A stretch of 64,000 nucleotides of DNA from Oligoflexia bacterium (GTDB lineage Bacteria > Bdellovibrionota > UBA1018): the NCBI GenBank assembly GCA_014378465.1, contig JACMNQ010000021.1, forward strand, positions 4,898-68,897. Direction: 5' to 3'. The notes beneath the pieces are model-generated. The model had not been told where the DNA came from and ran no database searches. It worked only from the letters and a program-made list of their open reading frames with translations. Shown piece after piece: positions 1 through 64,000 of this stretch; positions within the stretch are counted from its first letter, which is position 1, and each line of letters opens with the position of its first letter. The translations under genes and the position numbers were made by a program.

Positions 1-75
1 CATGGCCCGGGGAAGCGCAGATCAGAAACGTGAGCGCACCACAGGCACTGAGAGAGTTTTTGATGAAGGAGACTT

Positions 76-1104
76 TCATTTGGCCGCGCGAATCCGGATG
101 GTGTCGCCCACTTTGACGATGGCACCTTCAAAGGATTGATCAATGATGGCCGTGCTGGTGCCGACATCAACCCGGTCCGTATGAATGTACGCGATGCTTC
201 GGTAGGCAGGACAGATTCCGGCCGAAGGAATCTCCTGGTAGACGCCGAAAGTCTGGCGCCCGGTCAGGTTGGACTCCGCTCCTGCACCCAGGGTGACTTC
301 TCCCGTATTGGGATCAAAGAAAGTGACGGAAGTTTTCCAGGGCAGGCGGTCCAGATAAGGAGAAGCGGCGAGCTTCTGCATTCCGGCATCCATGGAGCTG
401 CGGATCAGCTTTCCAAGTGCAGTTTTGAATAGAAAATCCGTGCCGGTCTTGATCTGACCGAAATCAATTTCAATCTGGCCTGAAACATCCGTCGTCGCAT
501 GAGTGGTGTACGTGGCGACTGCGGTCTCGCACTGACCGTTCAGACAACTGCGAACGGAAAAGTCCATCGCGAGAAGGCCGACATTCAGCTGAACTTTTCC
601 GTTCATGTTGGTGACAGTCCCCGTTTCACCAGTCGGGCTGTAACCGAATTTGATGCCGACCCCGGCGACGTTAAGATCCAGACTCGTGATCGCGGCCTTG
701 AGCTCAAGATGAGGGACGCAGGGATCAGCCACCGGGGAAATCAGAGGTCCGTTAGACAGCGTGGAATTGACCACTCGAAAATTAGGAGTGGCGGAAATGG
801 AAGTTTCCAGAATCTGCGGTAGATCTGCCGTCAGATCAATCTTCGCTCCATTCGGAAGATGAAACGCCTGAGTTCCGACTTCAAGAAGGTGAACGGGATG
901 TACGGGACTCGGCTGGGTCATGGCAGGGACCTTGACTGGATCGGGGGTCGGTTGAGGTCTGGGTTTTCCGGCCGCATGCGTGGGCGAACTGAAAACAAGA
1001 GTGCCGAAAACTCCAAGAGAGCTGGCAAGTACCCCCAGAAGAAGATTCGACGGAAGGGAATTCAACGACGACATTTTACGCGACACTTTAAGACTCATAC
1101 GCAC
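76..1104 (-). CDS. Secreted protein, CsgG/HfaB-like with FlgT C-terminal-like domain
   Basis: 342-aa ORF with a hydrophobic signal-like N-terminus ending in THA-A. The pattern LGKLIRSSMDAGMQKLA...PWKTSV...VTLGAG...VKVGDTIRI resembles CsgG/FlgT-type proteins. Same strand as, and downstream of, motAB. Confidence 0.45.
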   Translation of the reverse strand: MRMSLKVSRKMSSLNSLPSNLLLGVLASSLGVFGTLVFSSPTHAAGKPRPQPTPDPVKVPAMTQPSPVHPVHLLEVGTQAFHLPNGAKIDLTADLPQILETSISATPNFRVVNSTLSNGPLISPVADPCVPHLELKAAITSLDLNVAGVGIKFGYSPTGETGTVTNMNGKVQLNVGLLAMDFSVRSCLNGQCETAVATYTTHATTDVSGQIEIDFGQIKTGTDFLFKTALGKLIRSSMDAGMQKLAASPYLDRLPWKTSVTFFDPNTGEVTLGAGAESNLTGRQTFGVYQEIPSAGICPAYRSIAYIHTDRVDVGTSTAIIDQSFEGAIVKVGDTIRIRAAK

Positions 1105-1306
1105 CTCATAGTTAATTTCAAATGGCAGTCAGCCAGCTCCAGCTGAACCCGAGGGGGAGTGGAAGCTACGGACGACTTTAAAAATACATGATTTCAAGAA
1201 CTTGACTTGATTTAAGACCCATTCAAGCTTTGGTAATTTCTTAAACTTCAGGAAATTCTCAGGGAGTGCGCCCTCAGAAAGCTCAGTCAACTGGCAGTCC
1301 TAGAGC

Positions 1307-1334
1307 CTTTCGGCAGGAGGTCAGCCTTTCATGA
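1307..1334 (-). promoter_or_regulatory. Candidate sigma28 (FliA) promoter
   Basis: Minus strand reads TCATG-N15-GCCGAAAG, about 200 nt upstream of the 76-1104 gene. Fits the FliA consensus TAAA/TCAAG-N15-GCCGATAA. Confidence 0.4.
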
Positions 1335-1396
1335 GAAAAAGTGGAATTTTTTGCCGAGCGCCGACTGAGGTCCGAGCGAGTCCAACTCTTACAAAA

Positions 1397-2320
1397 TCAC
1401 TTCGTGCGTGGCTGAAGTGAATGAATGCCGGAAGGGAGCGACGGATTTACCGGGCGAGTGACTGGAGCGACGTCAGACTGAGGCCGAGGATTCATGAGCA
1501 GAATTTCAATCCGTCGCTGAGATCCTTTCGGTCCGATTCGTTTTGCCTGACCCGCGAGTACCGCTTCTGATGAAGACGTGAGCGGGCGATAGCGGGAGAA
1601 GGCGGTGACGGAAAGTTGTTCCGGATCCCAGTCCAGGCGCTTCATCCAGTGCTGAGCGACCCACGCCGCACGAGCTGCCGACAATTCCCAGGTATTCTTC
1701 TGACGACCCTCAGGATGCGCGATCAACCACGCGGAATCTTCCGAGTCTGCATGTCCTGCGATCTGAACCGGCTTGCCGGCTTTCATCAAGGTTGCACCGA
1801 TCCGGTCAAGCAGAGGGCGCAGATCCGGATTGACCTCGGCCTCACCCGGCATGAAAAACTGCGCAGCCAGAATCTTGATCACGAGCCCCTGCGGATTCGA
1901 TTCAAATTCCATCACGTCTGAAACCGCCGTGTCCGGCATGAGTTCATGCACTTGAGACTCGATTGAATTCTGCATTCCTGGAAACGGAGAATCAGCACTC
2001 GGATCGCTTCCGGCCCCCGGGCCAATCCCGGCTCCGCTACCGACGCCGGGCCCAGTCCCCGCTCCCCGCACATCGCTCTTGCCGGAAGCTCCGGCTGGAA
2101 TTTTTTCACCGGCGAACGCGGCTTTCATTCCCTGAGAAACCTGTTTGAGCTTTTCCAGATTGGCCTGGGAACTTGCGTAAAGAACTACAAAAAGCGCGAA
2201 AAGAAGCGTGATGAAATCGGCGTAGGAAACCAGCCAGCGCTCATGACTGGCAGACTCCTCACCGCCCCGCCTGCTGCCTCGGGCTTTGCCTGACTTGCCG
2301 CCTGTACCTTCCGAACTCAT
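1397..2320 (-). CDS. motB: Flagellar motor stator protein MotB
   Basis: Diagnostic HERWLVSYADFITLLFALFVVLYA transmembrane motif with the conserved Asp. C-terminal OmpA-like domain (IAGHAD, NTWELSAARA, RRIEI). Confidence 0.92.
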   Translation of the reverse strand: MSSEGTGGKSGKARGSRRGGEESASHERWLVSYADFITLLFALFVVLYASSQANLEKLKQVSQGMKAAFAGEKIPAGASGKSDVRGAGTGPGVGSGAGIGPGAGSDPSADSPFPGMQNSIESQVHELMPDTAVSDVMEFESNPQGLVIKILAAQFFMPGEAEVNPDLRPLLDRIGATLMKAGKPVQIAGHADSEDSAWLIAHPEGRQKNTWELSAARAAWVAQHWMKRLDWDPEQLSVTAFSRYRPLTSSSEAVLAGQAKRIGPKGSQRRIEILLMNPRPQSDVAPVTRPVNPSLPSGIHSLQPRTK

Positions 2321-2339
2321 GAAAAACTCACCTGAAAAG

Positions 2340-3110
2340 TCACTTCTTTTCCCGTCTCAGGAACACCGAAAGCTTTTCCTGAAGAAAGAAGGGGTTGATG
2401 CCTTCCTGAATTCCGATCACACCCTGCTTGATCACTTCACGCGAAACGGTATTCTGCTGCGCACGCCTCTTGAGCTTGGTGCCGATCGGGATGAGAATGA
2501 GATTGGACAGTGCGACTCCGTAAACGGTCGCGACGAATGCGACCGCGATCCCTTCTCCGATTTTCGCCGGCTCATTGAGCAGAGTCATCACGTGAATCAG
2601 GCCCAGCACGGCGCCGATGATGCCGATGGTAGGCGCGTAGCCTCCCGCCGCTTCGAAAACCTTCGCGGCCTGGACATCTTTTTCGTAGCCAAGCTCAATT
2701 TCGGCATCGATGATTTCGCGGATTGCATTGGCATCAAAACCGTCCACCACATGCTTGAGGCATTTTTTGAGCAGAGGATCAGAAACCTTGGAAATCTGAG
2801 AATCTACCGCCAAAAGGCCTTCTTTTCGGGCGACAGTGGCGATTTCTCCGATCTCAGAAACGAGAGTGTCACACTGAACCATCTCCTGTCTGAAGACACT
2901 GGGAATGGATCTGAAGGCATGCATCACTTCTTCCATGGGAAAGGAAACCAGGACAGCACCGAGAGTTCCGCCGAGCACGATCAGCGCTGCAGTCCCCTGA
3001 AGAATCTGACCCAGGGTTCCACCTTCGAGTAATTGTCCGCCCAGTACCGCAGCGACTCCGATGACGAGTCCAAGAATAGACGCCAGATCGATCATAGGAT
3101 TTCCCTGCAT
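2340..3110 (-). CDS. motA: Flagellar motor stator protein MotA
   Basis: Motifs AALIVLGGTLGA, ARKEGLLA, GGYAPTIGIIGAVLGLI and AFVATVYGV. Directly upstream of motB. Confidence 0.93.
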   Translation of the reverse strand: MQGNPMIDLASILGLVIGVAAVLGGQLLEGGTLGQILQGTAALIVLGGTLGAVLVSFPMEEVMHAFRSIPSVFRQEMVQCDTLVSEIGEIATVARKEGLLAVDSQISKVSDPLLKKCLKHVVDGFDANAIREIIDAEIELGYEKDVQAAKVFEAAGGYAPTIGIIGAVLGLIHVMTLLNEPAKIGEGIAVAFVATVYGVALSNLILIPIGTKLKRRAQQNTVSREVIKQGVIGIQEGINPFFLQEKLSVFLRREKK

Positions 3111-3156
3111 AGAGATTTAGTGTAACCTCAAAAGGATACGGAGCACTAGGTGTCAA

Positions 3157-4599
3157 ATGACGGATTTTCTTTCACCCCAAGTTCACGTGCGTGGACAATC
3201 TCACTTTGATGCCCAAGCCAGCCTGAAGCTGAAGCTCCTGTCGACACTGGTTGACCTTGCAATCATCGCGATCGTTTATTTTTTGACATCGGGAGCCCTG
3301 GGAAGATTTCCAATCCCGACTCTGGGTGAAGGCGCTCTGGTATTCGGACTGGGTGCACTGGTCCGCTCGCTCCTGCAGTTCTTCACCGGAGCCAGTCCCG
3401 GACAGCATGCGTGGAAGCTCCGTCTGAGGCGCGCGCCCGGAGAATCACCCGAATCGCTTGGAGAATTTCTCCACTCACAGGTTCGAGTCTGCGAGCGCAC
3501 TGGAACTCCCGAGATCATCAAGGCTTCGCTCATCAGTGGAGTTCTCCTTCTGTCAGCCTGCACTCTCGGCTGGGTCACACTTCTCAACCATCCCCTCACG
3601 ATGGCGGCCTCGGGAATCCAACTCCCCGTCTTCGTGCCCAGTGAGCTTACCGGGGGCAAGAAAAGTCCGGTGCCTCAGGACGAAAAGGGCCCGGGTTCCA
3701 GCTGGGCGGTGATGCCGTTTTATTACAGCAATGGCGCCTGGCCCCTCCAGTTCGCAGGGCATCCGGTCTTCTACGTCGCGCCTTACGAAAAAGGACCGCC
3801 CACGCACTTTCTCGGAAGAATCATCGCTCGCTGGGACATGCCGGACACGAAACTCACGATTCAGGGGCCGATCACTCCGGCGCGCGGGAGCCCGAGGAAG
3901 ATCTGGGAATCCTGCATGAAACAAGCGATGAGCTGCCTGAAACTCCGCAAGGAAGGGCTCTCGCGCGCGGTTGAAGAAATGAAGGCTCTGAAACTCAAGC
4001 ATTGGAACGTCCGTTGGTTTCGAGTGGACAACCCACTCATCCCTGAAGACGAGAGACCTGAAGGCATCTACATTTCCGCTGAGAATGAAACGCGCGCTCA
4101 GGACCGCATGATCCTGATCAATGAAAAGGGCACTCAACAGGCTTTCATCCTCGATCGCCCTTCATCCGAGGGCGAAGGACCGAGTGCCGAACGCAGTCGT
4201 GCCGCTCAACATCTTTTTGAGCAGGCCATGGGCTCACAACGGGTCACCAATGAACTCGACACCGGACGCGCCTGGATCAACCGGATGTTGGCGGATGTGA
4301 AAATGAGCCCGGCCATCGCGGGACTCTCCGATTCAGAATTCGTGACGAATATCGCCAAAACTCAGGCACTTCTGCTGTCTAAAATTTCCGTGGAGCCCAA
4401 AGTTCTGGATGCCTACTATCATCTCGGGGGCACCGCTCTCGTCCTTGCGAGACGTGCCAACAAGGCCAAGAATGCGGAATGGAGTTCGGCCGCCAAGATC
4501 CTTCTGCAAAGCGCTTATCATTATGCTCAGGACATTTCTCCCGACGATCCGAGAACGCGCCAACTCGAATCTTCGTGGGTCGAAGTGAAAAACTACTGA
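3157..4599 (+). CDS. Membrane protein with RDD-like N-terminal domain and large soluble C-terminal domain
   Basis: 480-aa ORF. LVDLAII...GASPGQHAWKLRLRR resembles the RDD family, followed by a further TM helix and a helical C-terminus. Divergent from motA. Confidence 0.55.
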   Translation: MTDFLSPQVHVRGQSHFDAQASLKLKLLSTLVDLAIIAIVYFLTSGALGRFPIPTLGEGALVFGLGALVRSLLQFFTGASPGQHAWKLRLRRAPGESPESLGEFLHSQVRVCERTGTPEIIKASLISGVLLLSACTLGWVTLLNHPLTMAASGIQLPVFVPSELTGGKKSPVPQDEKGPGSSWAVMPFYYSNGAWPLQFAGHPVFYVAPYEKGPPTHFLGRIIARWDMPDTKLTIQGPITPARGSPRKIWESCMKQAMSCLKLRKEGLSRAVEEMKALKLKHWNVRWFRVDNPLIPEDERPEGIYISAENETRAQDRMILINEKGTQQAFILDRPSSEGEGPSAERSRAAQHLFEQAMGSQRVTNELDTGRAWINRMLADVKMSPAIAGLSDSEFVTNIAKTQALLLSKISVEPKVLDAYYHLGGTALVLARRANKAKNAEWSSAAKILLQSAYHYAQDISPDDPRTRQLESSWVEVKNY

Positions 4600-4777
4600 A
4601 GCTCCTTTCGTTTGCGTTTCTCTCTTTCCGTCAAAAAAATGGCCGTTCACTCCTGAAGCTGAGTTGAAAATGAAACCAATTGAGCTGCAGACGGCTCCAT
4701 TTGCAGCTGAAGCGAGCCGGTTGAGAACGACACACCTGCCTGAATCCTGAAAACCTCTGTAAGATCAAGAATAGCCC

Positions 4778-4805
4778 TCATCTCTGACACTTCATCATCC
4801 GATAG
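4778..4805 (+). promoter_or_regulatory. Candidate sigma28 promoter (weak -35)
   Basis: TCATC-N15-TCCGATAG, about 45 nt upstream of the TTG start at 4849. Confidence 0.3.
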
Positions 4806-4848
4806 GTCTCAGGCAGTCGGGGCACTTTCAGTGCGGGAGGATTCAGAG

Positions 4849-5934
4849 TTGAAAATCATCGACCAGCCACAAAAAAATTTCACGCGGAGCGAGACACTGA
4901 CTTCAGTGAACTCAGCATTTATCTTTTCATTCCCGCTCCCGGGTCTGCTCATCGCCCTGCTCACGTGCCTCTTCACAGGGTGCTTTCAGCCTCCTGCTGG
5001 CAGTGGTGCCGCAGTGTCTGCCTCGAGCTCCGCTCCTCAACCCACGCTCACCCCAGCACCCGGCCCCATGGCGGTGAAGATCATTTTCAAAGCCGATGGC
5101 AGCTCCTCGATCGGGAGCTTCTATGACTCTGAAATTGATTCCGGCACTCAGGTTGCGATCGCCAAAAAACTCTTTCCAGTCGATGGAACGAACAATCCCA
5201 TCGCCACGGGCGGACCCGGCTCATCGGGTTGGCCGGCCTGGCTCACCACCGTGCGTGTCGGATTGACGGGAACCACGCGAACCGTGGTAGCTGACCAAAA
5301 GCCCAATTGCGCAAGATTCGCCGATGCCACGACCACCCCCTGCGCGATCGGACCCGGAGGAGTTGCCGTGAACTGCAATGGTCCTGCCGGTTACCTTCGA
5401 GTCAGTGAAGTGGACTGCGGGAACACATTGACAAAAGGCACGGGCAGCGAAGCGGACCCGGTCTACATCCGAGTGACTTTCAGCGATCAGGTCGCGAATC
5501 TCGCCGCGCACGAAAACATCATGGCGGTTCTTGAATATGCCGCTGCCTCAATCAACCCTCCGCCGTCGGACCCGACCGCCTGCTTCACTGGAGGACTGTT
5601 CACTCCCGGCAATACCAATTGCAGTGATCAGACGTGGAACGTCTACCTCAAGAAGCTGGGAAACACGGCCGCGGCCAATCCTTTTCTCATGCTCATCCCT
5701 CCCGCGTACTCCTACCTGCGGCCGCTCTCCGTCAGCAGTGCTGAATCTGTCGGGGCCGGGGTGGCGTCCAAGCAGATCTTTCTGCCCCTCGCGTCGAATC
5801 CCGGACTCAGAGTCCTGCAGATCTCAAGAACCAATGCGACTTCGTCCTACACTTACAGTGGAGTGACTTGTCCGTCCAACTCACCCCTTTGCCTGGGCAT
5901 GGTCCTCTATTCTCTGACTCTCTACAGGATGTGA
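4849..5934 (+). CDS. Hypothetical lipoprotein (cluster gene 1), Cys-containing
   Basis: ORF-track start is 4831; TTG at 4849 is preferred because GGAGG lies just upstream. Lipobox LFTG-C followed by an Ala/Ser/Pro tether. Confidence 0.75.
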   Translation: MKIIDQPQKNFTRSETLTSVNSAFIFSFPLPGLLIALLTCLFTGCFQPPAGSGAAVSASSSAPQPTLTPAPGPMAVKIIFKADGSSSIGSFYDSEIDSGTQVAIAKKLFPVDGTNNPIATGGPGSSGWPAWLTTVRVGLTGTTRTVVADQKPNCARFADATTTPCAIGPGGVAVNCNGPAGYLRVSEVDCGNTLTKGTGSEADPVYIRVTFSDQVANLAAHENIMAVLEYAAASINPPPSDPTACFTGGLFTPGNTNCSDQTWNVYLKKLGNTAAANPFLMLIPPAYSYLRPLSVSSAESVGAGVASKQIFLPLASNPGLRVLQISRTNATSSYTYSGVTCPSNSPLCLGMVLYSLTLYRM

Positions 5935-5939
5935 ACGGA

Positions 5940-8900
5940 ATGAGACTGCGCGACTTTCATCACAACCCGATTCGCCACTCAGTTCTGGTGAAAAAGCCTG
6001 AGGAGACTGCTCCACAGATTTCTCTCGCTCATTCGGCGGTGATTTTGGTCGTCTGCGCCCTATTTTCCGGATGCATCGCGGACTCCAATGTGGTGAGAAA
6101 ATCACGAAAACCCGGCTCTGTCGTCGTTCCGGATGCTTCGATGGAACTGGAAGATGAAGCTCAGCCGGGAGTGAAGATCTCCTTCAATCACTCCAACTTC
6201 TATACTCTCACTCACCCGAACTCGGAAGGGTGTGCAGGCGACGCGCGTCTTTTCACGCACTACCTGACTGCGGACTCGAGCGGAGCGGCAACCCAGTTTT
6301 CAGTGAGCAGTTCGAACTCCAGTGAAACTTACAAACCCACGTTTTTGAAGAACGTCGCAGTGGATCTGACGGACTCCAATGCGAACGTGCCTTCGAATCA
6401 AGCCTACACCTGCTCTTATGGGAGTCAGCCTTCGGTTGCCCCACCGTCGAGCTGCTCCACTTTTGACTACGGCGCCATCGGTGGGATCCCGACTTCGCTC
6501 GGTGGCTCGATCCTCACGATCGGGGGCAATGGGACGAATGATCGGTATTCACCCGCCGCAAGCTGTTCAGCGTATTCCCTGTCTGATCCACTTTCACTGC
6601 CTCAGTACTGTTCGAGCTCGATCTACGCACTCGGGGTGGACTCACTTTCGTCGGGTGAAGCGGGCACCGACCTTGCGCCGAATCTGAGCACTTCAGACGG
6701 ACACTCAATTTCAACCTGGGCGAATCTCACCACGACGTCGACGATAACTCCGTCGTCAGTCCCGCTCGGGGCCGTGGGCTCAGCCATCACGTACGATCCT
6801 GGCGATCAAAAAGTGCTTCTTTTTGGCGGTGCTTCGCCTCTGCTGGCTTCAGACCCGACGGATACCCGAACTTACGCGGGCTCTGACACGGTCGATACAT
6901 GGACGTATGATGTCAAGACTCAGAGCTGGCTCAGAGGCAATCCCACGCCTTTCGCGAACAACATCATCTCCACACTCTATGACATCACACCGACCACTTT
7001 CACCCCCGCCGAAACTTCGGTCTACCTGGGCAAAGCAATGGGAGCACGAGCGCTTTTCGGCTACGCAGCCGTCCCCAATTCCGCACTCTCCAAACTGACG
7101 ACGACTGGCATTCTCGCCGACGCAAACGTCGACAAGACGGAAAGAATAGTCTCGGTGGGAGGCTTCACCGGGAGCGGCGTCATCCAGGGAACATACCGCT
7201 TCAATCCCACTTTTGGTCCTGACTGGGTGGATATCTCAAGTACTGGAGCTTCGATCGTCCATTGGCTCGACAGCTACCACACTCAGCTCATGAGCAATAC
7301 GGATCCAACGAGTCGCTTTCAACCGGCCTATCCTATCCCGGCTCCGACGCCATCGCCGACCTATATTCCGCAGTCGTATTCCTTCGGCAGCGTTCCGACC
7401 TTGACCGGTTCCGCAGGCCAGCAAGTAGGCTCCATCCTCAATGCAGGCGGGTTTGAATTCCTTTTACCCACGATCCCTCTACCCCACACTTTCGCAGCCC
7501 CGACCGACGGAAAAATGACTCGTCTGGACCGCAGAGTCGCAACCACCGAAGGGTTTTCCGCAGTGCCGAACACGCCCCTGACCGGCGTTTCGCTCGCACC
7601 GGTACGCTGGACAGCCCTCAACACGAGCGCCTCGCCAGTCGATTGGGTCGGCGGAGTGCAGGCGGTTCCAGGCTTCTCCAAAACGAAAAATGATTTTGCT
7701 TATTTTGGCGGGAGCTATTGTCAGGATTATCTGACGAGCACTTCCGGATCGACGACCTGCTTCGCTTCGAGTTCGAAATATTATCAGATGGGTGCTGCAC
7801 CGGGCACTCCGACTGTGAGCGGGGCCGCTCTTGACATCACCTACTACACGGGAGGTGCAATGCCTGCCACTGACCCCGGAAAACGCGCTGGAATGGCGGT
7901 CGCTCGAGGACTTGACCCGACCGGAAAAGTCATCATCGTCGCCTGGGGCGGGATGAATCAACTTGCTTCGACCTCACCCGACAACTCGATCTGGGTCGCC
8001 TATGATTCGGCTGGCTCGCCTGTCTGGCGAGATTTCACGCCGGGAGGAGATCTGCCACTTCCGCTCGCGAACGGTCAACTGGTCTTCAGTCACACCACTG
8101 GAAAATTTTACCTCTTCGGCGGCTACCAGACGACTGGGACAATCAAGACCGTCGCGGACACTTATGAACTGAGCGTCGGCGGACCGTCGTGCACGAGTGG
8201 TGGCTGCGCTTTTACCTGGAAAAAGCTGACTTCAGAATTGACCTGCTACCCGAACTGTCCGTCGGCACGGCGCTCGCACCGCATGGTCGAAGTCAATTAC
8301 AACAACGAAGATCCGACTCACGAAGTGATTCCGGAATTTTACGCAGTCCCCGGCGCGGTCGATTGCACCGCCGCCAAGCCGTGTTCGTTTGGAATATTCA
8401 TGGAAGGCGGAAGCCCCGACGGCTTCGGCGTTCTCTCGGATCGCTGGATGTTTGATCCCACCGGAAACGGCGGAAAAGGTCACTGGCAGAGAGTCGACTC
8501 GTTTCCTCCTCGCAGGCTTGCGGCATTGGCGTCGGCAGACTACGAATCCTGGGACGGTTCGGGACCGGTCCACCGCGCCGTGCTCTTTGGAGGAGAAACT
8601 GCCCTTCAGAACTCAAGCCTGGGACTGCGTGCAATGGCAGACTCCGCCCACGTCGCACCGACTCTCGGCGACACGTACGTTTACGACTACGATGTGAAAA
8701 CCTGGCAGCGTGTGGAGCTTCTCGGCAAAGGTTACAATGGCGCCTTTCCTCCTGCCGCAGGTTATCCGACCGAAAGAGACGCGAGACAGGCCTACTCAAC
8801 GGCCGACCTCACCCACTTTGAGGAACTCTCCGCCTTCAGCCCTCCCGCGCTCAGTGGCGCGATGATGATCACCCGGACGATGTCGGGACCGCAGACTTCG

Positions 8901-10217
8901 ACTGTTCCTGCTCATAAACTTCGCATTCCGGAAGTTTTTCTCCTGGGCGGTCGACTGAAAGACGGAAAATTCAATACAGTCGACCAAGTTTACAAATTTT
9001 GCATGGGCAGTACGGGCGAAAGATCGAGTACGCCTGCTTCCAGCAACGACGCCAGCTGCGATGCTTATGATCCCAATACGAATCCCAACTCCACTTCCGG
9101 AAATCGTTCTTACGTGGGACGCTGGCTGAAGAAAAATACGATTGCCTGGGACGGCAGTCCGGGGCACGCCAATGCGCTCGGTTCCTACATGGGCGCGGGA
9201 GCTTATGATTCTTACAACGACTTGATCGTCTTCTACGGCGGTTTGACATCGGCAACTCTCCCGGTGGTGACCGCCGTCACGAACACTCCTCAACTCGCGA
9301 CGAATGATGACTACATCTATGAGTACACGCCGCCTTCGAAGTCTGGCGCCGGTGCTGGCGTGAACCAGGACAATCGAAACGGGGTCTGGACTTCGCGCCC
9401 CATGTGCAGCGGAGGAGCGGTCGCCGTCACTCCTCCCACTTTCCGGTATGGACATGGCCTGTCTTTTGACACGCTCAACAAACAGCTGATCATCGTGGGC
9501 GGCTATAATGGCGTGAACGGCACACTTCTCAAAAGTGCCAGCGGCGCTCCAGAAGTCTGGAGCGCCAAGCGCATCAACAATCCTCAGGCCGCGGGTTACA
9601 CCGATACAACTACCTGCTACGCGTGGGAACTCAAGACTTACTTCGGCAACGATCCTGCCACGGGCCCTCAGACGGGACTTGCTCATGCTGCCAGCGTGAT
9701 GATCCCGAGCACGGGTTACAATTCCGGCTTCTACACCTTTCAAGACGAGTTCTGCCCTGGAGCAGGCCCGGCTGCCTCACCTGATCCGAGCACGAGCAAA
9801 CTCTTCGCGGGCGGAGCTTACCTCGACATTGATCGTTCGCAGCTCGGGCCCCATGAGAACCTGCTGCTTCACTTGACTTACATCCCGATGGGAACGCAAA
9901 GTCAGAAACCTGACGGATCACTCTACTCTCAGGCTGAAACTGCAGTCCTTCGCGTTCATCTGCTCAAGAGCGGGTCGACGGAAACGGCAATCCGTTCGGG
10001 AATACAGCCTCGACATCTGATCTCCGCCGATCCTGCGATCCATCCCAAGATCGTGCAGACACTTCACATCGTCGCGCCTCCGACAGGCTCCGTGCGCCAG
10101 GATCAGATCGTCATCCCTCTCACGGCTGACCCGAACATCGACCGCATCCGAATCGAGCGCGTTTCCGGCTCGGCTGTACTCATCGACGCCACCCTGATTC
10201 GCATGGGTTACCGCTGA
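5940..10217 (+). CDS. Very large lipoprotein with multiple Kelch-like beta-propeller blades (cluster gene 2)
   Basis: ATG at 5940, 5 nt after the previous stop. Lipobox LFSG-C. At least 10 Kelch-type motifs (KVLLFGG..DTWTYD..SW, KFYLFGG..DTYEL, RAVLFGG..DTYVYD..TW, RYGHGLSFD..LIIVGG). Confidence 0.8.
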   Translation: MRLRDFHHNPIRHSVLVKKPEETAPQISLAHSAVILVVCALFSGCIADSNVVRKSRKPGSVVVPDASMELEDEAQPGVKISFNHSNFYTLTHPNSEGCAGDARLFTHYLTADSSGAATQFSVSSSNSSETYKPTFLKNVAVDLTDSNANVPSNQAYTCSYGSQPSVAPPSSCSTFDYGAIGGIPTSLGGSILTIGGNGTNDRYSPAASCSAYSLSDPLSLPQYCSSSIYALGVDSLSSGEAGTDLAPNLSTSDGHSISTWANLTTTSTITPSSVPLGAVGSAITYDPGDQKVLLFGGASPLLASDPTDTRTYAGSDTVDTWTYDVKTQSWLRGNPTPFANNIISTLYDITPTTFTPAETSVYLGKAMGARALFGYAAVPNSALSKLTTTGILADANVDKTERIVSVGGFTGSGVIQGTYRFNPTFGPDWVDISSTGASIVHWLDSYHTQLMSNTDPTSRFQPAYPIPAPTPSPTYIPQSYSFGSVPTLTGSAGQQVGSILNAGGFEFLLPTIPLPHTFAAPTDGKMTRLDRRVATTEGFSAVPNTPLTGVSLAPVRWTALNTSASPVDWVGGVQAVPGFSKTKNDFAYFGGSYCQDYLTSTSGSTTCFASSSKYYQMGAAPGTPTVSGAALDITYYTGGAMPATDPGKRAGMAVARGLDPTGKVIIVAWGGMNQLASTSPDNSIWVAYDSAGSPVWRDFTPGGDLPLPLANGQLVFSHTTGKFYLFGGYQTTGTIKTVADTYELSVGGPSCTSGGCAFTWKKLTSELTCYPNCPSARRSHRMVEVNYNNEDPTHEVIPEFYAVPGAVDCTAAKPCSFGIFMEGGSPDGFGVLSDRWMFDPTGNGGKGHWQRVDSFPPRRLAALASADYESWDGSGPVHRAVLFGGETALQNSSLGLRAMADSAHVAPTLGDTYVYDYDVKTWQRVELLGKGYNGAFPPAAGYPTERDARQAYSTADLTHFEELSAFSPPALSGAMMITRTMSGPQTSTVPAHKLRIPEVFLLGGRLKDGKFNTVDQVYKFCMGSTGERSSTPASSNDASCDAYDPNTNPNSTSGNRSYVGRWLKKNTIAWDGSPGHANALGSYMGAGAYDSYNDLIVFYGGLTSATLPVVTAVTNTPQLATNDDYIYEYTPPSKSGAGAGVNQDNRNGVWTSRPMCSGGAVAVTPPTFRYGHGLSFDTLNKQLIIVGGYNGVNGTLLKSASGAPEVWSAKRINNPQAAGYTDTTTCYAWELKTYFGNDPATGPQTGLAHAASVMIPSTGYNSGFYTFQDEFCPGAGPAASPDPSTSKLFAGGAYLDIDRSQLGPHENLLLHLTYIPMGTQSQKPDGSLYSQAETAVLRVHLLKSGSTETAIRSGIQPRHLISADPAIHPKIVQTLHIVAPPTGSVRQDQIVIPLTADPNIDRIRIERVSGSAVLIDATLIRMGYR

Positions 10218-10338
10218 CACATTTTCAGAATTCGCCTGTGACGATTTTCTTCATGAATCTGCAGACTTGGATTGTCCAAGAATCAAGCACTGGCAAAAAG
10301 ATCTTCAGGACCTCAATTGTTCAGCTAAGCGTTTGTTC

Positions 10339-10366
10339 TCAATCCTTTTCTTGGTTCCACCGATAC
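10339..10366 (+). promoter_or_regulatory. Candidate sigma28 promoter
   Basis: TCAAT-N15-ACCGATAC, about 190 nt upstream of 10559. Confidence 0.4.
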
Positions 10367-10558
10367 GCCCTTGGAGAGAGTGTCGAAGAACCTGACAGTT
10401 GAAAAAGAGTTTTTCGCATTCGATTTTGCCTGAAGTGTCGGATTTCACAGGACTCTTGATGGATTGCATGCCCCTTGCAACTCAGGAGCGGTGGGAACTT
10501 ACGGGACTCGGTCAAAGTGAGATGATCAAAGCAAGATGATGAAAGCGAGACGACGAGA

Positions 10559-12514
10559 GTGAGCAGTACCCTTCGAAAAAACGCTGCAAACATCTTCAGA
10601 CCAGGATCCAGGCTCGCCTTGATCTCCCTGAGTCTTTTCGCATTTGCAGCGCTTCAGTTCGGTTGCACGAACGGAACGATGGGCAAACTCACTTCAAAAA
10701 CCACAGAAGGACTGGCCGCAAGCACCCCGGGTGGCGCCAGCTCCGGCGACGGCTCCCTGCTTTCACTCACGCGAGTGATTCGTTCGAGCGCAACTCCGGA
10801 TACCAGTTTTGATCTCGTCGGCGATGGAAGCGGCTCGATCGGGCAACTCTGCGTGAGCACGACAGGAGGTGCGGGAAACACTGGCGCCAGCACCTGCGTC
10901 TGCGCCTATGACTACATCCGTGCAGATGGTTCGCATGAAAGTTTTGAAGCCGACACGATCTACCGCGAGAACAATCTCATCCGCTGCAGCACCGCTTCGA
11001 TTCCGGCCGGTCTTGGCTACGTCAAAGTGGCCGTGAAACTCGTCAACTCGGGTGACACTTCGAACCAGATCACTTTCAATTTTCTCAGCGGCGGCTCCGT
11101 CCTGAACCTGGGCGATGCTTCCAGCTTTTCGGATGTGAAACGGTACCAGTGCAAAGACGCCGTCTACATTCAGAACATGTTCACGAGTGATTCGATGTAC
11201 GACCCGATGCAGTCGGAAGATCCGGCCATCAGCTACCCTCTGAATTTCTACACGCTGAACATTGCCAAATCGATCGTCAAATTCGCCGGCCTCGACGCGA
11301 ACAAACCCGTGAACGGTTCGGGTTGGATCTGCCCCACCACTCCGAACGATCCAAGCGCCGGCATGAACCTGAACGTGTTCAGTGTGATGCCTCTCGGAGG
11401 CTCAGACTACTCCATTTATCCCGTCGCTCCCGGTGGCGCCTATGACCGCAGCGGTTTTCTTCTCGCCAAAAAGGCCTCCGGCGTCTTCAACGTGCCGGTC
11501 AACGCTTTCATCGCGCCCAACATCAACACGACTTCAGGGGGAGGCTCCGAGCCGCCGCTCGGCTTCGGTGCGGCACCGATCCCGGTCGGGGACGGAACCA
11601 CTGAAAGGTGTCCTGACTCCTCCGTTTCAATTCCCTCAGGCTATCACTGGGTGAAGGTCTGGCTCTTCCGCGCTTCGCTCGAAGATCGCAAGGCGAAGAA
11701 AAGCGCCGCGTTCACGAGTCTGGGTCCGCTCTTCTGCAACCCGGGCTATTGGCCAGGTACGGTGGCACCAGCCACTCCGGAATATGTTTTCAAGGATTGT
11801 CATAATTCAGCGACCCTCAGCGCGACCAATTCACTTTCGGCACGAGTTCTCCAGAATCATGCCTGTGTGAATCCGAGCCCAGTCGGCGCGATTGGCAGCA
11901 AGAGCGCAGGAACAACCGTTGCGGGTGGAACCACCGACTGCAGTGACCCGGTAGCCGGTTGTGTGCAGAGATCCGGTTACAGCCAATATGCGCTGGGGAC
12001 TGATATCTGGAAGTACGGCTATACGAATACCCAGGGCCTCGCAGCCCTCCCAGACGCCCCCGGACGCGACCGTTTCAGCGATTGTGCCAATAGCCCGGAT
12101 CCCATCGGGCTCTGCTCGAGCGGCACGACGGGATCCAACGGAACTTCCGATTTTTCCGTCCCGAAAGACGGCAACCCGACGCTGGTCAGCATCGATGGCG
12201 GCGTTTCCCGTTACGATTACATGTACGTCGTGTCTCCTCCGAGCATCAACGCGTTGGACTTCAAGAACGCGACTTCCAACAGCCTCCCCTACACTCCACT
12301 TCGCTATCATTCGTCAAAAGACTGTCAGGGAGACCCCGATCATCCGCGCTTTGCAGGAGACTGTTCTCCAAGTAAACTCATTCGGTATGGAGTCAAGTTT
12401 CACGACATCGCGACCAATGGTGACGAAGCAGTCGGCACGGTCACTTCTCCCGGCAACAACGGTCGCCTTCCGGTATTCCCGGTCTGCGCGCTCCAGAAGG
12501 GTACGGGGCCCTGA
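10559..12514 (+). CDS. Hypothetical Cys-rich lipoprotein (cluster gene 3)
   Basis: 651-aa ORF with lipobox LQFG-C. Gly/Ser/Thr/Cys-rich; no family recognised. Confidence 0.75.
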   Translation: MSSTLRKNAANIFRPGSRLALISLSLFAFAALQFGCTNGTMGKLTSKTTEGLAASTPGGASSGDGSLLSLTRVIRSSATPDTSFDLVGDGSGSIGQLCVSTTGGAGNTGASTCVCAYDYIRADGSHESFEADTIYRENNLIRCSTASIPAGLGYVKVAVKLVNSGDTSNQITFNFLSGGSVLNLGDASSFSDVKRYQCKDAVYIQNMFTSDSMYDPMQSEDPAISYPLNFYTLNIAKSIVKFAGLDANKPVNGSGWICPTTPNDPSAGMNLNVFSVMPLGGSDYSIYPVAPGGAYDRSGFLLAKKASGVFNVPVNAFIAPNINTTSGGGSEPPLGFGAAPIPVGDGTTERCPDSSVSIPSGYHWVKVWLFRASLEDRKAKKSAAFTSLGPLFCNPGYWPGTVAPATPEYVFKDCHNSATLSATNSLSARVLQNHACVNPSPVGAIGSKSAGTTVAGGTTDCSDPVAGCVQRSGYSQYALGTDIWKYGYTNTQGLAALPDAPGRDRFSDCANSPDPIGLCSSGTTGSNGTSDFSVPKDGNPTLVSIDGGVSRYDYMYVVSPPSINALDFKNATSNSLPYTPLRYHSSKDCQGDPDHPRFAGDCSPSKLIRYGVKFHDIATNGDEAVGTVTSPGNNGRLPVFPVCALQKGTGP

Positions 12515-12516
12515 TC

Positions 12517-14919
12517 ATGAAATTCATGTTTGAATCCTCAAGAAAATTTCAGCCCGTGCTCCTGCTTCTGGGCGCCTTCTCACTTGCAGGTGGAACCGGT
12601 TGCACGAACTCCAACCTCACGAATCTGACGCGCAAGGCGCAGAAGACCGCAGCCATCGCCGCCGCAGCGGGCGATACCTACAAGATCACCAACGTGAGCG
12701 TCGCCGCTCCGGCCACAGGCGCCACGGGTAGCAGCGCACAGTTGACCACCGTGTATTTCAGCGCCTCCGATCCGGCGAACTCCATTGCCAACGGTTGCTC
12801 CGGCAGCAGTAGTGCGCAGAACCTCAAGTCCTGCACCTGTGAATTCAAATGGGATGAAATCAATTCGACGACGGGCAGCAATGTTCGGATCCCGAGGTCC
12901 GTCACGAGTTCGGTGCTCAACGTTCAGGCGAGCATCGTGACCTGCAATGCACCCCTGGCTTATGCGAGCGAAATCCCCGAAGGAACGATCATCACGGTCA
13001 ACGTGTTCCCAAGCGGCAACAACAACGGAAACTTTTCAGTCACTCCTTTCAAGTACACCAAGCAGGGAGTCGTCGTCGGCGGCAGCTTTCAGGACGCGGA
13101 AGGAAAATCCTTCGACAATATCCTTCGCTACTCCTGCTTTGAGCAGAACTACCGTGGCCTCACGATGAGGTCCAAGAAACTGGCCTACCCCAAATCCAGC
13201 GGAGATTCCACGGTCAACCTGCTTTACGCCAACCAGTATTGCACCGGAAAAACCGCGGGCGCCGCAGGCTGCGAATCCACACCGCCCGCCGGACTCTCGG
13301 CGCAGTCCTACTACTACAACCTTTACATTCGAAACACGGATCGCGGGAACATCAACTCCGAGAACCAGCGTTACAAATGCCCTCTGGTGAAGGAAAGTCT
13401 TTATTCAGTGCTCGGCAGCTCCGGCACTCAGAATGATTTCTACCCCCTCGACACGAGCTTCGCCCTCGCCCTCAGTCCCACTCCGAACTACAACGTCGGA
13501 GTCGAAGCATTCAGCAAGCTCGGAATCGGCACCGATCCATCAACCACCGGCTCCTCCTGCTATCCAGCTGCCAACGGTACCGGGACAGGAGACGCAAGTG
13601 GAGCGGGTGCCGGCTCGCTCGTTCACAGTTGCCTCGGATTCGCCGCGAAACCGGCTTCAGACGGAACCTGCCCGCTCATCCGCCTTCCGAACGGAACCCA
13701 GCAGAACACCTACCGCCTTCGCCGCTTCGTCGCTCTCTATCCTGCCCTTTTCGATACGGATGGAAAAATGATCGCGGAATTTCAGGCGACTGACTCCATT
13801 TACGTTCTTGACCGTCCCGTCAGGTACACGGGCATGGACATCACCAAGCCTTACACGATGCGCGGACCGAAGCCCTGCCCGTTCGCTTACTTTGACAAAG
13901 CGGCCGTCACCCGCGGACCCACGCCGGATCCGCTCTACCCGGATGGCATGCCTCAGTATGTTTCGACGAACAACCCTTCCTGGAACAACACCAACATCGA
14001 TGGAATTGAATTTCCCAACCAGGACATCAGCACTGCCACGCAGCAGTCCTGCTCCGCGGTGCTGCCGCTCCTGAGCAGTGACCGCAACACACTGAGCCTG
14101 GGTACGGTTCACACGAGCAATCCTTACCTGAAGCGTGTCTTCGTTCGGCCCGTGCAGGCCTGGGCACCTCACTACGAAGAGGATACGGACTTTCAGGCCT
14201 GCGCTCCGCAGTCCAACCCCCTCAAAGATCCCCCTCTTCACTTCGCGAAGGATTCGAGCACGGGAAATGTTTCCTGGTGCGCGGAAGTCTATCCCTCTCA
14301 GAATCCCAACGTCACCGCTCTCGATGCAAGAGACACGAGCAGCAACTTCCCTGGCAAAGTCATCTCCTACACTTCTCATGTCGCCAAGAACTCCATCAGC
14401 GCCGCGTGCACACCCACCACCTTGAGCGACAGAGTTCCGGCAACTCCCGGCTACCCATCTGATCCAGCGGGTGCGAGATCGTGTACCGTGAGTGCTTCGG
14501 TCGACTTCGGTGTCGCTCATCATCCAAAAAATCTCCTTCTTGAGCAGATCCCCGTCTCTTCCTACGGCTGCCTGAACGGAAGCACGGCCGAAGGAGCGCT
14601 CTGTAATTTCTGCGCAGACCAGACCTGCGATCGCACCGTTTCAAGCAACAATCTCACCAGCCAGTTTCCGCTTCTGGCGAGACCCAGCCAGGTTGAAACC
14701 GCCATTTCGTCTGACACGACCTATGGCTGCATCATGACCTACGATGGCGCCGGCGGCATCAAGTCCGGCAAGCGGTCTCCGACACAAGGCTGCTGCGGGC
14801 CCTCGGTCAAAGTATGGACGGGTACCGGCAATTCGAGCCCGGAACTTTCCAATAAAACCGCTCACCTTGAGCCCGACCCGAACTCGACTGGTTCACTTTG
14901 TGCGCAGCCCGGGTATTAA
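12517..14919 (+). CDS. Hypothetical Cys-rich lipoprotein, paralogue of gene 3 (cluster gene 4)
   Basis: 800-aa ORF starting 2 nt after the previous stop. Lipobox-like GGTG-C. Shares collinear motifs with 10559-12514. Confidence 0.75.
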   Translation: MKFMFESSRKFQPVLLLLGAFSLAGGTGCTNSNLTNLTRKAQKTAAIAAAAGDTYKITNVSVAAPATGATGSSAQLTTVYFSASDPANSIANGCSGSSSAQNLKSCTCEFKWDEINSTTGSNVRIPRSVTSSVLNVQASIVTCNAPLAYASEIPEGTIITVNVFPSGNNNGNFSVTPFKYTKQGVVVGGSFQDAEGKSFDNILRYSCFEQNYRGLTMRSKKLAYPKSSGDSTVNLLYANQYCTGKTAGAAGCESTPPAGLSAQSYYYNLYIRNTDRGNINSENQRYKCPLVKESLYSVLGSSGTQNDFYPLDTSFALALSPTPNYNVGVEAFSKLGIGTDPSTTGSSCYPAANGTGTGDASGAGAGSLVHSCLGFAAKPASDGTCPLIRLPNGTQQNTYRLRRFVALYPALFDTDGKMIAEFQATDSIYVLDRPVRYTGMDITKPYTMRGPKPCPFAYFDKAAVTRGPTPDPLYPDGMPQYVSTNNPSWNNTNIDGIEFPNQDISTATQQSCSAVLPLLSSDRNTLSLGTVHTSNPYLKRVFVRPVQAWAPHYEEDTDFQACAPQSNPLKDPPLHFAKDSSTGNVSWCAEVYPSQNPNVTALDARDTSSNFPGKVISYTSHVAKNSISAACTPTTLSDRVPATPGYPSDPAGARSCTVSASVDFGVAHHPKNLLLEQIPVSSYGCLNGSTAEGALCNFCADQTCDRTVSSNNLTSQFPLLARPSQVETAISSDTTYGCIMTYDGAGGIKSGKRSPTQGCCGPSVKVWTGTGNSSPELSNKTAHLEPDPNSTGSLCAQPGY

Positions 14920-14935
14920 GCGCAAAATCGTCCTC

Positions 14936-15919
14936 ATGCTCGACTCCGCCAGTCGCCTGGACCTCGCCCTCCTTCATGAATTGCGAAAGCAGAATCCAGA
15001 CCTCTCCCGTGCGAAGCTCAAGGAGTGGTTCAAGAGCGAGTCGATCACTTACCGAGGCCGTGCGGCCTCTCCCTCCGAGGAACTTTCAGCCGGGGATCAC
15101 GTCCTTGATATTCCAGAAGCCCTCGAAAACGCGCTCGCTCCTGACACGGCCCAAGCTTCCCCTCGCGGCAGCTTTCTTGAGATTCTCCACGAAGACGAAA
15201 ACCTTCTCGCGTTGAACAAGGATTCAGGAATTCCGTCGGTGCCTCATGCCATACACGAAACCGATACGGCGGTGAGCTCCGCTCTTGCGCACTTTCCCGG
15301 TCTTGAGCAAGTTGGCCGCAGAGGCTTCGAACCCGGCATTCTCCACCGGCTTGATACCGGAACCAGTGGCGTGCTCCTGTTTGCAAAAAACCAGCCGACC
15401 TTTGAAACTCTCCAGTCTCTCTGGAAAACTCCGAGAGTCATCAAAACCTACCGCGCGCTCGTTCAGAGCCAGAGCGCCGACCCTTCACCTGAGACCTGGC
15501 AGTTGCCCAAGGTCATTGCCACGCCGCTGGCCCATGATCCAAAATCTTCAAAAAAAATGATCGCTCTTTCCCGAGAGGATTCGGAAGAACGAGGACTCTA
15601 CCGCGGAAAACCGTTGCCGGCCTTGACACGAATCAGGCAGCTTTCTCGCCTCGAAGGCCGAAACCCTGACTCCTGGGATCTCGAGATTGAAATTGAAACG
15701 GGAGTGATGCACCAGATCCGCTGCCATCTCGCGAGCGTCGGGCTTCCCATTCTGGGGGACTCACTTTACCGCGGCGGGATCTCACCCCGGCTCTGGCTTC
15801 ACGCGTGGAAACTCAAGGTGGATTCGCTCGAGATCACAGCCCCCCTGCCGGCCCACTGGCCGGGCGCCGCTCCTTCGCAGAAAGATCACTCCAGGACAGA
15901 CCTCAAGGAACAGCCATGA
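14936..15919 (+). CDS. RluA/RluD-family RNA pseudouridine synthase with S4-like N-terminus
   Basis: Catalytic motif GILHRLDTGTSGVLLFAK, plus KTYRALV, TGVMHQIRCHLASVGLPILGDSLY and LHAWKL. ATG 14936 preferred over ORF start 14744, which overlaps the upstream gene. Confidence 0.9.
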   Translation: MLDSASRLDLALLHELRKQNPDLSRAKLKEWFKSESITYRGRAASPSEELSAGDHVLDIPEALENALAPDTAQASPRGSFLEILHEDENLLALNKDSGIPSVPHAIHETDTAVSSALAHFPGLEQVGRRGFEPGILHRLDTGTSGVLLFAKNQPTFETLQSLWKTPRVIKTYRALVQSQSADPSPETWQLPKVIATPLAHDPKSSKKMIALSREDSEERGLYRGKPLPALTRIRQLSRLEGRNPDSWDLEIEIETGVMHQIRCHLASVGLPILGDSLYRGGISPRLWLHAWKLKVDSLEITAPLPAHWPGAAPSQKDHSRTDLKEQP

Positions 15920-17268
15920 AAACAAAATTCAATCTGCTCACTTTTTCGGCACAAATTTTTGCACTGACCGCGATCAGCTGCTCAACCAATCCCTTTCGGA
16001 GCCCCTCTTCGGAAGGCAACCTGCCCGTCTACGCGGATTGCGACACGCAATTCTCGGTGATTCGCACGGACCCCGCCTGGCAGAAGGAACTTCTCTACAC
16101 GCCACCTTCCGAAATGAAGAAACGCCTTCAAAATCACCTCACCGACAAGAGGCATTGCGATCCGGCAGTGATTTCCCCTTTCATGAGCCGGCTCGAAGCG
16201 GAAACGAGAACTCGCCAGCAGGAAAACGTGGCTCACATTCGGGACGAGCTTTCGGCAATCGCGAAGTACCGTCCACCGCTACGCGAACTGAAACTCATCG
16301 AACAGCAGAGTCAATACTCACAAATCACCGATCCAGTCCCGGCATCTGAAAAGGCTGAGCTTGTGAGCCTGGGCACGCGCGCGGCCCGGGAGAGAAAAGC
16401 CGCGTGCACCTCAGTGGACGTCCGCGGCCCCATGCTCCAGCACATGAACAACCAGAAAGACGGCCCGTGGTGCTATGCCTATGCGGCTTCTGATCTCTTG
16501 AGCGTCGCTCTCGGAGAAAGAGTTTCCGTCTTTGACATCATCAACAATTACAACAATCGCCTGGAATACAAATTTCAGCAGATCGTTGGCGGCAAGGATG
16601 AAAGCGACCTCCATGGCGGGTCAGTCACCCGGGCCGCCACTCGAGCTTTGAAGAAAGGTCTCTGCCTGGAGTCAGACCTTCCCTCGCTCAAGGTCACGGA
16701 CTCCGAAGGCAAGACTTTGAAGGGTCTTCTGCAGCTGATTGACGAACGAAAAGTGACGGCCACGGACTTTTCCGACGAGTTGAATCAGATCCGGGAGCTG
16801 TTCCCCAACATCGAGGAGGAGGATTTCGAAAAAATCCTGAAGAAGTCAGGCCGTATGAAGCGAGTCGATCGTCTCGTGGACGCGAGCTGCAAGAAACGCA
16901 TCCACGTTGAAAAGGACTTCGCGGTCAGACGAGTGGATCTGGAAAAGGATCTTCACGATGAGGGTGAGCGAATGATGCAGGAACTTGATCAGCTGCTGAA
17001 TCAACAGCAGATCGTCGCGATTGACTATGATGCCACGATATTACATGAGGCTTACAATCACGACCGGATCAGGCGCCATGCCTCCAGCATCGTGGCCCGA
17101 ACCTGGAACGAAAAGGCTCAAAGCTGCGACTATCTGGTCCGAAACTCGTGGGGATCGGGCTGCCTGGAGTATGATCCTGGCCTCGGCTGTGAAAAAGGAA
17201 ACGTCTGGATTTCCGCTGACATGATTCGCAGAACGGTCTATCGGTTGACGACGATTCATTCGAACTGA
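15916..17268 (+). CDS. Papain-like (C1 family) cysteine peptidase, lipoprotein
   Basis: ATGA overlap with the upstream stop. Lipobox TAIS-C. Catalytic elements Q-x5-C (NQKDGPWCYAYA), His (HASSIVA) and RNSWG. Confidence 0.8.
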   Translation: MKTKFNLLTFSAQIFALTAISCSTNPFRSPSSEGNLPVYADCDTQFSVIRTDPAWQKELLYTPPSEMKKRLQNHLTDKRHCDPAVISPFMSRLEAETRTRQQENVAHIRDELSAIAKYRPPLRELKLIEQQSQYSQITDPVPASEKAELVSLGTRAARERKAACTSVDVRGPMLQHMNNQKDGPWCYAYAASDLLSVALGERVSVFDIINNYNNRLEYKFQQIVGGKDESDLHGGSVTRAATRALKKGLCLESDLPSLKVTDSEGKTLKGLLQLIDERKVTATDFSDELNQIRELFPNIEEEDFEKILKKSGRMKRVDRLVDASCKKRIHVEKDFAVRRVDLEKDLHDEGERMMQELDQLLNQQQIVAIDYDATILHEAYNHDRIRRHASSIVARTWNEKAQSCDYLVRNSWGSGCLEYDPGLGCEKGNVWISADMIRRTVYRLTTIHSN

Positions 17269-17297
17269 AAGATCCGTCTCGCGCCGACGGGTGCATC

Positions 17298-17332
17298 AAA
17301 AAAAGCCCCCTGAGAAATTCTCAGAGGGCTTG
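17298..17332 (-). terminator. Rho-independent terminator of nrdJ
   Basis: Stem aagccccctgagaa/ttctcagagggctt (1 mismatch) with an A7 tract on the + strand, giving a U tract on the minus strand. Confidence 0.8.
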
Positions 17333-17393
17333 AGGACTTGATTCTTCCGTGGTTGTGGAACGAAAAAATCAATTCTGATCTTGAAATTCGGGA

Positions 17394-20300
17394 TCAGCTG
17401 CAGCCCATGCTGTTGCCACAGTTGAGGCACTTGTAACATGCACCGTTTCTGACCGTCGTGTGACCGCAGCCATCACAGGGAGGAGCATCTCCCATCATCT
17501 CTGCCAGGTGCTGCGCTTGTCCGCCCCCTGAAACTTCGTTTGCGCCCAAAGCATTCGAAGGAGCTTGAATTTTCAGTTCAAGCTGAGGATCCACTCCTGG
17601 AAGAGTTCCGGACACGATCTGAGCCGAAGGATTCTTTGGGTAAGTCGCGGCTGCGGAGTTCTTGTCGGCCGTGATATCAATCGGCTTCACCTGCACGAAG
17701 TCCGTGCGTCCCAGGTACTCGAGACCAAGGACACGGAAGATGTAATCGATGATCGAAGTCGCCATCTTGACGTTAGGATGTCCATCCACGATTCCTGACG
17801 GTTCAAAGCGCGTGAAAGTGAACTTGTCGACGAACTCCTTGAGCGGCACTCCGTACTGGAGGCCAAGACTCACGGAGATCGCGAAACAGTTCATCATCGA
17901 ACGGTAAGCGGCCCCTTCTTTATGCATGTCGATGAAGATTTCGCCCAGGGCGCCGTCTTCGTACTCTCCGGTACGGATGTACACCTTGTGACCGGCGACT
18001 GCCGCCTCTTGAGTGAAGCCCAAGCGCTTGGCCGGGAGCTTTCTTCTCACGGGAGCGAACGTCATGAGGGACCCTTGTGATGCCCCTTGAGTGCCGGTGT
18101 TTGCCTGGGTCGACATCGCCACGGTTTGCGTGGACTTGTCCGTTTTTGCGGCTTTTTCAGCGGCCGTGGAGTTCTTGGCATCGCGAGATTCGAGAGAATC
18201 TTCCTTGCTGGTCTTGGTCGTCAAAGGCTGCGACAACTTGCAACCATCACGGTAAAGAGCGACGGCTTTGAGGCCAAGCTTCCAACCCTGATAGTAAATG
18301 TCCTGAATCTCTTCGACCGTCGTCTCGTTGGGGAGATTGACGGTTTTGGAAATTGCGCCGGACAGGAAAGGCTGAACCGCGGCCATCATGCGGACGTGTC
18401 CCATCGGAGCGATGAAACGAGTCCCCTTCTGACCGCATTTGTTGGCGCAGTCAAAAACAGCCAGATGCTCGTCCTTGATGTGAGGAGCGCCTTCGACGGT
18501 CATCGTCCCGCAGATCACGGTATTGGCTTCGTCGATCTGAGCGTAAGTCAGGCCTGCCCAGGTCAAAAGATTGAAAGTTGACTTGTCGTAGTCTACAGCC
18601 ACGATGCCCATCTTCTTGAGAGCTTCTTCACCGACGCCGAGCTTCGTGAAAGCGCTCGAAAGCTCAAACGTGCCAGGCAATGCCTTTTCGATCTTTGAAA
18701 TATCCGAATCGGCCATGCCCTTGGACTTGAGGAACTCACGGTTCACCACCGGGCTCCCGTGCGGAGCGCCATCCAGGTTCATCGTGCCGAGCACGTGACG
18801 GATGATGTCCGAAGTCTGAGCGGCAGTGTAACCCAGGTTCTTCAAAGCCGCAGGCACGGAGCCGTTCACGATCTTGAAGTAACCGCCGCCGGCGAGTTTC
18901 TTGAATTTCACGAGCGCGAAATCAGGCTCGACACCCGTGGTATCGCAGTCCATGAGAAGTCCGATGGTGCCGGTCGGAGCAAGCACAGTGACCTGTGAAT
19001 TGCGGTAACCGTACTTTTCACCCAGAGCGACGGCGCGGTCCCATTCCTGCTGAGCAGCCGTGACGAGTTCAGCCGGGCACTTCGTGGCGTCAATTTCATA
19101 AGCGGCATTTCTGTGCCTGTTCATGACGTTCAGCATTGGCTCACGATTCTTTTCAAAACCAGGAAACGCGCCCAGAGTGCCCGCTTCTTCAGCGCTGACC
19201 GCGTAAGCATGTCCACACATGATCGAAGTGAGGGCCGCAGCCCAAGCGCGGCCTTCATCACTGTCATAAGGAATGCCCTTGAGCATGAGCATCGTCCCGA
19301 GGTTTGCGTAACCCAGGCCCAGAGGCCGGTAATCGTGTGAGTTCTGCGCGATCTGCTCGGTTGGATAGCTCGAAAGATCGACCAGAATTTCCTGCGCGAC
19401 GATGAAGACGCGGCAGGCCTTGCGGTAACTCTCGATATCGAAGCTTCCGTCCTTCTTCATGAATTTGACGAGATTCAGGGAAGAGAGGTTGCAAGCCGTA
19501 TCATCCAGGAACATGTATTCCGAGCACGGATTCGAAGCGTTGATGCGCGAAGTGTTCAGACAAGTGTGCCACTCATTGATGGTGGTGTCGTACTGAAGGC
19601 CTGGATCCGCGCAAGACCATGCGGCCTGGGCCACGGTCTTCCACATCTCCTTGGCTTCATAGGTATTGATGACTTCGCCGGTCGTGCGAGCGGTGGTATT
19701 CCACTTGCCGCCCTTTTCAACCGCGTGCATGAAATCGTCGGAAACTCGGATGGAATTGTTCGAATTCTGTCCTGCAACCGTACGGTAAGCTTCACCATTG
19801 AAATCCGAGCTGTAGCCCGCGGCAATGAGGGCTGCGACCTTGCGCTCTTCGCGCATCTTCCAGGTGATGAAATCCATGATTTCAGGATGATCCATGTCGA
19901 GACAGACCATTTTCGCCGCACGCCGAGTGGTGCCACCTGACTTCGTCGCGCCAGCGCCCTTGTCGAGCACTTCAAGAAAGCTGATGAGTCCTGACGAATA
20001 ACCGCCACCCGCGAGCTTTTCCTGATTGCCGCGGATCTTCGAGAAGTTGGTGCCGGTGCCGGAGCCATACTTGAAGAGGCGGGCTTCGTTCTTGGCGAGT
20101 TGAAAGAGTCCCATCAGATCATCGTCGACGGACTGAATGAAGCAGGCCGAACACTGAGGATGACTGTAAGCGTTCTTGGTTTCAACGATTCGCAACGCTT
20201 CAGTGTCCCAGGCAAAGTTTCCGCCCGAGCCTTCGATTGCGTATTCATGATAGAGGCCGAGATTGAACCAGACTGGAGAATTGAAAGCTCCCATCTGATT

Positions 20301-20825
20301 GACCAGAAGGAAGGAAAGTTCGGCTTCAAACGTTTCAGCATCCGCCGGGCTGAAATAACCCATTTTCTCGCCCGAAACACGCAAAGTGTGCGCGACGCGT
20401 CTGACAACCTGACGTATCGAGACTTCGTGACCGGTCTGGGGAACCCCTGCCTTGCGGAAGTATTTGGAGACCAGGATGTCAATGGCAAGCTGTGACCAGC
20501 CTGCAGGCACTTCGACATCTTTCATTTCAAAGACGCTCTTGCCGTCCACGTCTTTGATCTTGGAGGAGGACTTGATGTACTCCACCTGAGTCATGGGATC
20601 GACCCCTGCCTGAGTGAAATGACGCGCAAAGGATACCGTGCTGCCCTTCTGAAAATTGAAAGTCGTCGAGTCAGCGGTGTTCACAGAATTCGAAGAAAGG
20701 TGCGACGCCTTCTTGGTCTTGTCCATCGACTTCCCTGCTTTCAGATTCAGAGCGTTTGCGACTTTGGCTTTGGTGGTCATTTTTTCGTTCAGCAAGCTAC
20801 CTTCTGGGGTGGTCATCTGGTCCAT
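17394..20825 (-). CDS. nrdJ: Class II (adenosylcobalamin-dependent) ribonucleotide reductase
   Basis: Motifs FNSPVWFN, QCSACFI, NASNPCSEYMFLDDTACNL (radical Cys) and APTGTIG. C-terminal TSCPD-like domain (GEIFIDM..KEG) and zinc ribbon CDGCG..CLNCG. GGAG RBS before the ATG. Confidence 0.95.
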   Translation of the reverse strand: MDQMTTPEGSLLNEKMTTKAKVANALNLKAGKSMDKTKKASHLSSNSVNTADSTTFNFQKGSTVSFARHFTQAGVDPMTQVEYIKSSSKIKDVDGKSVFEMKDVEVPAGWSQLAIDILVSKYFRKAGVPQTGHEVSIRQVVRRVAHTLRVSGEKMGYFSPADAETFEAELSFLLVNQMGAFNSPVWFNLGLYHEYAIEGSGGNFAWDTEALRIVETKNAYSHPQCSACFIQSVDDDLMGLFQLAKNEARLFKYGSGTGTNFSKIRGNQEKLAGGGYSSGLISFLEVLDKGAGATKSGGTTRRAAKMVCLDMDHPEIMDFITWKMREERKVAALIAAGYSSDFNGEAYRTVAGQNSNNSIRVSDDFMHAVEKGGKWNTTARTTGEVINTYEAKEMWKTVAQAAWSCADPGLQYDTTINEWHTCLNTSRINASNPCSEYMFLDDTACNLSSLNLVKFMKKDGSFDIESYRKACRVFIVAQEILVDLSSYPTEQIAQNSHDYRPLGLGYANLGTMLMLKGIPYDSDEGRAWAAALTSIMCGHAYAVSAEEAGTLGAFPGFEKNREPMLNVMNRHRNAAYEIDATKCPAELVTAAQQEWDRAVALGEKYGYRNSQVTVLAPTGTIGLLMDCDTTGVEPDFALVKFKKLAGGGYFKIVNGSVPAALKNLGYTAAQTSDIIRHVLGTMNLDGAPHGSPVVNREFLKSKGMADSDISKIEKALPGTFELSSAFTKLGVGEEALKKMGIVAVDYDKSTFNLLTWAGLTYAQIDEANTVICGTMTVEGAPHIKDEHLAVFDCANKCGQKGTRFIAPMGHVRMMAAVQPFLSGAISKTVNLPNETTVEEIQDIYYQGWKLGLKAVALYRDGCKLSQPLTTKTSKEDSLESRDAKNSTAAEKAAKTDKSTQTVAMSTQANTGTQGASQGSLMTFAPVRRKLPAKRLGFTQEAAVAGHKVYIRTGEYEDGALGEIFIDMHKEGAAYRSMMNCFAISVSLGLQYGVPLKEFVDKFTFTRFEPSGIVDGHPNVKMATSIIDYIFRVLGLEYLGRTDFVQVKPIDITADKNSAAATYPKNPSAQIVSGTLPGVDPQLELKIQAPSNALGANEVSGGGQAQHLAEMMGDAPPCDGCGHTTVRNGACYKCLNCGNSMGCS

Positions 20826-21056
20826 GATCAGTTCTCCGAACTGTTAAATTTTCATCTCATGCCGAAGCGATTACTCGCTGCAGCAAAAAACTCAGTCTTC
20901 CTTTTTTGTTTTCTCGCCTACGCAGAACTTACGCATTGACTACATCTCCATCGCGTGCCTGCTTCAAGCGCCCTTCAGCTCCCGGGAATGCCTCCAAAAA
21001 CTGCTCTCTCCCAGTAGATTGAGAATGAACGGTTTCTAGGGCTCTGTCAAAAACAA

Positions 21057-21110
21057 CCACTACCTATTGTGGTACCTCCTAGTATACACCCCAAGGAATA
21101 GACATTTCAA
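21057..21110 (-). promoter_or_regulatory. nrdJ sigma70 promoter overlapped by tandem NrdR boxes
   Basis: TTGAAA-N18-TATACT at 21110-21081 (minus strand). Near-palindromic box CCACTACCTATTGTGG at 21057-21072 and a degenerate second box CCCCAAGGAATAGACA at 21089-21104, 32 bp apart, as is typical of NrdR box pairs. Confidence 0.65.
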
Positions 21111-21351
21111 CCAGTCTTAGCCCGCGATCTCTAAGCGCTTTTCGACGTCTTTCTGAGTCACCGACCGGCTATTTAAAAATTAAGGCGCATTGCATAATGC
21201 AGGATTTAGCCGCTCAGTTGTCCCTGAATTGGCGCTGCTGGTAGACAGCGATACCCTTCATTAACCGGGTTTAACCGTTCACATAAAAAGAAGCGGCAGT
21301 CTCTCCTGATTGGACATCTGGACCCACCTGAAAGCAGACCTCAACTGAACG

Positions 21352-21392
21352 AAAAAGAGCTCCCCCATCCAGCGGATGTGAGGAGCTTCTTT
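21352..21392 (-). terminator. Terminator (probably bidirectional) ending the prkA...ATP-grasp operon
   Basis: Hairpin aagagctcc-catcc..ggatg-ggagcttctt flanked by A and T tracts. Confidence 0.7.
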
Positions 21393-21418
21393 GAATGGAA
21401 TGATGTCACGGATTCATC

Positions 21419-21694
21419 TCATTTTTCGTTCTCACCCGGGCAGGCCTGGAGTTGCCCAAGGAGCGTATCGATGGCCTGCTGTTCCTGATGATTGATTTGC
21501 GAAATCATCGCCAGGATTGCGGGCCCTGAATTTCGCTTGAAAAAAATTTTGAGCGGCATCGCGGGCCAATCGGGCATCAGTGCTGAAAAATCGGAAGAGC
21601 AGGAAATTTGTGCAGGCAGATTCGGTCCAGCCATGTTGGGTCCCGGAGCGTTTGGACAAGGCGCCGTACGCCCCCTGAACAGCCGCGATGTCAC
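21419..21694 (-). CDS. Possible small hypothetical protein
   Basis: Only support is position: it fills the gap between the ATP-grasp stop and the terminator. No motif recognised. Confidence 0.2.
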   Translation of the reverse strand: MTSRLFRGRTAPCPNAPGPNMAGPNLPAQISCSSDFSALMPDWPAMPLKIFFKRNSGPAILAMISQINHQEQQAIDTLLGQLQACPGENEK

Positions 21695-21737
21695 CGTGAC
21701 TGACGAGGGAAACGCCGTTGCACGTGCAGTGCTGGAA

Positions 21738-22739
21738 CTAGACTCCCGACAGACTGATCATCTTGGCGATGAGCTCATCGTAAGGGATGTCGGCTTTGGC
21801 GGCCGAGAGCGCGAAATCATCTTCTTTCGCGATCGAGGGATTGGGATTGGCTTCGAGGAAAACGAATTCGCCATTCGGCTTGAGTCTCAGATCAATGCGG
21901 CCGTAGCCCCTGAGCTGAAGCGTGCGGTAGATCTTCTTGCAGGCTTCAAGCATTTCTTCGAGGACATCGGCCGGGATCGAGGCGGCGGGACCATTCCTGA
22001 TCCCCCACTTCTTGCGGTAATCATCATTCCACTTCGCCCGGAAAGTCGCGATTTTAGGCTCTCCCTCCGGCACTTCCTTGAAGAAAAGCTCTCGCGGCGG
22101 AAAAGCGTTGAGGCGCTCATTGCCCAGCACGCCGACGTAGAGTTCACGCCCGTCGATGAATTCTTCGATGATCGCGTCGGCTTCGAATTTTTCATGAATG
22201 AACTGCACCCGGTCGAGAGTGTCGGCCAGATTTTCAGTCAGAGAAACCTGCGAGATGCCTTCTGAGGCTTCGAGCTGAAGGGGCTTCACGAAAGCGGGAT
22301 ACGGAAAATCCTCCAGCTCCTTCGGACTCTGGCCTTTCTTGACGACTTCAAAACGCGGGACACGAATCCCCTGATAGGCAAGCAGCTTCTTCGTCAGCCC
22401 CTTGTCCTTGCAGAGCGTGAGGGCGCCTGGCCCCGCCCCCGTGTATTTGAGGCCGAGAAGTTCAAAGAGTGAGGGTAAATGCGGCTCAAACCTGCGGTCT
22501 CCGTTGAAAGCTTCGCTCAGGTTGAAAATGAGGTCGGGCCGTTCATTCTTGATCTCATGAATGAACGGATCAATATCGTCATGAATGCCGAAGGCCTTGG
22601 CCGTGTGCCCGAGCTTCTTCAGCGTCTCCAGCACGTGCGCTTCATTTTCCCAGTCATCGGTTTTCATGTAGTCCGCGTAGTCTTCGGGCATGAGCGGAAT
22701 GGAGAGATCAAATACGAGCAGAATTTTCAAGGGGCGCAT
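21738..22739 (-). CDS. D-Ala-D-Ala ligase-like ATP-grasp peptide ligase
   Basis: Motifs DLIFNLSE, YTGAGP..LTLCKDK, FVKP..EASEGI, IIEEFIDGRE and GYGRIDLRL..VFLEANPNP. The N-terminus lacks the housekeeping Ddl GGxSxEHEVS motif. Confidence 0.85.
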   Translation of the reverse strand: MRPLKILLVFDLSIPLMPEDYADYMKTDDWENEAHVLETLKKLGHTAKAFGIHDDIDPFIHEIKNERPDLIFNLSEAFNGDRRFEPHLPSLFELLGLKYTGAGPGALTLCKDKGLTKKLLAYQGIRVPRFEVVKKGQSPKELEDFPYPAFVKPLQLEASEGISQVSLTENLADTLDRVQFIHEKFEADAIIEEFIDGRELYVGVLGNERLNAFPPRELFFKEVPEGEPKIATFRAKWNDDYRKKWGIRNGPAASIPADVLEEMLEACKKIYRTLQLRGYGRIDLRLKPNGEFVFLEANPNPSIAKEDDFALSAAKADIPYDELIAKMISLSGV

Positions 22740-22776
22740 TCATCAACCTTTTTTCGTAAACCTTTCCTTCGCACGT

Positions 22777-23904
22777 TCAAACCGTCCTTTTGAATTTGCC
22801 AGTGAAGAGATAATTGGTCACCAGCGTGGCCAGATACGCAGCCACTTCGAGGCTGGTCTGGGTTTCACTCTTTCCCGTCTTCAGTTCGAGTTTTTCACAG
22901 CGAGTGGTCACTTTGTCGATGAGCTTGTGGACCGTGTACTTGCGCTCCCCGCTCCAATGACTCACGCTTTCAACGATGATCTTGCGGTGGCGCTTCATGA
23001 AGACCGCAGCACCGTGTTCACGCTTGGAGAGTTCAGGTGCTCCATCGAAGATTCGCTTCAGATCCGGATCGTAGAAGTCCGGATACTCCTCTGCCCGTTC
23101 CTTGCGCTTTTTATTGTAGTAATGCTCCAGCGTCGTCTTCATGCGTGAAGCCGAGAAGGGCAGGTAGCCGCCCTCGCCTCCAGGCTCCTTGTTCCTCACC
23201 GATTTCACGAGCTCGTCAACGTACTCCAGTTTGGAGAGAGCCACGGGCCAGTGCGCGTATTCGGCCTTCCACAGCGGGATGATCCTGCCCAGGGCGCCGT
23301 CCTGTCCCTCTTGAGCGAGTTGCGCTGCATCCTCGACCGGGAACCCGGACGAGGTGAGCCACACGGCGAACGTTTCGGCGAAATCCTCATCGGGATGAGC
23401 CTGGGCATACCAGTTGTCGAGGTGCCGGACGAAACTCTTGCTGTGAGGTCTCGGGCGATAGGTCTCGGGAGCGTACTCCTGATTCGGCGGACCAAAGAGT
23501 TCTCGCCAGCGCTTGCGGGGCGAGAACCGGTAAGCGTGATCAAAGCAGTGCCCGGCTTCATGACGAATCAGCTTCTTGAAGTACTCGGGGTCATCCCCTT
23601 CGACTTCAAACATGAGCTTCTTCTCCAGTGCAATGAGCCTGGGGTGAGCCAGATAGAAGGGCACCGCGATCGCTACCATGCCTTCAGGACTGAACCACTC
23701 GTCTCCCAGATAGACCTTGGGCTTGAACCTGAATCCCCTCGTCTCAAGCTCCGCATGAAAGGACTGGATCCGGGACTCAAGCTCAGAACCCTCGATTTTA
23801 AGCCCTAAATCACAGATCTTGAGCTTGAGGAGCTCCTCGTCCTTCAGCGTGCTCCACTCCGCAGCGTCGAGGCCTGGCATCGACTTTGACTTTAACTTTG
23901 CCAT
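22777..23904 (-). CDS. Putative zinc-binding metallopeptidase (zincin, HExxH)
   Basis: Motifs LIRHEAGHCFDHAY and YAQAHPDEDFAETFAVWL. ATG 23904 preferred over ORF start 24057, which overlaps SUI1. Confidence 0.8.
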   Translation of the reverse strand: MAKLKSKSMPGLDAAEWSTLKDEELLKLKICDLGLKIEGSELESRIQSFHAELETRGFRFKPKVYLGDEWFSPEGMVAIAVPFYLAHPRLIALEKKLMFEVEGDDPEYFKKLIRHEAGHCFDHAYRFSPRKRWRELFGPPNQEYAPETYRPRPHSKSFVRHLDNWYAQAHPDEDFAETFAVWLTSSGFPVEDAAQLAQEGQDGALGRIIPLWKAEYAHWPVALSKLEYVDELVKSVRNKEPGGEGGYLPFSASRMKTTLEHYYNKKRKERAEEYPDFYDPDLKRIFDGAPELSKREHGAAVFMKRHRKIIVESVSHWSGERKYTVHKLIDKVTTRCEKLELKTGKSETQTSLEVAAYLATLVTNYLFTGKFKRTV

Positions 23905-23912
23905 GGTGTGTA

Positions 23913-24320
23913 TCAGCCTCGGGTTTTGATGTTCTGTTCGGCAAGGTAGCTGCGGATGAATTCGCGGTGATCGCCCTGAATCTCGACGAGTCCACAGCCC
24001 GGCGGAACCCCTGACCTCACAGGTACCTCCACGAGGTAGGTGCCGCCCGAGCCGCACCTGTTCTTGAGCTTCTTGCAGAGATCCTTGAGAAAAAGTTCCT
24101 GTTTCGGAAGTCCGTCGATGACCGTCACGGTCTTCCCGCCGCGCCCGGATTTTTCGATCCGGATGAGTGCCGTGTAGTTGGAAAGTTCCTTCTTTTTGGC
24201 TTTCACGGCCGCTGCCTCATCCTGAACTTTCAGACGCGCGACTTCTTCCGGCTTCTGCTCCGGAAGCTTGACCCTGGCCTCGGCAAGTTTTCCAAAAGGA
24301 TTGTTGAAACTGCCGGACAT
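23913..24320 (-). CDS. yciH: SUI1/eIF1-like translation initiation factor (YciH)
   Basis: IRIEKSGRGGKTVTVIDGL...LKNRCGSGGT...EIQGDHR. Confidence 0.9.
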   Translation of the reverse strand: MSGSFNNPFGKLAEARVKLPEQKPEEVARLKVQDEAAAVKAKKKELSNYTALIRIEKSGRGGKTVTVIDGLPKQELFLKDLCKKLKNRCGSGGTYLVEVPVRSGVPPGCGLVEIQGDHREFIRSYLAEQNIKTRG

Positions 24321-25840
24321 TACAGAAAACGCTCGGTGAATTCGCCGTTCTGGTAACTGAGCAGCTTCTTCTGGCCGTCGACTTCCGTCTCGACGTTCAC
24401 GGGCCGCTTCCAGATCTCGGCCAGCGCCCGCATGGTCTCGCGTGCGTACTTGACGTCCAGGTCGAGCCCCTGATGCTTGTGCCAGAGGAGCAGCTCCCCT
24501 TTGTTGTGATGATTGCCATCCGTGACGTAGATCAGCGGTTGCCCCCGGTTCGTGAGCTGAAAAAGCAGTTTTTCCTTCACTTTTTTGAAATCACGGTCCG
24601 CGATTTCATACTGATTCGTCCGGCGGTTGAACTGGTACGTGTAGAGCTTGAAGCGCTCGACGAATTCTTCCGTGAGGTACTCGTCAATGAAGGTCACATC
24701 GTTGCAGACTTTTCTCACTTCAAAGATCTTCTTGCGGCCGAGGCCAAGTTCCTTGTTCCAGCGGTGCTTCACCATCATGTCGTCGCACTCGTCGTACTCC
24801 TTGCCGAACTTGCCGCGGTCCCAGCGGTCCTCGATGTCGCGGTAGAGTTCAATCCCGATCTTGTAAGGGTTGATCCGACCGGGTTGCATGACCAGGGTGC
24901 CCGCATGGTGATCCGCGAAATCGATGATCTCGGACGCCTTGAGCGCCTTCTGGGTCATGATCTTGGAATGCCAGTAGGAAGCCCAGCCTTCATTCATGAT
25001 CTTCGTCTGGCCCTGGGGAGCGAAGTAATAGGCCTCGTCGCGCACGATCGAGAGCACTTCGCGCTGCCAGTCTTCAAGCGGAGAATTCTCCAGGAGAAAA
25101 AGAAGGACATCTTTCTGAGGCTCAGGCGGATTCTTCCGCGCTTTCTGATTCTGGTCCTTCTGGCGCTGCTTCTGCTCTTCGACGAACTCAGCAGGATTGA
25201 TGTAAGCGTCCATGTACTGGCGAGTGATCTTGAGTTTGCCCACTTCTTCAGCCACTTCAGGCGGCTGCGTGACGGACTCCCGGTGATCAGGCTCATTGGA
25301 GCGCTTGCGCTCGACAAAGGGCAGAAACGGGTCAATCAGAGGTTCCAGAGTCAGACAGCGATCAATGAAATCCTCGACCACTTCCTGGCCATAGCGGTCC
25401 ATGTAATCGCGGATCTTGACGGCGTGATTGGCCATCGTGTCGAGCATCTTGCGGTTGGTTTTTGAGAACCAGTAGTTGTTCTTGAAGAAATCCACGTGCC
25501 CATACACATGAGCCATGACGGTCTTCTGATCAACGAAGTCATTGGCTTTCATGAGGTACGCGTAAGAGGGGTTGGTGTTGATCACCATTTCATAGATCTT
25601 CTGAAGCCCGTACTCATAACCCTTGGAGAGCTGGTCGTAATCCATGCCGAAGCGCCAGTGCGGATAACGCACCGGAAAGCCGCCAAAAGCGGCGAAAGCG
25701 TTGATCTGCTCGTGATCGACCATTTCAAAGATGGTGTCGAAGAAATCAAGGCCGTAGCCCTGAGCGTAGCCCCGGATCTCATCGCGAATCGCCACCAGCT
25801 CAGGAGTCAGATCACTGCTGTTGAAGCCGTAAGAGGACAT
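24320..25840 (-). CDS. spoVR: SpoVR/YcgB family protein
   Basis: Motifs RYPHWRFG, KIYEMVINTNP, HVYGHVDFFKNN, TKIMNEGWASYWH and NPYKIG. Confidence 0.92.
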   Translation of the reverse strand: MSSYGFNSSDLTPELVAIRDEIRGYAQGYGLDFFDTIFEMVDHEQINAFAAFGGFPVRYPHWRFGMDYDQLSKGYEYGLQKIYEMVINTNPSYAYLMKANDFVDQKTVMAHVYGHVDFFKNNYWFSKTNRKMLDTMANHAVKIRDYMDRYGQEVVEDFIDRCLTLEPLIDPFLPFVERKRSNEPDHRESVTQPPEVAEEVGKLKITRQYMDAYINPAEFVEEQKQRQKDQNQKARKNPPEPQKDVLLFLLENSPLEDWQREVLSIVRDEAYYFAPQGQTKIMNEGWASYWHSKIMTQKALKASEIIDFADHHAGTLVMQPGRINPYKIGIELYRDIEDRWDRGKFGKEYDECDDMMVKHRWNKELGLGRKKIFEVRKVCNDVTFIDEYLTEEFVERFKLYTYQFNRRTNQYEIADRDFKKVKEKLLFQLTNRGQPLIYVTDGNHHNKGELLLWHKHQGLDLDVKYARETMRALAEIWKRPVNVETEVDGQKKLLSYQNGEFTERFL

Positions 25841-25868
25841 GGTTCATTTACCTTTCCCGAGGCGCGAT

Positions 25869-26984
25869 CTAGCGCCCTTTGCCCAAGAAGTCCTTGATGG
25901 ACTGCAGGATTCCTTCTTTATTCTCGATCTTCGACAGAATCACCGACTCATGATCCCCACCAAACTGTTCTTTCAGATCCTTGTAGAACTGACCCGAACC
26001 GTAGCGCGATTCGACCTGGCCGTAACAGAACACATTGGTCTTGGCCAAAAGGCTCTTCTGCAGGAGATCCATGCAGACCCGGGTGTCTTCGCCCGACCAG
26101 TTGTCTCCATCCGAGAAATGAAAGGGATAGATGTTCCACTCCGAGGGCGAGTAGTCCGTATCAATGATCTTTTCACAGAGCTTGTAGGCCGAACTGATCA
26201 GGGTTCCGCCCGATTCGCGAGTCTTGAAGAAGGTCTGCTCATCCACTTCACGAGCGGTCGCGTCGTGAATGATGTAGCGGGTCTCGATGCCCTTGTACTG
26301 GGACCTGAGCCAGGTATCGATCCAGAAGGCTTCGGTTCGCACGATTTCCTTCTGCTCATCGCCCATGGAACCCGAGACGTCCATCATGTAAATGATGACG
26401 GCGGAATTCTCGTGGCGGACGTCACTCTTCCACGACCGGTAGCGCATGTCCTTCTTGATCGGGATGATCATGGGTTTGTCGGCATCGTAAGTGCCCGAAG
26501 AAATCTGGCGCTTCAGAGTCTCCCGAAACGTGCGTTTGAAATGACGGAGAGAATTGGGCCCCTGATTGGCGATGCCCGTGTATTTGTCGGTTTTGGATTT
26601 GAGGGTCTTGTGACCGCGGGGCTCGATCTTCGGGAGCTCCAGCTGCTCTCCGAGAATTTCGGCCAATTCCTGCAGAGTCAGGTCCACTTCAATCGTGTGC
26701 TCACCGCCCTGATTGCCAGCCTGGCCTTCACCGGGCTGCTCTTCGCCCTGTCCCTGGCCGACGGCATCGCCGGGCTTGCCTTCGCCCTGGCCGACGCCCC
26801 CCTGCTCCTTTTCACCGAAGCGAAAATGAGGGATGTCAATCTGAGGCAATGGGATCGTGACCCTGTCTTTGCCTTTACGGCCGATCATTTCCCCGTGGGT
26901 CACGTATTTTTTGAGGTCCTGCTTGATCTTGCCTTTGACGATCTGTCTGAACCGGGCGTGATCACGCTTGATGTTGTTGCTCAT
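25869..26984 (-). CDS. yeaH: YeaH/YhbH (DUF444) vWA-like protein
   Basis: Motifs [10 protein letters not shown] and FHFSDGDNW, a Gly/Gln-rich linker, and position between prkA and spoVR. Confidence 0.9.
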
Positions 26985-27075
26985 TATAGTCCTTTGGCTT
27001 TCGCCAAAATAAATGGGATCTCTCGCACCTTCGCACTCTCGCGAAAGGGCAAAAGGCGCGAGAAATTCCCTATTT

Positions 27076-29223
27076 TCAGGACCGTTTCTTCACATCGCCG
27101 CGAGCGAAGATGCTGGCGACGAAGTTCAGAACGTCGGTCGAACAGATTTCACAGTAACCGTTGTTGCGGATCAGGCGGGACTTCACGACATCGATCTTTT
27201 CCTGGGTCTGGCGGTCGACCACATTGGAAACGAGCGACGTCAGCTTGATGGTGTCCTTCTGATCTTCGAACAGCTTGAGCTCGAGCGCCTTGTGCAGGCG
27301 TTCGTTGGTCTTGTAATCAAAGGTACGACCTTCAATCGCCAGAGCGCCGATGTAGTTCATGATTTCGCGGCGGAAATCTTCCTTGCGGCTGTCTGGAATG
27401 TCGATCTTCTCCTCGATCGAACGCATGAGTCTTTCATCCGGCTCCTCGTCCATGCCGGTATACTTGTTCTTCACGCGTTCACGCTGAGTGTAGGCCTTGA
27501 CGTTGTCGATGTAGTTCGCGCACAGCTTGGCAATGGCGTCCTCATCGGCGGAGATCGCGCGCTGGACTTCGTTCTTCACGATGTCCTCGTACTCCTGCTT
27601 CACCATGGCGAGCATTTCGCGGTATTCACGGCGTTTTTCGTCACTGGCGACGAGCGCGTGGTGCTTCAGGCCACCTTCGAGTTCATTCATGACCATGAAA
27701 GGATTCACGCAACCGATCTCACCGTTCTTGTCATTGACGAGAGCGTTGGAAATCTTGTCCTGAATGTAACGAGGGGAAATCCCGTCGAGACCTTCACGGA
27801 CGGCTTCCTTGCGGAGCTCCTTGACGTTGTCTTCAGTGTAGCCGGTGAGCGTCTTGCCGTCGTAGAGCTTCAGTTTCTGAAGCAGGGACAGATTGGCTTT
27901 CTTCGGCTGCTCGAGACGGGTCAGGATGGCCCACATGGCGGCGACTTCGATCGTGTGCGGAGCGATGTGCTTGCCCTTGATCTTGGCGTCGTTGAAGTCC
28001 TTCTCGTAGATCTTCACTTCCTGCTTGAGCTTGGTGATGTAGGGAACATCGATCTTCACGGTGCGATCGCGCAAAGCTTCCATGAACTCATTGTTCTGGA
28101 GCTTCTTGAACTCGGGCTCGTTGGTATGACCGATGATCACCTCGTCGATGTCCGTCTGTGCGAATTTCTTCGGCTTGATCTTGTGCTCCTGGGAAGCGGT
28201 CAGAAGATCGTAGAGAAACGCGACGTCGAGCTTCAGGACTTCGACGAATTCGACGATTCCGCGGTTGGCGACGTTGAATTCGCCGTCGAAGTTGAAAGCG
28301 CGGGGATCGGAATCCGAGCCGTATTCGGCGATCTTGCGGTAATTGATGTCACCGGTCAGCTCGGTCGAATCCTGATTCTTCTCGTCCTTCGGCTGAAACG
28401 TGCCGATCCCGATGCGGTCCTTTTCAGAGAGCACGAGACGGATCACGCGGATGTGATTCATCACCTGGGTCCAGTCGCCCTGGTAGCGCTTCATGAACTC
28501 GCGGTACACGAAACGGCTGGCCGGATCGAGATCCCCCTGGATGTTCACTTTGTAAGTGGCTTTGCTGCTGCGATTGAATTCTTCGCAGATCTTCGAGCGA
28601 AGCTCCTCGGGAACGAGCTTGAGAGGATCCTCGTTCATCGGAGAGCGCATTTCCTTCTGGCCGCCCATGATGTCGCTGAACTCACCCTTGGGATCCACCC
28701 ATTTGAAAGTGTAGAGCGCGCCTTCTTCGGTGCGGGAATAGTTTTCAATGCCCTTCTTCAGAACGCGGGCGATCGTGGATTTCGCCGATCCGACGGGACC
28801 GTGCAGGAGAAGCACGCGCTTTTCAGTTCCATAGCCGAGAGCGGCTGACTTGAAGAAGTGCACAAGCTTCATGATCTGAATGTCCAGACCGAAGACGGCG
28901 TCACGACCGTGGTCAATCGGATCTTCAAAAAATTTGTAACGCACGATATTCTTCTTGTACTCGGTGTACGAAGAAGTTCCGTAAGTGAGAATCATGTCAT
29001 AGGTGCGCTGAAACGCATTGCGCGTGACTGCCGGATTCTTCTTCACGATGTCGAAGTACTCGGCAAGCGAACCTTCCCAGTGAAACTGCTTGTAGTCCTG
29101 GGTCGCGTTCAGTTCACCCAGCATCTTGATCCAGGAAGTGCCGTCGCCGCCCTTGGGACTTTCAGCTCCACCGTCACGCGATGTCATCTTCGTATCTGCC
29201 TTACCACTTGTTTGGTCTGCCAT
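27076..29223 (-). CDS. prkA: PrkA/YeaG AAA+ ATPase (annotated serine protein kinase)
   Basis: Walker [13 protein letters not shown], plus [31 protein letters not shown] and ALRDR. Confidence 0.93.
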
Positions 29224-29685
29224 CTATGTTCTGCCTTCCGTTGCAAGACTTCAGTTTACCGAATCGCTCATTTGAAAAATGGGAAAAAAATGCGGAAAAA
29301 TACGGTGAAAAATTTAAAAAATTTTTCGCACGGGACCGGCCGGAAAAACTGCGCTCATCTGGCCGACTGAAAAACGGGTTGCCCAGGAGACGATCCATGA
29401 TCTCGCGAAGCCTGCCCTGCCTTTCATTTTAGCTTTACAGTCGTTCAGATGTAAAGTTAGTGTATCTTTTAAGTTTCCTGTCATTAACCTGACGCAGTCA
29501 GATCAGGATTGAAGCCCGGGTCCTCTCAAGACTTCAAGGGAACTTCTCTGGGAATCTTCATGAGGGTATATGAAGTCCACAGGAGATGTATATACCCCGG
29601 TCTTACCTGATGATATCAGTGACTTGGAACTGATCTCGAATCTGGAAGTTTAAGCCTGACTTAATTTGGACAAGGACGCTCACTC

Positions 29686-31035
29686 ATGCATTCCCATATC
29701 CATGGCCACCCTGCCCTGCTTCAAGCCGTCCGCAAGCTTGAGCAGATGAATCCCGACAAATTCGAACTCTATTTCCTGAGAAAGACTTCGACCAGGATTG
29801 ACTCCAAAAACGGCGAAGTGGATTCTCTTTCCCGCTCCGAGGACGTCGGCCTCTCCGTGCGCCTGATCCGCGATCAGCGCATGGGTTTCAGTTTCACGAC
29901 ATCCCTCGAAAAGGACGCCATTGACCGAGCCATCCAGGCGGCTTTGGACATCGCGGCCGTCATGCCGGCCGATCCATTCGTGGATCTTCATCCCTTTGGC
30001 TCCTCGGTTTACCCAGCCGTCGATCATTATGACACTCGAGGGCTGGCCACTCCGATCGAACAGAAGATCGCCCTCGCCCATGAACTCGAAGCCCAGTGTC
30101 GGCGCGCGGACAAACGCATCACGGGCATTCGAGCCGCCTCCCTGAGTGAGACGGCATATGAAATTCACATGCTCGACTCCAACAGCGAGCACATCCAGCA
30201 CCAGAGCACGCTCTTCTCAGCAAGCATCACCTGCAAGGCCGAACAGGACGGGGACAGTCAGATGGGTGGGGAATTTGATTTCTCCAACTACCTGGACAAT
30301 CTCAACACGGCGAACGTCGGAAAGCTCGCGGCCCAGTGGGCAACCGAGCTTCTCGGCGCCAAGCCCTGCCCTACCCTCAAGTGCCCGGCCATCATTCGAA
30401 ATGACGTCGTCGCCCAGTTGCTGGAATTCATTTCCGGAAGTTTTTCGGCTGAAGAAATCGACAAGGGTCGCAGCATGCTGGCCGGAAAAGAAGGCACTCG
30501 CATCTTCTCCGAACGCCTGACGCTCGTGGATGACGGTCTCTTGCCCGGCGGTTACGCGACTTCTCCTTTTGACGGCGAAGGCGTACCCTCTTCACACACG
30601 ACGCTTGTGGACGGAGGTTTCTTTTCCGGCATCCTTTATGACAGCTACCACGCGCGCAAAAAGGGAACCGACTCGACCGGCAATGCGACGCGCGGAATCA
30701 AGGGGCCTCCTTCGATCGGTCCCACGAACCTCTACCTGAACAAGGGCAAGAAGAGCCTTGCTGAACTTCAAGCCGGCATCACGAAAGGGATCCTCATCAC
30801 GGATCTCATGGGCGTGCATACCGCGAATTCAGTGACCGGTGAATTCTCACTCGGAGCTTCAGGCATCCTGATTGAAAATGGAGTGCTCACTCACCCGGTC
30901 AAAGGTTTCGCCGTCGCAGGCAACGTGCTCGATATCTTCAGGCACCTGACGGACATCGGAAGCGATCTGAGATTCTTCGGCAATATCGGAACCGCGAGCA
31001 TCAGCATTCCTGAACTTTCGGTCAGCGGGACCTGA
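29686..31035 (+). CDS. pmbA: TldD/PmbA family protein, PmbA (TldE)-type
   Basis: Motifs LTLVDDG..ATSPFDGEG, GNATRG, LMGVHTANSVTGEFSLGASG and VAGNVLD. No HExxxH motif, so it is the non-catalytic type. Confidence 0.88.
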   Translation: MHSHIHGHPALLQAVRKLEQMNPDKFELYFLRKTSTRIDSKNGEVDSLSRSEDVGLSVRLIRDQRMGFSFTTSLEKDAIDRAIQAALDIAAVMPADPFVDLHPFGSSVYPAVDHYDTRGLATPIEQKIALAHELEAQCRRADKRITGIRAASLSETAYEIHMLDSNSEHIQHQSTLFSASITCKAEQDGDSQMGGEFDFSNYLDNLNTANVGKLAAQWATELLGAKPCPTLKCPAIIRNDVVAQLLEFISGSFSAEEIDKGRSMLAGKEGTRIFSERLTLVDDGLLPGGYATSPFDGEGVPSSHTTLVDGGFFSGILYDSYHARKKGTDSTGNATRGIKGPPSIGPTNLYLNKGKKSLAELQAGITKGILITDLMGVHTANSVTGEFSLGASGILIENGVLTHPVKGFAVAGNVLDIFRHLTDIGSDLRFFGNIGTASISIPELSVSGT

Positions 31036-31038
31036 GAC

Positions 31039-31920
31039 ATGGGAAACACCGGAAAAACGGGAAACACGGGAACTCCAGACAGTTCCGGAAATTCAGCCTC
31101 TTCGGGCCATTTTCACGTCGGTTACGCGACCAACATCGGGATGAAAAGGCAGCAGAACCAGGACAGCGTCGGAAGCTTTCCTGAAAATGGCCTCTACATC
31201 GTGGCCGACGGCATGGGTGGACACCGCGGCGGCGAAACGGCCAGCGCCATGGCCGTCGAACTCATTGCGGAAACTTTTCAGAAGAACATGAAGTCCTCGC
31301 GCGCCAACCCGGGCATCGCGCTCACTGAAGCGTTTCGAAAGGCCAGCGGACAGATTCTCAAGCGTTCCAGCAACGAAGAAAATCTCAAGGGGATGGGCAC
31401 GACCGCCACGGCCCTCTATGCTCCGGTTCACGGGCAAACCTCCAGTGTCTACATCGGTCATGTCGGTGACAGTCGGTGCTACCTGCTGCAGCCCAGGGAA
31501 AATATCATCTGGCAGATCACACGCGATCACTCCCTCGTGCAGGAAAAGCTGCGCGCGGGCATGATCAACCGTGAACAGGCCAAGACGGACCGGATGAAGA
31601 ACGTGATCACGCGTTCGGTGGGTTTTGATTCCGCACTTCAAGTCGACATCTATGAGTACGACTGCAAGCCCGGCGACTGCTTTCTCCTGTGCTCAGACGG
31701 ACTCTCCGGACTGGTTGAGGACGCGAAGATTCTCGAGATCATCTCCGGCTACCTCATGGAGAACGCCGCGGGCACCGTCAAAGATTCAACTCCGCCTTCC
31801 CCGTCGCCCCTGGCGATTCATGAAAAGCTGCAAGCAGCTGTCGATCGTCTCATTGAGACCGCCAATTCCAATGGCGGAGACGACAATATTACTGCACTAT
31901 TGATTCAAAGAGATGGCTAA
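31039..31920 (+). CDS. PP2C-family Ser/Thr protein phosphatase
   Basis: Motifs KRQQNQD, IVADGMGGH, HVGDSRCY, LLCSDGL and GGDDNIT. Confidence 0.92.
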   Translation: MGNTGKTGNTGTPDSSGNSASSGHFHVGYATNIGMKRQQNQDSVGSFPENGLYIVADGMGGHRGGETASAMAVELIAETFQKNMKSSRANPGIALTEAFRKASGQILKRSSNEENLKGMGTTATALYAPVHGQTSSVYIGHVGDSRCYLLQPRENIIWQITRDHSLVQEKLRAGMINREQAKTDRMKNVITRSVGFDSALQVDIYEYDCKPGDCFLLCSDGLSGLVEDAKILEIISGYLMENAAGTVKDSTPPSPSPLAIHEKLQAAVDRLIETANSNGGDDNITALLIQRDG

Positions 31921-32875
31921 TCGATATTTCACCGTACTGATCATTCCCGAAAAAACCTCCCAGGTGAGGCGCTTGATTCTGCCCAGCTGGCTCATCAAGG
32001 GCGCGGCCGTGGCTGCCTGTTTTTCAATCATCCTCGGCGGCATCATGCTGCTGGACTACTGGTATGTGATGAGCCAGATCACCGAGAACAATCAGCTCAA
32101 GGTGGAAAATCGCCGACTTCGGCAGCAGGTGCAGGTCTTCAAGAGCAAGATGAACACGCTTGAAGGGACGCTCGACCGGGTCAAGACTTTCAGCAATCGC
32201 CTGAAGGTCATCACGAATCTTGAGGACCGGGGCTTTTTTCACGCCAAGAATGAAGTGAAACTCCCGGACGCCGCCACGAACATCGGCGAGACGAAGATGC
32301 CGCCTTCGATCGCGGCGATTGAAGCCGAGATCGACAGCAAGGATCCTGAGCAGCAGGTGCTGAAAAAACAGTATGTGGAGATGGAGCATTCCTTCACGGA
32401 GCTCAACAATGAGGCCCTGAAGACCGAGCAGATTCTTCAGGACCAGTATGAGCTTCTCGCGGATCAGAAGGCCTTTCTCGCCGCACTGCCGACTCGCAAG
32501 CCGGCGGTCGGGTACTTCACTTCAGGATTTGGCGTGAGACGGTCTCCTTTTGGTGACCGAGCCAAAATGCATGAAGGTCTCGACATCGCCAACCACCCGG
32601 GAACTCCGATCAAGGCACCGGCTGACGGTGTGGTCTCCTTCGCAGATTCGAAATCGGGTTACGGTCAAACGTTGATCCTGGATCACGGTTACGGACTGGA
32701 GACTTGGTATGGCCATACGCGCAAAATCCTGGTGAGCCGCGGCCAAAAGGTCCGACGCGGCGATACAATCGCGCTCCTCGGCAACAGTGGCCGCTCAACA
32801 GGGCCTCATGTTCACTATGAAGTGCGCGTCAATGGCACTCCTGTTGACCCCCTCTCCTACATTCTTGAAAATTAA
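31913..32875 (+). CDS. M23 family metalloendopeptidase with coiled-coil N-terminus
   Basis: Motifs HEGLDIA, TWYGH and STGPHVHYEV. TM segment followed by a coiled coil. Confidence 0.92.
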   Translation: MANRYFTVLIIPEKTSQVRRLILPSWLIKGAAVAACFSIILGGIMLLDYWYVMSQITENNQLKVENRRLRQQVQVFKSKMNTLEGTLDRVKTFSNRLKVITNLEDRGFFHAKNEVKLPDAATNIGETKMPPSIAAIEAEIDSKDPEQQVLKKQYVEMEHSFTELNNEALKTEQILQDQYELLADQKAFLAALPTRKPAVGYFTSGFGVRRSPFGDRAKMHEGLDIANHPGTPIKAPADGVVSFADSKSGYGQTLILDHGYGLETWYGHTRKILVSRGQKVRRGDTIALLGNSGRSTGPHVHYEVRVNGTPVDPLSYILEN

Positions 32876-33006
32876 ATTCAATTCCTGCGGTCAACTCCCC
32901 ACTCCCCATCGCAATTCTGAAAAATATCGCGTAAATAGTTGATGACACAGGCGGAAGTGCCCACTAGAGTTTGAAGTTAAAGCTTCACCCGAACTTCGAG
33001 AAAATT

Positions 33007-35949
33007 ATGCAATTACCGAACATCGCTCAGAAAATCTTTGGAACCCAGAACGAACGCGAATTGAAATCGATCTTCCCGATCGTCGCGCGCATCAATCAGC
33101 TCGAAGCCACCATCAAGCCCTTGAGTGACGAACAGCTCAAGGCCAAGACCGCCGAATTCAAAGGGCGCCTGGCCAAGGGTGAAACGCTCAACGATATTCT
33201 GGATGAAGCCTTCGCAGTCGTTCGGGAAGCGGCCTGGAGAACCCTCGGTCAGCGTCACTACGATGTTCAGTTGATCGGCGGGATCACGCTTCACCGCGGA
33301 CGCATCGCTGAAATGAGAACTGGCGAAGGAAAAACCCTGGTCGCGACTCTTGCCTGTTATCTCAACGCTCTCAGCGGCAAGGGCATTCACGTCATCACCG
33401 TCAATGATTACCTCGCGCGCCGAGATGCTCAGCAGATGGGGCAGGTCTATGGATTTCTCGGCCTCACCGTCGGAGTGATCGTGCACGGGCTTTCGGACGC
33501 GCAGAGAAAACAGAATTACGGCTGCGACATCACTTACGGCACGAACAACGAGTTCGGTTTTGATTACCTCCGCGACAACATGAAATTTCGCCTCGACGAC
33601 TACGTCCAGCGCGAGCTGAATTTCGCCATTGTTGACGAAGTGGATTCCATCCTGATTGACGAAGCGAGAACTCCGCTCATCATCAGTGGTCCGACCGATG
33701 ATTCGACCGACATGTATTACAAGATTGACCAGCAGCTTGCGTCCGGAAACGCGCTGACCCCGGAAATCGACTACACCATTGACGAAAAATCCAAGTCCGC
33801 CGCGCTCACTGAAGCGGGCGTCGACAAGATGGAGAAGCGTCTTGGGATCGCCAATCTCTATGATCCGGCCAACATCGAAGTGCTCCATCACGTCAACCAG
33901 GGGCTGAGAGCGCACGTGCTCTTCAAGCTCGACGTCGATTACGTGGTGAAAGACGGCGAAGTCATGATCGTCGATGAATTCACGGGACGCCTCATGCCGG
34001 GCCGCCGCTGGTCCGATGGACTCCATCAGGCCATCGAAGCCAAAGAAGGCGTGAACATCGAAAATGAGAATCAGACTCTCGCGACGATCACTTTTCAGAA
34101 TTACTTCCGCATGTACAACAAACTCAGCGGGATGACCGGCACGGCCGATACGGAAGCCACCGAGTTCAAACAGATCTACAAGCTTGATGTCACGATCGTG
34201 CCCACGAACCGCAACATGATCCGAAAGGACAATGCGGACGTCATCTACAAATCCCAGCTCGCGAAATTCACGGCGGCAGCAGCTGAGATTCAGCGCCTGC
34301 ATGAAAAGGGTCAGCCCGTGCTGGTGGGGACCGTCTCCGTCGAACGCTCCGAATTCATCGCGGCGATTCTCAAGAAGAACGGCATCAAGCACAACGTCCT
34401 GAACGCGAAACAGCATCAGCGTGAAGCCGAGATCGTCGCCCAGGCCGGACGAAAGGGAGCAGTCACGATTTCGACCAACATGGCCGGTCGTGGAACTGAC
34501 ATTCTTCTCGGTGGAAATGCCGAGTTTCTTGCCAAGAACGAAGTCGGCCCGCTGAAAGCGGACGCGACGGACGAAGAAAAAGCGGAACACGAAAAAGCGG
34601 TTCACGAAGCGATGGACCGCTGGGCAAAGCTCTGCGCGAAGGAAAAGGAAGAAGTCCTCCAGGCTGGCGGGCTTTTCATTCTCGGAACCGAACGCCACGA
34701 ATCTCGCCGAATCGACAATCAGCTTCGCGGTCGCGCGGGACGCCAGGGCGATCCGGGGGAAAGCCGTTTCTACCTTTCCTTCGAAGATGATCTGCTCCGC
34801 ATCTTTGGTCAGAATGAACTCATGAAGCGCACGGTCGCCGCCATGGAAGAAGAAGTGCCGATCGAACATCGCTGGACCACCAAGGCGATTGAAAATGCCC
34901 AGCGCAAGGTCGAAGGACACAACTACGATATCCGCAAGCACCTGCTTGAATACGATGACGTCATGAACCAGCAGCGCCAGGTCGTTTACAACTGGCGCAA
35001 GGCCGTTCTTGCGAGCGAGAATCTCAAGGAAATGGCGTACTCGATGATCGGTGACCTCGCCGCGAACATCGGACAGGACTTTTTCCCGAACGGCAAACTC
35101 AAGCGTGAAAATGGACATGCGTCCCTGGACGTCAATGAACTGAACGTCGCCATTTCGACGACTCTTCAGATTGAATCAAAGGTCTCCGAAAAGGACCTTC
35201 ACCCGTTCAATCACATCGGCCTCAGGGACCTGATCGTCACGACGGCCAAAGAAGCCTACGAAGCCAAGGAAAAGAACTTCGGCGACACGGTCATGCGCCA
35301 GCTGGAGAAGATGATTCTCCTGACGACGATCGATCACCTGTGGAAAGATCACCTGCTCGCGATGGATCACCTCCGCGAAGGAATCGGCCTTCAGGGTTAT
35401 GGGCAGAAGGATCCCCTCATCGCTTACAAGAAAGAGGGCTTCGGCTACTTTCAGCTGATGATGGACCAGATCAACGTGGACGTGATTCGCAAACTTTTCG
35501 CGGTTCAGCTTTCACCTGAAGAAACTCCTGATTTTCAGCGTGATTTTGACGCGGAACTCGAAGAGAATGAGCCCTCGCTCGCCGACATTCAGTACAACAT
35601 CAATGAAAATGGCGAACTGGTTCCCGTCAGTGGCAGCGCGCAGCCTGAGCTCGCGCATGCCGGCGCCGGAAGTCCGTCGGGTCATGCCGGGCATACACAC
35701 GCGGCCGGGGCGCACGCCGCGGGCGGACACCTGGAGGCCGCTGAATCTGCAGCCGCCATTCCCGCGCGGAGTTTCGATGTCGCTGACATGGCCAAAGCGC
35801 CTCGTCAGATGATGATGAGCCGCGGGCCACTCACTGCCGGTGCAGGCGGTGGCATGTCCATGGGCGCGACTGACCCCGACAAAGTCGGCCGCAATGGTCC
35901 CTGCCCTTGTGGCAGTGGCAAGAAATACAAGAAGTGCCATGGGGCCTAA
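33007..35949 (+). CDS. secA: Preprotein translocase subunit SecA
   Basis: Motifs [46 protein letters not shown] and the C-terminal SEC-C motif [17 protein letters not shown] 33007 (ORF-track TTG 32971). Confidence 0.97.
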
Positions 35950-37318
35950 GTCGGGCGATGGCCCAAGCGACGGACGCTTGGGCGATTCCGGTTCCGATTC
36001 GACGAAAAGCAAGATCACGGACCTGACCGGAATCAGCAAGCTCGTCAAAAACACGAAAGACTCCGCCCCTTCCCCTGACTCATTGGAACTTCAGTTTGAA
36101 GAATCCGCACCGGCACTGCAGGACTCCGAATTTCTCATGGACTTTGAACCCATGGGATCTGAACCTCCCAGCGAATCCGAACTCGCCGAAGAAAAAGCGG
36201 CGCATTTCGCGGCTTCCCAGGGCAATGGGCCGGGCCAGGGCCAGAGCCAGAGCAATGATGAAATCATCCTCGAAGAGAGCGCTCCTTTCGGAAATGACGA
36301 TCTCGCGGAATTTGATCAGCCGCTCGGAGTATCCGAAGGATCACACTCAGCATCATCCGAAGGATCGGGCGAGGCACTGGGCGAAACGCTCCCCGAAGAA
36401 GCCTCCACAATACCTTCAGAGGACCTCGCAGTCGACTTGCCGGATTTCTCCGCGAGTCTGGATGAACTGGTACTTGAGGCGGAAGCTTCTGGGCATCTGA
36501 ACCCTGCTCTCGAAGTTCCGGTTTTGGAACTCGGCGGCGGAACCCTCTCGACGATCACACCTCACGCGGTGAGCACGCCACAGGGCATGGACTCCGGCGC
36601 ACCTCCGCAGGGACTCAGTCAGGTGAAGGAATACTCCGACACGCTCTCGCAAGCCATCCCGCCCGTGCCCGCCAGCGTACCTTTCACTCTCAAGATCGAG
36701 GGCACTCTCAAGCCACACGAACAAGAGCGTCTTCTCGATATCCTTTCGCGTGAAAACATGGGCATTCGCGAGCTTGACCTGGAGCCGCAGCTTCAGGCCG
36801 GACGAATTCTGATTCCAAGAGTGAGTGAGTTTGCCGCCATTCTTCTCGTGCAGGCGCTGCGAAGCGCGCATGTGAAAATTCAGATGCTGCCCTCCGACGG
36901 AATCGTCGCCGGACATTCAGGCACTCACGCAAGCGGCATGAATGGTCCAGGCGCTTATGACACTTCCGGCATCACTCAAAGTGAAATCCAGACCAGTGAA
37001 GCTTCAGACACTGCCCCACATCCGGCCGAGAAAATCCCGGTCACACCCAGCACGACTTTCGCACAGTACAAACGCATTCAGGTGATCGACACCGTGACGG
37101 CGAGCGCGACTCTCAAGTCAAACGCCATTGACGTCGAAAGTTCCGCCGTTTTTCAGCAGATTCTGGAATCCTTGCAGCGCGAACTCAAGTACAAGGCCTT
37201 CCGAAAAGGCGCGACTGCCGTGCTCGGTTTCTCAGTCACCGTCACTCCCCAGGATCTCCCGAGTCACTACCGCCTTCTCGTCATGGGAACCGCGGTCAGG
37301 GAATTCAGCCAGAGCTAG
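35939..37318 (+). CDS. Acidic low-complexity protein with C-terminal YbjQ/heavy-metal-binding-like domain
   Basis: ATG overlaps the end of secA. The N-terminal half is E/D/S/P-rich. C-terminus IPVT..IDTV...[16 protein letters not shown]...LVMGTAV resembles YbjQ (UPF0145). Confidence 0.6.
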
Positions 37319-37459
37319 TTCTCAGCCAGGTCTTTCTCAGTGTGGGAAAGTGATTTTTCGATCTTAGCCAGGCGTGCGGTGGTCGGGTTTCATCCGAAAT
37401 TTGCCTCAGTGGCTAAATTCTAAATGCGAGCCGGCACAACGCGATGGACGCTGGCGTGC

Positions 37460-37867
37460 TCAAATTGCTGTTCCGGTCAGCCTTCCAATTCCGGCCGTCA
37501 CGAGCGTCGCGAGCGCACCCCAGAAAAAAACCCGCATCGCAAAGCTCACCGCGGAAGCCAGCGCCGCCTGAATCGGCCGAGCCCGGGTAACGTGGTTGAT
37601 GCCCAGCTCATCCCGTGCGTGCGATCCCAGTGCGTCATGAGCCATCAACTGTTCGGCGACCTGAATCGCCAGTTCAACGGTCAGACCCCATTTGACATAA
37701 ATACTGGCCAATTCGCGCTTTTCGGCCCTGAAGTTCTGTTTGAGTTCCTGCTTTTCAAGCGCGAGATCCGCTGCTTCGGTATCCGCCTGAGAACTGACGG
37801 AAACATACTCACCCGCCGCCATTGAGAGGGACCCCGCGACAAGACTGGCAATGCCCGCGGCAGATTA
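37460..37867 (-). pseudogene. VIT1/CCC1 iron/manganese transporter remnant
   Basis: AGIASLVAGSLSMAAGEYVSVSSQ and HARDELGI..RPIQAALAS are VIT motifs. An in-frame TAA at 37867-37865 removes the N-terminus, and the TM segment normally between ASAVSFA and RVFFWGALA is missing. Confidence 0.75.
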
Positions 37868-38068
37868 TCCAAGGGTTGAATTTCATTCATGGTCCCCTCA
37901 TTGCCAGAAGAATGCCGATCCCGCACCAAAGTCTTGAAGACGGATGCAGGATTTTTCCGACTTTTGCCTCTGGACCGAAATGTGAATCATCGCCCTTTCG
38001 GCACCCCATGAACTCAGTCCTGGAAAGTTTCCTGTCCAACCTGCCGCCCGTCGTCTAAACTTTCAAAC

Positions 38069-38803
38069 ATGGAAGTCGGTTACCCCATTCTGCCCTTGGC
38101 TGCCGGCTGCCCCTGGAGCAATCTCGCCCCCCCGCACATCAAGCACTGCGAAGAGAATCTCTGCGCCTGGATCACGGCGCCGGCCAACACCTGGAGCAAT
38201 CTCGCGTACCTCATCGTGGGGGTCTGGCTCTGGAGGACTTTATCAAAACGCGCTTCGGAGACTTCTCCTGGCGAAGTGAAAGCCGCAAACCTGGCCGTGC
38301 TCTTCGGACCCGCCGCACTCGTGACGGGCGTGACGTCTTTTCTTTATCACGCTTCCTACACTTATGTTTTTCAAGCAATCGATTACGTCGGCATGTTCAT
38401 GTTCTCGAGTCTGCTCATCGCCTTGAACCTGAGGCGCCTGGGCGTCCTGAGACGACCTCAGGTGATCCCGGTCTACCTTGCACTCGTCGCAGTCGGCACC
38501 CTCCCTTTCATCGTGACAGGAGGATCCTCGGGGCGCTCAGCTTTCGCAGTGCAGATCAGTGTGGCCCTCCTTCTTGAAATCCGGCTCTATTTCAAATCCA
38601 AAGTCGGCACCCATTACACGCTCTTCTGGACAACGCTCGGCCTTTTCGCGGCCGCTTACGGCTGCTGGTGGATTGACGCCGGGCATGTCTGGTGCGATCC
38701 GCAGAACCATGTCTTTCAGGGGCATTCAGGCTGGCACGTTTTCAGCGCGCTCTGTTCCGTGCCCATGGCGTTCTTCTACCGGCAATTCAAAACGTTGAAC
38801 TGA
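38069..38803 (+). CDS. Ceramidase/CREST-superfamily membrane hydrolase
   Basis: Motifs CEE...PANTWSNL, SFLYHAS..D..M and HSGWH. About seven TM segments. Confidence 0.75.
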   Translation: MEVGYPILPLAAGCPWSNLAPPHIKHCEENLCAWITAPANTWSNLAYLIVGVWLWRTLSKRASETSPGEVKAANLAVLFGPAALVTGVTSFLYHASYTYVFQAIDYVGMFMFSSLLIALNLRRLGVLRRPQVIPVYLALVAVGTLPFIVTGGSSGRSAFAVQISVALLLEIRLYFKSKVGTHYTLFWTTLGLFAAAYGCWWIDAGHVWCDPQNHVFQGHSGWHVFSALCSVPMAFFYRQFKTLN

Positions 38804-38807
38804 GGAT

Positions 38808-39518
38808 TCAGCCGTGGCCAGCCCAACGCGTGAAAACGCTGAGTCCACTGAGCCCGGTGATACCGGTGATGCCCGTCCAGAGAATCTTGAGACCGAAAGT
38901 CCCGATGATCACTCCGAGGCTGCGAATGCAGTAGACGTAGCCCTGGCCGGAAAGAAACGGCTTGGCTTTGACCGTGGCCGTGATGATGCACATCTTGGCG
39001 AGAAAAACGGCGACGTAAAAACTCAGAATGAAAGTCAGCACCTGGGCGGGACCTTGCGTGAAGGCCCCGACGAGAAAAGGCGAGCCCACTCCCATCCAGA
39101 ACAGATAAGGGTACGGACTCAGAGCGCTGGCCATGATTCCTTTTTTGAGCGAATGGGGTTCTGATTCCTGCACTTCGAGTTCCTTCGCCTTGTAAGTCAG
39201 GTTCTCATAGGCCATCGAAAAAATGAAAAGTGCGCCGGCCAGAGATAGAACGGAGAGCACGAGATCCAGGTGCGCGAGCCTCGACAGAGCGAAGAGCGCG
39301 AGCAGAATCACGGGAGCGTCCGTGATCAGGGGTGAGCATGAAATTTTCACGCCTTCACGCGCCCCATGTTTCAAAGTCTGTGAAATGACCAGGGTGCACA
39401 GGGGCCCGGGCGTAAAGCCGCTTGCGCCTCCCAAAGCCAGCCCCGTCAGCATCCACGACGTCCCTGTCGCCATTGCCATCGCTACTCTCTCTTTTTTGAT
39501 TTCTGAATTCGACCTCAA
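38808..39518 (-). CDS. LysE-family amino acid exporter
   Basis: GFTPGP..LVISQTLKHG..EG..D and SLKKG...LSPYPYLFW. The true start may be an internal ATG near 39475. Confidence 0.85.
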   Translation of the reverse strand: MRSNSEIKKERVAMAMATGTSWMLTGLALGGASGFTPGPLCTLVISQTLKHGAREGVKISCSPLITDAPVILLALFALSRLAHLDLVLSVLSLAGALFIFSMAYENLTYKAKELEVQESEPHSLKKGIMASALSPYPYLFWMGVGSPFLVGAFTQGPAQVLTFILSFYVAVFLAKMCIITATVKAKPFLSGQGYVYCIRSLGVIIGTFGLKILWTGITGITGLSGLSVFTRWAGHG

Positions 39519-39683
39519 TTTGAAACTGAGCCGTCCACTCGAAAAACTGTCTCAATCCTGAGTCAGCATTTGCCCACCCGCCTCGGATGGCGTCTTCAGA
39601 GTAATGAATTTTGCAACGCTCGTGAAGCACTTTCTGAAAAGAGGGAGACTTGGCTTGGTCGCTCGCTTGCAAGCTCATTGCTC

Positions 39684-40862
39684 ATGACCTTTTTGATGTC
39701 GCAGAAATCCCCGGTGCATCCTTCTCTCTCAACCCCACCTGCGCCGAAAACGGAATTCAGTGCAACCGAGAGCGCGCTGCTTGAGCTCGGGAAACTCCTT
39801 CAGCACAAGCGTTATCAATTCGTGACCCTCACGCCGGCCTCGCATGCCCGCGTTCTCGCGCGAGACCGCTTCAACCCAACTGATCCGCTTCGTGCAGTCT
39901 TCGGCTGGAATCAACCTTTCAGAAAAAATGAGCTGGATCCTTCAGTTTTTGAACTTCTGCAAAAGGCTGAAGTCCTCGAAACGCTCTCATGGGACCGGTT
40001 CAAGAGCCGCGTTCGCTTCTCGACACTCGGAGATTGCCTCTTTCTGCATTCGGCATTTCCAACGGAGGCTGCCGACAGTGTGTTTTTTGGACCCGACACT
40101 TACCGCTTCACTCGTTTCCTCAAGGAGCAACTGACGAGCCGGCAATCGGAAGGTTCCACTTTCTGGCCTCAGTCCCTGCAACCGTGTCGTCCGAAGCTTC
40201 GCGCGCTGGATCTTGGCTGTGGCGCAGGAGCAGGCGGACTCTTCCTGATCCATTCTTCGCCCTCTTCATCATCTTTTTCTTCCTCACCTTCTTCATCCTC
40301 CTCGTCTTCTTCCTCGTCTCCGGCTCCTCTTGAATTTTCGGAGATGGTGCTCTCCGACGTGAATCCGAAAGCCCTTTCCTACTCGCGAGTCAATTCAGCG
40401 ATCAATGCAGTATCCGACACCCGGCTCCACGCCGCGCCCCACAGTGCGGGAGCGTCCCTCACCTTTCTGGAGAGCGACCTCTATTCGAAGGTGAAAGGAG
40501 AGTTTGACCTGATCCTGGCCAATCCTCCCTTTCTGATCGATGGCGAGAAAAGAAGCTATCGTCACGGGGGCGAAGAAGCGGGTGCGGAACTTTCACTCCA
40601 GATCGTGAGAGGGGCTCTGTCTCGCCTGACTCCGGGAGGAAAGCTCCTGCTTTACACGGCGTCGGCCATTCAAGACGGCAAGGATCCATTCATCAACTCG
40701 GTGTACAAAATCCTGCTGGAGCCCTTTGACAAGTTCGAACTCAGCTATGAAGAAATCGATCCGGACATCTTTGGCGAAGAACTCGGACGTCAGGCGTACT
40801 CGGAAGTGGACCGCCTGGCTGCAGTCGGACTCGTGGTGACAAGACCCAAAGTCTCCGTGTGA
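39684..40862 (+). CDS. Class I SAM-dependent methyltransferase (PrmC/MTS-like)
   Basis: Motifs VFFGPDTYRF, ALDLGCGAG, LSDVN, DLILANPPF and YEEIDPDIFGEEL. ORF-track start is 39570; the true start is uncertain. Confidence 0.85.
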   Translation: MTFLMSQKSPVHPSLSTPPAPKTEFSATESALLELGKLLQHKRYQFVTLTPASHARVLARDRFNPTDPLRAVFGWNQPFRKNELDPSVFELLQKAEVLETLSWDRFKSRVRFSTLGDCLFLHSAFPTEAADSVFFGPDTYRFTRFLKEQLTSRQSEGSTFWPQSLQPCRPKLRALDLGCGAGAGGLFLIHSSPSSSSFSSSPSSSSSSSSSSPAPLEFSEMVLSDVNPKALSYSRVNSAINAVSDTRLHAAPHSAGASLTFLESDLYSKVKGEFDLILANPPFLIDGEKRSYRHGGEEAGAELSLQIVRGALSRLTPGGKLLLYTASAIQDGKDPFINSVYKILLEPFDKFELSYEEIDPDIFGEELGRQAYSEVDRLAAVGLVVTRPKVSV

Positions 40863-41902
40863 CCCGCGAGCCCGCTTTCGCGCGTGGCGTGACTTCTCTC
40901 ACCCGCGGCGTGACTGCGGAGGGCCTCATGATCATGAACTTCGGCCACAAGACAGGCGGCACTTCCGCCGGCGCGCTGAAACTCCGAGAGAGGCGCGTAG
41001 CGGGGGGTGTAGCCCTGCAGCTTCAGAGAGCGCATCAGGCCCGGCAGAAAACTGCCCAGAATCACGGTTTTTCCGACCTGCACCAGGTTGCAGCCAAAAC
41101 TCAGCGCCTCTCGCTCGGACACTTCGATCACTTTTGAAATCCAGGGCGAGCGCACGAGGAGCTCCCAGGATTTCGGCGCAAAAGCTCGTTTACAGGCGAT
41201 TGCAGTTCCGTCCTTGAGGACACTCAGCGCGGTATCGAGATGATACAGAAAAGGATCCACGAGCTTTAGCGGAAGGACGCTGACTCCGATTCGAACTTCG
41301 AGTGCGTGAGCGGACTCGAGAGTAGACCTGAAACCATGACCCATGAAAATGCCGTGGCCAGCGCAGACGACCAGGTCTCCGCCTTCGAGCTTGAACTGAG
41401 GTGGCAGCTCGACCACGGAAAAACCGCGTGAAAGGAGCGCTTTCTTCCGCCCAGCCTGCTCCGCCCTTCTCACCCCATGGAGAGGGTTGGCCAGGACGGC
41501 AAGCTGACTTGCACCTGGCTTCACGGATGAGGCAGGGCCTGCACTTGAAAGCAGAAGCGCATTGTCCTTGGTGAAAACTGAATCATAAGCGCTGCAGACG
41601 AACGGAAGCTCCACCACCTCTGCGCCGGCATCCCGCAAAAGCTGCTTGAAGTTCAGGTGCTGCGTGAACGCGATCTCGAGATCAGAGGACCCGGGCACCA
41701 TATGAGGGTTGATCGTCCACGCGATCTGAAAGTGACACTGCTCGGAGTGCGCGTGAGGCAGGGAGCAGGAAACATCGCTCAAAATGAAAGTGCTCTTTTT
41801 GGCTTCGGCAGATGAGTTTACCTGGGAGGACAAGGCCGATGACCAAGCCGGTGGTGAAGTCATGGAGGATGAAGCCATGGTGGATGAAGTCGCCAGTTGC
41901 AT
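40790..41902 (-). CDS. Amidinotransferase / dimethylarginine dimethylaminohydrolase superfamily enzyme
   Basis: Motifs INPHM, DSVFTKD, LEGGD, YHLDT and the C-terminal nucleophile GGSAAC. Confidence 0.85.
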   Translation of the reverse strand: MQLATSSTMASSSMTSPPAWSSALSSQVNSSAEAKKSTFILSDVSCSLPHAHSEQCHFQIAWTINPHMVPGSSDLEIAFTQHLNFKQLLRDAGAEVVELPFVCSAYDSVFTKDNALLLSSAGPASSVKPGASQLAVLANPLHGVRRAEQAGRKKALLSRGFSVVELPPQFKLEGGDLVVCAGHGIFMGHGFRSTLESAHALEVRIGVSVLPLKLVDPFLYHLDTALSVLKDGTAIACKRAFAPKSWELLVRSPWISKVIEVSEREALSFGCNLVQVGKTVILGSFLPGLMRSLKLQGYTPRYAPLSEFQRAGGSAACLVAEVHDHEALRSHAAGERSHATRESGLAGHTETLGLVTTSPTAARRSTSEYA

Positions 41903-42044
41903 ATTAGGTCATCACTAAGCACAAGGAAGGCCAAAAAGGGCCCTGTCTCAGAATCGTCTGAGAAAAAAACGCACAAATCCCCGTGCGCACGCTCGTGCTC
42001 CAATTCAAAGAGGGAGGCATACCTCCTGCATTCGTGAGTGCGAT

Positions 42045-43004
42045 ATGATTGACTCGAGCAGACCCGAACACCTCTCCAGGACTTTGCAACTTGCGTGGGC
42101 CCTGCAAAACAGGAAGCGCCTGAGTCCCAATCTCAACGCGCTTGAGTCCGCCCCCTCTTATCTCGACAGCCTGCTTGACCTGAAATGGAAAGCCGACCTC
42201 ACCGCTGAAGCGGAATTTGCCCGCATCGAAGGAGAATGGATCGAGTCTGAGCGCCGCGAAATCGCGCCCTGGGCCAATCAAGCACCTCGCACGCCGGACG
42301 ATTTCATCCAGTGGTTTGAAGACCTCAAGCAGACGGGTCCGGGCCAGCAGGATCCCCTTTTCCCGTGGCTTGCAAAAGAGGCCAGCTTTGAGGAAATGCG
42401 TTGGTTTTTGAAACAGGAAGTGGGCGGCGAGGCCGGCTTTGACGACTTGGTCGCTTTGACTCAGGTCAAGCTGCCCAATCAGGCCAAACTCGAACTTGCC
42501 CGAAACTACTGGGATGAGATGGGCCGCGGGAGTGAGCGCGGCATGCATGGACCGATGCTCCATCACCTCGCGGTGGAGCTCGAGCTTCACCCCGTGCCTG
42601 AAGCCGAGATCGTGACTGAGAGTCTGGCCCTGGGCAATCTCATGGTCGGCATGGCCTTTCACAAACGCTATACTTATCAGTCCATCGGAGCGCTCGGGGT
42701 GATCGAGCTCACGGCGCCGGGACGAGCCTCGTGTGTTTACGAGGGGTTAAAGCGTCTGGACGTGAGTTCCACGGGCCGCCAGTACTACCTGCTCCACTCA
42801 ACTCTGGATGTGAAACATTCAGAAGCCTGGAACCGCGAAGTGCTCCGCCCACTGATCTCGGCCAGCCCGAAAGTTGCGCCGCTCATTGCCGAAGGCGCAC
42901 TTCTTCGGCTGAAAGCCGGCAGTTTCTGCTTCCGGCGTTACCGGCGGGAGCTCGATCTACTGAATCTCAACTCCAAAATCGCAAGTCTGCGCTTGACGGC
43001 TTAA
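42045..43004 (+). CDS. Iron-containing redox enzyme (heme-oxygenase-like diiron oxidase, HDO)
   Basis: QEVGGEAGFDDLVA, YWDEMGRG..H, LGVIEL and H-x3-D-x2-H (HSTLDVKH), matching the diiron ligand pattern. Confidence 0.85.
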   Translation: MIDSSRPEHLSRTLQLAWALQNRKRLSPNLNALESAPSYLDSLLDLKWKADLTAEAEFARIEGEWIESERREIAPWANQAPRTPDDFIQWFEDLKQTGPGQQDPLFPWLAKEASFEEMRWFLKQEVGGEAGFDDLVALTQVKLPNQAKLELARNYWDEMGRGSERGMHGPMLHHLAVELELHPVPEAEIVTESLALGNLMVGMAFHKRYTYQSIGALGVIELTAPGRASCVYEGLKRLDVSSTGRQYYLLHSTLDVKHSEAWNREVLRPLISASPKVAPLIAEGALLRLKAGSFCFRRYRRELDLLNLNSKIASLRLTA

Positions 43005-43182
43005 CGCACCTAGTCTATCTCTCCGTTCCATAGGATTTGTTTAAAAGTTCCCTCCAGCCCCTGCTGGCCCGGGACTGGAATGAAACGATGCGAAGCATCG
43101 AAACGGGGTGAGTACGGGAATGAAAAATCCACGTGCGTACCCGGTTTTCTTTTGAGATCAAGTAAACGCACACTGTCGCTTT

Positions 43183-43737
43183 TTGGGCCTGATTGAAAAG
43201 CTGGAGATTGAACCTCTCATGAATTCTTTTCTGACCTCACTGACCCCTGTCCAACTCAGACCTCGTTTGCCCATTCAAATTCCCAGGTTTTCGGAACTGT
43301 TTGGCAAACGATCGTTTCATCTGCCCCGTTTCGCGATGCCCAAACCCGTGGACCGGGTGAAAGCCATGATCGACACTTTTGAAGATGAAGCCAACGGGAT
43401 CTCGCTGGACATCCGAAACCTGGAGCAGCGCCTCTTCGACCGCGGGGTCTTCATCCCTTACGATTACGCGATCACCAAGCGCTACGAATCCAATGACGAC
43501 TACTCTCCTCTCGTGAAAGCACTCGAAATTTCCTGGGACAATTACCGTGGCAAGGGCTTTCGCCTGCTCCTGAGAGAAGAAAAGTACACGAATCTCAAGG
43601 GCGCGCCTCGCATTCGCCTCGTGACTCCGCTGGTGGATTGCACTTCAGTCAAAAAAGTTCAGGCCTATTACCACCTGGATAAATTTCTGACGGGCCTTGC
43701 GAAGAACACGCACTCGAGTTCGTCTTTGGTTTCCTGA
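43183..43737 (+). CDS. Hypothetical protein
   Basis: 184-aa ORF with protein-like composition. An alternative ATG lies at 43219. No family recognised. Confidence 0.6.
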   Translation: MGLIEKLEIEPLMNSFLTSLTPVQLRPRLPIQIPRFSELFGKRSFHLPRFAMPKPVDRVKAMIDTFEDEANGISLDIRNLEQRLFDRGVFIPYDYAITKRYESNDDYSPLVKALEISWDNYRGKGFRLLLREEKYTNLKGAPRIRLVTPLVDCTSVKKVQAYYHLDKFLTGLAKNTHSSSSLVS

Positions 43738-43856
43738 CCTTTTTCTGCTTCATTCGCACGATTTGTCCTCAGCACTGCGAAATGGACTGCTCACTCAGGG
43801 ACCTTTAGGGGGTACCTGAGTGAAAGAAACCCGAAAGGGTTTCTCAGTCCCAGCTG

Positions 43857-43896
43857 AAAAAGAAAGCCGAATGGAAGGGGTTCCATTCGGCTTTCT
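43857..43896 (-). terminator. Rho-independent terminator
   Basis: Perfect 16-bp stem agaaagccgaatggaa/ttccattcggctttct with an A tract on the left, giving a U tract on the minus strand. Confidence 0.75.
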
Positions 43897-44035
43897 CTAT
43901 TTTGGAGCTCGCATCGGCGCCGGTTTCGGGGTTTCATCTTTTGCCGGCCTCCGGGTTTTACGTTACGTCGAAGCAGGCTTTGCAGTGGTGCGCAGGATAT
44001 ACGAAACTAAAGCGACTGCCTGCGCGCGAGATGAC

Positions 44036-44212
44036 TCAAGCCGCTTTCTTCTTGCGGCAGGACCCTTTGGCTCCGGGCTGGGTACCGGGCACGCGCACGA
44101 ACCCAGACCAGCAGGAGGTCTTTTTCGCTTTACTCTTCGGGGTCCCACGCGCTTGCGCGGGTTTCCGTTTTTTGGCCGCCGAGACTTTGGACGATTTTCT
44201 TGCAGTGGGCAT
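44036..44212 (-). CDS. Small (58 aa) Lys/Arg-rich protein with CW...RVPGT..GAKGSC motif, below the ORF-track cut-off
   Basis: Translated by hand: MPTARKSSKVSAAKKRKPAQARGTPKSKAKKTSCWSGFVRVPGTQPGAKGSCRKKKAA*. The ATG overlaps the upstream stop (TGATG) and a terminator follows. Confidence 0.7.
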   Translation of the reverse strand: MPTARKSSKVSAAKKRKPAQARGTPKSKAKKTSCWSGFVRVPGTQPGAKGSCRKKKAA

Positions 44213-44451
44213 CAGACGATCCTTTTCACTTTGAGGGTTCGGTGATCTTCGGCAGGTGAAACGATGAAGAAGCTCTGGCCGCGCTTGTAGATTTCGGCTT
44301 CATTCAGACCGGTTTGCGCAGTCTGGGTGAGCCGTAAAGCCGTGTGCTCCAGAGCTTCGGAAAGTTCGGGGTCGAGTTCATGATCGCGATTTGCGAGCGA
44401 ATCGGGATGAGCGGAGCGATTTCGGGGATTCATGCACTGATTACGGGGCAA
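44212..44451 (-). CDS. Small hypothetical protein
   Basis: 79-aa ORF (or 73 aa from an internal ATG). Its stop is coupled to the next ATG. Confidence 0.5.
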   Translation of the reverse strand: MPRNQCMNPRNRSAHPDSLANRDHELDPELSEALEHTALRLTQTAQTGLNEAEIYKRGQSFFIVSPAEDHRTLKVKRIV

Positions 44452-44541
44452 AAAGCGAGCCGTTTGATCGTGAATTGCAGACGAAATTCGAAGCGAGGGG
44501 CTGAGAGTCCTGGACCGTGGCTTGAAGTGATGAGCAAAAAG

Positions 44542-45000
44542 TCATGACGCCTTCTCGTACCGGGCTTTTCGCTTGGCAACGTACTGTTGATGATGCGCCT
44601 CGGCCCGGTAGAACGGCACCGCTGGCACGACCGAGGTCCACTGCCGGGTGGGCTGCCGCGCTCTCGAGCGGATCGCCAAACGCTCCTGATCTGGCGTATG
44701 AAAGAAGATCACGGATCGGTATTGATAACTCGAATCGTGATCCGATCGGTGAGTCGCGCGCGGGTCATGGATCTCCCAGAATTTCTCGAGGAGTTCTTCG
44801 TAACTGACGACTTTTGGATCGAAGAGGACTTCGACGGTCTCGGCATGCCCGGTATTTCCGGTGCAAACCTCTGAATAGCGCGGGTTGCTCGTCGTTCCTC
44901 CCGAATAGCCCACGGCAGTTTCGACCACGCCCTTCAGATTTCGAAACGAGTCTTCGACTCCCCAAAAACAGCCGGCTCCCAAAGTAAATTTTTCGGTCAT
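44542..45000 (-). CDS. msrA: Peptide methionine sulfoxide reductase MsrA
   Basis: Motifs GAGCFWGVE, VGYSGG..NPRYSEVCTG.TGHAE, QYRSVIF and FYRAEAHHQQY. ATG at 45000. Confidence 0.93.
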   Translation of the reverse strand: MTEKFTLGAGCFWGVEDSFRNLKGVVETAVGYSGGTTSNPRYSEVCTGNTGHAETVEVLFDPKVVSYEELLEKFWEIHDPRATHRSDHDSSYQYRSVIFFHTPDQERLAIRSRARQPTRQWTSVVPAVPFYRAEAHHQQYVAKRKARYEKAS

Positions 45001-45568
45001 GACAGCCTCCCTCCTTCGCCTGTGGTGCAATCCGGAGACCCTTTGCCGCCGTATCATTCTCGATATTCACGTCATGGTCACGATTAGCCCGGCTGATGCC
45101 GCGATCGAAACAATCGATTGGCCTCATCACTCCTGCCATGAAAGATCAGGCTCACGACGCGAGGCCGCTTCCAGCAGTTGTCGGGCGCTCTCGTGGAACT
45201 TGGGCGTGACGAGGTTTCGTTCTTCCCGGTTCACTCAGCAACCACGGAGATCGTATTCAAAAGGCCCTCGAGTCCAGCCTCGCCCGCGTTTTCTCCTCTC
45301 GAACTGGAGATCACGACACTGAATGCCGAGCACGAACCCAAAATCGACAGGTACTCGGCTTAGTGCAGCCGCTTTCCTGAAATTCAGGTCAAGCCGATGA
45401 AATGCGGCAAGGATCAGAAACTCTGCTACGGCGACTGCAGGCCGATCGACCGGGGATGTGGCCATCACCGCTGAAAACGCAGAGCGGCAATTGCGCCAGA
45501 CTGCTTGGAGAACACCTCTCGAGACTCCCCTCGCCTTATCTCAGCTCGTCTGATAGCTTGAACTCACT

Positions 45569-45926
45569 GGGGACGTCACGGCTTCGACGGGAGTCTTGAT
45601 GCCTTGGATGCATGTCGTGGTTCGTCGAAGGCCACGTAAAAATCGACGAAATGTAATTGGCAACGATTACGCAATGGCTGCTTAATAGTTAACTCTATTT
45701 AAGTACCACGGTCTACCCGAAGGCTCCCATCGTTCGGAATAGTCCGTCATTGAATGGGATAGGTTCCTGGTTCTCGCAGATGGCCAGGGAGCGAAACTAA
45801 AGTCTGCGGAGGGTGAGAACAGGTTGTCTGTAGTCGTTTCTCACTTAATCCAAACTACAGAATACGCATGTAGATTCTAAGGTTGATGTCTTTCGGACGA
45901 GGGTTCGACTCCCTCCGTCTCCACCA
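45569..45926 (+). ncRNA. ssrA: tmRNA
   Basis: The 5' end GGGGACGtcacggcTTCGAC pairs with the 3' CGTCTCC-A-CCA (G3-U70). T-arm GAGGG-TTCGACT-CCCTC. Internal tag ORF ends in Ala-Ala. Length 358 nt. Confidence 0.95.
45659..45685 (+). other. tmRNA proteolysis tag reading frame (A)GNDYAMAA*
   Basis: GGC AAC GAT TAC GCA ATG GCT GCT TAA, followed by TAG. Confidence 0.85.
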
Positions 45927-45931
45927 ATATC

Positions 45932-45971
45932 AAAAAAGGGTCCCCTTCTTCACGGAAGGGGGCCCTTTTTT
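45932..45971 (+). terminator. ssrA terminator
   Basis: Hairpin aaaaaagggtccccttc-ttcacg-gaagggggccctttttt. Confidence 0.85.
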
Positions 45972-46077
45972 GATTTTAATTGGGGAGCGAAGGATCGTCG
46001 AGAGCTCCGTGTTCCGCTTCGCGGCCACTCGCTCACGCGTCACATGAAAACTCTTTCAGAGTTTTTCTGCGCTCGCG

Positions 46078-46094
46078 TCCCTCCGTCTCCACCA
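46078..46094 (+). repeat. ssrA 3'-end copy 1 (att-like)
   Basis: tccctccgtctccacca, 17/17 identical to 45910-45926. Followed by the hairpin ggggttgaaga/tcttcagcccc and a T tract. Confidence 0.9.
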
Positions 46095-46398
46095 AATTGG
46101 AGGGGTTGAAGAGTAAAATCTTCAGCCCCTTTCTTTTTCAATAATAAAAACAAACTAGCTCACAGGGGTTCTTTTAGGTCACTTAGCCATTCCACTCCAA
46201 ATCACGCAAAATAACCCCACTTGTTGTGCGTTGCAGTAATCGGCTGTAGTAAGCCACCCGGTTACTACGTTCATTTCTAAGTATGTAGATTTTAAACCGG
46301 CTAAGTGTTGGAATGGCCGCTATGAGACCCCGTAGCCCTCTCCTGGTTTAGATCAACCAGCGGAGGCCACCCACGCGGTCCGCGCTAAAAGAAATCAG

Positions 46399-46459
46399 GT
46401 GTCGTCGTCTGTCTGGGAATGACTCCCCGGAAAGTGTCGTCGCTTATGTGGGAATGACC
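46399..46459 (+). repeat. Two bipartite direct repeats GTGTCGTCG-N6-TGGGAATGAC, period 35 bp
   Basis: Copies start at 46399 and 46434; 19/19 conserved positions are identical. Confidence 0.7.
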
Positions 46460-46498
46460 CTAGCTAAACTGCCGTCGAGTTGGTGGGACGGAAAACTT

Positions 46499-49400
46499 TT
46501 AATGCCGGAGTAAAAGTGGAAGCTCAATAATGAACTTCGTTCCCTTCCCTTCTTCACTCTCTACCCGAATATTTCCCTGATGGCCGGTCACAATCTGTTT
46601 GACGATGTAGAGGCCAAGCCCAAGACCACTGACGTGGCGCGAAACATTCGCGCGCTCAAAGCGCTCAAATATTTTTTCCTGACACTCTTTGAGAATGCCG
46701 GGACCAAAATCCTGAACAACGAGTACAGCGGTCGCACCCTCAACCGAGACCCGAATTTGAATCGAATGGCCGGGTGCATACTTAATGGCGTTAGAGATCA
46801 AATTGACGATGACCTGCTCGATACGCGCTGGGTCCCAGCGAACGACTAGGTTCGGGGTGACTTCAACTTGAACCGAACACTCTGCCCGCTCAAGCTGTTC
46901 GGAAAAGTGGAGGACCGCCTCCCGGATAACTGCTTCCACGTTCATCGTCTGGAAACTGAAGGCCAGAATTCCAGCCTGAATTTGAGCGACATCGAGTAAG
47001 TTTTCTACCAAACCGGCCAAGCGATCGGTCGCCTCTATCGACTTGTCAATCAGCTTTTCAGAGGAGGAAGCTTGGCCGAGTTCTGTTTGGATTCGTTTTT
47101 TTGCCAGCTGGAGTTGTAAAATCAATGCAGTAATAGGGTTCTTAAACTCATGAGACGCGATCGCCATGAACTCATCACGAGAGTGAAGTGCTTCTTGGAG
47201 CTTGGATGTCAGTCTTTCCATCTCCCTGCGCGCCGTCACCTGCTCGGTCACTTCATAACCGAAGATCAGGACCGCTTCGGTTTCTCCGGCTAAGTCTTTC
47301 ATCGGTTCAACTACAAAGGAGAAGTACCCTTTTCTCTCTTGGCGTCCGAGACGGTCGAGTGTCGCTTCATATTCGTTTGCGACGAAAGACTGTCCCGTAC
47401 GATAAACCTTCTCGAAAATAAGATGGGTTTCTTCTTCCATCTCTGGCAGAGCTTCGCGTAACGACTTGCCTATGATGGAATCTTCTTTACCGATCAGCGC
47501 AAGGTATCGAGAATTGGCAATATCGAAGGTGAGTTTTTCGCCCTTGAGTAAAGCTACGGCAGCAGGCGCTTGCATAAAAACGTTGTAAATGTTTTCTCGC
47601 TGAAAATTTGACTCCGCACGAAGCCTTCCAATTTCAAGATGGGTCATTACGCGGGCTATGAGTTCTTTGGCAGAAAATGGTTTTATAAGATAATCATCAG
47701 CGCCCGTTTCCAAGCCTTCAATGCGTGACTCTTCGCCTGCTCGGGCCGAGAGTAGGATACAAGGTATTCCTTTTGTTTTTGGATTCTCCCTGAGTCGTTT
47801 GACTAACTCCAAGCCGTCCATCTTGGGCATCATGACATCACTGAGAATAAGATCAGGCGCATGATGGTTAGCCGAAATCAGGGCAGCTTCTCCATCCCCT
47901 ACCGCCTCGATATCGCAATGAGGTTGGAGCAGGTTCTTCACATAGCCGCGCATGTCGGAATTATCATCGGCGATGAGGATTCTCGCACGTTTCTTACCTT
48001 TGATAAACGCATCGAAACTCACTGGACTCGTCTGCGAGTCCGGGAGCCACCTCAGCGCTTCCTCTACAAACTCGGCACCCTGGGCTTCAATGGCCTCCCC
48101 CTCTTTGGCGCTCCCTAAGAGGTCAGCGGGTAAATGTTCTTTGCCGAGTGGAATTTCAACCGTGAACTCGGACCCCGTCCCTAACTCGCTTCGTACTGAG
48201 TTCGTGCCCCCATGAAGCTTTACGAGCTCCTGAGTCAGCGCAAGCCCGATGCCCGAGCCCTCATGGGTTCGCCCTTGTGCCCCTTCTACTCGGTGAAAGC
48301 GTTCAAAGAGGTGGGGAATTTCGGTAGCGGGAACGCCGACGCCCGTGTCTCGAACACTGAGGCGGGCCCATCCATTGGCTTGAGTCAACCTGACTTCGAT
48401 CTCCCCGTGGAGGGTAAACTTAAAGGCATTTGAAAGAAGATTAAGAACGACCTTTTCCCACATTTCACGGTCGACATAGACCGATTCGTGTAGACCAGAA
48501 GTTTCGACGATCAGCTTGAGACCCGCTTTTTCTATAGCTGCGCGAAACATTCCCGAAAGTTCGACGGTCAGTTTTGAAAGATCTGTCGGCCGGAATACCG
48601 CTTTCATGCGGCCGGCCTCAATGCGGGAAAAATCCAGGAGCGAATTGACTAACTTGAGAAGCCTTCGTGCGTTCCGGTAGGCAAGCTCATCTCGCACTCT
48701 ATGCTCCGGCCCCAGGGAAAGATTGGGATGAGCCAAGTTGTCTTCCAGCGGCCCGAGCATCAGCGTAAGCGGCGTACGAAACTCGTGCGAAACATTTGAA
48801 AAAAATGCAGTTTTAGCACGATCAATCTCCGCTAAAGCCTCGGCCCTTTTTTTTTCTTGCGCGTAGGCCCGCACGTTGGTGAACGCGGTGTTGACCGCAT
48901 TTCCCAAGGACTCATAGAAACTCAGGTAGTCGGCGTCGAAGGCACGTCGCGCACTGACGCCCGCTACCAGGAAGCCAAAAGGGTGATCAACGCCCGAAAT
49001 TAAAATGGGTAGAATAACGGCTTCCCGGAGCGCTTCGGGATAGGGCTCGCAAATCAGCGGACCCCATAAGCGCTCGAGGTCACTTACGAACTTCATTTTC
49101 TTGGCACGAGCTACTTCCGCGAGTGGCCAGGTTTGCTGACTCTCATTTTCAAGGTCAATCGAATCGGGCGTACTTGTGGTTCCACTCGGCAGTCCGACAC
49201 TTTTAATCAGGCGGGCGCTTTTTCCAGATTCATCCAGTTGGTAAATGAGGAAGAACGGCAGGTCGAGATTACTGGCCCCGTGGGTCTTCTCGGCAAAATC
49301 GACGATTTCAGTCTCAGTCTGGGCTTTGGCGATTTGGGTGGAAAAGTCACGAACGGCTTGAGTCCGCCTTGAACTCAGCATCCGGTTGGTGGTTTCGGTA

Positions 49401-49894
49401 ATCGGGTGGAAAAGTCCGCCGACTTCCCCCGACTCGTCACGAATCGGACTGAAGGAGAACGTCATGAACGCTTCTTCCAAATAGCCATCCCGATCGAGGA
49501 ACATGCGCTGGTTCTCGATGTAGGAACCTTTGCCAGACCAGGCCCGTGCAAAAATTTCGCCTACTACGGGCAGCGCCGTAGCCCAGCAATCATTGAATCT
49601 CTGACCCATGGCCTGTGGGTGTTTGGCACCGCAGATCGGTCGATAGCTGTCGTTGTAGATCTGAACGTTCTCCGGTCCCCAAGTGATGAGGATAGGAAAG
49701 GTCGAAGAGAGGCACAAGCTTACCGTGGTACGCAAGCTCTGGGGCCACAGTTCGACCGGCCCGAGAGGAGTCTTGCCCCAATCCAGAGAGCGGATCAGCG
49801 CCCCCATTTCGCCGCCCCCCGAAAGAGCGTCGTACTTAGCTGAATCAGGGTCTCTCGAGGCTGGGACGGCGCTAGTAATTTCCTTAATTTTCAT
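46499..49894 (-). CDS. Hybrid sensor histidine kinase (PAS/GAF-HisKA-HATPase-REC-PAS-HisKA-HATPase)
   Basis: Two H-boxes (VSHEFRTPL, ASHEFKNPI), two ATPase domains (NLLSNAFKF/DTGVG/GSGIGL and NLISNAIKY/DFGPG/GLGLGL) and a receiver domain (IADDN..SDVMMPKMDG..KPF). Confidence 0.93.
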   Translation of the reverse strand: MKIKEITSAVPASRDPDSAKYDALSGGGEMGALIRSLDWGKTPLGPVELWPQSLRTTVSLCLSSTFPILITWGPENVQIYNDSYRPICGAKHPQAMGQRFNDCWATALPVVGEIFARAWSGKGSYIENQRMFLDRDGYLEEAFMTFSFSPIRDESGEVGGLFHPITETTNRMLSSRRTQAVRDFSTQIAKAQTETEIVDFAEKTHGASNLDLPFFLIYQLDESGKSARLIKSVGLPSGTTSTPDSIDLENESQQTWPLAEVARAKKMKFVSDLERLWGPLICEPYPEALREAVILPILISGVDHPFGFLVAGVSARRAFDADYLSFYESLGNAVNTAFTNVRAYAQEKKRAEALAEIDRAKTAFFSNVSHEFRTPLTLMLGPLEDNLAHPNLSLGPEHRVRDELAYRNARRLLKLVNSLLDFSRIEAGRMKAVFRPTDLSKLTVELSGMFRAAIEKAGLKLIVETSGLHESVYVDREMWEKVVLNLLSNAFKFTLHGEIEVRLTQANGWARLSVRDTGVGVPATEIPHLFERFHRVEGAQGRTHEGSGIGLALTQELVKLHGGTNSVRSELGTGSEFTVEIPLGKEHLPADLLGSAKEGEAIEAQGAEFVEEALRWLPDSQTSPVSFDAFIKGKKRARILIADDNSDMRGYVKNLLQPHCDIEAVGDGEAALISANHHAPDLILSDVMMPKMDGLELVKRLRENPKTKGIPCILLSARAGEESRIEGLETGADDYLIKPFSAKELIARVMTHLEIGRLRAESNFQRENIYNVFMQAPAAVALLKGEKLTFDIANSRYLALIGKEDSIIGKSLREALPEMEEETHLIFEKVYRTGQSFVANEYEATLDRLGRQERKGYFSFVVEPMKDLAGETEAVLIFGYEVTEQVTARREMERLTSKLQEALHSRDEFMAIASHEFKNPITALILQLQLAKKRIQTELGQASSSEKLIDKSIEATDRLAGLVENLLDVAQIQAGILAFSFQTMNVEAVIREAVLHFSEQLERAECSVQVEVTPNLVVRWDPARIEQVIVNLISNAIKYAPGHSIQIRVSVEGATAVLVVQDFGPGILKECQEKIFERFERANVSRHVSGLGLGLYIVKQIVTGHQGNIRVESEEGKGTKFIIELPLLLRH

Positions 49895-50161
49895 ATTTAA
49901 AATATGGTCGTCAGCGGCTCGCGAGTTTTAGACCCAAGTGGAGCCTGTAAACACTTAGGGCAAAGAAAGCGAGGTTTAAATACCGAACCTATCAAGTCTT
50001 CTATTGCAGCGCCGTATCCGGGTTGCGCCAGAATGGGACTTTTATCTGATGTCTTCGTCAAAGACTACTCATAGATCGGCAGGAAGCGCCTCGCCTTCTC
50101 GTTTTGACCAAGTCTCAGCTTCTCTTGGATTGGGAATCGCGTTGCCTGGAAAAGATTCCCA

Positions 50162-50235
50162 TGGCCGATTTCACGCGAGCTGACCCCTACGTTTTCACTC
50201 AACTGACCCCTGCTCTTTTCACTTGAGTTGACCCC
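50162..50235 (+). mobile_element. Orphan IS21-type terminal repeat
   Basis: TGGCCGATTtCAcgcGAGCTGACCC plus two internal TTCACT..A.TGACCC repeats, similar to the element end at 50488. Confidence 0.7.
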
Positions 50236-50487
50236 AGGAAGATTTCAAGAAAGATGTCGCATTTATTTTTTAGGCAGCCTGAACTCTTAACTTTTGATCA
50301 TCTGATTTGATTTCTTTTCGAGGGTTGAGCCTGACTTCCGTGATCATCGACCAGTTGCGCGTCTGCCTGGACCAGCGAGAGGGATTGGAGAGCTTTGCAG
50401 CCTGATAGATTTCGTGCCGACGTCTCAAGATTTCAGTATCTTTGCCGTTATGGCGTGACTCGGGCGTTACAAAACGGAATCCACTAT
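50236..50487 (-). pseudogene. IS3-family transposase C-terminal remnant with its right end
   Basis: SGFRFVTPESRHNG..EILRRRHEIYQAAK..NPSRWS..TRNWS...LNP is an IS3-type C-terminus. It is cut off at the IS21 left end. Confidence 0.7.
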
Positions 50488-50676
50488 TGGCCGATTGCAG
50501 TTGAGCTGACCCGGGCAATTGCAATGAATTGACCCACCCCGATTTCACTTGAGTTGACCCAGGCGATTTCACTGAACTGACCCAGCCAATATCAGTGAAA
50601 TGACCCACTAGTTTTGGTCAGGTTTTCGGGTGCTTTTGAAGCTAGTGTCGATCATCTCAAAGGGGACCCCTGAAAG

Positions 50677-52155
50677 ATGATTGGCAGCAGAAAGAGCACC
50701 GCAGTGAGAAGTGAGATTTTTAGATTAAAACACGCAGGCCACGGGCACCGAAAGATTGCCCAGATCCTAGGGATTTCAAGAAATACGGTCAAAGGGATCC
50801 TGAAGTCCGGAGATGGGCCCGGTCGTGTGGAGAAGCCCTTGCCCGAGACCCGGGTCTGGAGTGATGAGGTGGCCTGGGATGAGGTCCGCAGTGAGCTCAC
50901 CAAGCGCTACGTGACGATCAAGCAGCTGGCGGCTGAATACGCCCCTGAGGGCGTTGATTACATCCGCTTCTGGAGGGAGCTCAGGCGACGCACTCCGGTC
51001 GACGTCATCAGTCAGGTGCGCATCAAGATGCAGCACGAGCCCGGAAGCCGCTTTGAGGGAGATTACTGTGACGGTATTGTGATCACGGACCGGAAAACCG
51101 GGAGAACGAAAAAGACGCAGCTCTTTGCAACCGCGAGTTCATTTAATGATTACAAATACGCCGAATTCACCATGGCCCAGACCAAATGCGAATTCATCGC
51201 GTCCCAAGACCGGATGTTTCATTTCTTTGGCGGGCTGCCAGTCTATTACGTGATCGACAATCTGAAGAGTGGCGTCAGCCGGGCGCACCGCTATGATCCG
51301 GACCTGAATCCTTCATACTGTGATTACGCCAATCACATGGGATTTTCCGTACTGCCGGCAAGACCCGTCACCCCAAGAGACAAGCCCGCCATTGAAGGCG
51401 CAATTGGCGTCACCCAGAGACAATTTTATTCGGAAGTGAGAAACCGGGTATTCTATTCAGTCACCGAACTCAATGACTGTCTTCGGAAATACATCACGCG
51501 CCTGAACGCTTCAGAAATGAAGGACTACGGGACAACCAGAGCCGCGCGCTTCGAAACTGAAAGGCCGCTACTGAAAGCACTTCCTCAAGAAGCCTACGAG
51601 ATGAGTGAGTACCGAAGCTCAAAAGTTCATCCGGATTGCCATATCCAGGTGGACCGAAATTTTTACTCAGTCCCGTACCGCTTCATCTCTCAAAGCATGC
51701 GCGTGAAGCTCTCGGTCAGAACCATTGAGATCTATAGCGAGGACCACGAGCTTGTCGCCATTCATGCGAGAAAATTAGGAAAACGAAACTTCTCCACCCA
51801 CGACGCCCACTATCCGGAACAAAAAATCGCCGCGGCAAGATTTGATATCTTGGCACTCAAAAAAGAGGCTGCCCGGATCGGACCCGAGATGGATGCCGTG
51901 AATGGTGAACTCCTGGCGGGAGTGTCGCCGCTTCGGTACCTGAGGCGCGCACAGGGAATCTTGCGGCTGTCAAAAACGCTACCGTCAAGTGCGCTTGAGT
52001 ACGGCTGCAAGCAGGCAAGGCTCTTTGGTCGCCTGAGGCTTCAGTACATCACTGACTGCGCGACCAGGTTCCATAGAAATGGGACCAGGCCCGTGCTGGT
52101 TAGGGAAGCCCCCGCTCGCGAGCGCTCTCAGATCTATCTCCATGAACAACCCTGA
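50677..52155 (+). CDS. istA: IS21 transposase IstA
   Basis: N-terminal HTH (KIAQILGISRNTVK), HEPG..EGDY, YVIDNLKSGV, DKPAIEG and DRNFYSVPY. Confidence 0.92.
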   Translation: MIGSRKSTAVRSEIFRLKHAGHGHRKIAQILGISRNTVKGILKSGDGPGRVEKPLPETRVWSDEVAWDEVRSELTKRYVTIKQLAAEYAPEGVDYIRFWRELRRRTPVDVISQVRIKMQHEPGSRFEGDYCDGIVITDRKTGRTKKTQLFATASSFNDYKYAEFTMAQTKCEFIASQDRMFHFFGGLPVYYVIDNLKSGVSRAHRYDPDLNPSYCDYANHMGFSVLPARPVTPRDKPAIEGAIGVTQRQFYSEVRNRVFYSVTELNDCLRKYITRLNASEMKDYGTTRAARFETERPLLKALPQEAYEMSEYRSSKVHPDCHIQVDRNFYSVPYRFISQSMRVKLSVRTIEIYSEDHELVAIHARKLGKRNFSTHDAHYPEQKIAAARFDILALKKEAARIGPEMDAVNGELLAGVSPLRYLRRAQGILRLSKTLPSSALEYGCKQARLFGRLRLQYITDCATRFHRNGTRPVLVREAPARERSQIYLHEQP

Positions 52156-52197
52156 ATCCGAAAACCCTGAAATGACCCTACGAAAGAGAAGTAAAAA

Positions 52198-52943
52198 ATG
52201 TCATCATCTCCATCATCATCAATCCCCATGATCCAGAGCATGCGGCAGATATCCCATGAACTGAGACTCTTTGGAGTCCACGAAGGGCTCGAGCGCAGGT
52301 CTGAGGAATCCCTTCACTCAGGGCTCAGCCCACTTGAGTACCTGAGACTCGTGCTTGAAGACGAGCGACTCCATCGCCGCCAGAGAACGGCAAAAATGCT
52401 TCAAACCCGGGCCAAGTTCCGATCTGGCGCCGAGCTTGAGGACTGGGACCACGCAGTCGATCGGGGGCTCAGTAAACCGCAGTTCAAGGATCTGGCAAGC
52501 CTGGGGTTTAAAACGTGATTATTGTCGGACCCACAGGGACCGGGAAGACACATCTGGCGACCGCTCTCGGAAAAAAACTCTGTCGTGAAAGTGTAGGAGT
52601 ACAGTTCTTCTCGCTCAATCTTTTTCTGGAGGAGTGTCAGGCCGAGAAATCCTCGGGTCGTTATCTCAACTTCATCAAACGCACAAAAAACGTCGCAGTT
52701 TTGATCTTAGATGACTTCGGACTTCGGAACTACTCGCACGATGAAGCAGTGATTATCGTCGACCTGCTTGAAGAAAGATATTAACACGGGTCTGTCATCA
52801 TCACGTCCAGGGTTGACCCAAAGGGCTGGCACAAACTCTTTGAAGATCCAGTGATTGCCGAGGCCGCAATCGACCGGATGAAAAATCCCAGCATGCAAAT
52901 CATTCTCAAAGGGAGTTCCTACCGAGAGCGCCTGAAAAAATAG
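52198..52943 (+). pseudogene. istB: IS21 helper ATPase IstB, disrupted
   Basis: Frameshift near 52510 just before Walker A (GPTGTGKT). In-frame TAA at 52782-52784 after LLEERY, then HGSVIITS...KGSSYR continues to TAG at 52943. Confidence 0.88.
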
Positions 52944-53079
52944 GATTGAACTGACAAGAATAACGCAGTAGCAGATCCAGCAAATAACAGCCGCATCATC
53001 GGCACCCATCCCCCTGGGTCAGTTGAGTGAAATAGGGTGGGTCAACTCAACTGCAATCGGCCACCCGAAGCGCGAGGAG

Positions 53080-53105
53080 TCGACTCCCACGGTCGGTCGC
53101 CACCA
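53080..53105 (+). repeat. ssrA 3'-end copy 2 (degenerate)
   Basis: tcgactcccacggtcggtcgccacca: three substitutions plus a ggtc duplication relative to the native end. Followed by the hairpin aaaaaggccgatt..aatcggcccttttg. Confidence 0.65.
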
Positions 53106-53205
53106 AGATCAAAAAGGCCGATTGAGCACTCAGTGTTTAATCGGCCCTTTTGATTTTATGCAATCGATATCGAAACTCGCAAGCCCCGCCCGATCAAATT
53201 TGGTC

Positions 53206-53342
53206 GAACAGTAATGCCAGAACGTGATCAGCGTTTTGCTCCTTCAGCAGGGAGCCGAGAGGGAGACTGAGGGGGCACCAGCTATGCTAGTCGCGAAGGA
53301 GCCCAGCCTGCAGCCGAAGCGGGATAGCGCTGAGAGCGAAAG
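53206..53342 (+). repeat. Structured repeat type A, copy 1
   Basis: Collinear with 53618-53756 (GAACAGTAA.GCCA.AACG...GCGTTTTGCTCC...ACTGAG..GG.ACCAGCTA.GCT.GTCGCGAAGGAGCCC..CCTGCAGCCGA.GCG.GA.AGCGC.GAGAGCG). Confidence 0.85.
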
Positions 53343-53344
53343 GC

Positions 53345-53363
53345 ACTCCCTCCGTCTCCACCA
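53345..53363 (+). repeat. ssrA 3'-end copy 3
   Basis: actccctccgtctccacca, 19/19 identical to 45908-45926. Followed by the hairpin aaaaatccca..tgggattttt. Confidence 0.9.
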
Positions 53364-53548
53364 TAAAAATCCCAGGTGACACGTAAGTGTTAGTTGGGAT
53401 TTTTATTTGTGCGGACTTGAGGGAGGCAAACCGTGGAGGAGCGACCTCGCAGACTCCGAGGGAGTCTGCGAGGAGAGTCGCGCAGGACGCGCGAATCAGC
53501 GACGACGCCGCGACGGAGGTTTTTCCTGGAAGGCAAAAGCGCGAGGAG

Positions 53549-53570
53549 TCGACTGCCTCCGTCTCCACCA
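53549..53570 (+). repeat. ssrA 3'-end copy 4
   Basis: tcgactgcctccgtctccacca, 21/22 identical to 45905-45926. Preceded by a type B element containing a 13-bp perfect hairpin at 53445-53473. Confidence 0.9.
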
Positions 53571-53617
53571 AAAATTAAAAGGACTGCTCCGAAAGAAGCT
53601 GCCTTTTTTATTTTGTG

Positions 53618-53756
53618 GAACAGTAACGCCAAAACGCAGTCGGCGTTTTGCTCCTCCCAGGCTAGACTCGAAAGGCGGACTGAGAGGGTACCAGCTACGC
53701 TGGTCGCGAAGGAGCCCGTCCTGCAGCCGAGGCGCGACAGCGCCGAGAGCGGAAAG
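53618..53756 (+). repeat. Structured repeat type A, copy 2
   Basis: See copy 1. Contains stems AAAACGC/GCGTTTT, ACCAGC/GCTGGT and GGCGC/GCGCC. Confidence 0.85.
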
Positions 53757-53803
53757 ATCAACGCTCAGGCACATGCCATTGCGGGAGGTCAATTTCACAG
53801 ACA

Positions 53804-55603
53804 CTAAGCAGCCTTTTTGTGCCTATAGCCTTGATTGAGGTGATTTCTAAAAAGCTCGTTCATCCACCCGTGGCTCTTGGCCGCATCATATGCTTTGGGA
53901 TCTCGCTTCATAAAATCACGACGATTCCTGCAAAATCGAACAATCTCCTGACATTTCTCAAACGTCCAGTAAGCATTCGGTGCGGCCTTTGGAAGGTAGC
54001 CTTCATTTGGATGCCTTCTGAAAAGATCATTGAGCCAGCCCCTGCGATGGGCAGCCGCGAAAGCACCGGGCTGGTGTAGTTCTAGTTCTTTTCTTGTTTT
54101 CACTTTCGAAACGAACTCAGAGACTCGCTCAAAGGTCCAAAAACCTGGCGGTATACTCTTGAAGCCTTGGTTTGGATGCATGGCAAACAGGTGATCAAGC
54201 AGTCTTCTCCGGACAGCCCCTTCGTAAGCGCCGGCATGCTTCATCTTGAATTCGCTCCTGGTCGCGCATTGCTTTACCAGGGCGCTGAGTTGGTCATAGT
54301 CCCATTCCGCATTCTTCCGGTACCCATGGCCTGCATGGTTTTCAAAGAGTTCGTCAAGCCAGTGATTTTTAACGGCTGCCGCGTGGGCCCCCGGGAACCG
54401 CTCCTTGAATTCCTTTCGATCCGTACACTGCTTGGCGGCAGCCTGGCATGCCGCCAAGCTCCAAGTGCCGTTTTTTTTCTTGATCAAGCCTTGATGAGGA
54501 TGATCTTTGAATATCCGATCCAGAAGCTTCTGATTTGCAGCCGCTTGATACGCATTTGGATGTTTTTTTAAGAACTCGTTGCGACTCTCGCAAACCATGG
54601 CCAGCTCGTGCAATTTATCTTCAGTCCAAAACCCAGTGTCCACCCGAAGTTTTCCTTGATTCGGCAGCGACGAGAATATTTCCTCCAGCCATCCGTTATG
54701 AATTGCAGAATTGTAACCGCCTCCGAAATTCTTTTGGAATGCTCGCCTGGAGCCGCATTTCAGAGCAACTCTCCTACATTCTTCCTTGTTCCAACGATCA
54801 ATACCCTTTCCAACTGCACCACCGCCATCCGCATTTGCCATAATCCAGCCATCGGTGCGGAATTTTTTGATCTGATCTTTTTCAAGGGCTGCGGCGCAGC
54901 TTTCATCTAGTGGTCCCGATATTCGTGTCAACACTGCCCCATCTTCGATCAACTTCCGAACGACAGCCGATCCCGACCTGCGATGTTCCTCGAATCTCTC
55001 TTCTGGATCGTGCGAAAGCCCTACGTAAATGCGCTTTTCACTCGCGAGCGCGATCGTGTAGACATAGCGTGTATAGAGACTCCCCAGCGAACGCATATGC
55101 GCTGAAAAATCATCAATCCAGCCGTTTCTCAGGGCACTTGAATAGGCGCTGGAGTATTTCTTTCTGAACTCGTTTTTTGACTTGCACTCAAGTGCAGCCT
55201 TGCGGCAATTCTCTTTATCCTGCCAGTGACCCCGTGCAACTCTTCCCTCTTCAAAGCCACGATTGGGATGGTCTTCAAATAATAGATCGATCACGCCATT
55301 TTGGTGCGCACGGCTATAGGCATTTGGATTTGTTTTTGCCATCTGGCCACGGGTAGCAAATCCAGCCGCAATCCTCTTGAGGTCTGAGATTGACTCTTCC
55401 TTTGAAGTAAACTTCGCTATTCGGTTGCCCCCGTTGGTGTGGTTGCAGAAGATTTCCTGAAGCCAACCTGCACGGTAGGCGGCTCTAAAGGCCTGGTAGT
55501 GATCGGTTCGCATCTGCTTTTGGTCAACACAAGCATTTGCGATTGTTTGACATTTCTCCTTCGTCCATGCCGGCAGCTGAGAACTTTTTTTATGCGAGGC
55601 CAT
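53804..55603 (-). CDS. GIY-YIG nuclease embedded in nine ~55-aa helical tandem repeats
   Basis: YVY-x10-IYVG..DPEERFEEH...LEKDQI..ANADGGG nuclease core. Repeat consensus W(T/S)xExC..A..C..RxEF...xAY..A...GWLDELF..HxNxG, with 3 copies before and 6 after the nuclease. Confidence 0.8.
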   Translation of the reverse strand: MASHKKSSQLPAWTKEKCQTIANACVDQKQMRTDHYQAFRAAYRAGWLQEIFCNHTNGGNRIAKFTSKEESISDLKRIAAGFATRGQMAKTNPNAYSRAHQNGVIDLLFEDHPNRGFEEGRVARGHWQDKENCRKAALECKSKNEFRKKYSSAYSSALRNGWIDDFSAHMRSLGSLYTRYVYTIALASEKRIYVGLSHDPEERFEEHRRSGSAVVRKLIEDGAVLTRISGPLDESCAAALEKDQIKKFRTDGWIMANADGGGAVGKGIDRWNKEECRRVALKCGSRRAFQKNFGGGYNSAIHNGWLEEIFSSLPNQGKLRVDTGFWTEDKLHELAMVCESRNEFLKKHPNAYQAAANQKLLDRIFKDHPHQGLIKKKNGTWSLAACQAAAKQCTDRKEFKERFPGAHAAAVKNHWLDELFENHAGHGYRKNAEWDYDQLSALVKQCATRSEFKMKHAGAYEGAVRRRLLDHLFAMHPNQGFKSIPPGFWTFERVSEFVSKVKTRKELELHQPGAFAAAHRRGWLNDLFRRHPNEGYLPKAAPNAYWTFEKCQEIVRFCRNRRDFMKRDPKAYDAAKSHGWMNELFRNHLNQGYRHKKAA

Positions 55604-55784
55604 AGCGATGTATCGGAATGGGTGCGCGGAAAATCAAGCGGCTTAATAATCATTGAGTCGCTTGAGGTCTCTCATGCAATGTAGCTAATTGACGATCTAC
55701 GTCTTCAAGGACATACACCCGTTCTGAACAACTCTCTCTTTCTCCTCAGAAGCTGCCACCGAACCACTCCCTACGGAAAATGGT

Positions 55785-56747
55785 TTACGCCGCCTCCAGC
55801 TTAATCTTCAGATTCATCATCCATTCAGTCATGAGCCTGATCACTTGCTCATGATTGGGACCTCCGGGCACTACAGCGTAAACTTCGACTTCAGGCAACC
55901 CCGGAACATCGGGTGCGAGTAAGTCTCTGCCGTCAAAAGCTACGCCCAGATACTCGGCAGCGATAAAGCCCGCGCCCCGGATAGGCGCCACTCCAAAGCT
56001 CCGAACCTTTCCTTTCCCGTCCCATTTGAGCGTATCCGTCCGGTCCTCATGAGGCACGGAGCGAAAAAGCTGAACTGCGGCTCGAGTTGCGATCGAAGCG
56101 CCGTCCTGCCTAGCAAGTCCTGCGACGAGGTACTTGAAAGCGATCTTTGCTTCCCCCAGCTCCAACGCTCTCTCAGAGAGCATCGCCGCGTGGGTAGCGC
56201 TTTCTGCAGCGCCCTCAGCACTCAATTCTGACAACGTCATTTTGGCGACTCGCCCGTTCAGTGACAACAACTCTTGAACTCTGAGTGCAGGGTTGAATGA
56301 TTCTGTATCCGGCGTCCACTCGTGCCTGAGGATCCACGAACAGATCCCGATCAAGGCTTCACTATCAAGGGGCAGCGCCAGAGGTACATTCGAGTACAGG
56401 TCCTGTGAACGAATCTGTTTTGAAGCGGCCCAGGCCAGGTCCATCTCGGCCTTTCTTCTGCGCGCCACAAGGCCCAAAATCTCAAAGAAGGCCGCACCTC
56501 GGTAGCCGCCCTTTCTGAATTCTCGTGCTTCGGTCACAGCCCCCACCCATTCGCCCTCTGTGATCTTCCTGATCAGGGATTTGGGAGAACGAATATCGGA
56601 GGTTGTAACTGGAGTCACAAGAGACACAGGCGCGCAGGCCTCGGGTAAGAGTTTTAACTTCATTCTCAAAGTTTGCTGCCCAACGGTGACATCCCGGGAC
56701 CCGCTCTCATGGCCGACGAAGATCCGATGCCTGACCTTATCTGACAA
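55785..56747 (-). CDS. Hypothetical protein
   Basis: 320-aa ORF divergent from the DUF2779 gene. No motif recognised. Confidence 0.6.
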   Translation of the reverse strand: MSDKVRHRIFVGHESGSRDVTVGQQTLRMKLKLLPEACAPVSLVTPVTTSDIRSPKSLIRKITEGEWVGAVTEAREFRKGGYRGAAFFEILGLVARRRKAEMDLAWAASKQIRSQDLYSNVPLALPLDSEALIGICSWILRHEWTPDTESFNPALRVQELLSLNGRVAKMTLSELSAEGAAESATHAAMLSERALELGEAKIAFKYLVAGLARQDGASIATRAAVQLFRSVPHEDRTDTLKWDGKGKVRSFGVAPIRGAGFIAAEYLGVAFDGRDLLAPDVPGLPEVEVYAVVPGGPNHEQVIRLMTEWMMNLKIKLEAA

Positions 56748-56914
56748 GGCCCTGGGGTAACTTCAAGAAGTCGGGATTTGGGATCCAAAGCGCAGTCATC
56801 CCAGTGACACCTCCACTTCGGAATAATCTTGAGTGGGCATTCCAATATGCCGATGAGCCACCCGTGAAGTTCACGGTTAATCGGCCCAGTTGTGGCCTGT
56901 GAAGGACCCCGCGC

Positions 56915-58948
56915 ATGTCGCCTCGCTATCTGACTAAGTCTCTCTTCAAAGTCGCCTATGAGTGCCCCACGAAGCTCTACTACCAAATCCATAAGGAGTA
57001 CGGCAACACGAAGGTCGACAATGCGTTTCTCAAAGCGCTGGCTGACGGAGGCTTTCAGGTCGGGGAGCTCGCCAAGATGTATTCGCCTGGCGGCATTGAG
57101 ATCACTGAAAAGAACTCGGACAAGGCCGCTGAGCAGACCGAGGTCCACCTCAAAAAAGAGAACGTCACTCTTTTCGAAGCGGCACTCAGGGTGGATGGTC
57201 TTCTGGTCAGAGTTGATATCCTTCACAAGCGCGGCAACTCCATTGAGCTGGTCGAAGTCAAAGCCAAGAGCTGGGATGACACCGAAGAAAGTGGCTTCTA
57301 CAAGAAAGCAGAACTTAAAAAAGGCATCCGGAAGATCCAGGGCGACTGGGAACCCTACCTCATGGATATCGCCTTTCAGACCTACGTCGCCAAGAAGGCA
57401 CTGCCTGGCTGCAAGATCTCAAGCTACCTCATGATGGCTGACAAGACGGCCAAGACCACTGTGGACGGCATCAACCAGAGATTTCTCATTGTCACTGACA
57501 ACAAGCAGACCGACGTGATCGTCCGAGAAGGCACCAAGCGTGACATGCTGGGAGACTCAGTCCTCATCAGCAAGTGCGTGGATGATGAAGTCGAAGTGCT
57601 CTTCAATGAGACATTTGATGAAGGTCGCACTTTTACTCAACTCGTCAATCACCTCCTCAACCTGATCGCTACGGATACGAAAGACGAACCCAAGATCTGC
57701 TCGAGCTGCAAACAGTGTGAGTTCAGGCTCCCGACTCAAGATATCACCCCCACCCACAACAGTGGATTTGAGGAATGTTGGCTCAAGGCCACCGGCTTAA
57801 GCCTTGAGAAACTGAGAACTCCCCTCGTCTTTGACCTTTGGGACAATCGCAAATCAAAAGACCTCATCGAGCAGAGAATCTACCTGATGACTGACATTCA
57901 GGAAGAGGACCTCGCCTCAAAAGCCAAGAGCAAAAAGAAAACGGATGAAGGGGACATTGATCCTACGGCGGGACTCACCCGGACCGCAAGACAGTGGCTC
58001 CAAGTCGAAAAGACTCAGAAGAATGACTTAACCCCCTATTTCGATCACATTGGCCTCAGAGAGGAAATGAGCTCCTGGACCTACCCACTGAACTTCATCG
58101 ATTTTGAGACCACGATGGTCGCCATCCCCTTTCATAAGGGCAAGCGTCCTTATGAGCAGCTTGCCTTTCAATTCTCTCACCACGTGATGACGGCCAATGG
58201 AAAGATCACCCACCAGAGTGAGTTCATCCACTTTGAGCAGGGAGCATTCCCCAACTTTGACTTTGTCCGGGCACTCAAGAAGGCGCTCACCACAAACGAT
58301 GGAACGATCTTTCGATTCGCCGCACACGAAAACACGGTTCTTGGGCAGATCATGAGGCAGCTTGAGGCGGCGGCCGATACCACTCCAGACCACCAAGAAC
58401 TCATCGACTGGATCAAAGAGATCACTCAGTCCTCAAAGGATGCTGACGTCTCCTGGGAAGGCAGCCGAAACATGATTGACCTCTGCGACCTGGTGAAGAA
58501 ATTCTACTATAGCCCACTCACCGGCGGATCAAACTCGATCAAGAAAGTACTGCCGGCCGTGCTGCGCGAATCTACCTATCTGCAAGACAAGTACAGCAAG
58601 CCCATCTATGGGACCGACATTCCCAGCAAGAACTTCAAAAACCACGCATGGATCAAAAAAGATTCCGAGGGCAAGATTCTAGACCCCTACAAGACCCTTG
58701 AGCCCATCTTCTCAGACCTAGACTTGAAGACCATGGACTCCCTGATCAAAGAGAACAGCCTTGCTGACGGCGGCGCTGCGATGACCGCCTTTGCGCGTAT
58801 GCAATTTACCGAGATGAGCGAGCTTGAGCGGCACCGCGTCTCCAAGGCGCTCCTTCGGTATTGCGAGCTGGATACTTTTGCGATGGTCATGATCGTGGAG
58901 TACTGGATAGACGTACTTAAGGCGCATGAAGGGAAAGATGCGGCATGA
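56915..58948 (+). CDS. DUF2779-type protein: Cas4/RecB-like PD-(D/E)xK nuclease fused to an RNase H-fold (DEDD-like) exonuclease
   Basis: LTKSLF..AYECPTKLYY, RVDIL..LVEVKAKS, CSSCKQCEF, FIDFETT..PYEQLAFQFSHH, MIDL, SIKKVLP and LLRYCELDT. Confidence 0.8.
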   Translation: MSPRYLTKSLFKVAYECPTKLYYQIHKEYGNTKVDNAFLKALADGGFQVGELAKMYSPGGIEITEKNSDKAAEQTEVHLKKENVTLFEAALRVDGLLVRVDILHKRGNSIELVEVKAKSWDDTEESGFYKKAELKKGIRKIQGDWEPYLMDIAFQTYVAKKALPGCKISSYLMMADKTAKTTVDGINQRFLIVTDNKQTDVIVREGTKRDMLGDSVLISKCVDDEVEVLFNETFDEGRTFTQLVNHLLNLIATDTKDEPKICSSCKQCEFRLPTQDITPTHNSGFEECWLKATGLSLEKLRTPLVFDLWDNRKSKDLIEQRIYLMTDIQEEDLASKAKSKKKTDEGDIDPTAGLTRTARQWLQVEKTQKNDLTPYFDHIGLREEMSSWTYPLNFIDFETTMVAIPFHKGKRPYEQLAFQFSHHVMTANGKITHQSEFIHFEQGAFPNFDFVRALKKALTTNDGTIFRFAAHENTVLGQIMRQLEAAADTTPDHQELIDWIKEITQSSKDADVSWEGSRNMIDLCDLVKKFYYSPLTGGSNSIKKVLPAVLRESTYLQDKYSKPIYGTDIPSKNFKNHAWIKKDSEGKILDPYKTLEPIFSDLDLKTMDSLIKENSLADGGAAMTAFARMQFTEMSELERHRVSKALLRYCELDTFAMVMIVEYWIDVLKAHEGKDAA

Positions 58949-59958
58949 CGTCAATTCAAGAGACTCGAAGTGGTGAGGACTGGTCGGAGGACGAGATTTC
59001 AGCATCGGTGGTGGCATATTTTTCTCTCATGCAAATGATCATATCCGATCAGCCCGCAAAGAAGGCTCAAATATACCGACAACTCTCCCAACAATATCCA
59101 GCTCGTACTCCAAAAGCGTTTGAAGCAAAATTCCAAAATATAAGTGCGGTACTCTTCGAAATGGGCCGTGCGTTTATCCCTGGGCTCAAGCCGAGAAAGA
59201 ACTATCAAAATTGCCTTTTTAAGGCCGTGACTGAATATCTGGGCAAATCTGCACTTCAAGTGTGTGAGCCCATACCTAGAGACAGGCTTTTTGACGAGCT
59301 GAGGCGGCTTACAAAGCAAGGCTTTATACCAGTGAAGGGCAAAGGGACCGGAAGATTTGGACTCACTCTCGAACACTACCTAAACATTCCACAGAACTGC
59401 AGCAAAAATCCTGACTATTTTGGCATCGAACTAAAGACAAAACGAAAAGGCAAACTGCAAACACTTTTTTCTAGAAAGCCTACAAGATACCACGCTTGCG
59501 TCGATAGGTCTGGGCTCCTCTTTAATTTTGGTTACCCTCATAAGAAGCGAAAAAATGATTTCGCTTTGCGCACTTCATTTAACGTTTTACCGAATACCCT
59601 TGGATTTAATTTGAATGTGCGAAACAAATTATTCGAAGTAATCAAAAATAATTCAGCAATCCTCGATTTCTCTCACGCTAGTATAGAACAGACTCTATTA
59701 GCGAAGCATTTTGAAACGGTGTACATCAAAGTTCTGGCTCGCAAAACTCAAAGACGCCAGGAAGAGTGTCGTTTCGATGGCGCGGTCTACTACTCAACGC
59801 CGTCACTCGACCGGTTTATTAAGCTGGCCAGAGAAGGAAGCGTTTACTTGGACTTTACTCTGAGTTCCAACGAAGGGACCGTCAAAGACCACGGTTTTCT
59901 GTGGAGAATTCTTAATGATAAACTCATTTCGCTCTACGAAAGCTCAATTGTTATCTAG
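58945..59958 (+). CDS. MvaI/BcnI-family restriction-endonuclease-like protein with an extra N-terminal helical domain
   Basis: GTGRFGLTLEHYLNI..N.SKNPDYFGIELKTKR...TLFSRKP...KDHGFLWR. N-terminus WSEDEI..SV.AYF...KFQNISAVL..PGLKPRKNYQ. ATGA overlap with the upstream gene. Visibly more AT-rich than its neighbours. Confidence 0.75.
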   Translation: MTSIQETRSGEDWSEDEISASVVAYFSLMQMIISDQPAKKAQIYRQLSQQYPARTPKAFEAKFQNISAVLFEMGRAFIPGLKPRKNYQNCLFKAVTEYLGKSALQVCEPIPRDRLFDELRRLTKQGFIPVKGKGTGRFGLTLEHYLNIPQNCSKNPDYFGIELKTKRKGKLQTLFSRKPTRYHACVDRSGLLFNFGYPHKKRKNDFALRTSFNVLPNTLGFNLNVRNKLFEVIKNNSAILDFSHASIEQTLLAKHFETVYIKVLARKTQRRQEECRFDGAVYYSTPSLDRFIKLAREGSVYLDFTLSSNEGTVKDHGFLWRILNDKLISLYESSIVI

Positions 59959-60148
59959 AAAATGGGATTTTCGTCACCGGATGCATTACTCTCCCTCCTG
60001 AGGGGAGGACCGCGAAACATTCCTCGTCAAGTAAATCCGCTCAAAACTAGTAGCATTGTCCCTCCCTGTCAACCGACCCGCTTATATTCATGCAAGCTCC
60101 TCATCGATGGTTTTACTTCCGAGTTTGACTCGGGTTAGGGTGACTTGC

Positions 60149-61327
60149 ATGAATCTTAAGATCTTTCACACAGCCGATATCCACTTGGGGCTTCAGTTCT
60201 CAAAGTACCCAGACGACCTCTCGAAAAAGCTCCGGGAAGGGCGATTTGAGACTCTCGTACGGATGGTGCAGACTGCGAATGCCGAGCGCTGCCAGCTCTT
60301 CGTCGTGGGTGGAGACATGTTCGATACCACCCAAGTCGCAAAGAAGCTCGTAGTGCAGGCGGCTAAGATCTTGAGCGAGTTTGAGGGAGTCGTTGTTGTC
60401 CTTCCGGGCAATCATGATTTCATCACGGGTACCGACCCCAGCACCCACAATGATCTCTGGTCAGCGTTTCAAGAAGCCCATTCTGACCGCGTGCTCCTCT
60501 TGACGGAGAAAAAGCCCTACTCCCTGAAATCCTTTGATCTCGACGTCTGCCTCTATCCAGCTCCCTGCCAGAATAAGCACTCCAAGACTCACGCCGTGAG
60601 TTGGCTTGAGTCGACTGAGAAGGCTGAAGACACGACCTACCACGTGGGTCTTGCGCACGGGAGTTTCGAAGGGGTCAGTGCCGACATCGAGGGTGAGTAC
60701 TACCCCATGAAAAAGGACGACCTCCTCGTCCACAAGATGGATATCTGGCTTATGGGCCACATCCATATCCAGTACCCTCAAAAGCCAGGAGCTTCGGACA
60801 AGATCTTTTACCCTTCAACTCCAGAGCCCGATGGCTTTGATTGCCGTCACGAAGGACGGGCGTGGATCCTGGAAGTTGACCCCGAGAAACGCGTGACTGC
60901 GCGCTCGACCTCCACCGGGCACTACCGGTTTCTTCAGGATAGTGTTCGCATCGAGTCGCAAGCTGACCTCGATCTCCTGAAGCTCCGCTACAAAGGCGAC
61001 TCTTTCAAAAACACCCTGGTCAAACTCACTTTGGAAGGGTCCTTGGCCAAAGCCGAGTACGCCACTCTCAATTCGCTCCTGCAGGCACTCAAGGATGATC
61101 TCCTCTTCTTGAAATACGATGACTCAGGCGTTCGGGTCAAACTCACCCCTTCGGACATCGACAGCGAATTTACGCCCGAGTCGTTCCCTCACCTGCTCCT
61201 CACCTCCCTCTCCGGAAAAACGCAGAGCACCGAGAGCCTGGACAGCCCAGAACTTCATGAAGACCGCGACGCGCTTCAGCTCGCGTATGAACTTATTCAG
61301 GAACTCAAGCAAGGAGCCGCCAAATGA
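60149..61327 (+). CDS. Mre11/SbcD (YhaO-like) metallophosphoesterase nuclease
   Basis: All five motifs present: HTADIHLG, GGDMFD, LPGNHD, GLAHG and LMGHIH. ATG 60149 (ORF-track start 60056). Confidence 0.9.
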   Translation: MNLKIFHTADIHLGLQFSKYPDDLSKKLREGRFETLVRMVQTANAERCQLFVVGGDMFDTTQVAKKLVVQAAKILSEFEGVVVVLPGNHDFITGTDPSTHNDLWSAFQEAHSDRVLLLTEKKPYSLKSFDLDVCLYPAPCQNKHSKTHAVSWLESTEKAEDTTYHVGLAHGSFEGVSADIEGEYYPMKKDDLLVHKMDIWLMGHIHIQYPQKPGASDKIFYPSTPEPDGFDCRHEGRAWILEVDPEKRVTARSTSTGHYRFLQDSVRIESQADLDLLKLRYKGDSFKNTLVKLTLEGSLAKAEYATLNSLLQALKDDLLFLKYDDSGVRVKLTPSDIDSEFTPESFPHLLLTSLSGKTQSTESLDSPELHEDRDALQLAYELIQELKQGAAK

Positions 61328-63744
61328 TTTTAAAGAAAATCACGCTCCATCCTTTTGCGGGCATTCGCAATCAGACCTTCACCTTTGAGAGCGGCCTGAA
61401 TGTCCTGTGCGGTCCGAATGACATTGGCAAATCCACGCTTTTTCGCGCCATAGAAGGCGTTTTCTTTCTCGAGACCAAACCCAAGGTCAATTCAATTGAA
61501 GGGAAATTTCTCCAGACACTGATCCCGATCGGCGGGGACAATGCGAAAGTGACCGCCGAGTTTGAAAGTGGCGGAATTCCGTACCGACTCGAGAAGACCT
61601 GGGGAGCCGGCCACGCCTGCCGCCTGGAACTTCCTGATGGGACTGCCCTCAACACGCAGGAAAAGATTTCAGAAAAGCTTCAGCAGATCTTGCCGGCGAC
61701 CGAAGCGACCTTTAAAAGCATTCTACTTGCTGGACAGAACTGCCTTGCGCAGACGATCGGGCACCTGGAAAAAAACCAGGACTCGCTTCATTCCTTGGGG
61801 GATGTGCTGAGGCAGGCCATGAGCCAGACTGACGGGATCTCGGTCGACCGTCTGAAGCTCATGCTCCAGGAGCGGATCGACAAAGCGTTTTTGCGCTGGG
61901 AAACTCAGAGCCAAGGTCCGCAAGGCGGACGCGGACTTGAAAACCCCTGGGCCTATCCCGGCAGTATCCTGAAAAGCTGGTATGAGCGCGAGAATCTCAA
62001 GAAGCAGCGCAACGACATTCGCGCGCTCGAAGCTTTGTACGGCGATAAGGCGAACCTGCTTGCGCAGAAGACGGCGAGGCAGGCTCAGGCGCAACTCTTC
62101 ATGCAGGAGCATGAACCTCACATCGAGGCGATCCAACAGCGAAAGACGCTCGAGGCCGTCAGCCAGGGTGCAAAGCACGCAGTCGATACAGTGAAAGCCG
62201 ACCTTGGCAACTGGATGAAGGCAGAAAACCTCCAACCCATTCTCGCTCTTGAACTTCAGCGTCTGAAGACGGTGGTCGCGAATCTGAAGAAGGAACAAGG
62301 CGAAGCCCATGCGGCGTCAGGTAGAAAAGCCCTCATCGACCGCTTCACGAAGATCGAGGCTGAGCACCAAGAGCTTTTGCGCCTCAAGGCCGCGAAGGAT
62401 GCCCTCCCCACCGTAGCCCATGAGAACATCGAAGCCTTGCGAGAAGCGCTGGGTCTCAGTGAACGCTTGAAAGCAGGACTTTCTGCCTCAAAACTCGCAC
62501 TTCAGTTCACGGCGCGTGCTGCACTTGACCTGGTCACTCAGAAGGATCTCGATCCTGCCTCCAAGCAAGGTCTTGCCTTGGGCCAGACCCTTGAGCTCCA
62601 GGCCGGGGGTCGGATTTATCTGACTCATGACCTTTTTGAAATCAAGATCAGCTCGGGCGACGGTAAAATGGATCAACTCGAAAAGAACCTCAAGGCCTCC
62701 GAGCAGACCATCCGGAGCCTCCTTGAAAAACTGAAAGTCTCCAACCTTGCTGAAGCACTGGAGCAGGAATCGGCCTTTACTTCCGCCACGCGCAAAGTCG
62801 AAACTTCAGAAAGAACCCTCCGGAGCCTGCTTGGCCAGGACCGCTATGAAGAACTGAAGACCCTTTTTGATGCGGCCCAGACGCAGGTCGGCTCAAGAGA
62901 GCTTTCGATCATCGTCCAAGAGTTTTCTGAAGCGAGCAGCGATTTGGGCAAGAAGGAAAGTGACTACCAACAGGCTACTCTTGAACTCAACCGACTCAAG
63001 CAACTCTACGGAAGTGATGACTCAAGTTCGCTCCTGGTCAAACTCTCTGAAAAAACCGCCGAACTGAATAAAAGCGTGAAGGACCTGGCTAGCCTCCCTG
63101 CCATTCCAGCTGACATAGGAGACGGCGATACCCTTCTCACCCGCTTCAGTACCGCGCGCGACGCCTTCAGAAGAATCACCGAAGAACTCCCCCGTCTCAT
63201 TTCAGACGTCGCTGAGCTCAGAGCTCAGCTCTCTGACAAGACCTCGCAAGAGTTTGATCGACAATTTGAGGACGCGGACCAGGCTTTTCAGAAGGAACTG
63301 CGCGCAGGCAATGCCCTTCAGCGGGTCAGCCAAGCCGTTCAAGCTCTTGAAGCCAGAAGTACCAACGTCTATTCTGAACTTCAGAAGGAATTCGAAAAAA
63401 CGATCACTCAGTTCAGCTCAGGCAAGTACTCCAAATCCAATATGACAGGCTCACTCCCCCAGGCCTTCACCCGGCAGGACGGGGCCAAGGTTCCCTATGA
63501 GTGGCTCTCTGGAGGCACCAAGGACAGCTTTGCCTTGGCGCTGAGACTTGCCATGGCCCGGTACTTTCTAGCGGCAAGGTCAGGCTTTCTGCTCGTTGAC
63601 GACCCCATGGTCGCGATGGATCCGGACCGCCAAAAAATTGCGGCGGGCTTGGTAAAGGAGTTTGCTGAGAAGACGCAGGTTCTGGTCTTTACTTGCCACC
63701 CATCGCACGCGGAGATTTTGGGTGGGACAGCGGTGAAGATTTAG
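61324..63744 (+). CDS. Rad50/SbcC-like (YhaN-type) coiled-coil ABC ATPase
   Basis: Walker A GPNDIGKST, a long coiled coil, signature LSGGT, Walker B/D-loop LLVDDPMVAMD and H-loop FTCH. No CxxC hook. ATGA overlap with the Mre11 gene. Confidence 0.88.
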   Translation: MILKKITLHPFAGIRNQTFTFESGLNVLCGPNDIGKSTLFRAIEGVFFLETKPKVNSIEGKFLQTLIPIGGDNAKVTAEFESGGIPYRLEKTWGAGHACRLELPDGTALNTQEKISEKLQQILPATEATFKSILLAGQNCLAQTIGHLEKNQDSLHSLGDVLRQAMSQTDGISVDRLKLMLQERIDKAFLRWETQSQGPQGGRGLENPWAYPGSILKSWYERENLKKQRNDIRALEALYGDKANLLAQKTARQAQAQLFMQEHEPHIEAIQQRKTLEAVSQGAKHAVDTVKADLGNWMKAENLQPILALELQRLKTVVANLKKEQGEAHAASGRKALIDRFTKIEAEHQELLRLKAAKDALPTVAHENIEALREALGLSERLKAGLSASKLALQFTARAALDLVTQKDLDPASKQGLALGQTLELQAGGRIYLTHDLFEIKISSGDGKMDQLEKNLKASEQTIRSLLEKLKVSNLAEALEQESAFTSATRKVETSERTLRSLLGQDRYEELKTLFDAAQTQVGSRELSIIVQEFSEASSDLGKKESDYQQATLELNRLKQLYGSDDSSSLLVKLSEKTAELNKSVKDLASLPAIPADIGDGDTLLTRFSTARDAFRRITEELPRLISDVAELRAQLSDKTSQEFDRQFEDADQAFQKELRAGNALQRVSQAVQALEARSTNVYSELQKEFEKTITQFSSGKYSKSNMTGSLPQAFTRQDGAKVPYEWLSGGTKDSFALALRLAMARYFLAARSGFLLVDDPMVAMDPDRQKIAAGLVKEFAEKTQVLVFTCHPSHAEILGGTAVKI

Positions 63745-64000
63745 ATTCCGGGATCCAGGGCACTCTCGATTTCCATATGATCGCGCTTGTCTAGCCTTCG
63801 CATAAGATGATCAGAGGACCTGCCAATTCCGCGGTTGAAGAAAGAAATGCCAAGAGCGAGTGCCGCGGTTGAATCGTTATCGCCTTCGGGAACCTGACTT
63901 GCTGCGAAGACTTTGGCATACTCGACTCCTGAATCCACCGCATGAGCAGCGATCTTGACTGTTTCAGGGGCATAAAAGCCCTGACCGGTAGACCAAAGCT
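63741..64000 (-). CDS. 3' end of an unidentified gene entering from the window edge
   Basis: The frame is open from the edge (LWSTGQGFYAPETVKIAAHAVDSGVEY...LDPGI*) and converges on the Rad50-like gene. Confidence 0.45.
   Translation of the reverse strand, partial: LWSTGQGFYAPETVKIAAHAVDSGVEYAKVFAASQVPEGDNDSTAALALGISFFNRGIGRSSDHLMRRLDKRDHMEIESALDPGI

Follow-up and report, generated by a model that had tools for sequence, protein, structure and literature searches.

Organization of the locus

The window, that is, the whole 64,000-nucleotide stretch of DNA analysed, comes from one glacier metagenome run and contains four co-oriented open reading frames on the + strand (56915-58948, 58945-59958, 60056/60149-61327 and 61324-63744). 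The locus was described by its gene structures, the conservation of catalytic residues, protein folds, the statistics of co-occurrence and nucleotide composition, and every biochemical activity and repair role given below is a prediction. The first gene (56915..58948, + strand) encodes a DUF2779-family protein of 677 aa (Pfam PF11074), the second (58945..59958, + strand) a solitary MvaI/BcnI-like endonuclease of 337 aa (Pfam PF15515), the third (60149..61327, + strand) a Mre11/SbcD-like metallophosphoesterase nuclease of 392 aa from ATG 60149 (Pfam Metallophos), and the fourth (61324..63744, + strand) a Rad50/SbcC-like ABC ATPase of 806 aa (Pfam AAA_23, SMC_N, AAA_21 and AAA_27). A first-pass annotation had described two ATGA-coupled gene pairs, and both stop/start overlaps were found: GCATGACG at 58945-58948 joins the DUF2779 and MvaI/BcnI-like genes, and AAATGATT at 61324-61327 joins the Mre11-like and Rad50-like genes. 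Pfam agrees with its domain calls (DUF2779, MvaI/BcnI, Mre11 and SMC-type ATPase), and the motifs of its four predicted nuclease sites (PD-(D/E)xK, DEDDy, PD...ExK and Mre11) are all present. Judged from their sequences, the four genes are real and probably encode active nucleases.

The start of the Mre11-like gene is ATG 60149 and not the upstream TTG; relatives of its product align from residue 1-3 of the ATG 60149 start. This start leaves a gap of 190 nt (59959..60148) between the two gene pairs, downstream of the MvaI-like gene. Composition switches from foreign to host-like within this gap, where no site resembling a promoter or a terminator was called.

The same annotation had placed the genes inside ssrA-anchored accessory DNA. 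The tmRNA gene (45569..45926, + strand; ARAGORN; Rfam RF00023, 186.7 bits) is the anchor of an island array, and its 3'-terminal 17-mer shows four matches versus 0.15 expected. The 17-mer recurs only at 46078 (46078-46094), 53347 and 53554; the last two copies (53347-53363 and 53554-53570, + strand) form the distal end of the detectable array, and none lies beyond 53570. The four genes therefore begin 3.3 kb past the last copy, outside the detectable array.

The DUF2779 protein and its variable 3' neighbour

The DUF2779 protein (Pfam PF11074, 85 bits, 6e-24, above threshold) shows an N-terminal Cas4-like PD-(D/E)xK nuclease with four conserved cysteines and a C-terminal DEDDy 3'-5' exonuclease domain. 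The PD-(D/E)xK triad D101/E114/K116 and the DEDDy residues D396, E398, D522, Y649 and D653 are invariant in 22 homologues. In these the conserved cysteines are C17, C265, C268 and C288; this corrects the earlier call of a CxxCxxC motif, whose first cysteine, C262, is Gly in relatives. The Cas4-like part probably carries an Fe-S cluster. The AF2 model (pLDDT 84.5) has as Foldseek top matches the Cas4 family, MGME1, RNase T and 3'hExo, with E only ~2e-3. This Cas4 plus DEDD architecture has already been described computationally (PMC3985635, PMC13621843). UU173-type Cas4-DEDD fusions (MMSYN1_0389 of JCVI-syn3.0) have the two-domain architecture and the conserved catalytic residues in common with the protein found here, but the mycoplasma protein shows two of the cysteines and the present subfamily four, all invariant, and the DUF2779 protein scores only 31.8 bits against the 225-bit cut-off of the NCBIfam UU173 family. 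The subfamily is found across many phyla at 43-58% identity, and in the window its gene has a host-like GC3 of 0.677. The protein is a widespread, horizontally spread and strongly conserved Cas4-like/DEDDy 3'-5' exonuclease fusion, a double nuclease with no assigned role, which might act on both strands of a DNA end, by degradation or resection.

DUF2779 resides in gene neighbourhoods of the defence type, and its homologues have mutually unrelated genes coupled to their 3' ends. This slot contains McrB/McrBC, DUF4357/GIY-YIG-RAMA, SLATT_5, WYL-WCX, HD dGTPase-like, NOV_C, SIR2 (PADLOC Dsr2, E = 0), RT (PADLOC Drt3a, 1e-104), OLD, NERD-helicase and type III MTase genes, and also non-defence genes, such as UPF0227 (three times) and alanine dehydrogenase. 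The slot is hypervariable, with a gene that differs by genome and is often a defence gene. In this genome it is filled by the MvaI/BcnI-like gene.

The MvaI/BcnI-like endonuclease

The product of the gene at 58945-59958 is assigned to MvaI_BcnI (Pfam PF15515, 1e-33) and keeps the PD...ExK motif as D157, E162 and K164. Its model matches MvaI (2oaa; Foldseek E 2e-15, TMt 0.75) and also BcnI (2odi), with a target-normalised TM of 0.75-0.77 when superposed on both. Fold and motif are thus common to the monomeric type IIP enzymes R.MvaI and R.BcnI, and by family the protein would be a monomeric PD-(D/E)xK endonuclease. It differs from them in an additional N-terminal four-helix domain (residues ~10-102), to which PADLOC matches the N-terminal part of its candidate PDC-S36 (residues 9-102, followed by REase_II at 120-328), and in the lack of a nearby methyltransferase gene: no DNA methyltransferase was found in the window, and its closest relatives, gammaproteobacterial and 49% identical, adjoin only a C-terminal C5-methyltransferase remnant and vsr. 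Given the additional helical domain and the missing cognate methyltransferase, a classical type II restriction-modification enzyme is less likely than a solitary nuclease, either restriction-type or modification-dependent. The gene shows a GC of 0.42-0.45 and a GC3 of 0.45 versus 0.652 +/- 0.051 in the core (z = -4.0), and is thus a recent horizontal insert.

The Mre11-like/Rad50-like pair

The Mre11-like protein is assigned to Metallophos (Pfam, 2e-14) and shows weak SbcD matches in NCBIfam and the PDB. All the Mre11/SbcD motifs (D10, H12, D56, N88-H89, H170, H204 and H206) are conserved in 58 sequences. The Rad50-like protein contains Walker A, the LSGG signature, Walker B and a coiled coil, with G30, G35-K36-S37, S729, G731 and D759-D760 invariant, and no CxxC zinc hook, which bears out the earlier description of a hookless Rad50. 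Its centre holds a conserved, non-helical-looking segment (~395-450, AGG...SGDG). Its best PDB profile matches are to Rad50 heads, with archaeal ones at 5e-27; the YhaN-type head AAA_27 is just over the Pfam threshold, and is matched in most relatives. The length of the family is constant (~790-813 aa). Both genes have host-like GC3, 0.669 for the SbcD-like gene and 0.632 for the Rad50-like gene.

At 50 of the 53 loci with room for one, an SbcD-like gene directly precedes the Rad50-like gene, and the pair is an overlapping, self-contained two-gene cassette. It shares the phosphoesterase and ABC-ATPase head motifs and the translationally coupled two-gene operon with E. coli SbcCD and archaeal Mre11-Rad50. 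Unlike these, it has no zinc hook and no detected SbcD_C domain, and it scores far below the NCBIfam cut-offs (SbcD 48 versus 77.65 bits, Rad50 66 versus 1000). By description, its closest counterpart is the hookless SbcEF (YhaO/YhaN) pair that Bacillus subtilis uses in double-strand-break repair, which also has an SbcD/Mre11-like gene directly upstream of a CxxC-less SMC/Rad50-like ATPase gene and a distinct central segment in the ATPase. In Bacillus yhaM adjoins, and an exonuclease gene is adjacent in some relatives of the present pair. SbcE lacks CxxC, adjoins an SbcD-like gene, acts in double-strand-break repair and has heptad regions of ~300 aa each (PMC2811018). The two families differ in distribution, SbcEF belonging to Firmicutes and the present family to Bdellovibrionota-like, Spirochaetota and other uncultured lineages. 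In some lineages the present cassette changes genomic context. SbcE, at ~963 aa, is also longer than the 806 aa of the ATPase found here. The pair may act like SbcCD, as a complex that uses ATP to process DNA ends and hairpins.

Coiled-coil ABC ATPases beside nuclease genes are found too in Lamassu, Wadjet, DdmABC, MADS, PARIS, Gabija and Septu. With PADLOC, the Rad50-like protein gives partial head-domain matches to mad3 (the best, 5e-21), LmuB (residues 1-52), AriA, PtuA and GajA, all in generic head regions, whereas no model significantly matches the DUF2779 or SbcD-like protein and the defining partner proteins of these systems are all absent. This gene set fits no known SMC-type system, and the first-pass annotation had already said so for Lamassu, Wadjet and DdmABC.

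Relationships among the four genes

The locus is best explained, with moderate confidence, as a juxtaposition of three independent units: DUF2779, the MvaI/BcnI-like gene and the Mre11-like/Rad50-like pair. They are found together only in this genome, and a single defence system made up of all four genes is not supported. The MvaI-like gene is present at none of 83 DUF2779 loci and none of 83 Rad50-like loci, and the DUF2779, Mre11-like and Rad50-like genes at none of seven MvaI loci.

Co-occurrence of DUF2779 with YhaO/YhaN-like pairs, which the first-pass annotation had proposed to check, holds as an excess over chance but not as a general partnership. DUF2779 lies within 0.05-3.3 kb of the pair, on the same strand, at four of 83 other Rad50-like loci (L095, L115, L117 and L140; four of the 50 that have 4 kb or more of flanking sequence), which exceeds chance (Poisson ~1e-5 even at one copy per genome); the other 79 are without it. 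This proximity is the one surviving lead and, since DUF2779 and the pair would be adjacent here too if the MvaI-like gene were removed, the two may not be fully independent. DUF2779 and the pair could make up a loose module of three genes for DNA-end processing, serving either repair or the destruction of broken foreign DNA, with the MvaI-like gene as a later passenger inserted between them, a reading that we consider unlikely. It fits the foreign gene between host-like neighbours and the five independent juxtapositions (the window included), which vary in gene order and whose DUF2779 copies share only 24-48% identity: the L115 and L117 pairs are 94% identical, yet carry different DUF2779 lineages on opposite sides, and in L095 and L140 DUF2779 comes 48 and 145 nt after the Rad50-like gene. 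Other pairs adjoin separate DEDD-type (DNA_pol_A_exo1) or PD-(D/E)xK nuclease genes, echoing yhaO-yhaN-yhaM. However, far more frequent co-occurrence would be expected of obligate partners; an SbcCD-type gene is found at only one or two of 83 DUF2779 loci, weakly matched or of another family, and the proximity excess could stem from common residence in variable regions.

The first-pass annotation had also considered that the pair might be the vertically inherited chromosomal repair copy. Host-like composition agrees with this, as do the housekeeping contexts and deep synteny of its closest relatives, with flanks conserved at only 44-61% Rad50 identity (L005/L207, L141/L157, L107/L108 and L007/L106/L114). 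Yet closely related pairs (75-94% identity) of several lineages have nothing beyond the two-gene cassette in common and lie between unrelated flanks (L115/L117, L134/L174, L130/L134 and L109/L115), a pattern not expected of a purely vertically inherited repair gene. Cassette-confined homology would be expected if the pair by itself, without DUF2779 or MvaI, were a mobile anti-phage or anti-plasmid system of two genes, as would the cassette GC of L115/L117 (0.46 versus 0.32-0.40 in the flanks), the faster evolution of the Rad50-like protein relative to its neighbours, the mad3 match and some defence or mobile neighbours: HsdR-YgjP (L095), an SNF2 helicase (L140), and an IS3 transposase with MksB/E-like genes (L210). 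This reading is improbable, since no full-length relative was found among 72,556 plasmids and 2.9 million viral contigs, the genes next to the pair serve mostly housekeeping or DNA metabolism (topoisomerase and DNA_pol_A_exo1 three times each, PDDEXK_1 with UvrD_C twice) with few strong PADLOC matches, several lineages show deep synteny, the pair has host-like composition in the window, and no complete system was matched.

That all four genes are one defence system, as first proposed, with Rad50/Mre11 sensing DNA ends and the other nucleases executing, is very improbable, since neither the four-gene set nor any set with an MvaI-like gene occurs elsewhere in 173 related loci, that gene is compositionally foreign, 190 nt separate the two pairs and the locus lies outside the detectable ssrA array, against which stand the co-orientation and tight packing of the genes, the two ATGA overlaps and four predicted nuclease active sites that appear intact.

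Gene organization and genomic setting

The locus contains four genes on the forward strand: the first (56915-58948) encodes a DUF2779 protein of 677 aa, the second (58945-59958) an MvaI/BcnI-like protein of 337 aa, the third an Mre11-like (SbcD-like) protein of 392 aa and the fourth (61324-63744) a Rad50-like ATPase of 806 aa. The third ORF was listed from a TTG at 60056, and homology together with the onset of the Metallophos domain places its start at the ATG at 60149. Pfam shows DUF2779, MvaI_BcnI, Metallophos and AAA_23/SMC_N/AAA_21/AAA_27 domains in the four proteins, and all activities and biological roles assigned to them here are predicted ones. As the first-pass annotation described, the genes are co-oriented and an ATGA stop/start overlap is present in both gene pairs; the two pairs are kept apart by a gap of 190 nt. 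A promoter and terminator scan gave no signal beyond the shuffled expectation. That annotation had joined the four genes in one defence system, but this set is absent from 173 related loci, as is any set with the MvaI-like gene. The locus is best read as a DUF2779 dual nuclease, an acquired solitary MvaI/BcnI-like nuclease and a self-contained SbcEF-like pair, and the four-gene set should stay off lists of candidate defence systems. Corrections to the initial description concern the start of the SbcD-like gene, the cysteine set of the DUF2779 protein and the position of the genes relative to the ssrA repeats.

The tmRNA gene is located at 45569-45926, and copies of the ssrA 3'-terminal 17-mer are found at 46078, 53347 and 53554 (four matches in the window versus 0.15 expected). 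Repeat and pattern searches of the window gave no ssrA 3'-end repeat past 53570, which puts the end of the detectable ssrA island array at about 53.57 kb; the first of the four genes starts 3.3 kb further on, a correction to its supposed place inside ssrA-anchored DNA. Within the array lie a gene for a hybrid histidine kinase and an IS21 element with a split IstB. The stretch from 45.9 to 64 kb shows no integrase ORF. Rfam added no tmRNA fragments, and it was the repeat and pattern search that gave the att copies. Within the window, the four genes do not show the layout of an ssrA-integrated island: they are not bracketed by the tmRNA gene and a repeat, and there is no integrase.

The region 45926-53760 shows degenerate copies of the tmRNA 3' end (46078, around 53083, 53347 and 53554), each followed by a hairpin and a T-run, and a duplicated unit of about 410 bp is present 3' of ssrA (53198-53341 and 53610-53754). 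This array and duplication have the look of scars left by islands that integrated and excised repeatedly; no integrase remains. The IS21-family element at 50677-52784 has an apparently intact IstA of 492 aa but a split IstB, made up of the ORFs 52198-52518 and 52515-52784, and is therefore probably inactivated. Its left end is flanked by repeats, each about 73 nt long, at 50162-50234 and 50488-50560. Two genes on the reverse strand, both probably accessory, occupy the DNA from the last att copy to the DUF2779 gene: one (53804-55603; GC3 0.515, z = -2.7) encodes a 599-aa protein with a single GIY-YIG domain within about 10 repeats of a motif of about 45 aa (...AY.AA...GWLDELF..H.N.G...), and the adjoining one (55785-56747) a 320-aa protein with no family match.

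Core genes of the window show a GC3 of 0.652 +/- 0.051 (27 ORFs), and the DUF2779 (0.677), SbcD-like (0.669) and Rad50-like (0.632) genes show similar values. The MvaI-like gene, at 0.450 (z = -4.0 versus the core), contrasts with them and is therefore taken as recently inserted among neighbours whose composition is host-like. By tblastx against the closest DUF2779 and Rad50-like loci, the window shows no synteny outside the genes themselves. The sequence is present in one run of one glacier metagenome study, and all runs found are DNA.

The DUF2779 protein and the slot downstream of its gene

The DUF2779 protein matches Pfam PF11074 with 85.1 bits (cut-off 23.3) over residues 394-541. Its N-terminal PD-(D/E)xK triad (D101, E114 and K116) and its C-terminal DEDDy residues (D396, E398, D522, Y649 and D653) show no substitution in 22 homologues, and the catalytic residues agree with those described in PMC13621843; the Cas4 plus DEDD architecture of this family was known before (PMC3985635) and has been presented in detail (PMC13621843). 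The four nuclease active sites claimed for the locus are borne out by motif conservation, but the cysteine set was misassigned: C262 is a glycine in relatives, and the invariant cysteines in the 22 homologues are C17, C265, C268 and C288, which from their conservation are candidate ligands of an Fe-S cluster. The AF2 model (pLDDT 84.5) has as best Foldseek matches ACE1, Cas4-Cas1, MGME1, AddAB, RNase T and 3'hExo, all of them weak (E of 2e-3 to 0.1 only) and with low TM for the whole two-domain model. No PDB sequence match and no PADLOC match were found for this protein, and a literature search on DUF2779 in a defence context gave nothing relevant.

DUF2779 is an uncharacterised family, quasi-essential in a minimal mycoplasma, with thousands of relatives. 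With one genome scanned for each GTDB species, at least 555 were found, of which the best 80 show 43-57% identity and belong to Bdellovibrionota, Bacteroidota, Spirochaetota, Acidobacteriota, Firmicutes, Planctomycetota and other phyla. In the closest relatives, the gene is part of defence islands that resemble conjugative elements and also encode a Z1 domain protein, an MmeI-like enzyme and TraG; the gene 3' of it is McrBC or encodes a DUF4357 protein, or is absent. By Pfam and PADLOC, 39 genes located 3' of DUF2779 were examined, many of which overlap or abut its stop codon. Those of defence type encode GIY-YIG/RAMA, McrB, SLATT_5, WYL-WCX, HD dGTPase-like, NOV_C, OLD, NERD-helicase, PD-(D/E)xK nuclease and type III methyltransferase proteins, a SIR2 protein matching Dsr2 (E = 0) and a reverse transcriptase matching Drt3a (1e-104); further ones of this type match the PADLOC candidates PDC-S02, S14, S23 and M19A, and those not of defence type encode UPF0227 (three cases), alanine dehydrogenase and DUF1801. 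The slot is a phylum-spanning hotspot rich in known and candidate defence genes. DUF2779 can thereby serve as a practical landmark in the search for new systems and becomes a candidate player in defence or DNA-end handling. To the occupants of this hypervariable slot the window adds the MvaI-like gene.

The MvaI/BcnI-like nuclease

The MvaI-like protein shows 117 bits for the Pfam family domain, and its model (pLDDT 87.3) matches 2oaa and 2odi, MvaI and BcnI, with E of 2e-15 to 5e-14 and a target-normalised TM of 0.75-0.77. The PD...ExK residues D157, E162 and K164 are conserved. The N-terminus carries an additional four-helix domain, and PADLOC gives a REase_II match and, on the N-terminal 100 residues, a PDC-S36 match; the literature search on PDC-S36 gave nothing relevant. 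An HMM of this domain found no further copies among the fetched loci, so it is not an adaptor shared by DUF2779 neighbours. There is no DNA methyltransferase in the 64-kb window, where the motif scan gave only one MTS-domain protein, at 39.5 kb, and a classical type II restriction-modification reading was rejected for this reason. The gene is found in none of the 83 DUF2779 loci and in none of the Rad50-like loci. Its relatives are gammaproteobacterial, with 49% identity and the same architecture, stand alone and adjoin a small ORF, a C-terminal remnant of a C5-methyltransferase and vsr. In the DUF2779 cargo slot, the MvaI/BcnI-like nuclease is best read as recently acquired and solitary.

Two gammaproteobacterial lineages (fetched loci L011, 9066-10837, and L008, 9200-10222) share a gene order in which the MvaI-like gene precedes a small conserved ORF (about 125-131 aa), a C5-cytosine methyltransferase gene reduced to its C-terminal third, and vsr. 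From this gene order it looks as if the nuclease cassette had taken the place of the 5' portion of a dcm-like gene, which hints that the enzyme may be incompatible with dcm-like methylation.

The hookless Mre11/Rad50-like pair

The SbcD-like protein keeps all phosphoesterase motifs (Mre11-type I-VI) in 58 relatives, and the Rad50-like protein shows Walker A, signature and Walker B motifs, with archaeal Rad50 heads as best profile matches (PDB matches at 5e-27). The Rad50-like protein has no CxxC zinc hook: the cysteines of its 806 aa are confined to the head regions, and no conserved cysteine pair is found across 16 relatives. Its central segment is conserved within its own family. All NCBIfam matches to SbcD, Mre11 and Rad50 are sub-threshold (SbcD, 47.8 versus 77.65 bits; Rad50, 65.8 versus 1000 bits), and AAA_27, the YhaN-type head, scores 23.7 bits (cut-off 22) over residues 1-48 only. 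The family includes at least 441 metagenomic relatives of near-constant length, and the SbcD-like gene is immediately upstream of the Rad50-like gene in 50 of the 53 loci with room for it. This compact hookless Mre11/Rad50-type cassette, with an ATPase of about 806 aa, is widespread in uncultured bacteria. Two family-specific segments are found outside the ATPase motifs: residues around 171-225, near the base of the coiled coil, show conserved W192, P199 and RGxENPW, and residues around 395-450, at its centre, a conserved AGG...SGDG segment, which may replace the zinc hook as apex or dimerisation element.

PADLOC matches the ATPase to mad3 (5e-21) and to LmuB, AriA, PtuA and GajA as N- or C-terminal fragments only. 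It found no complete known system, and no partner models match the neighbouring genes; partial head-domain matches are all it returned, in line with the first-pass statement that the gene set matches none of Lamassu, Wadjet and DdmABC. The pair differs from Lamassu, Wadjet, MADS, PARIS, Gabija and Septu in having neither a full-length ATPase match nor partner genes. MADS, considered on account of the mad3 match, is an eight-gene operon with a methyltransferase and was rejected, its partner genes being absent here. A search for SbcCD-like or Mre11-like defence systems in the literature gave nothing relevant. The phosphoesterase and ATPase motifs are like those of SbcCD/Mre11-Rad50, but the pair has no CxxC hook and does not pass the equivalog models. 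SbcEF (YhaO/YhaN) of B. subtilis shares with it a hookless SbcC-like ATPase beside an SbcD-like nuclease gene and is involved in double-strand-break repair and competence (PMC2811018); judged by this shared arrangement, it is the closest described analogue.

Whether the pair is a chromosomal repair-type module or a mobile one was considered. Evidence for the former is its host-like composition in the window (GC3), the housekeeping contexts of its closest relatives, flanks still conserved at a Rad50 identity of 44-61% and the absence of full-length relatives on plasmids or viral contigs. Immediate neighbours are enriched for DNA metabolism (topoisomerase, DNA_pol_A_exo1 and PDDEXK_1/UvrD_C), and few of them have strong PADLOC matches. 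Evidence against pure vertical descent is that the cassette alone is common to four pairs of loci fetched for the Rad50-like gene (L115/L117, 94% identical, L134/L174, L130/L134 and L109/L115), that its GC in L115/L117 is above that of its own flanks, and that some loci adjoin type I restriction-modification, SNF2 or Mks-like genes. Convergent with the Rad50-like gene, at the end of the window, is a gene other than the GNAT gene of that position in L005 and L207. In some respects the cassette behaves as a core gene pair, in others as a mobile one. Repeats of 30-70 nt with 84-97% identity are scattered intergenically around the cassette in L115 (for example, 5325-5372 and 6511-6575) and L117 (for example, 8829-8872, 9793-9860, 13338-13389 and 15661-15694), and may be MITE- or REP-like elements marking a variable region.

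Association of DUF2779 with the pair

The co-occurrence of DUF2779 with Mre11/Rad50-like pairs, raised in the first-pass annotation, was found in four of the 83 Rad50-like loci (L095, L115, L117 and L140), on the same strand and 0.05-3.3 kb apart; the remaining loci do not show it. Even if each 4-Mb genome carried a copy, the Poisson probability of four DUF2779 genes in 546 kb of flank would be about 1e-5. L115 and L117 have near-identical pairs. The arrangements are independent of one another: DUF2779 is not always on the same side of the pair or at the same distance from it, and identity among its copies is 24-48%. Without the foreign MvaI-like gene, the window would be a fifth case. From the DUF2779 side, SbcCD-type matches are only weak or of another family (L056 and L063), and the weak Rad50-like matches in L031, L056 and L063, which are distant or of another family, were not counted as co-occurrence.

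All four cases belong to the 50 loci that have 4 kb of flank or more, and this frequency is too low for an obligate partnership. The link is compatible either with an occasional functional association or with shared residence in variable regions, and, being above chance, it gives a testable hypothesis on broken-DNA processing in these lineages. A joint reading, which we consider improbable, would cast the DUF2779 dual exonucleases as helpers, conserved and spread horizontally, by which DNA ends are finished off. DUF2779 would work with the restriction-type effector in its 3' slot and with the hookless Mre11/Rad50-like complex, and jointly they would serve defence as a RecBCD-like 'post-cleavage degradation' arm, or repair as a resection arm, in lineages that include Bdellovibrionota and Bacteroidota; on this view, the window would represent an ancestral DUF2779-SbcD-Rad50 cluster with a newly inserted restriction nuclease.

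The most operon-like case of the pair with DUF2779 and restriction genes is L095, in which the co-oriented genes at 111-11953 encode HsdR, a YgjP-like metallopeptidase, a DUF2130 protein, an uncharacterised 451-aa protein, the SbcD-like and Rad50-like proteins and a short DUF2779/Cas4 protein of 492 aa.
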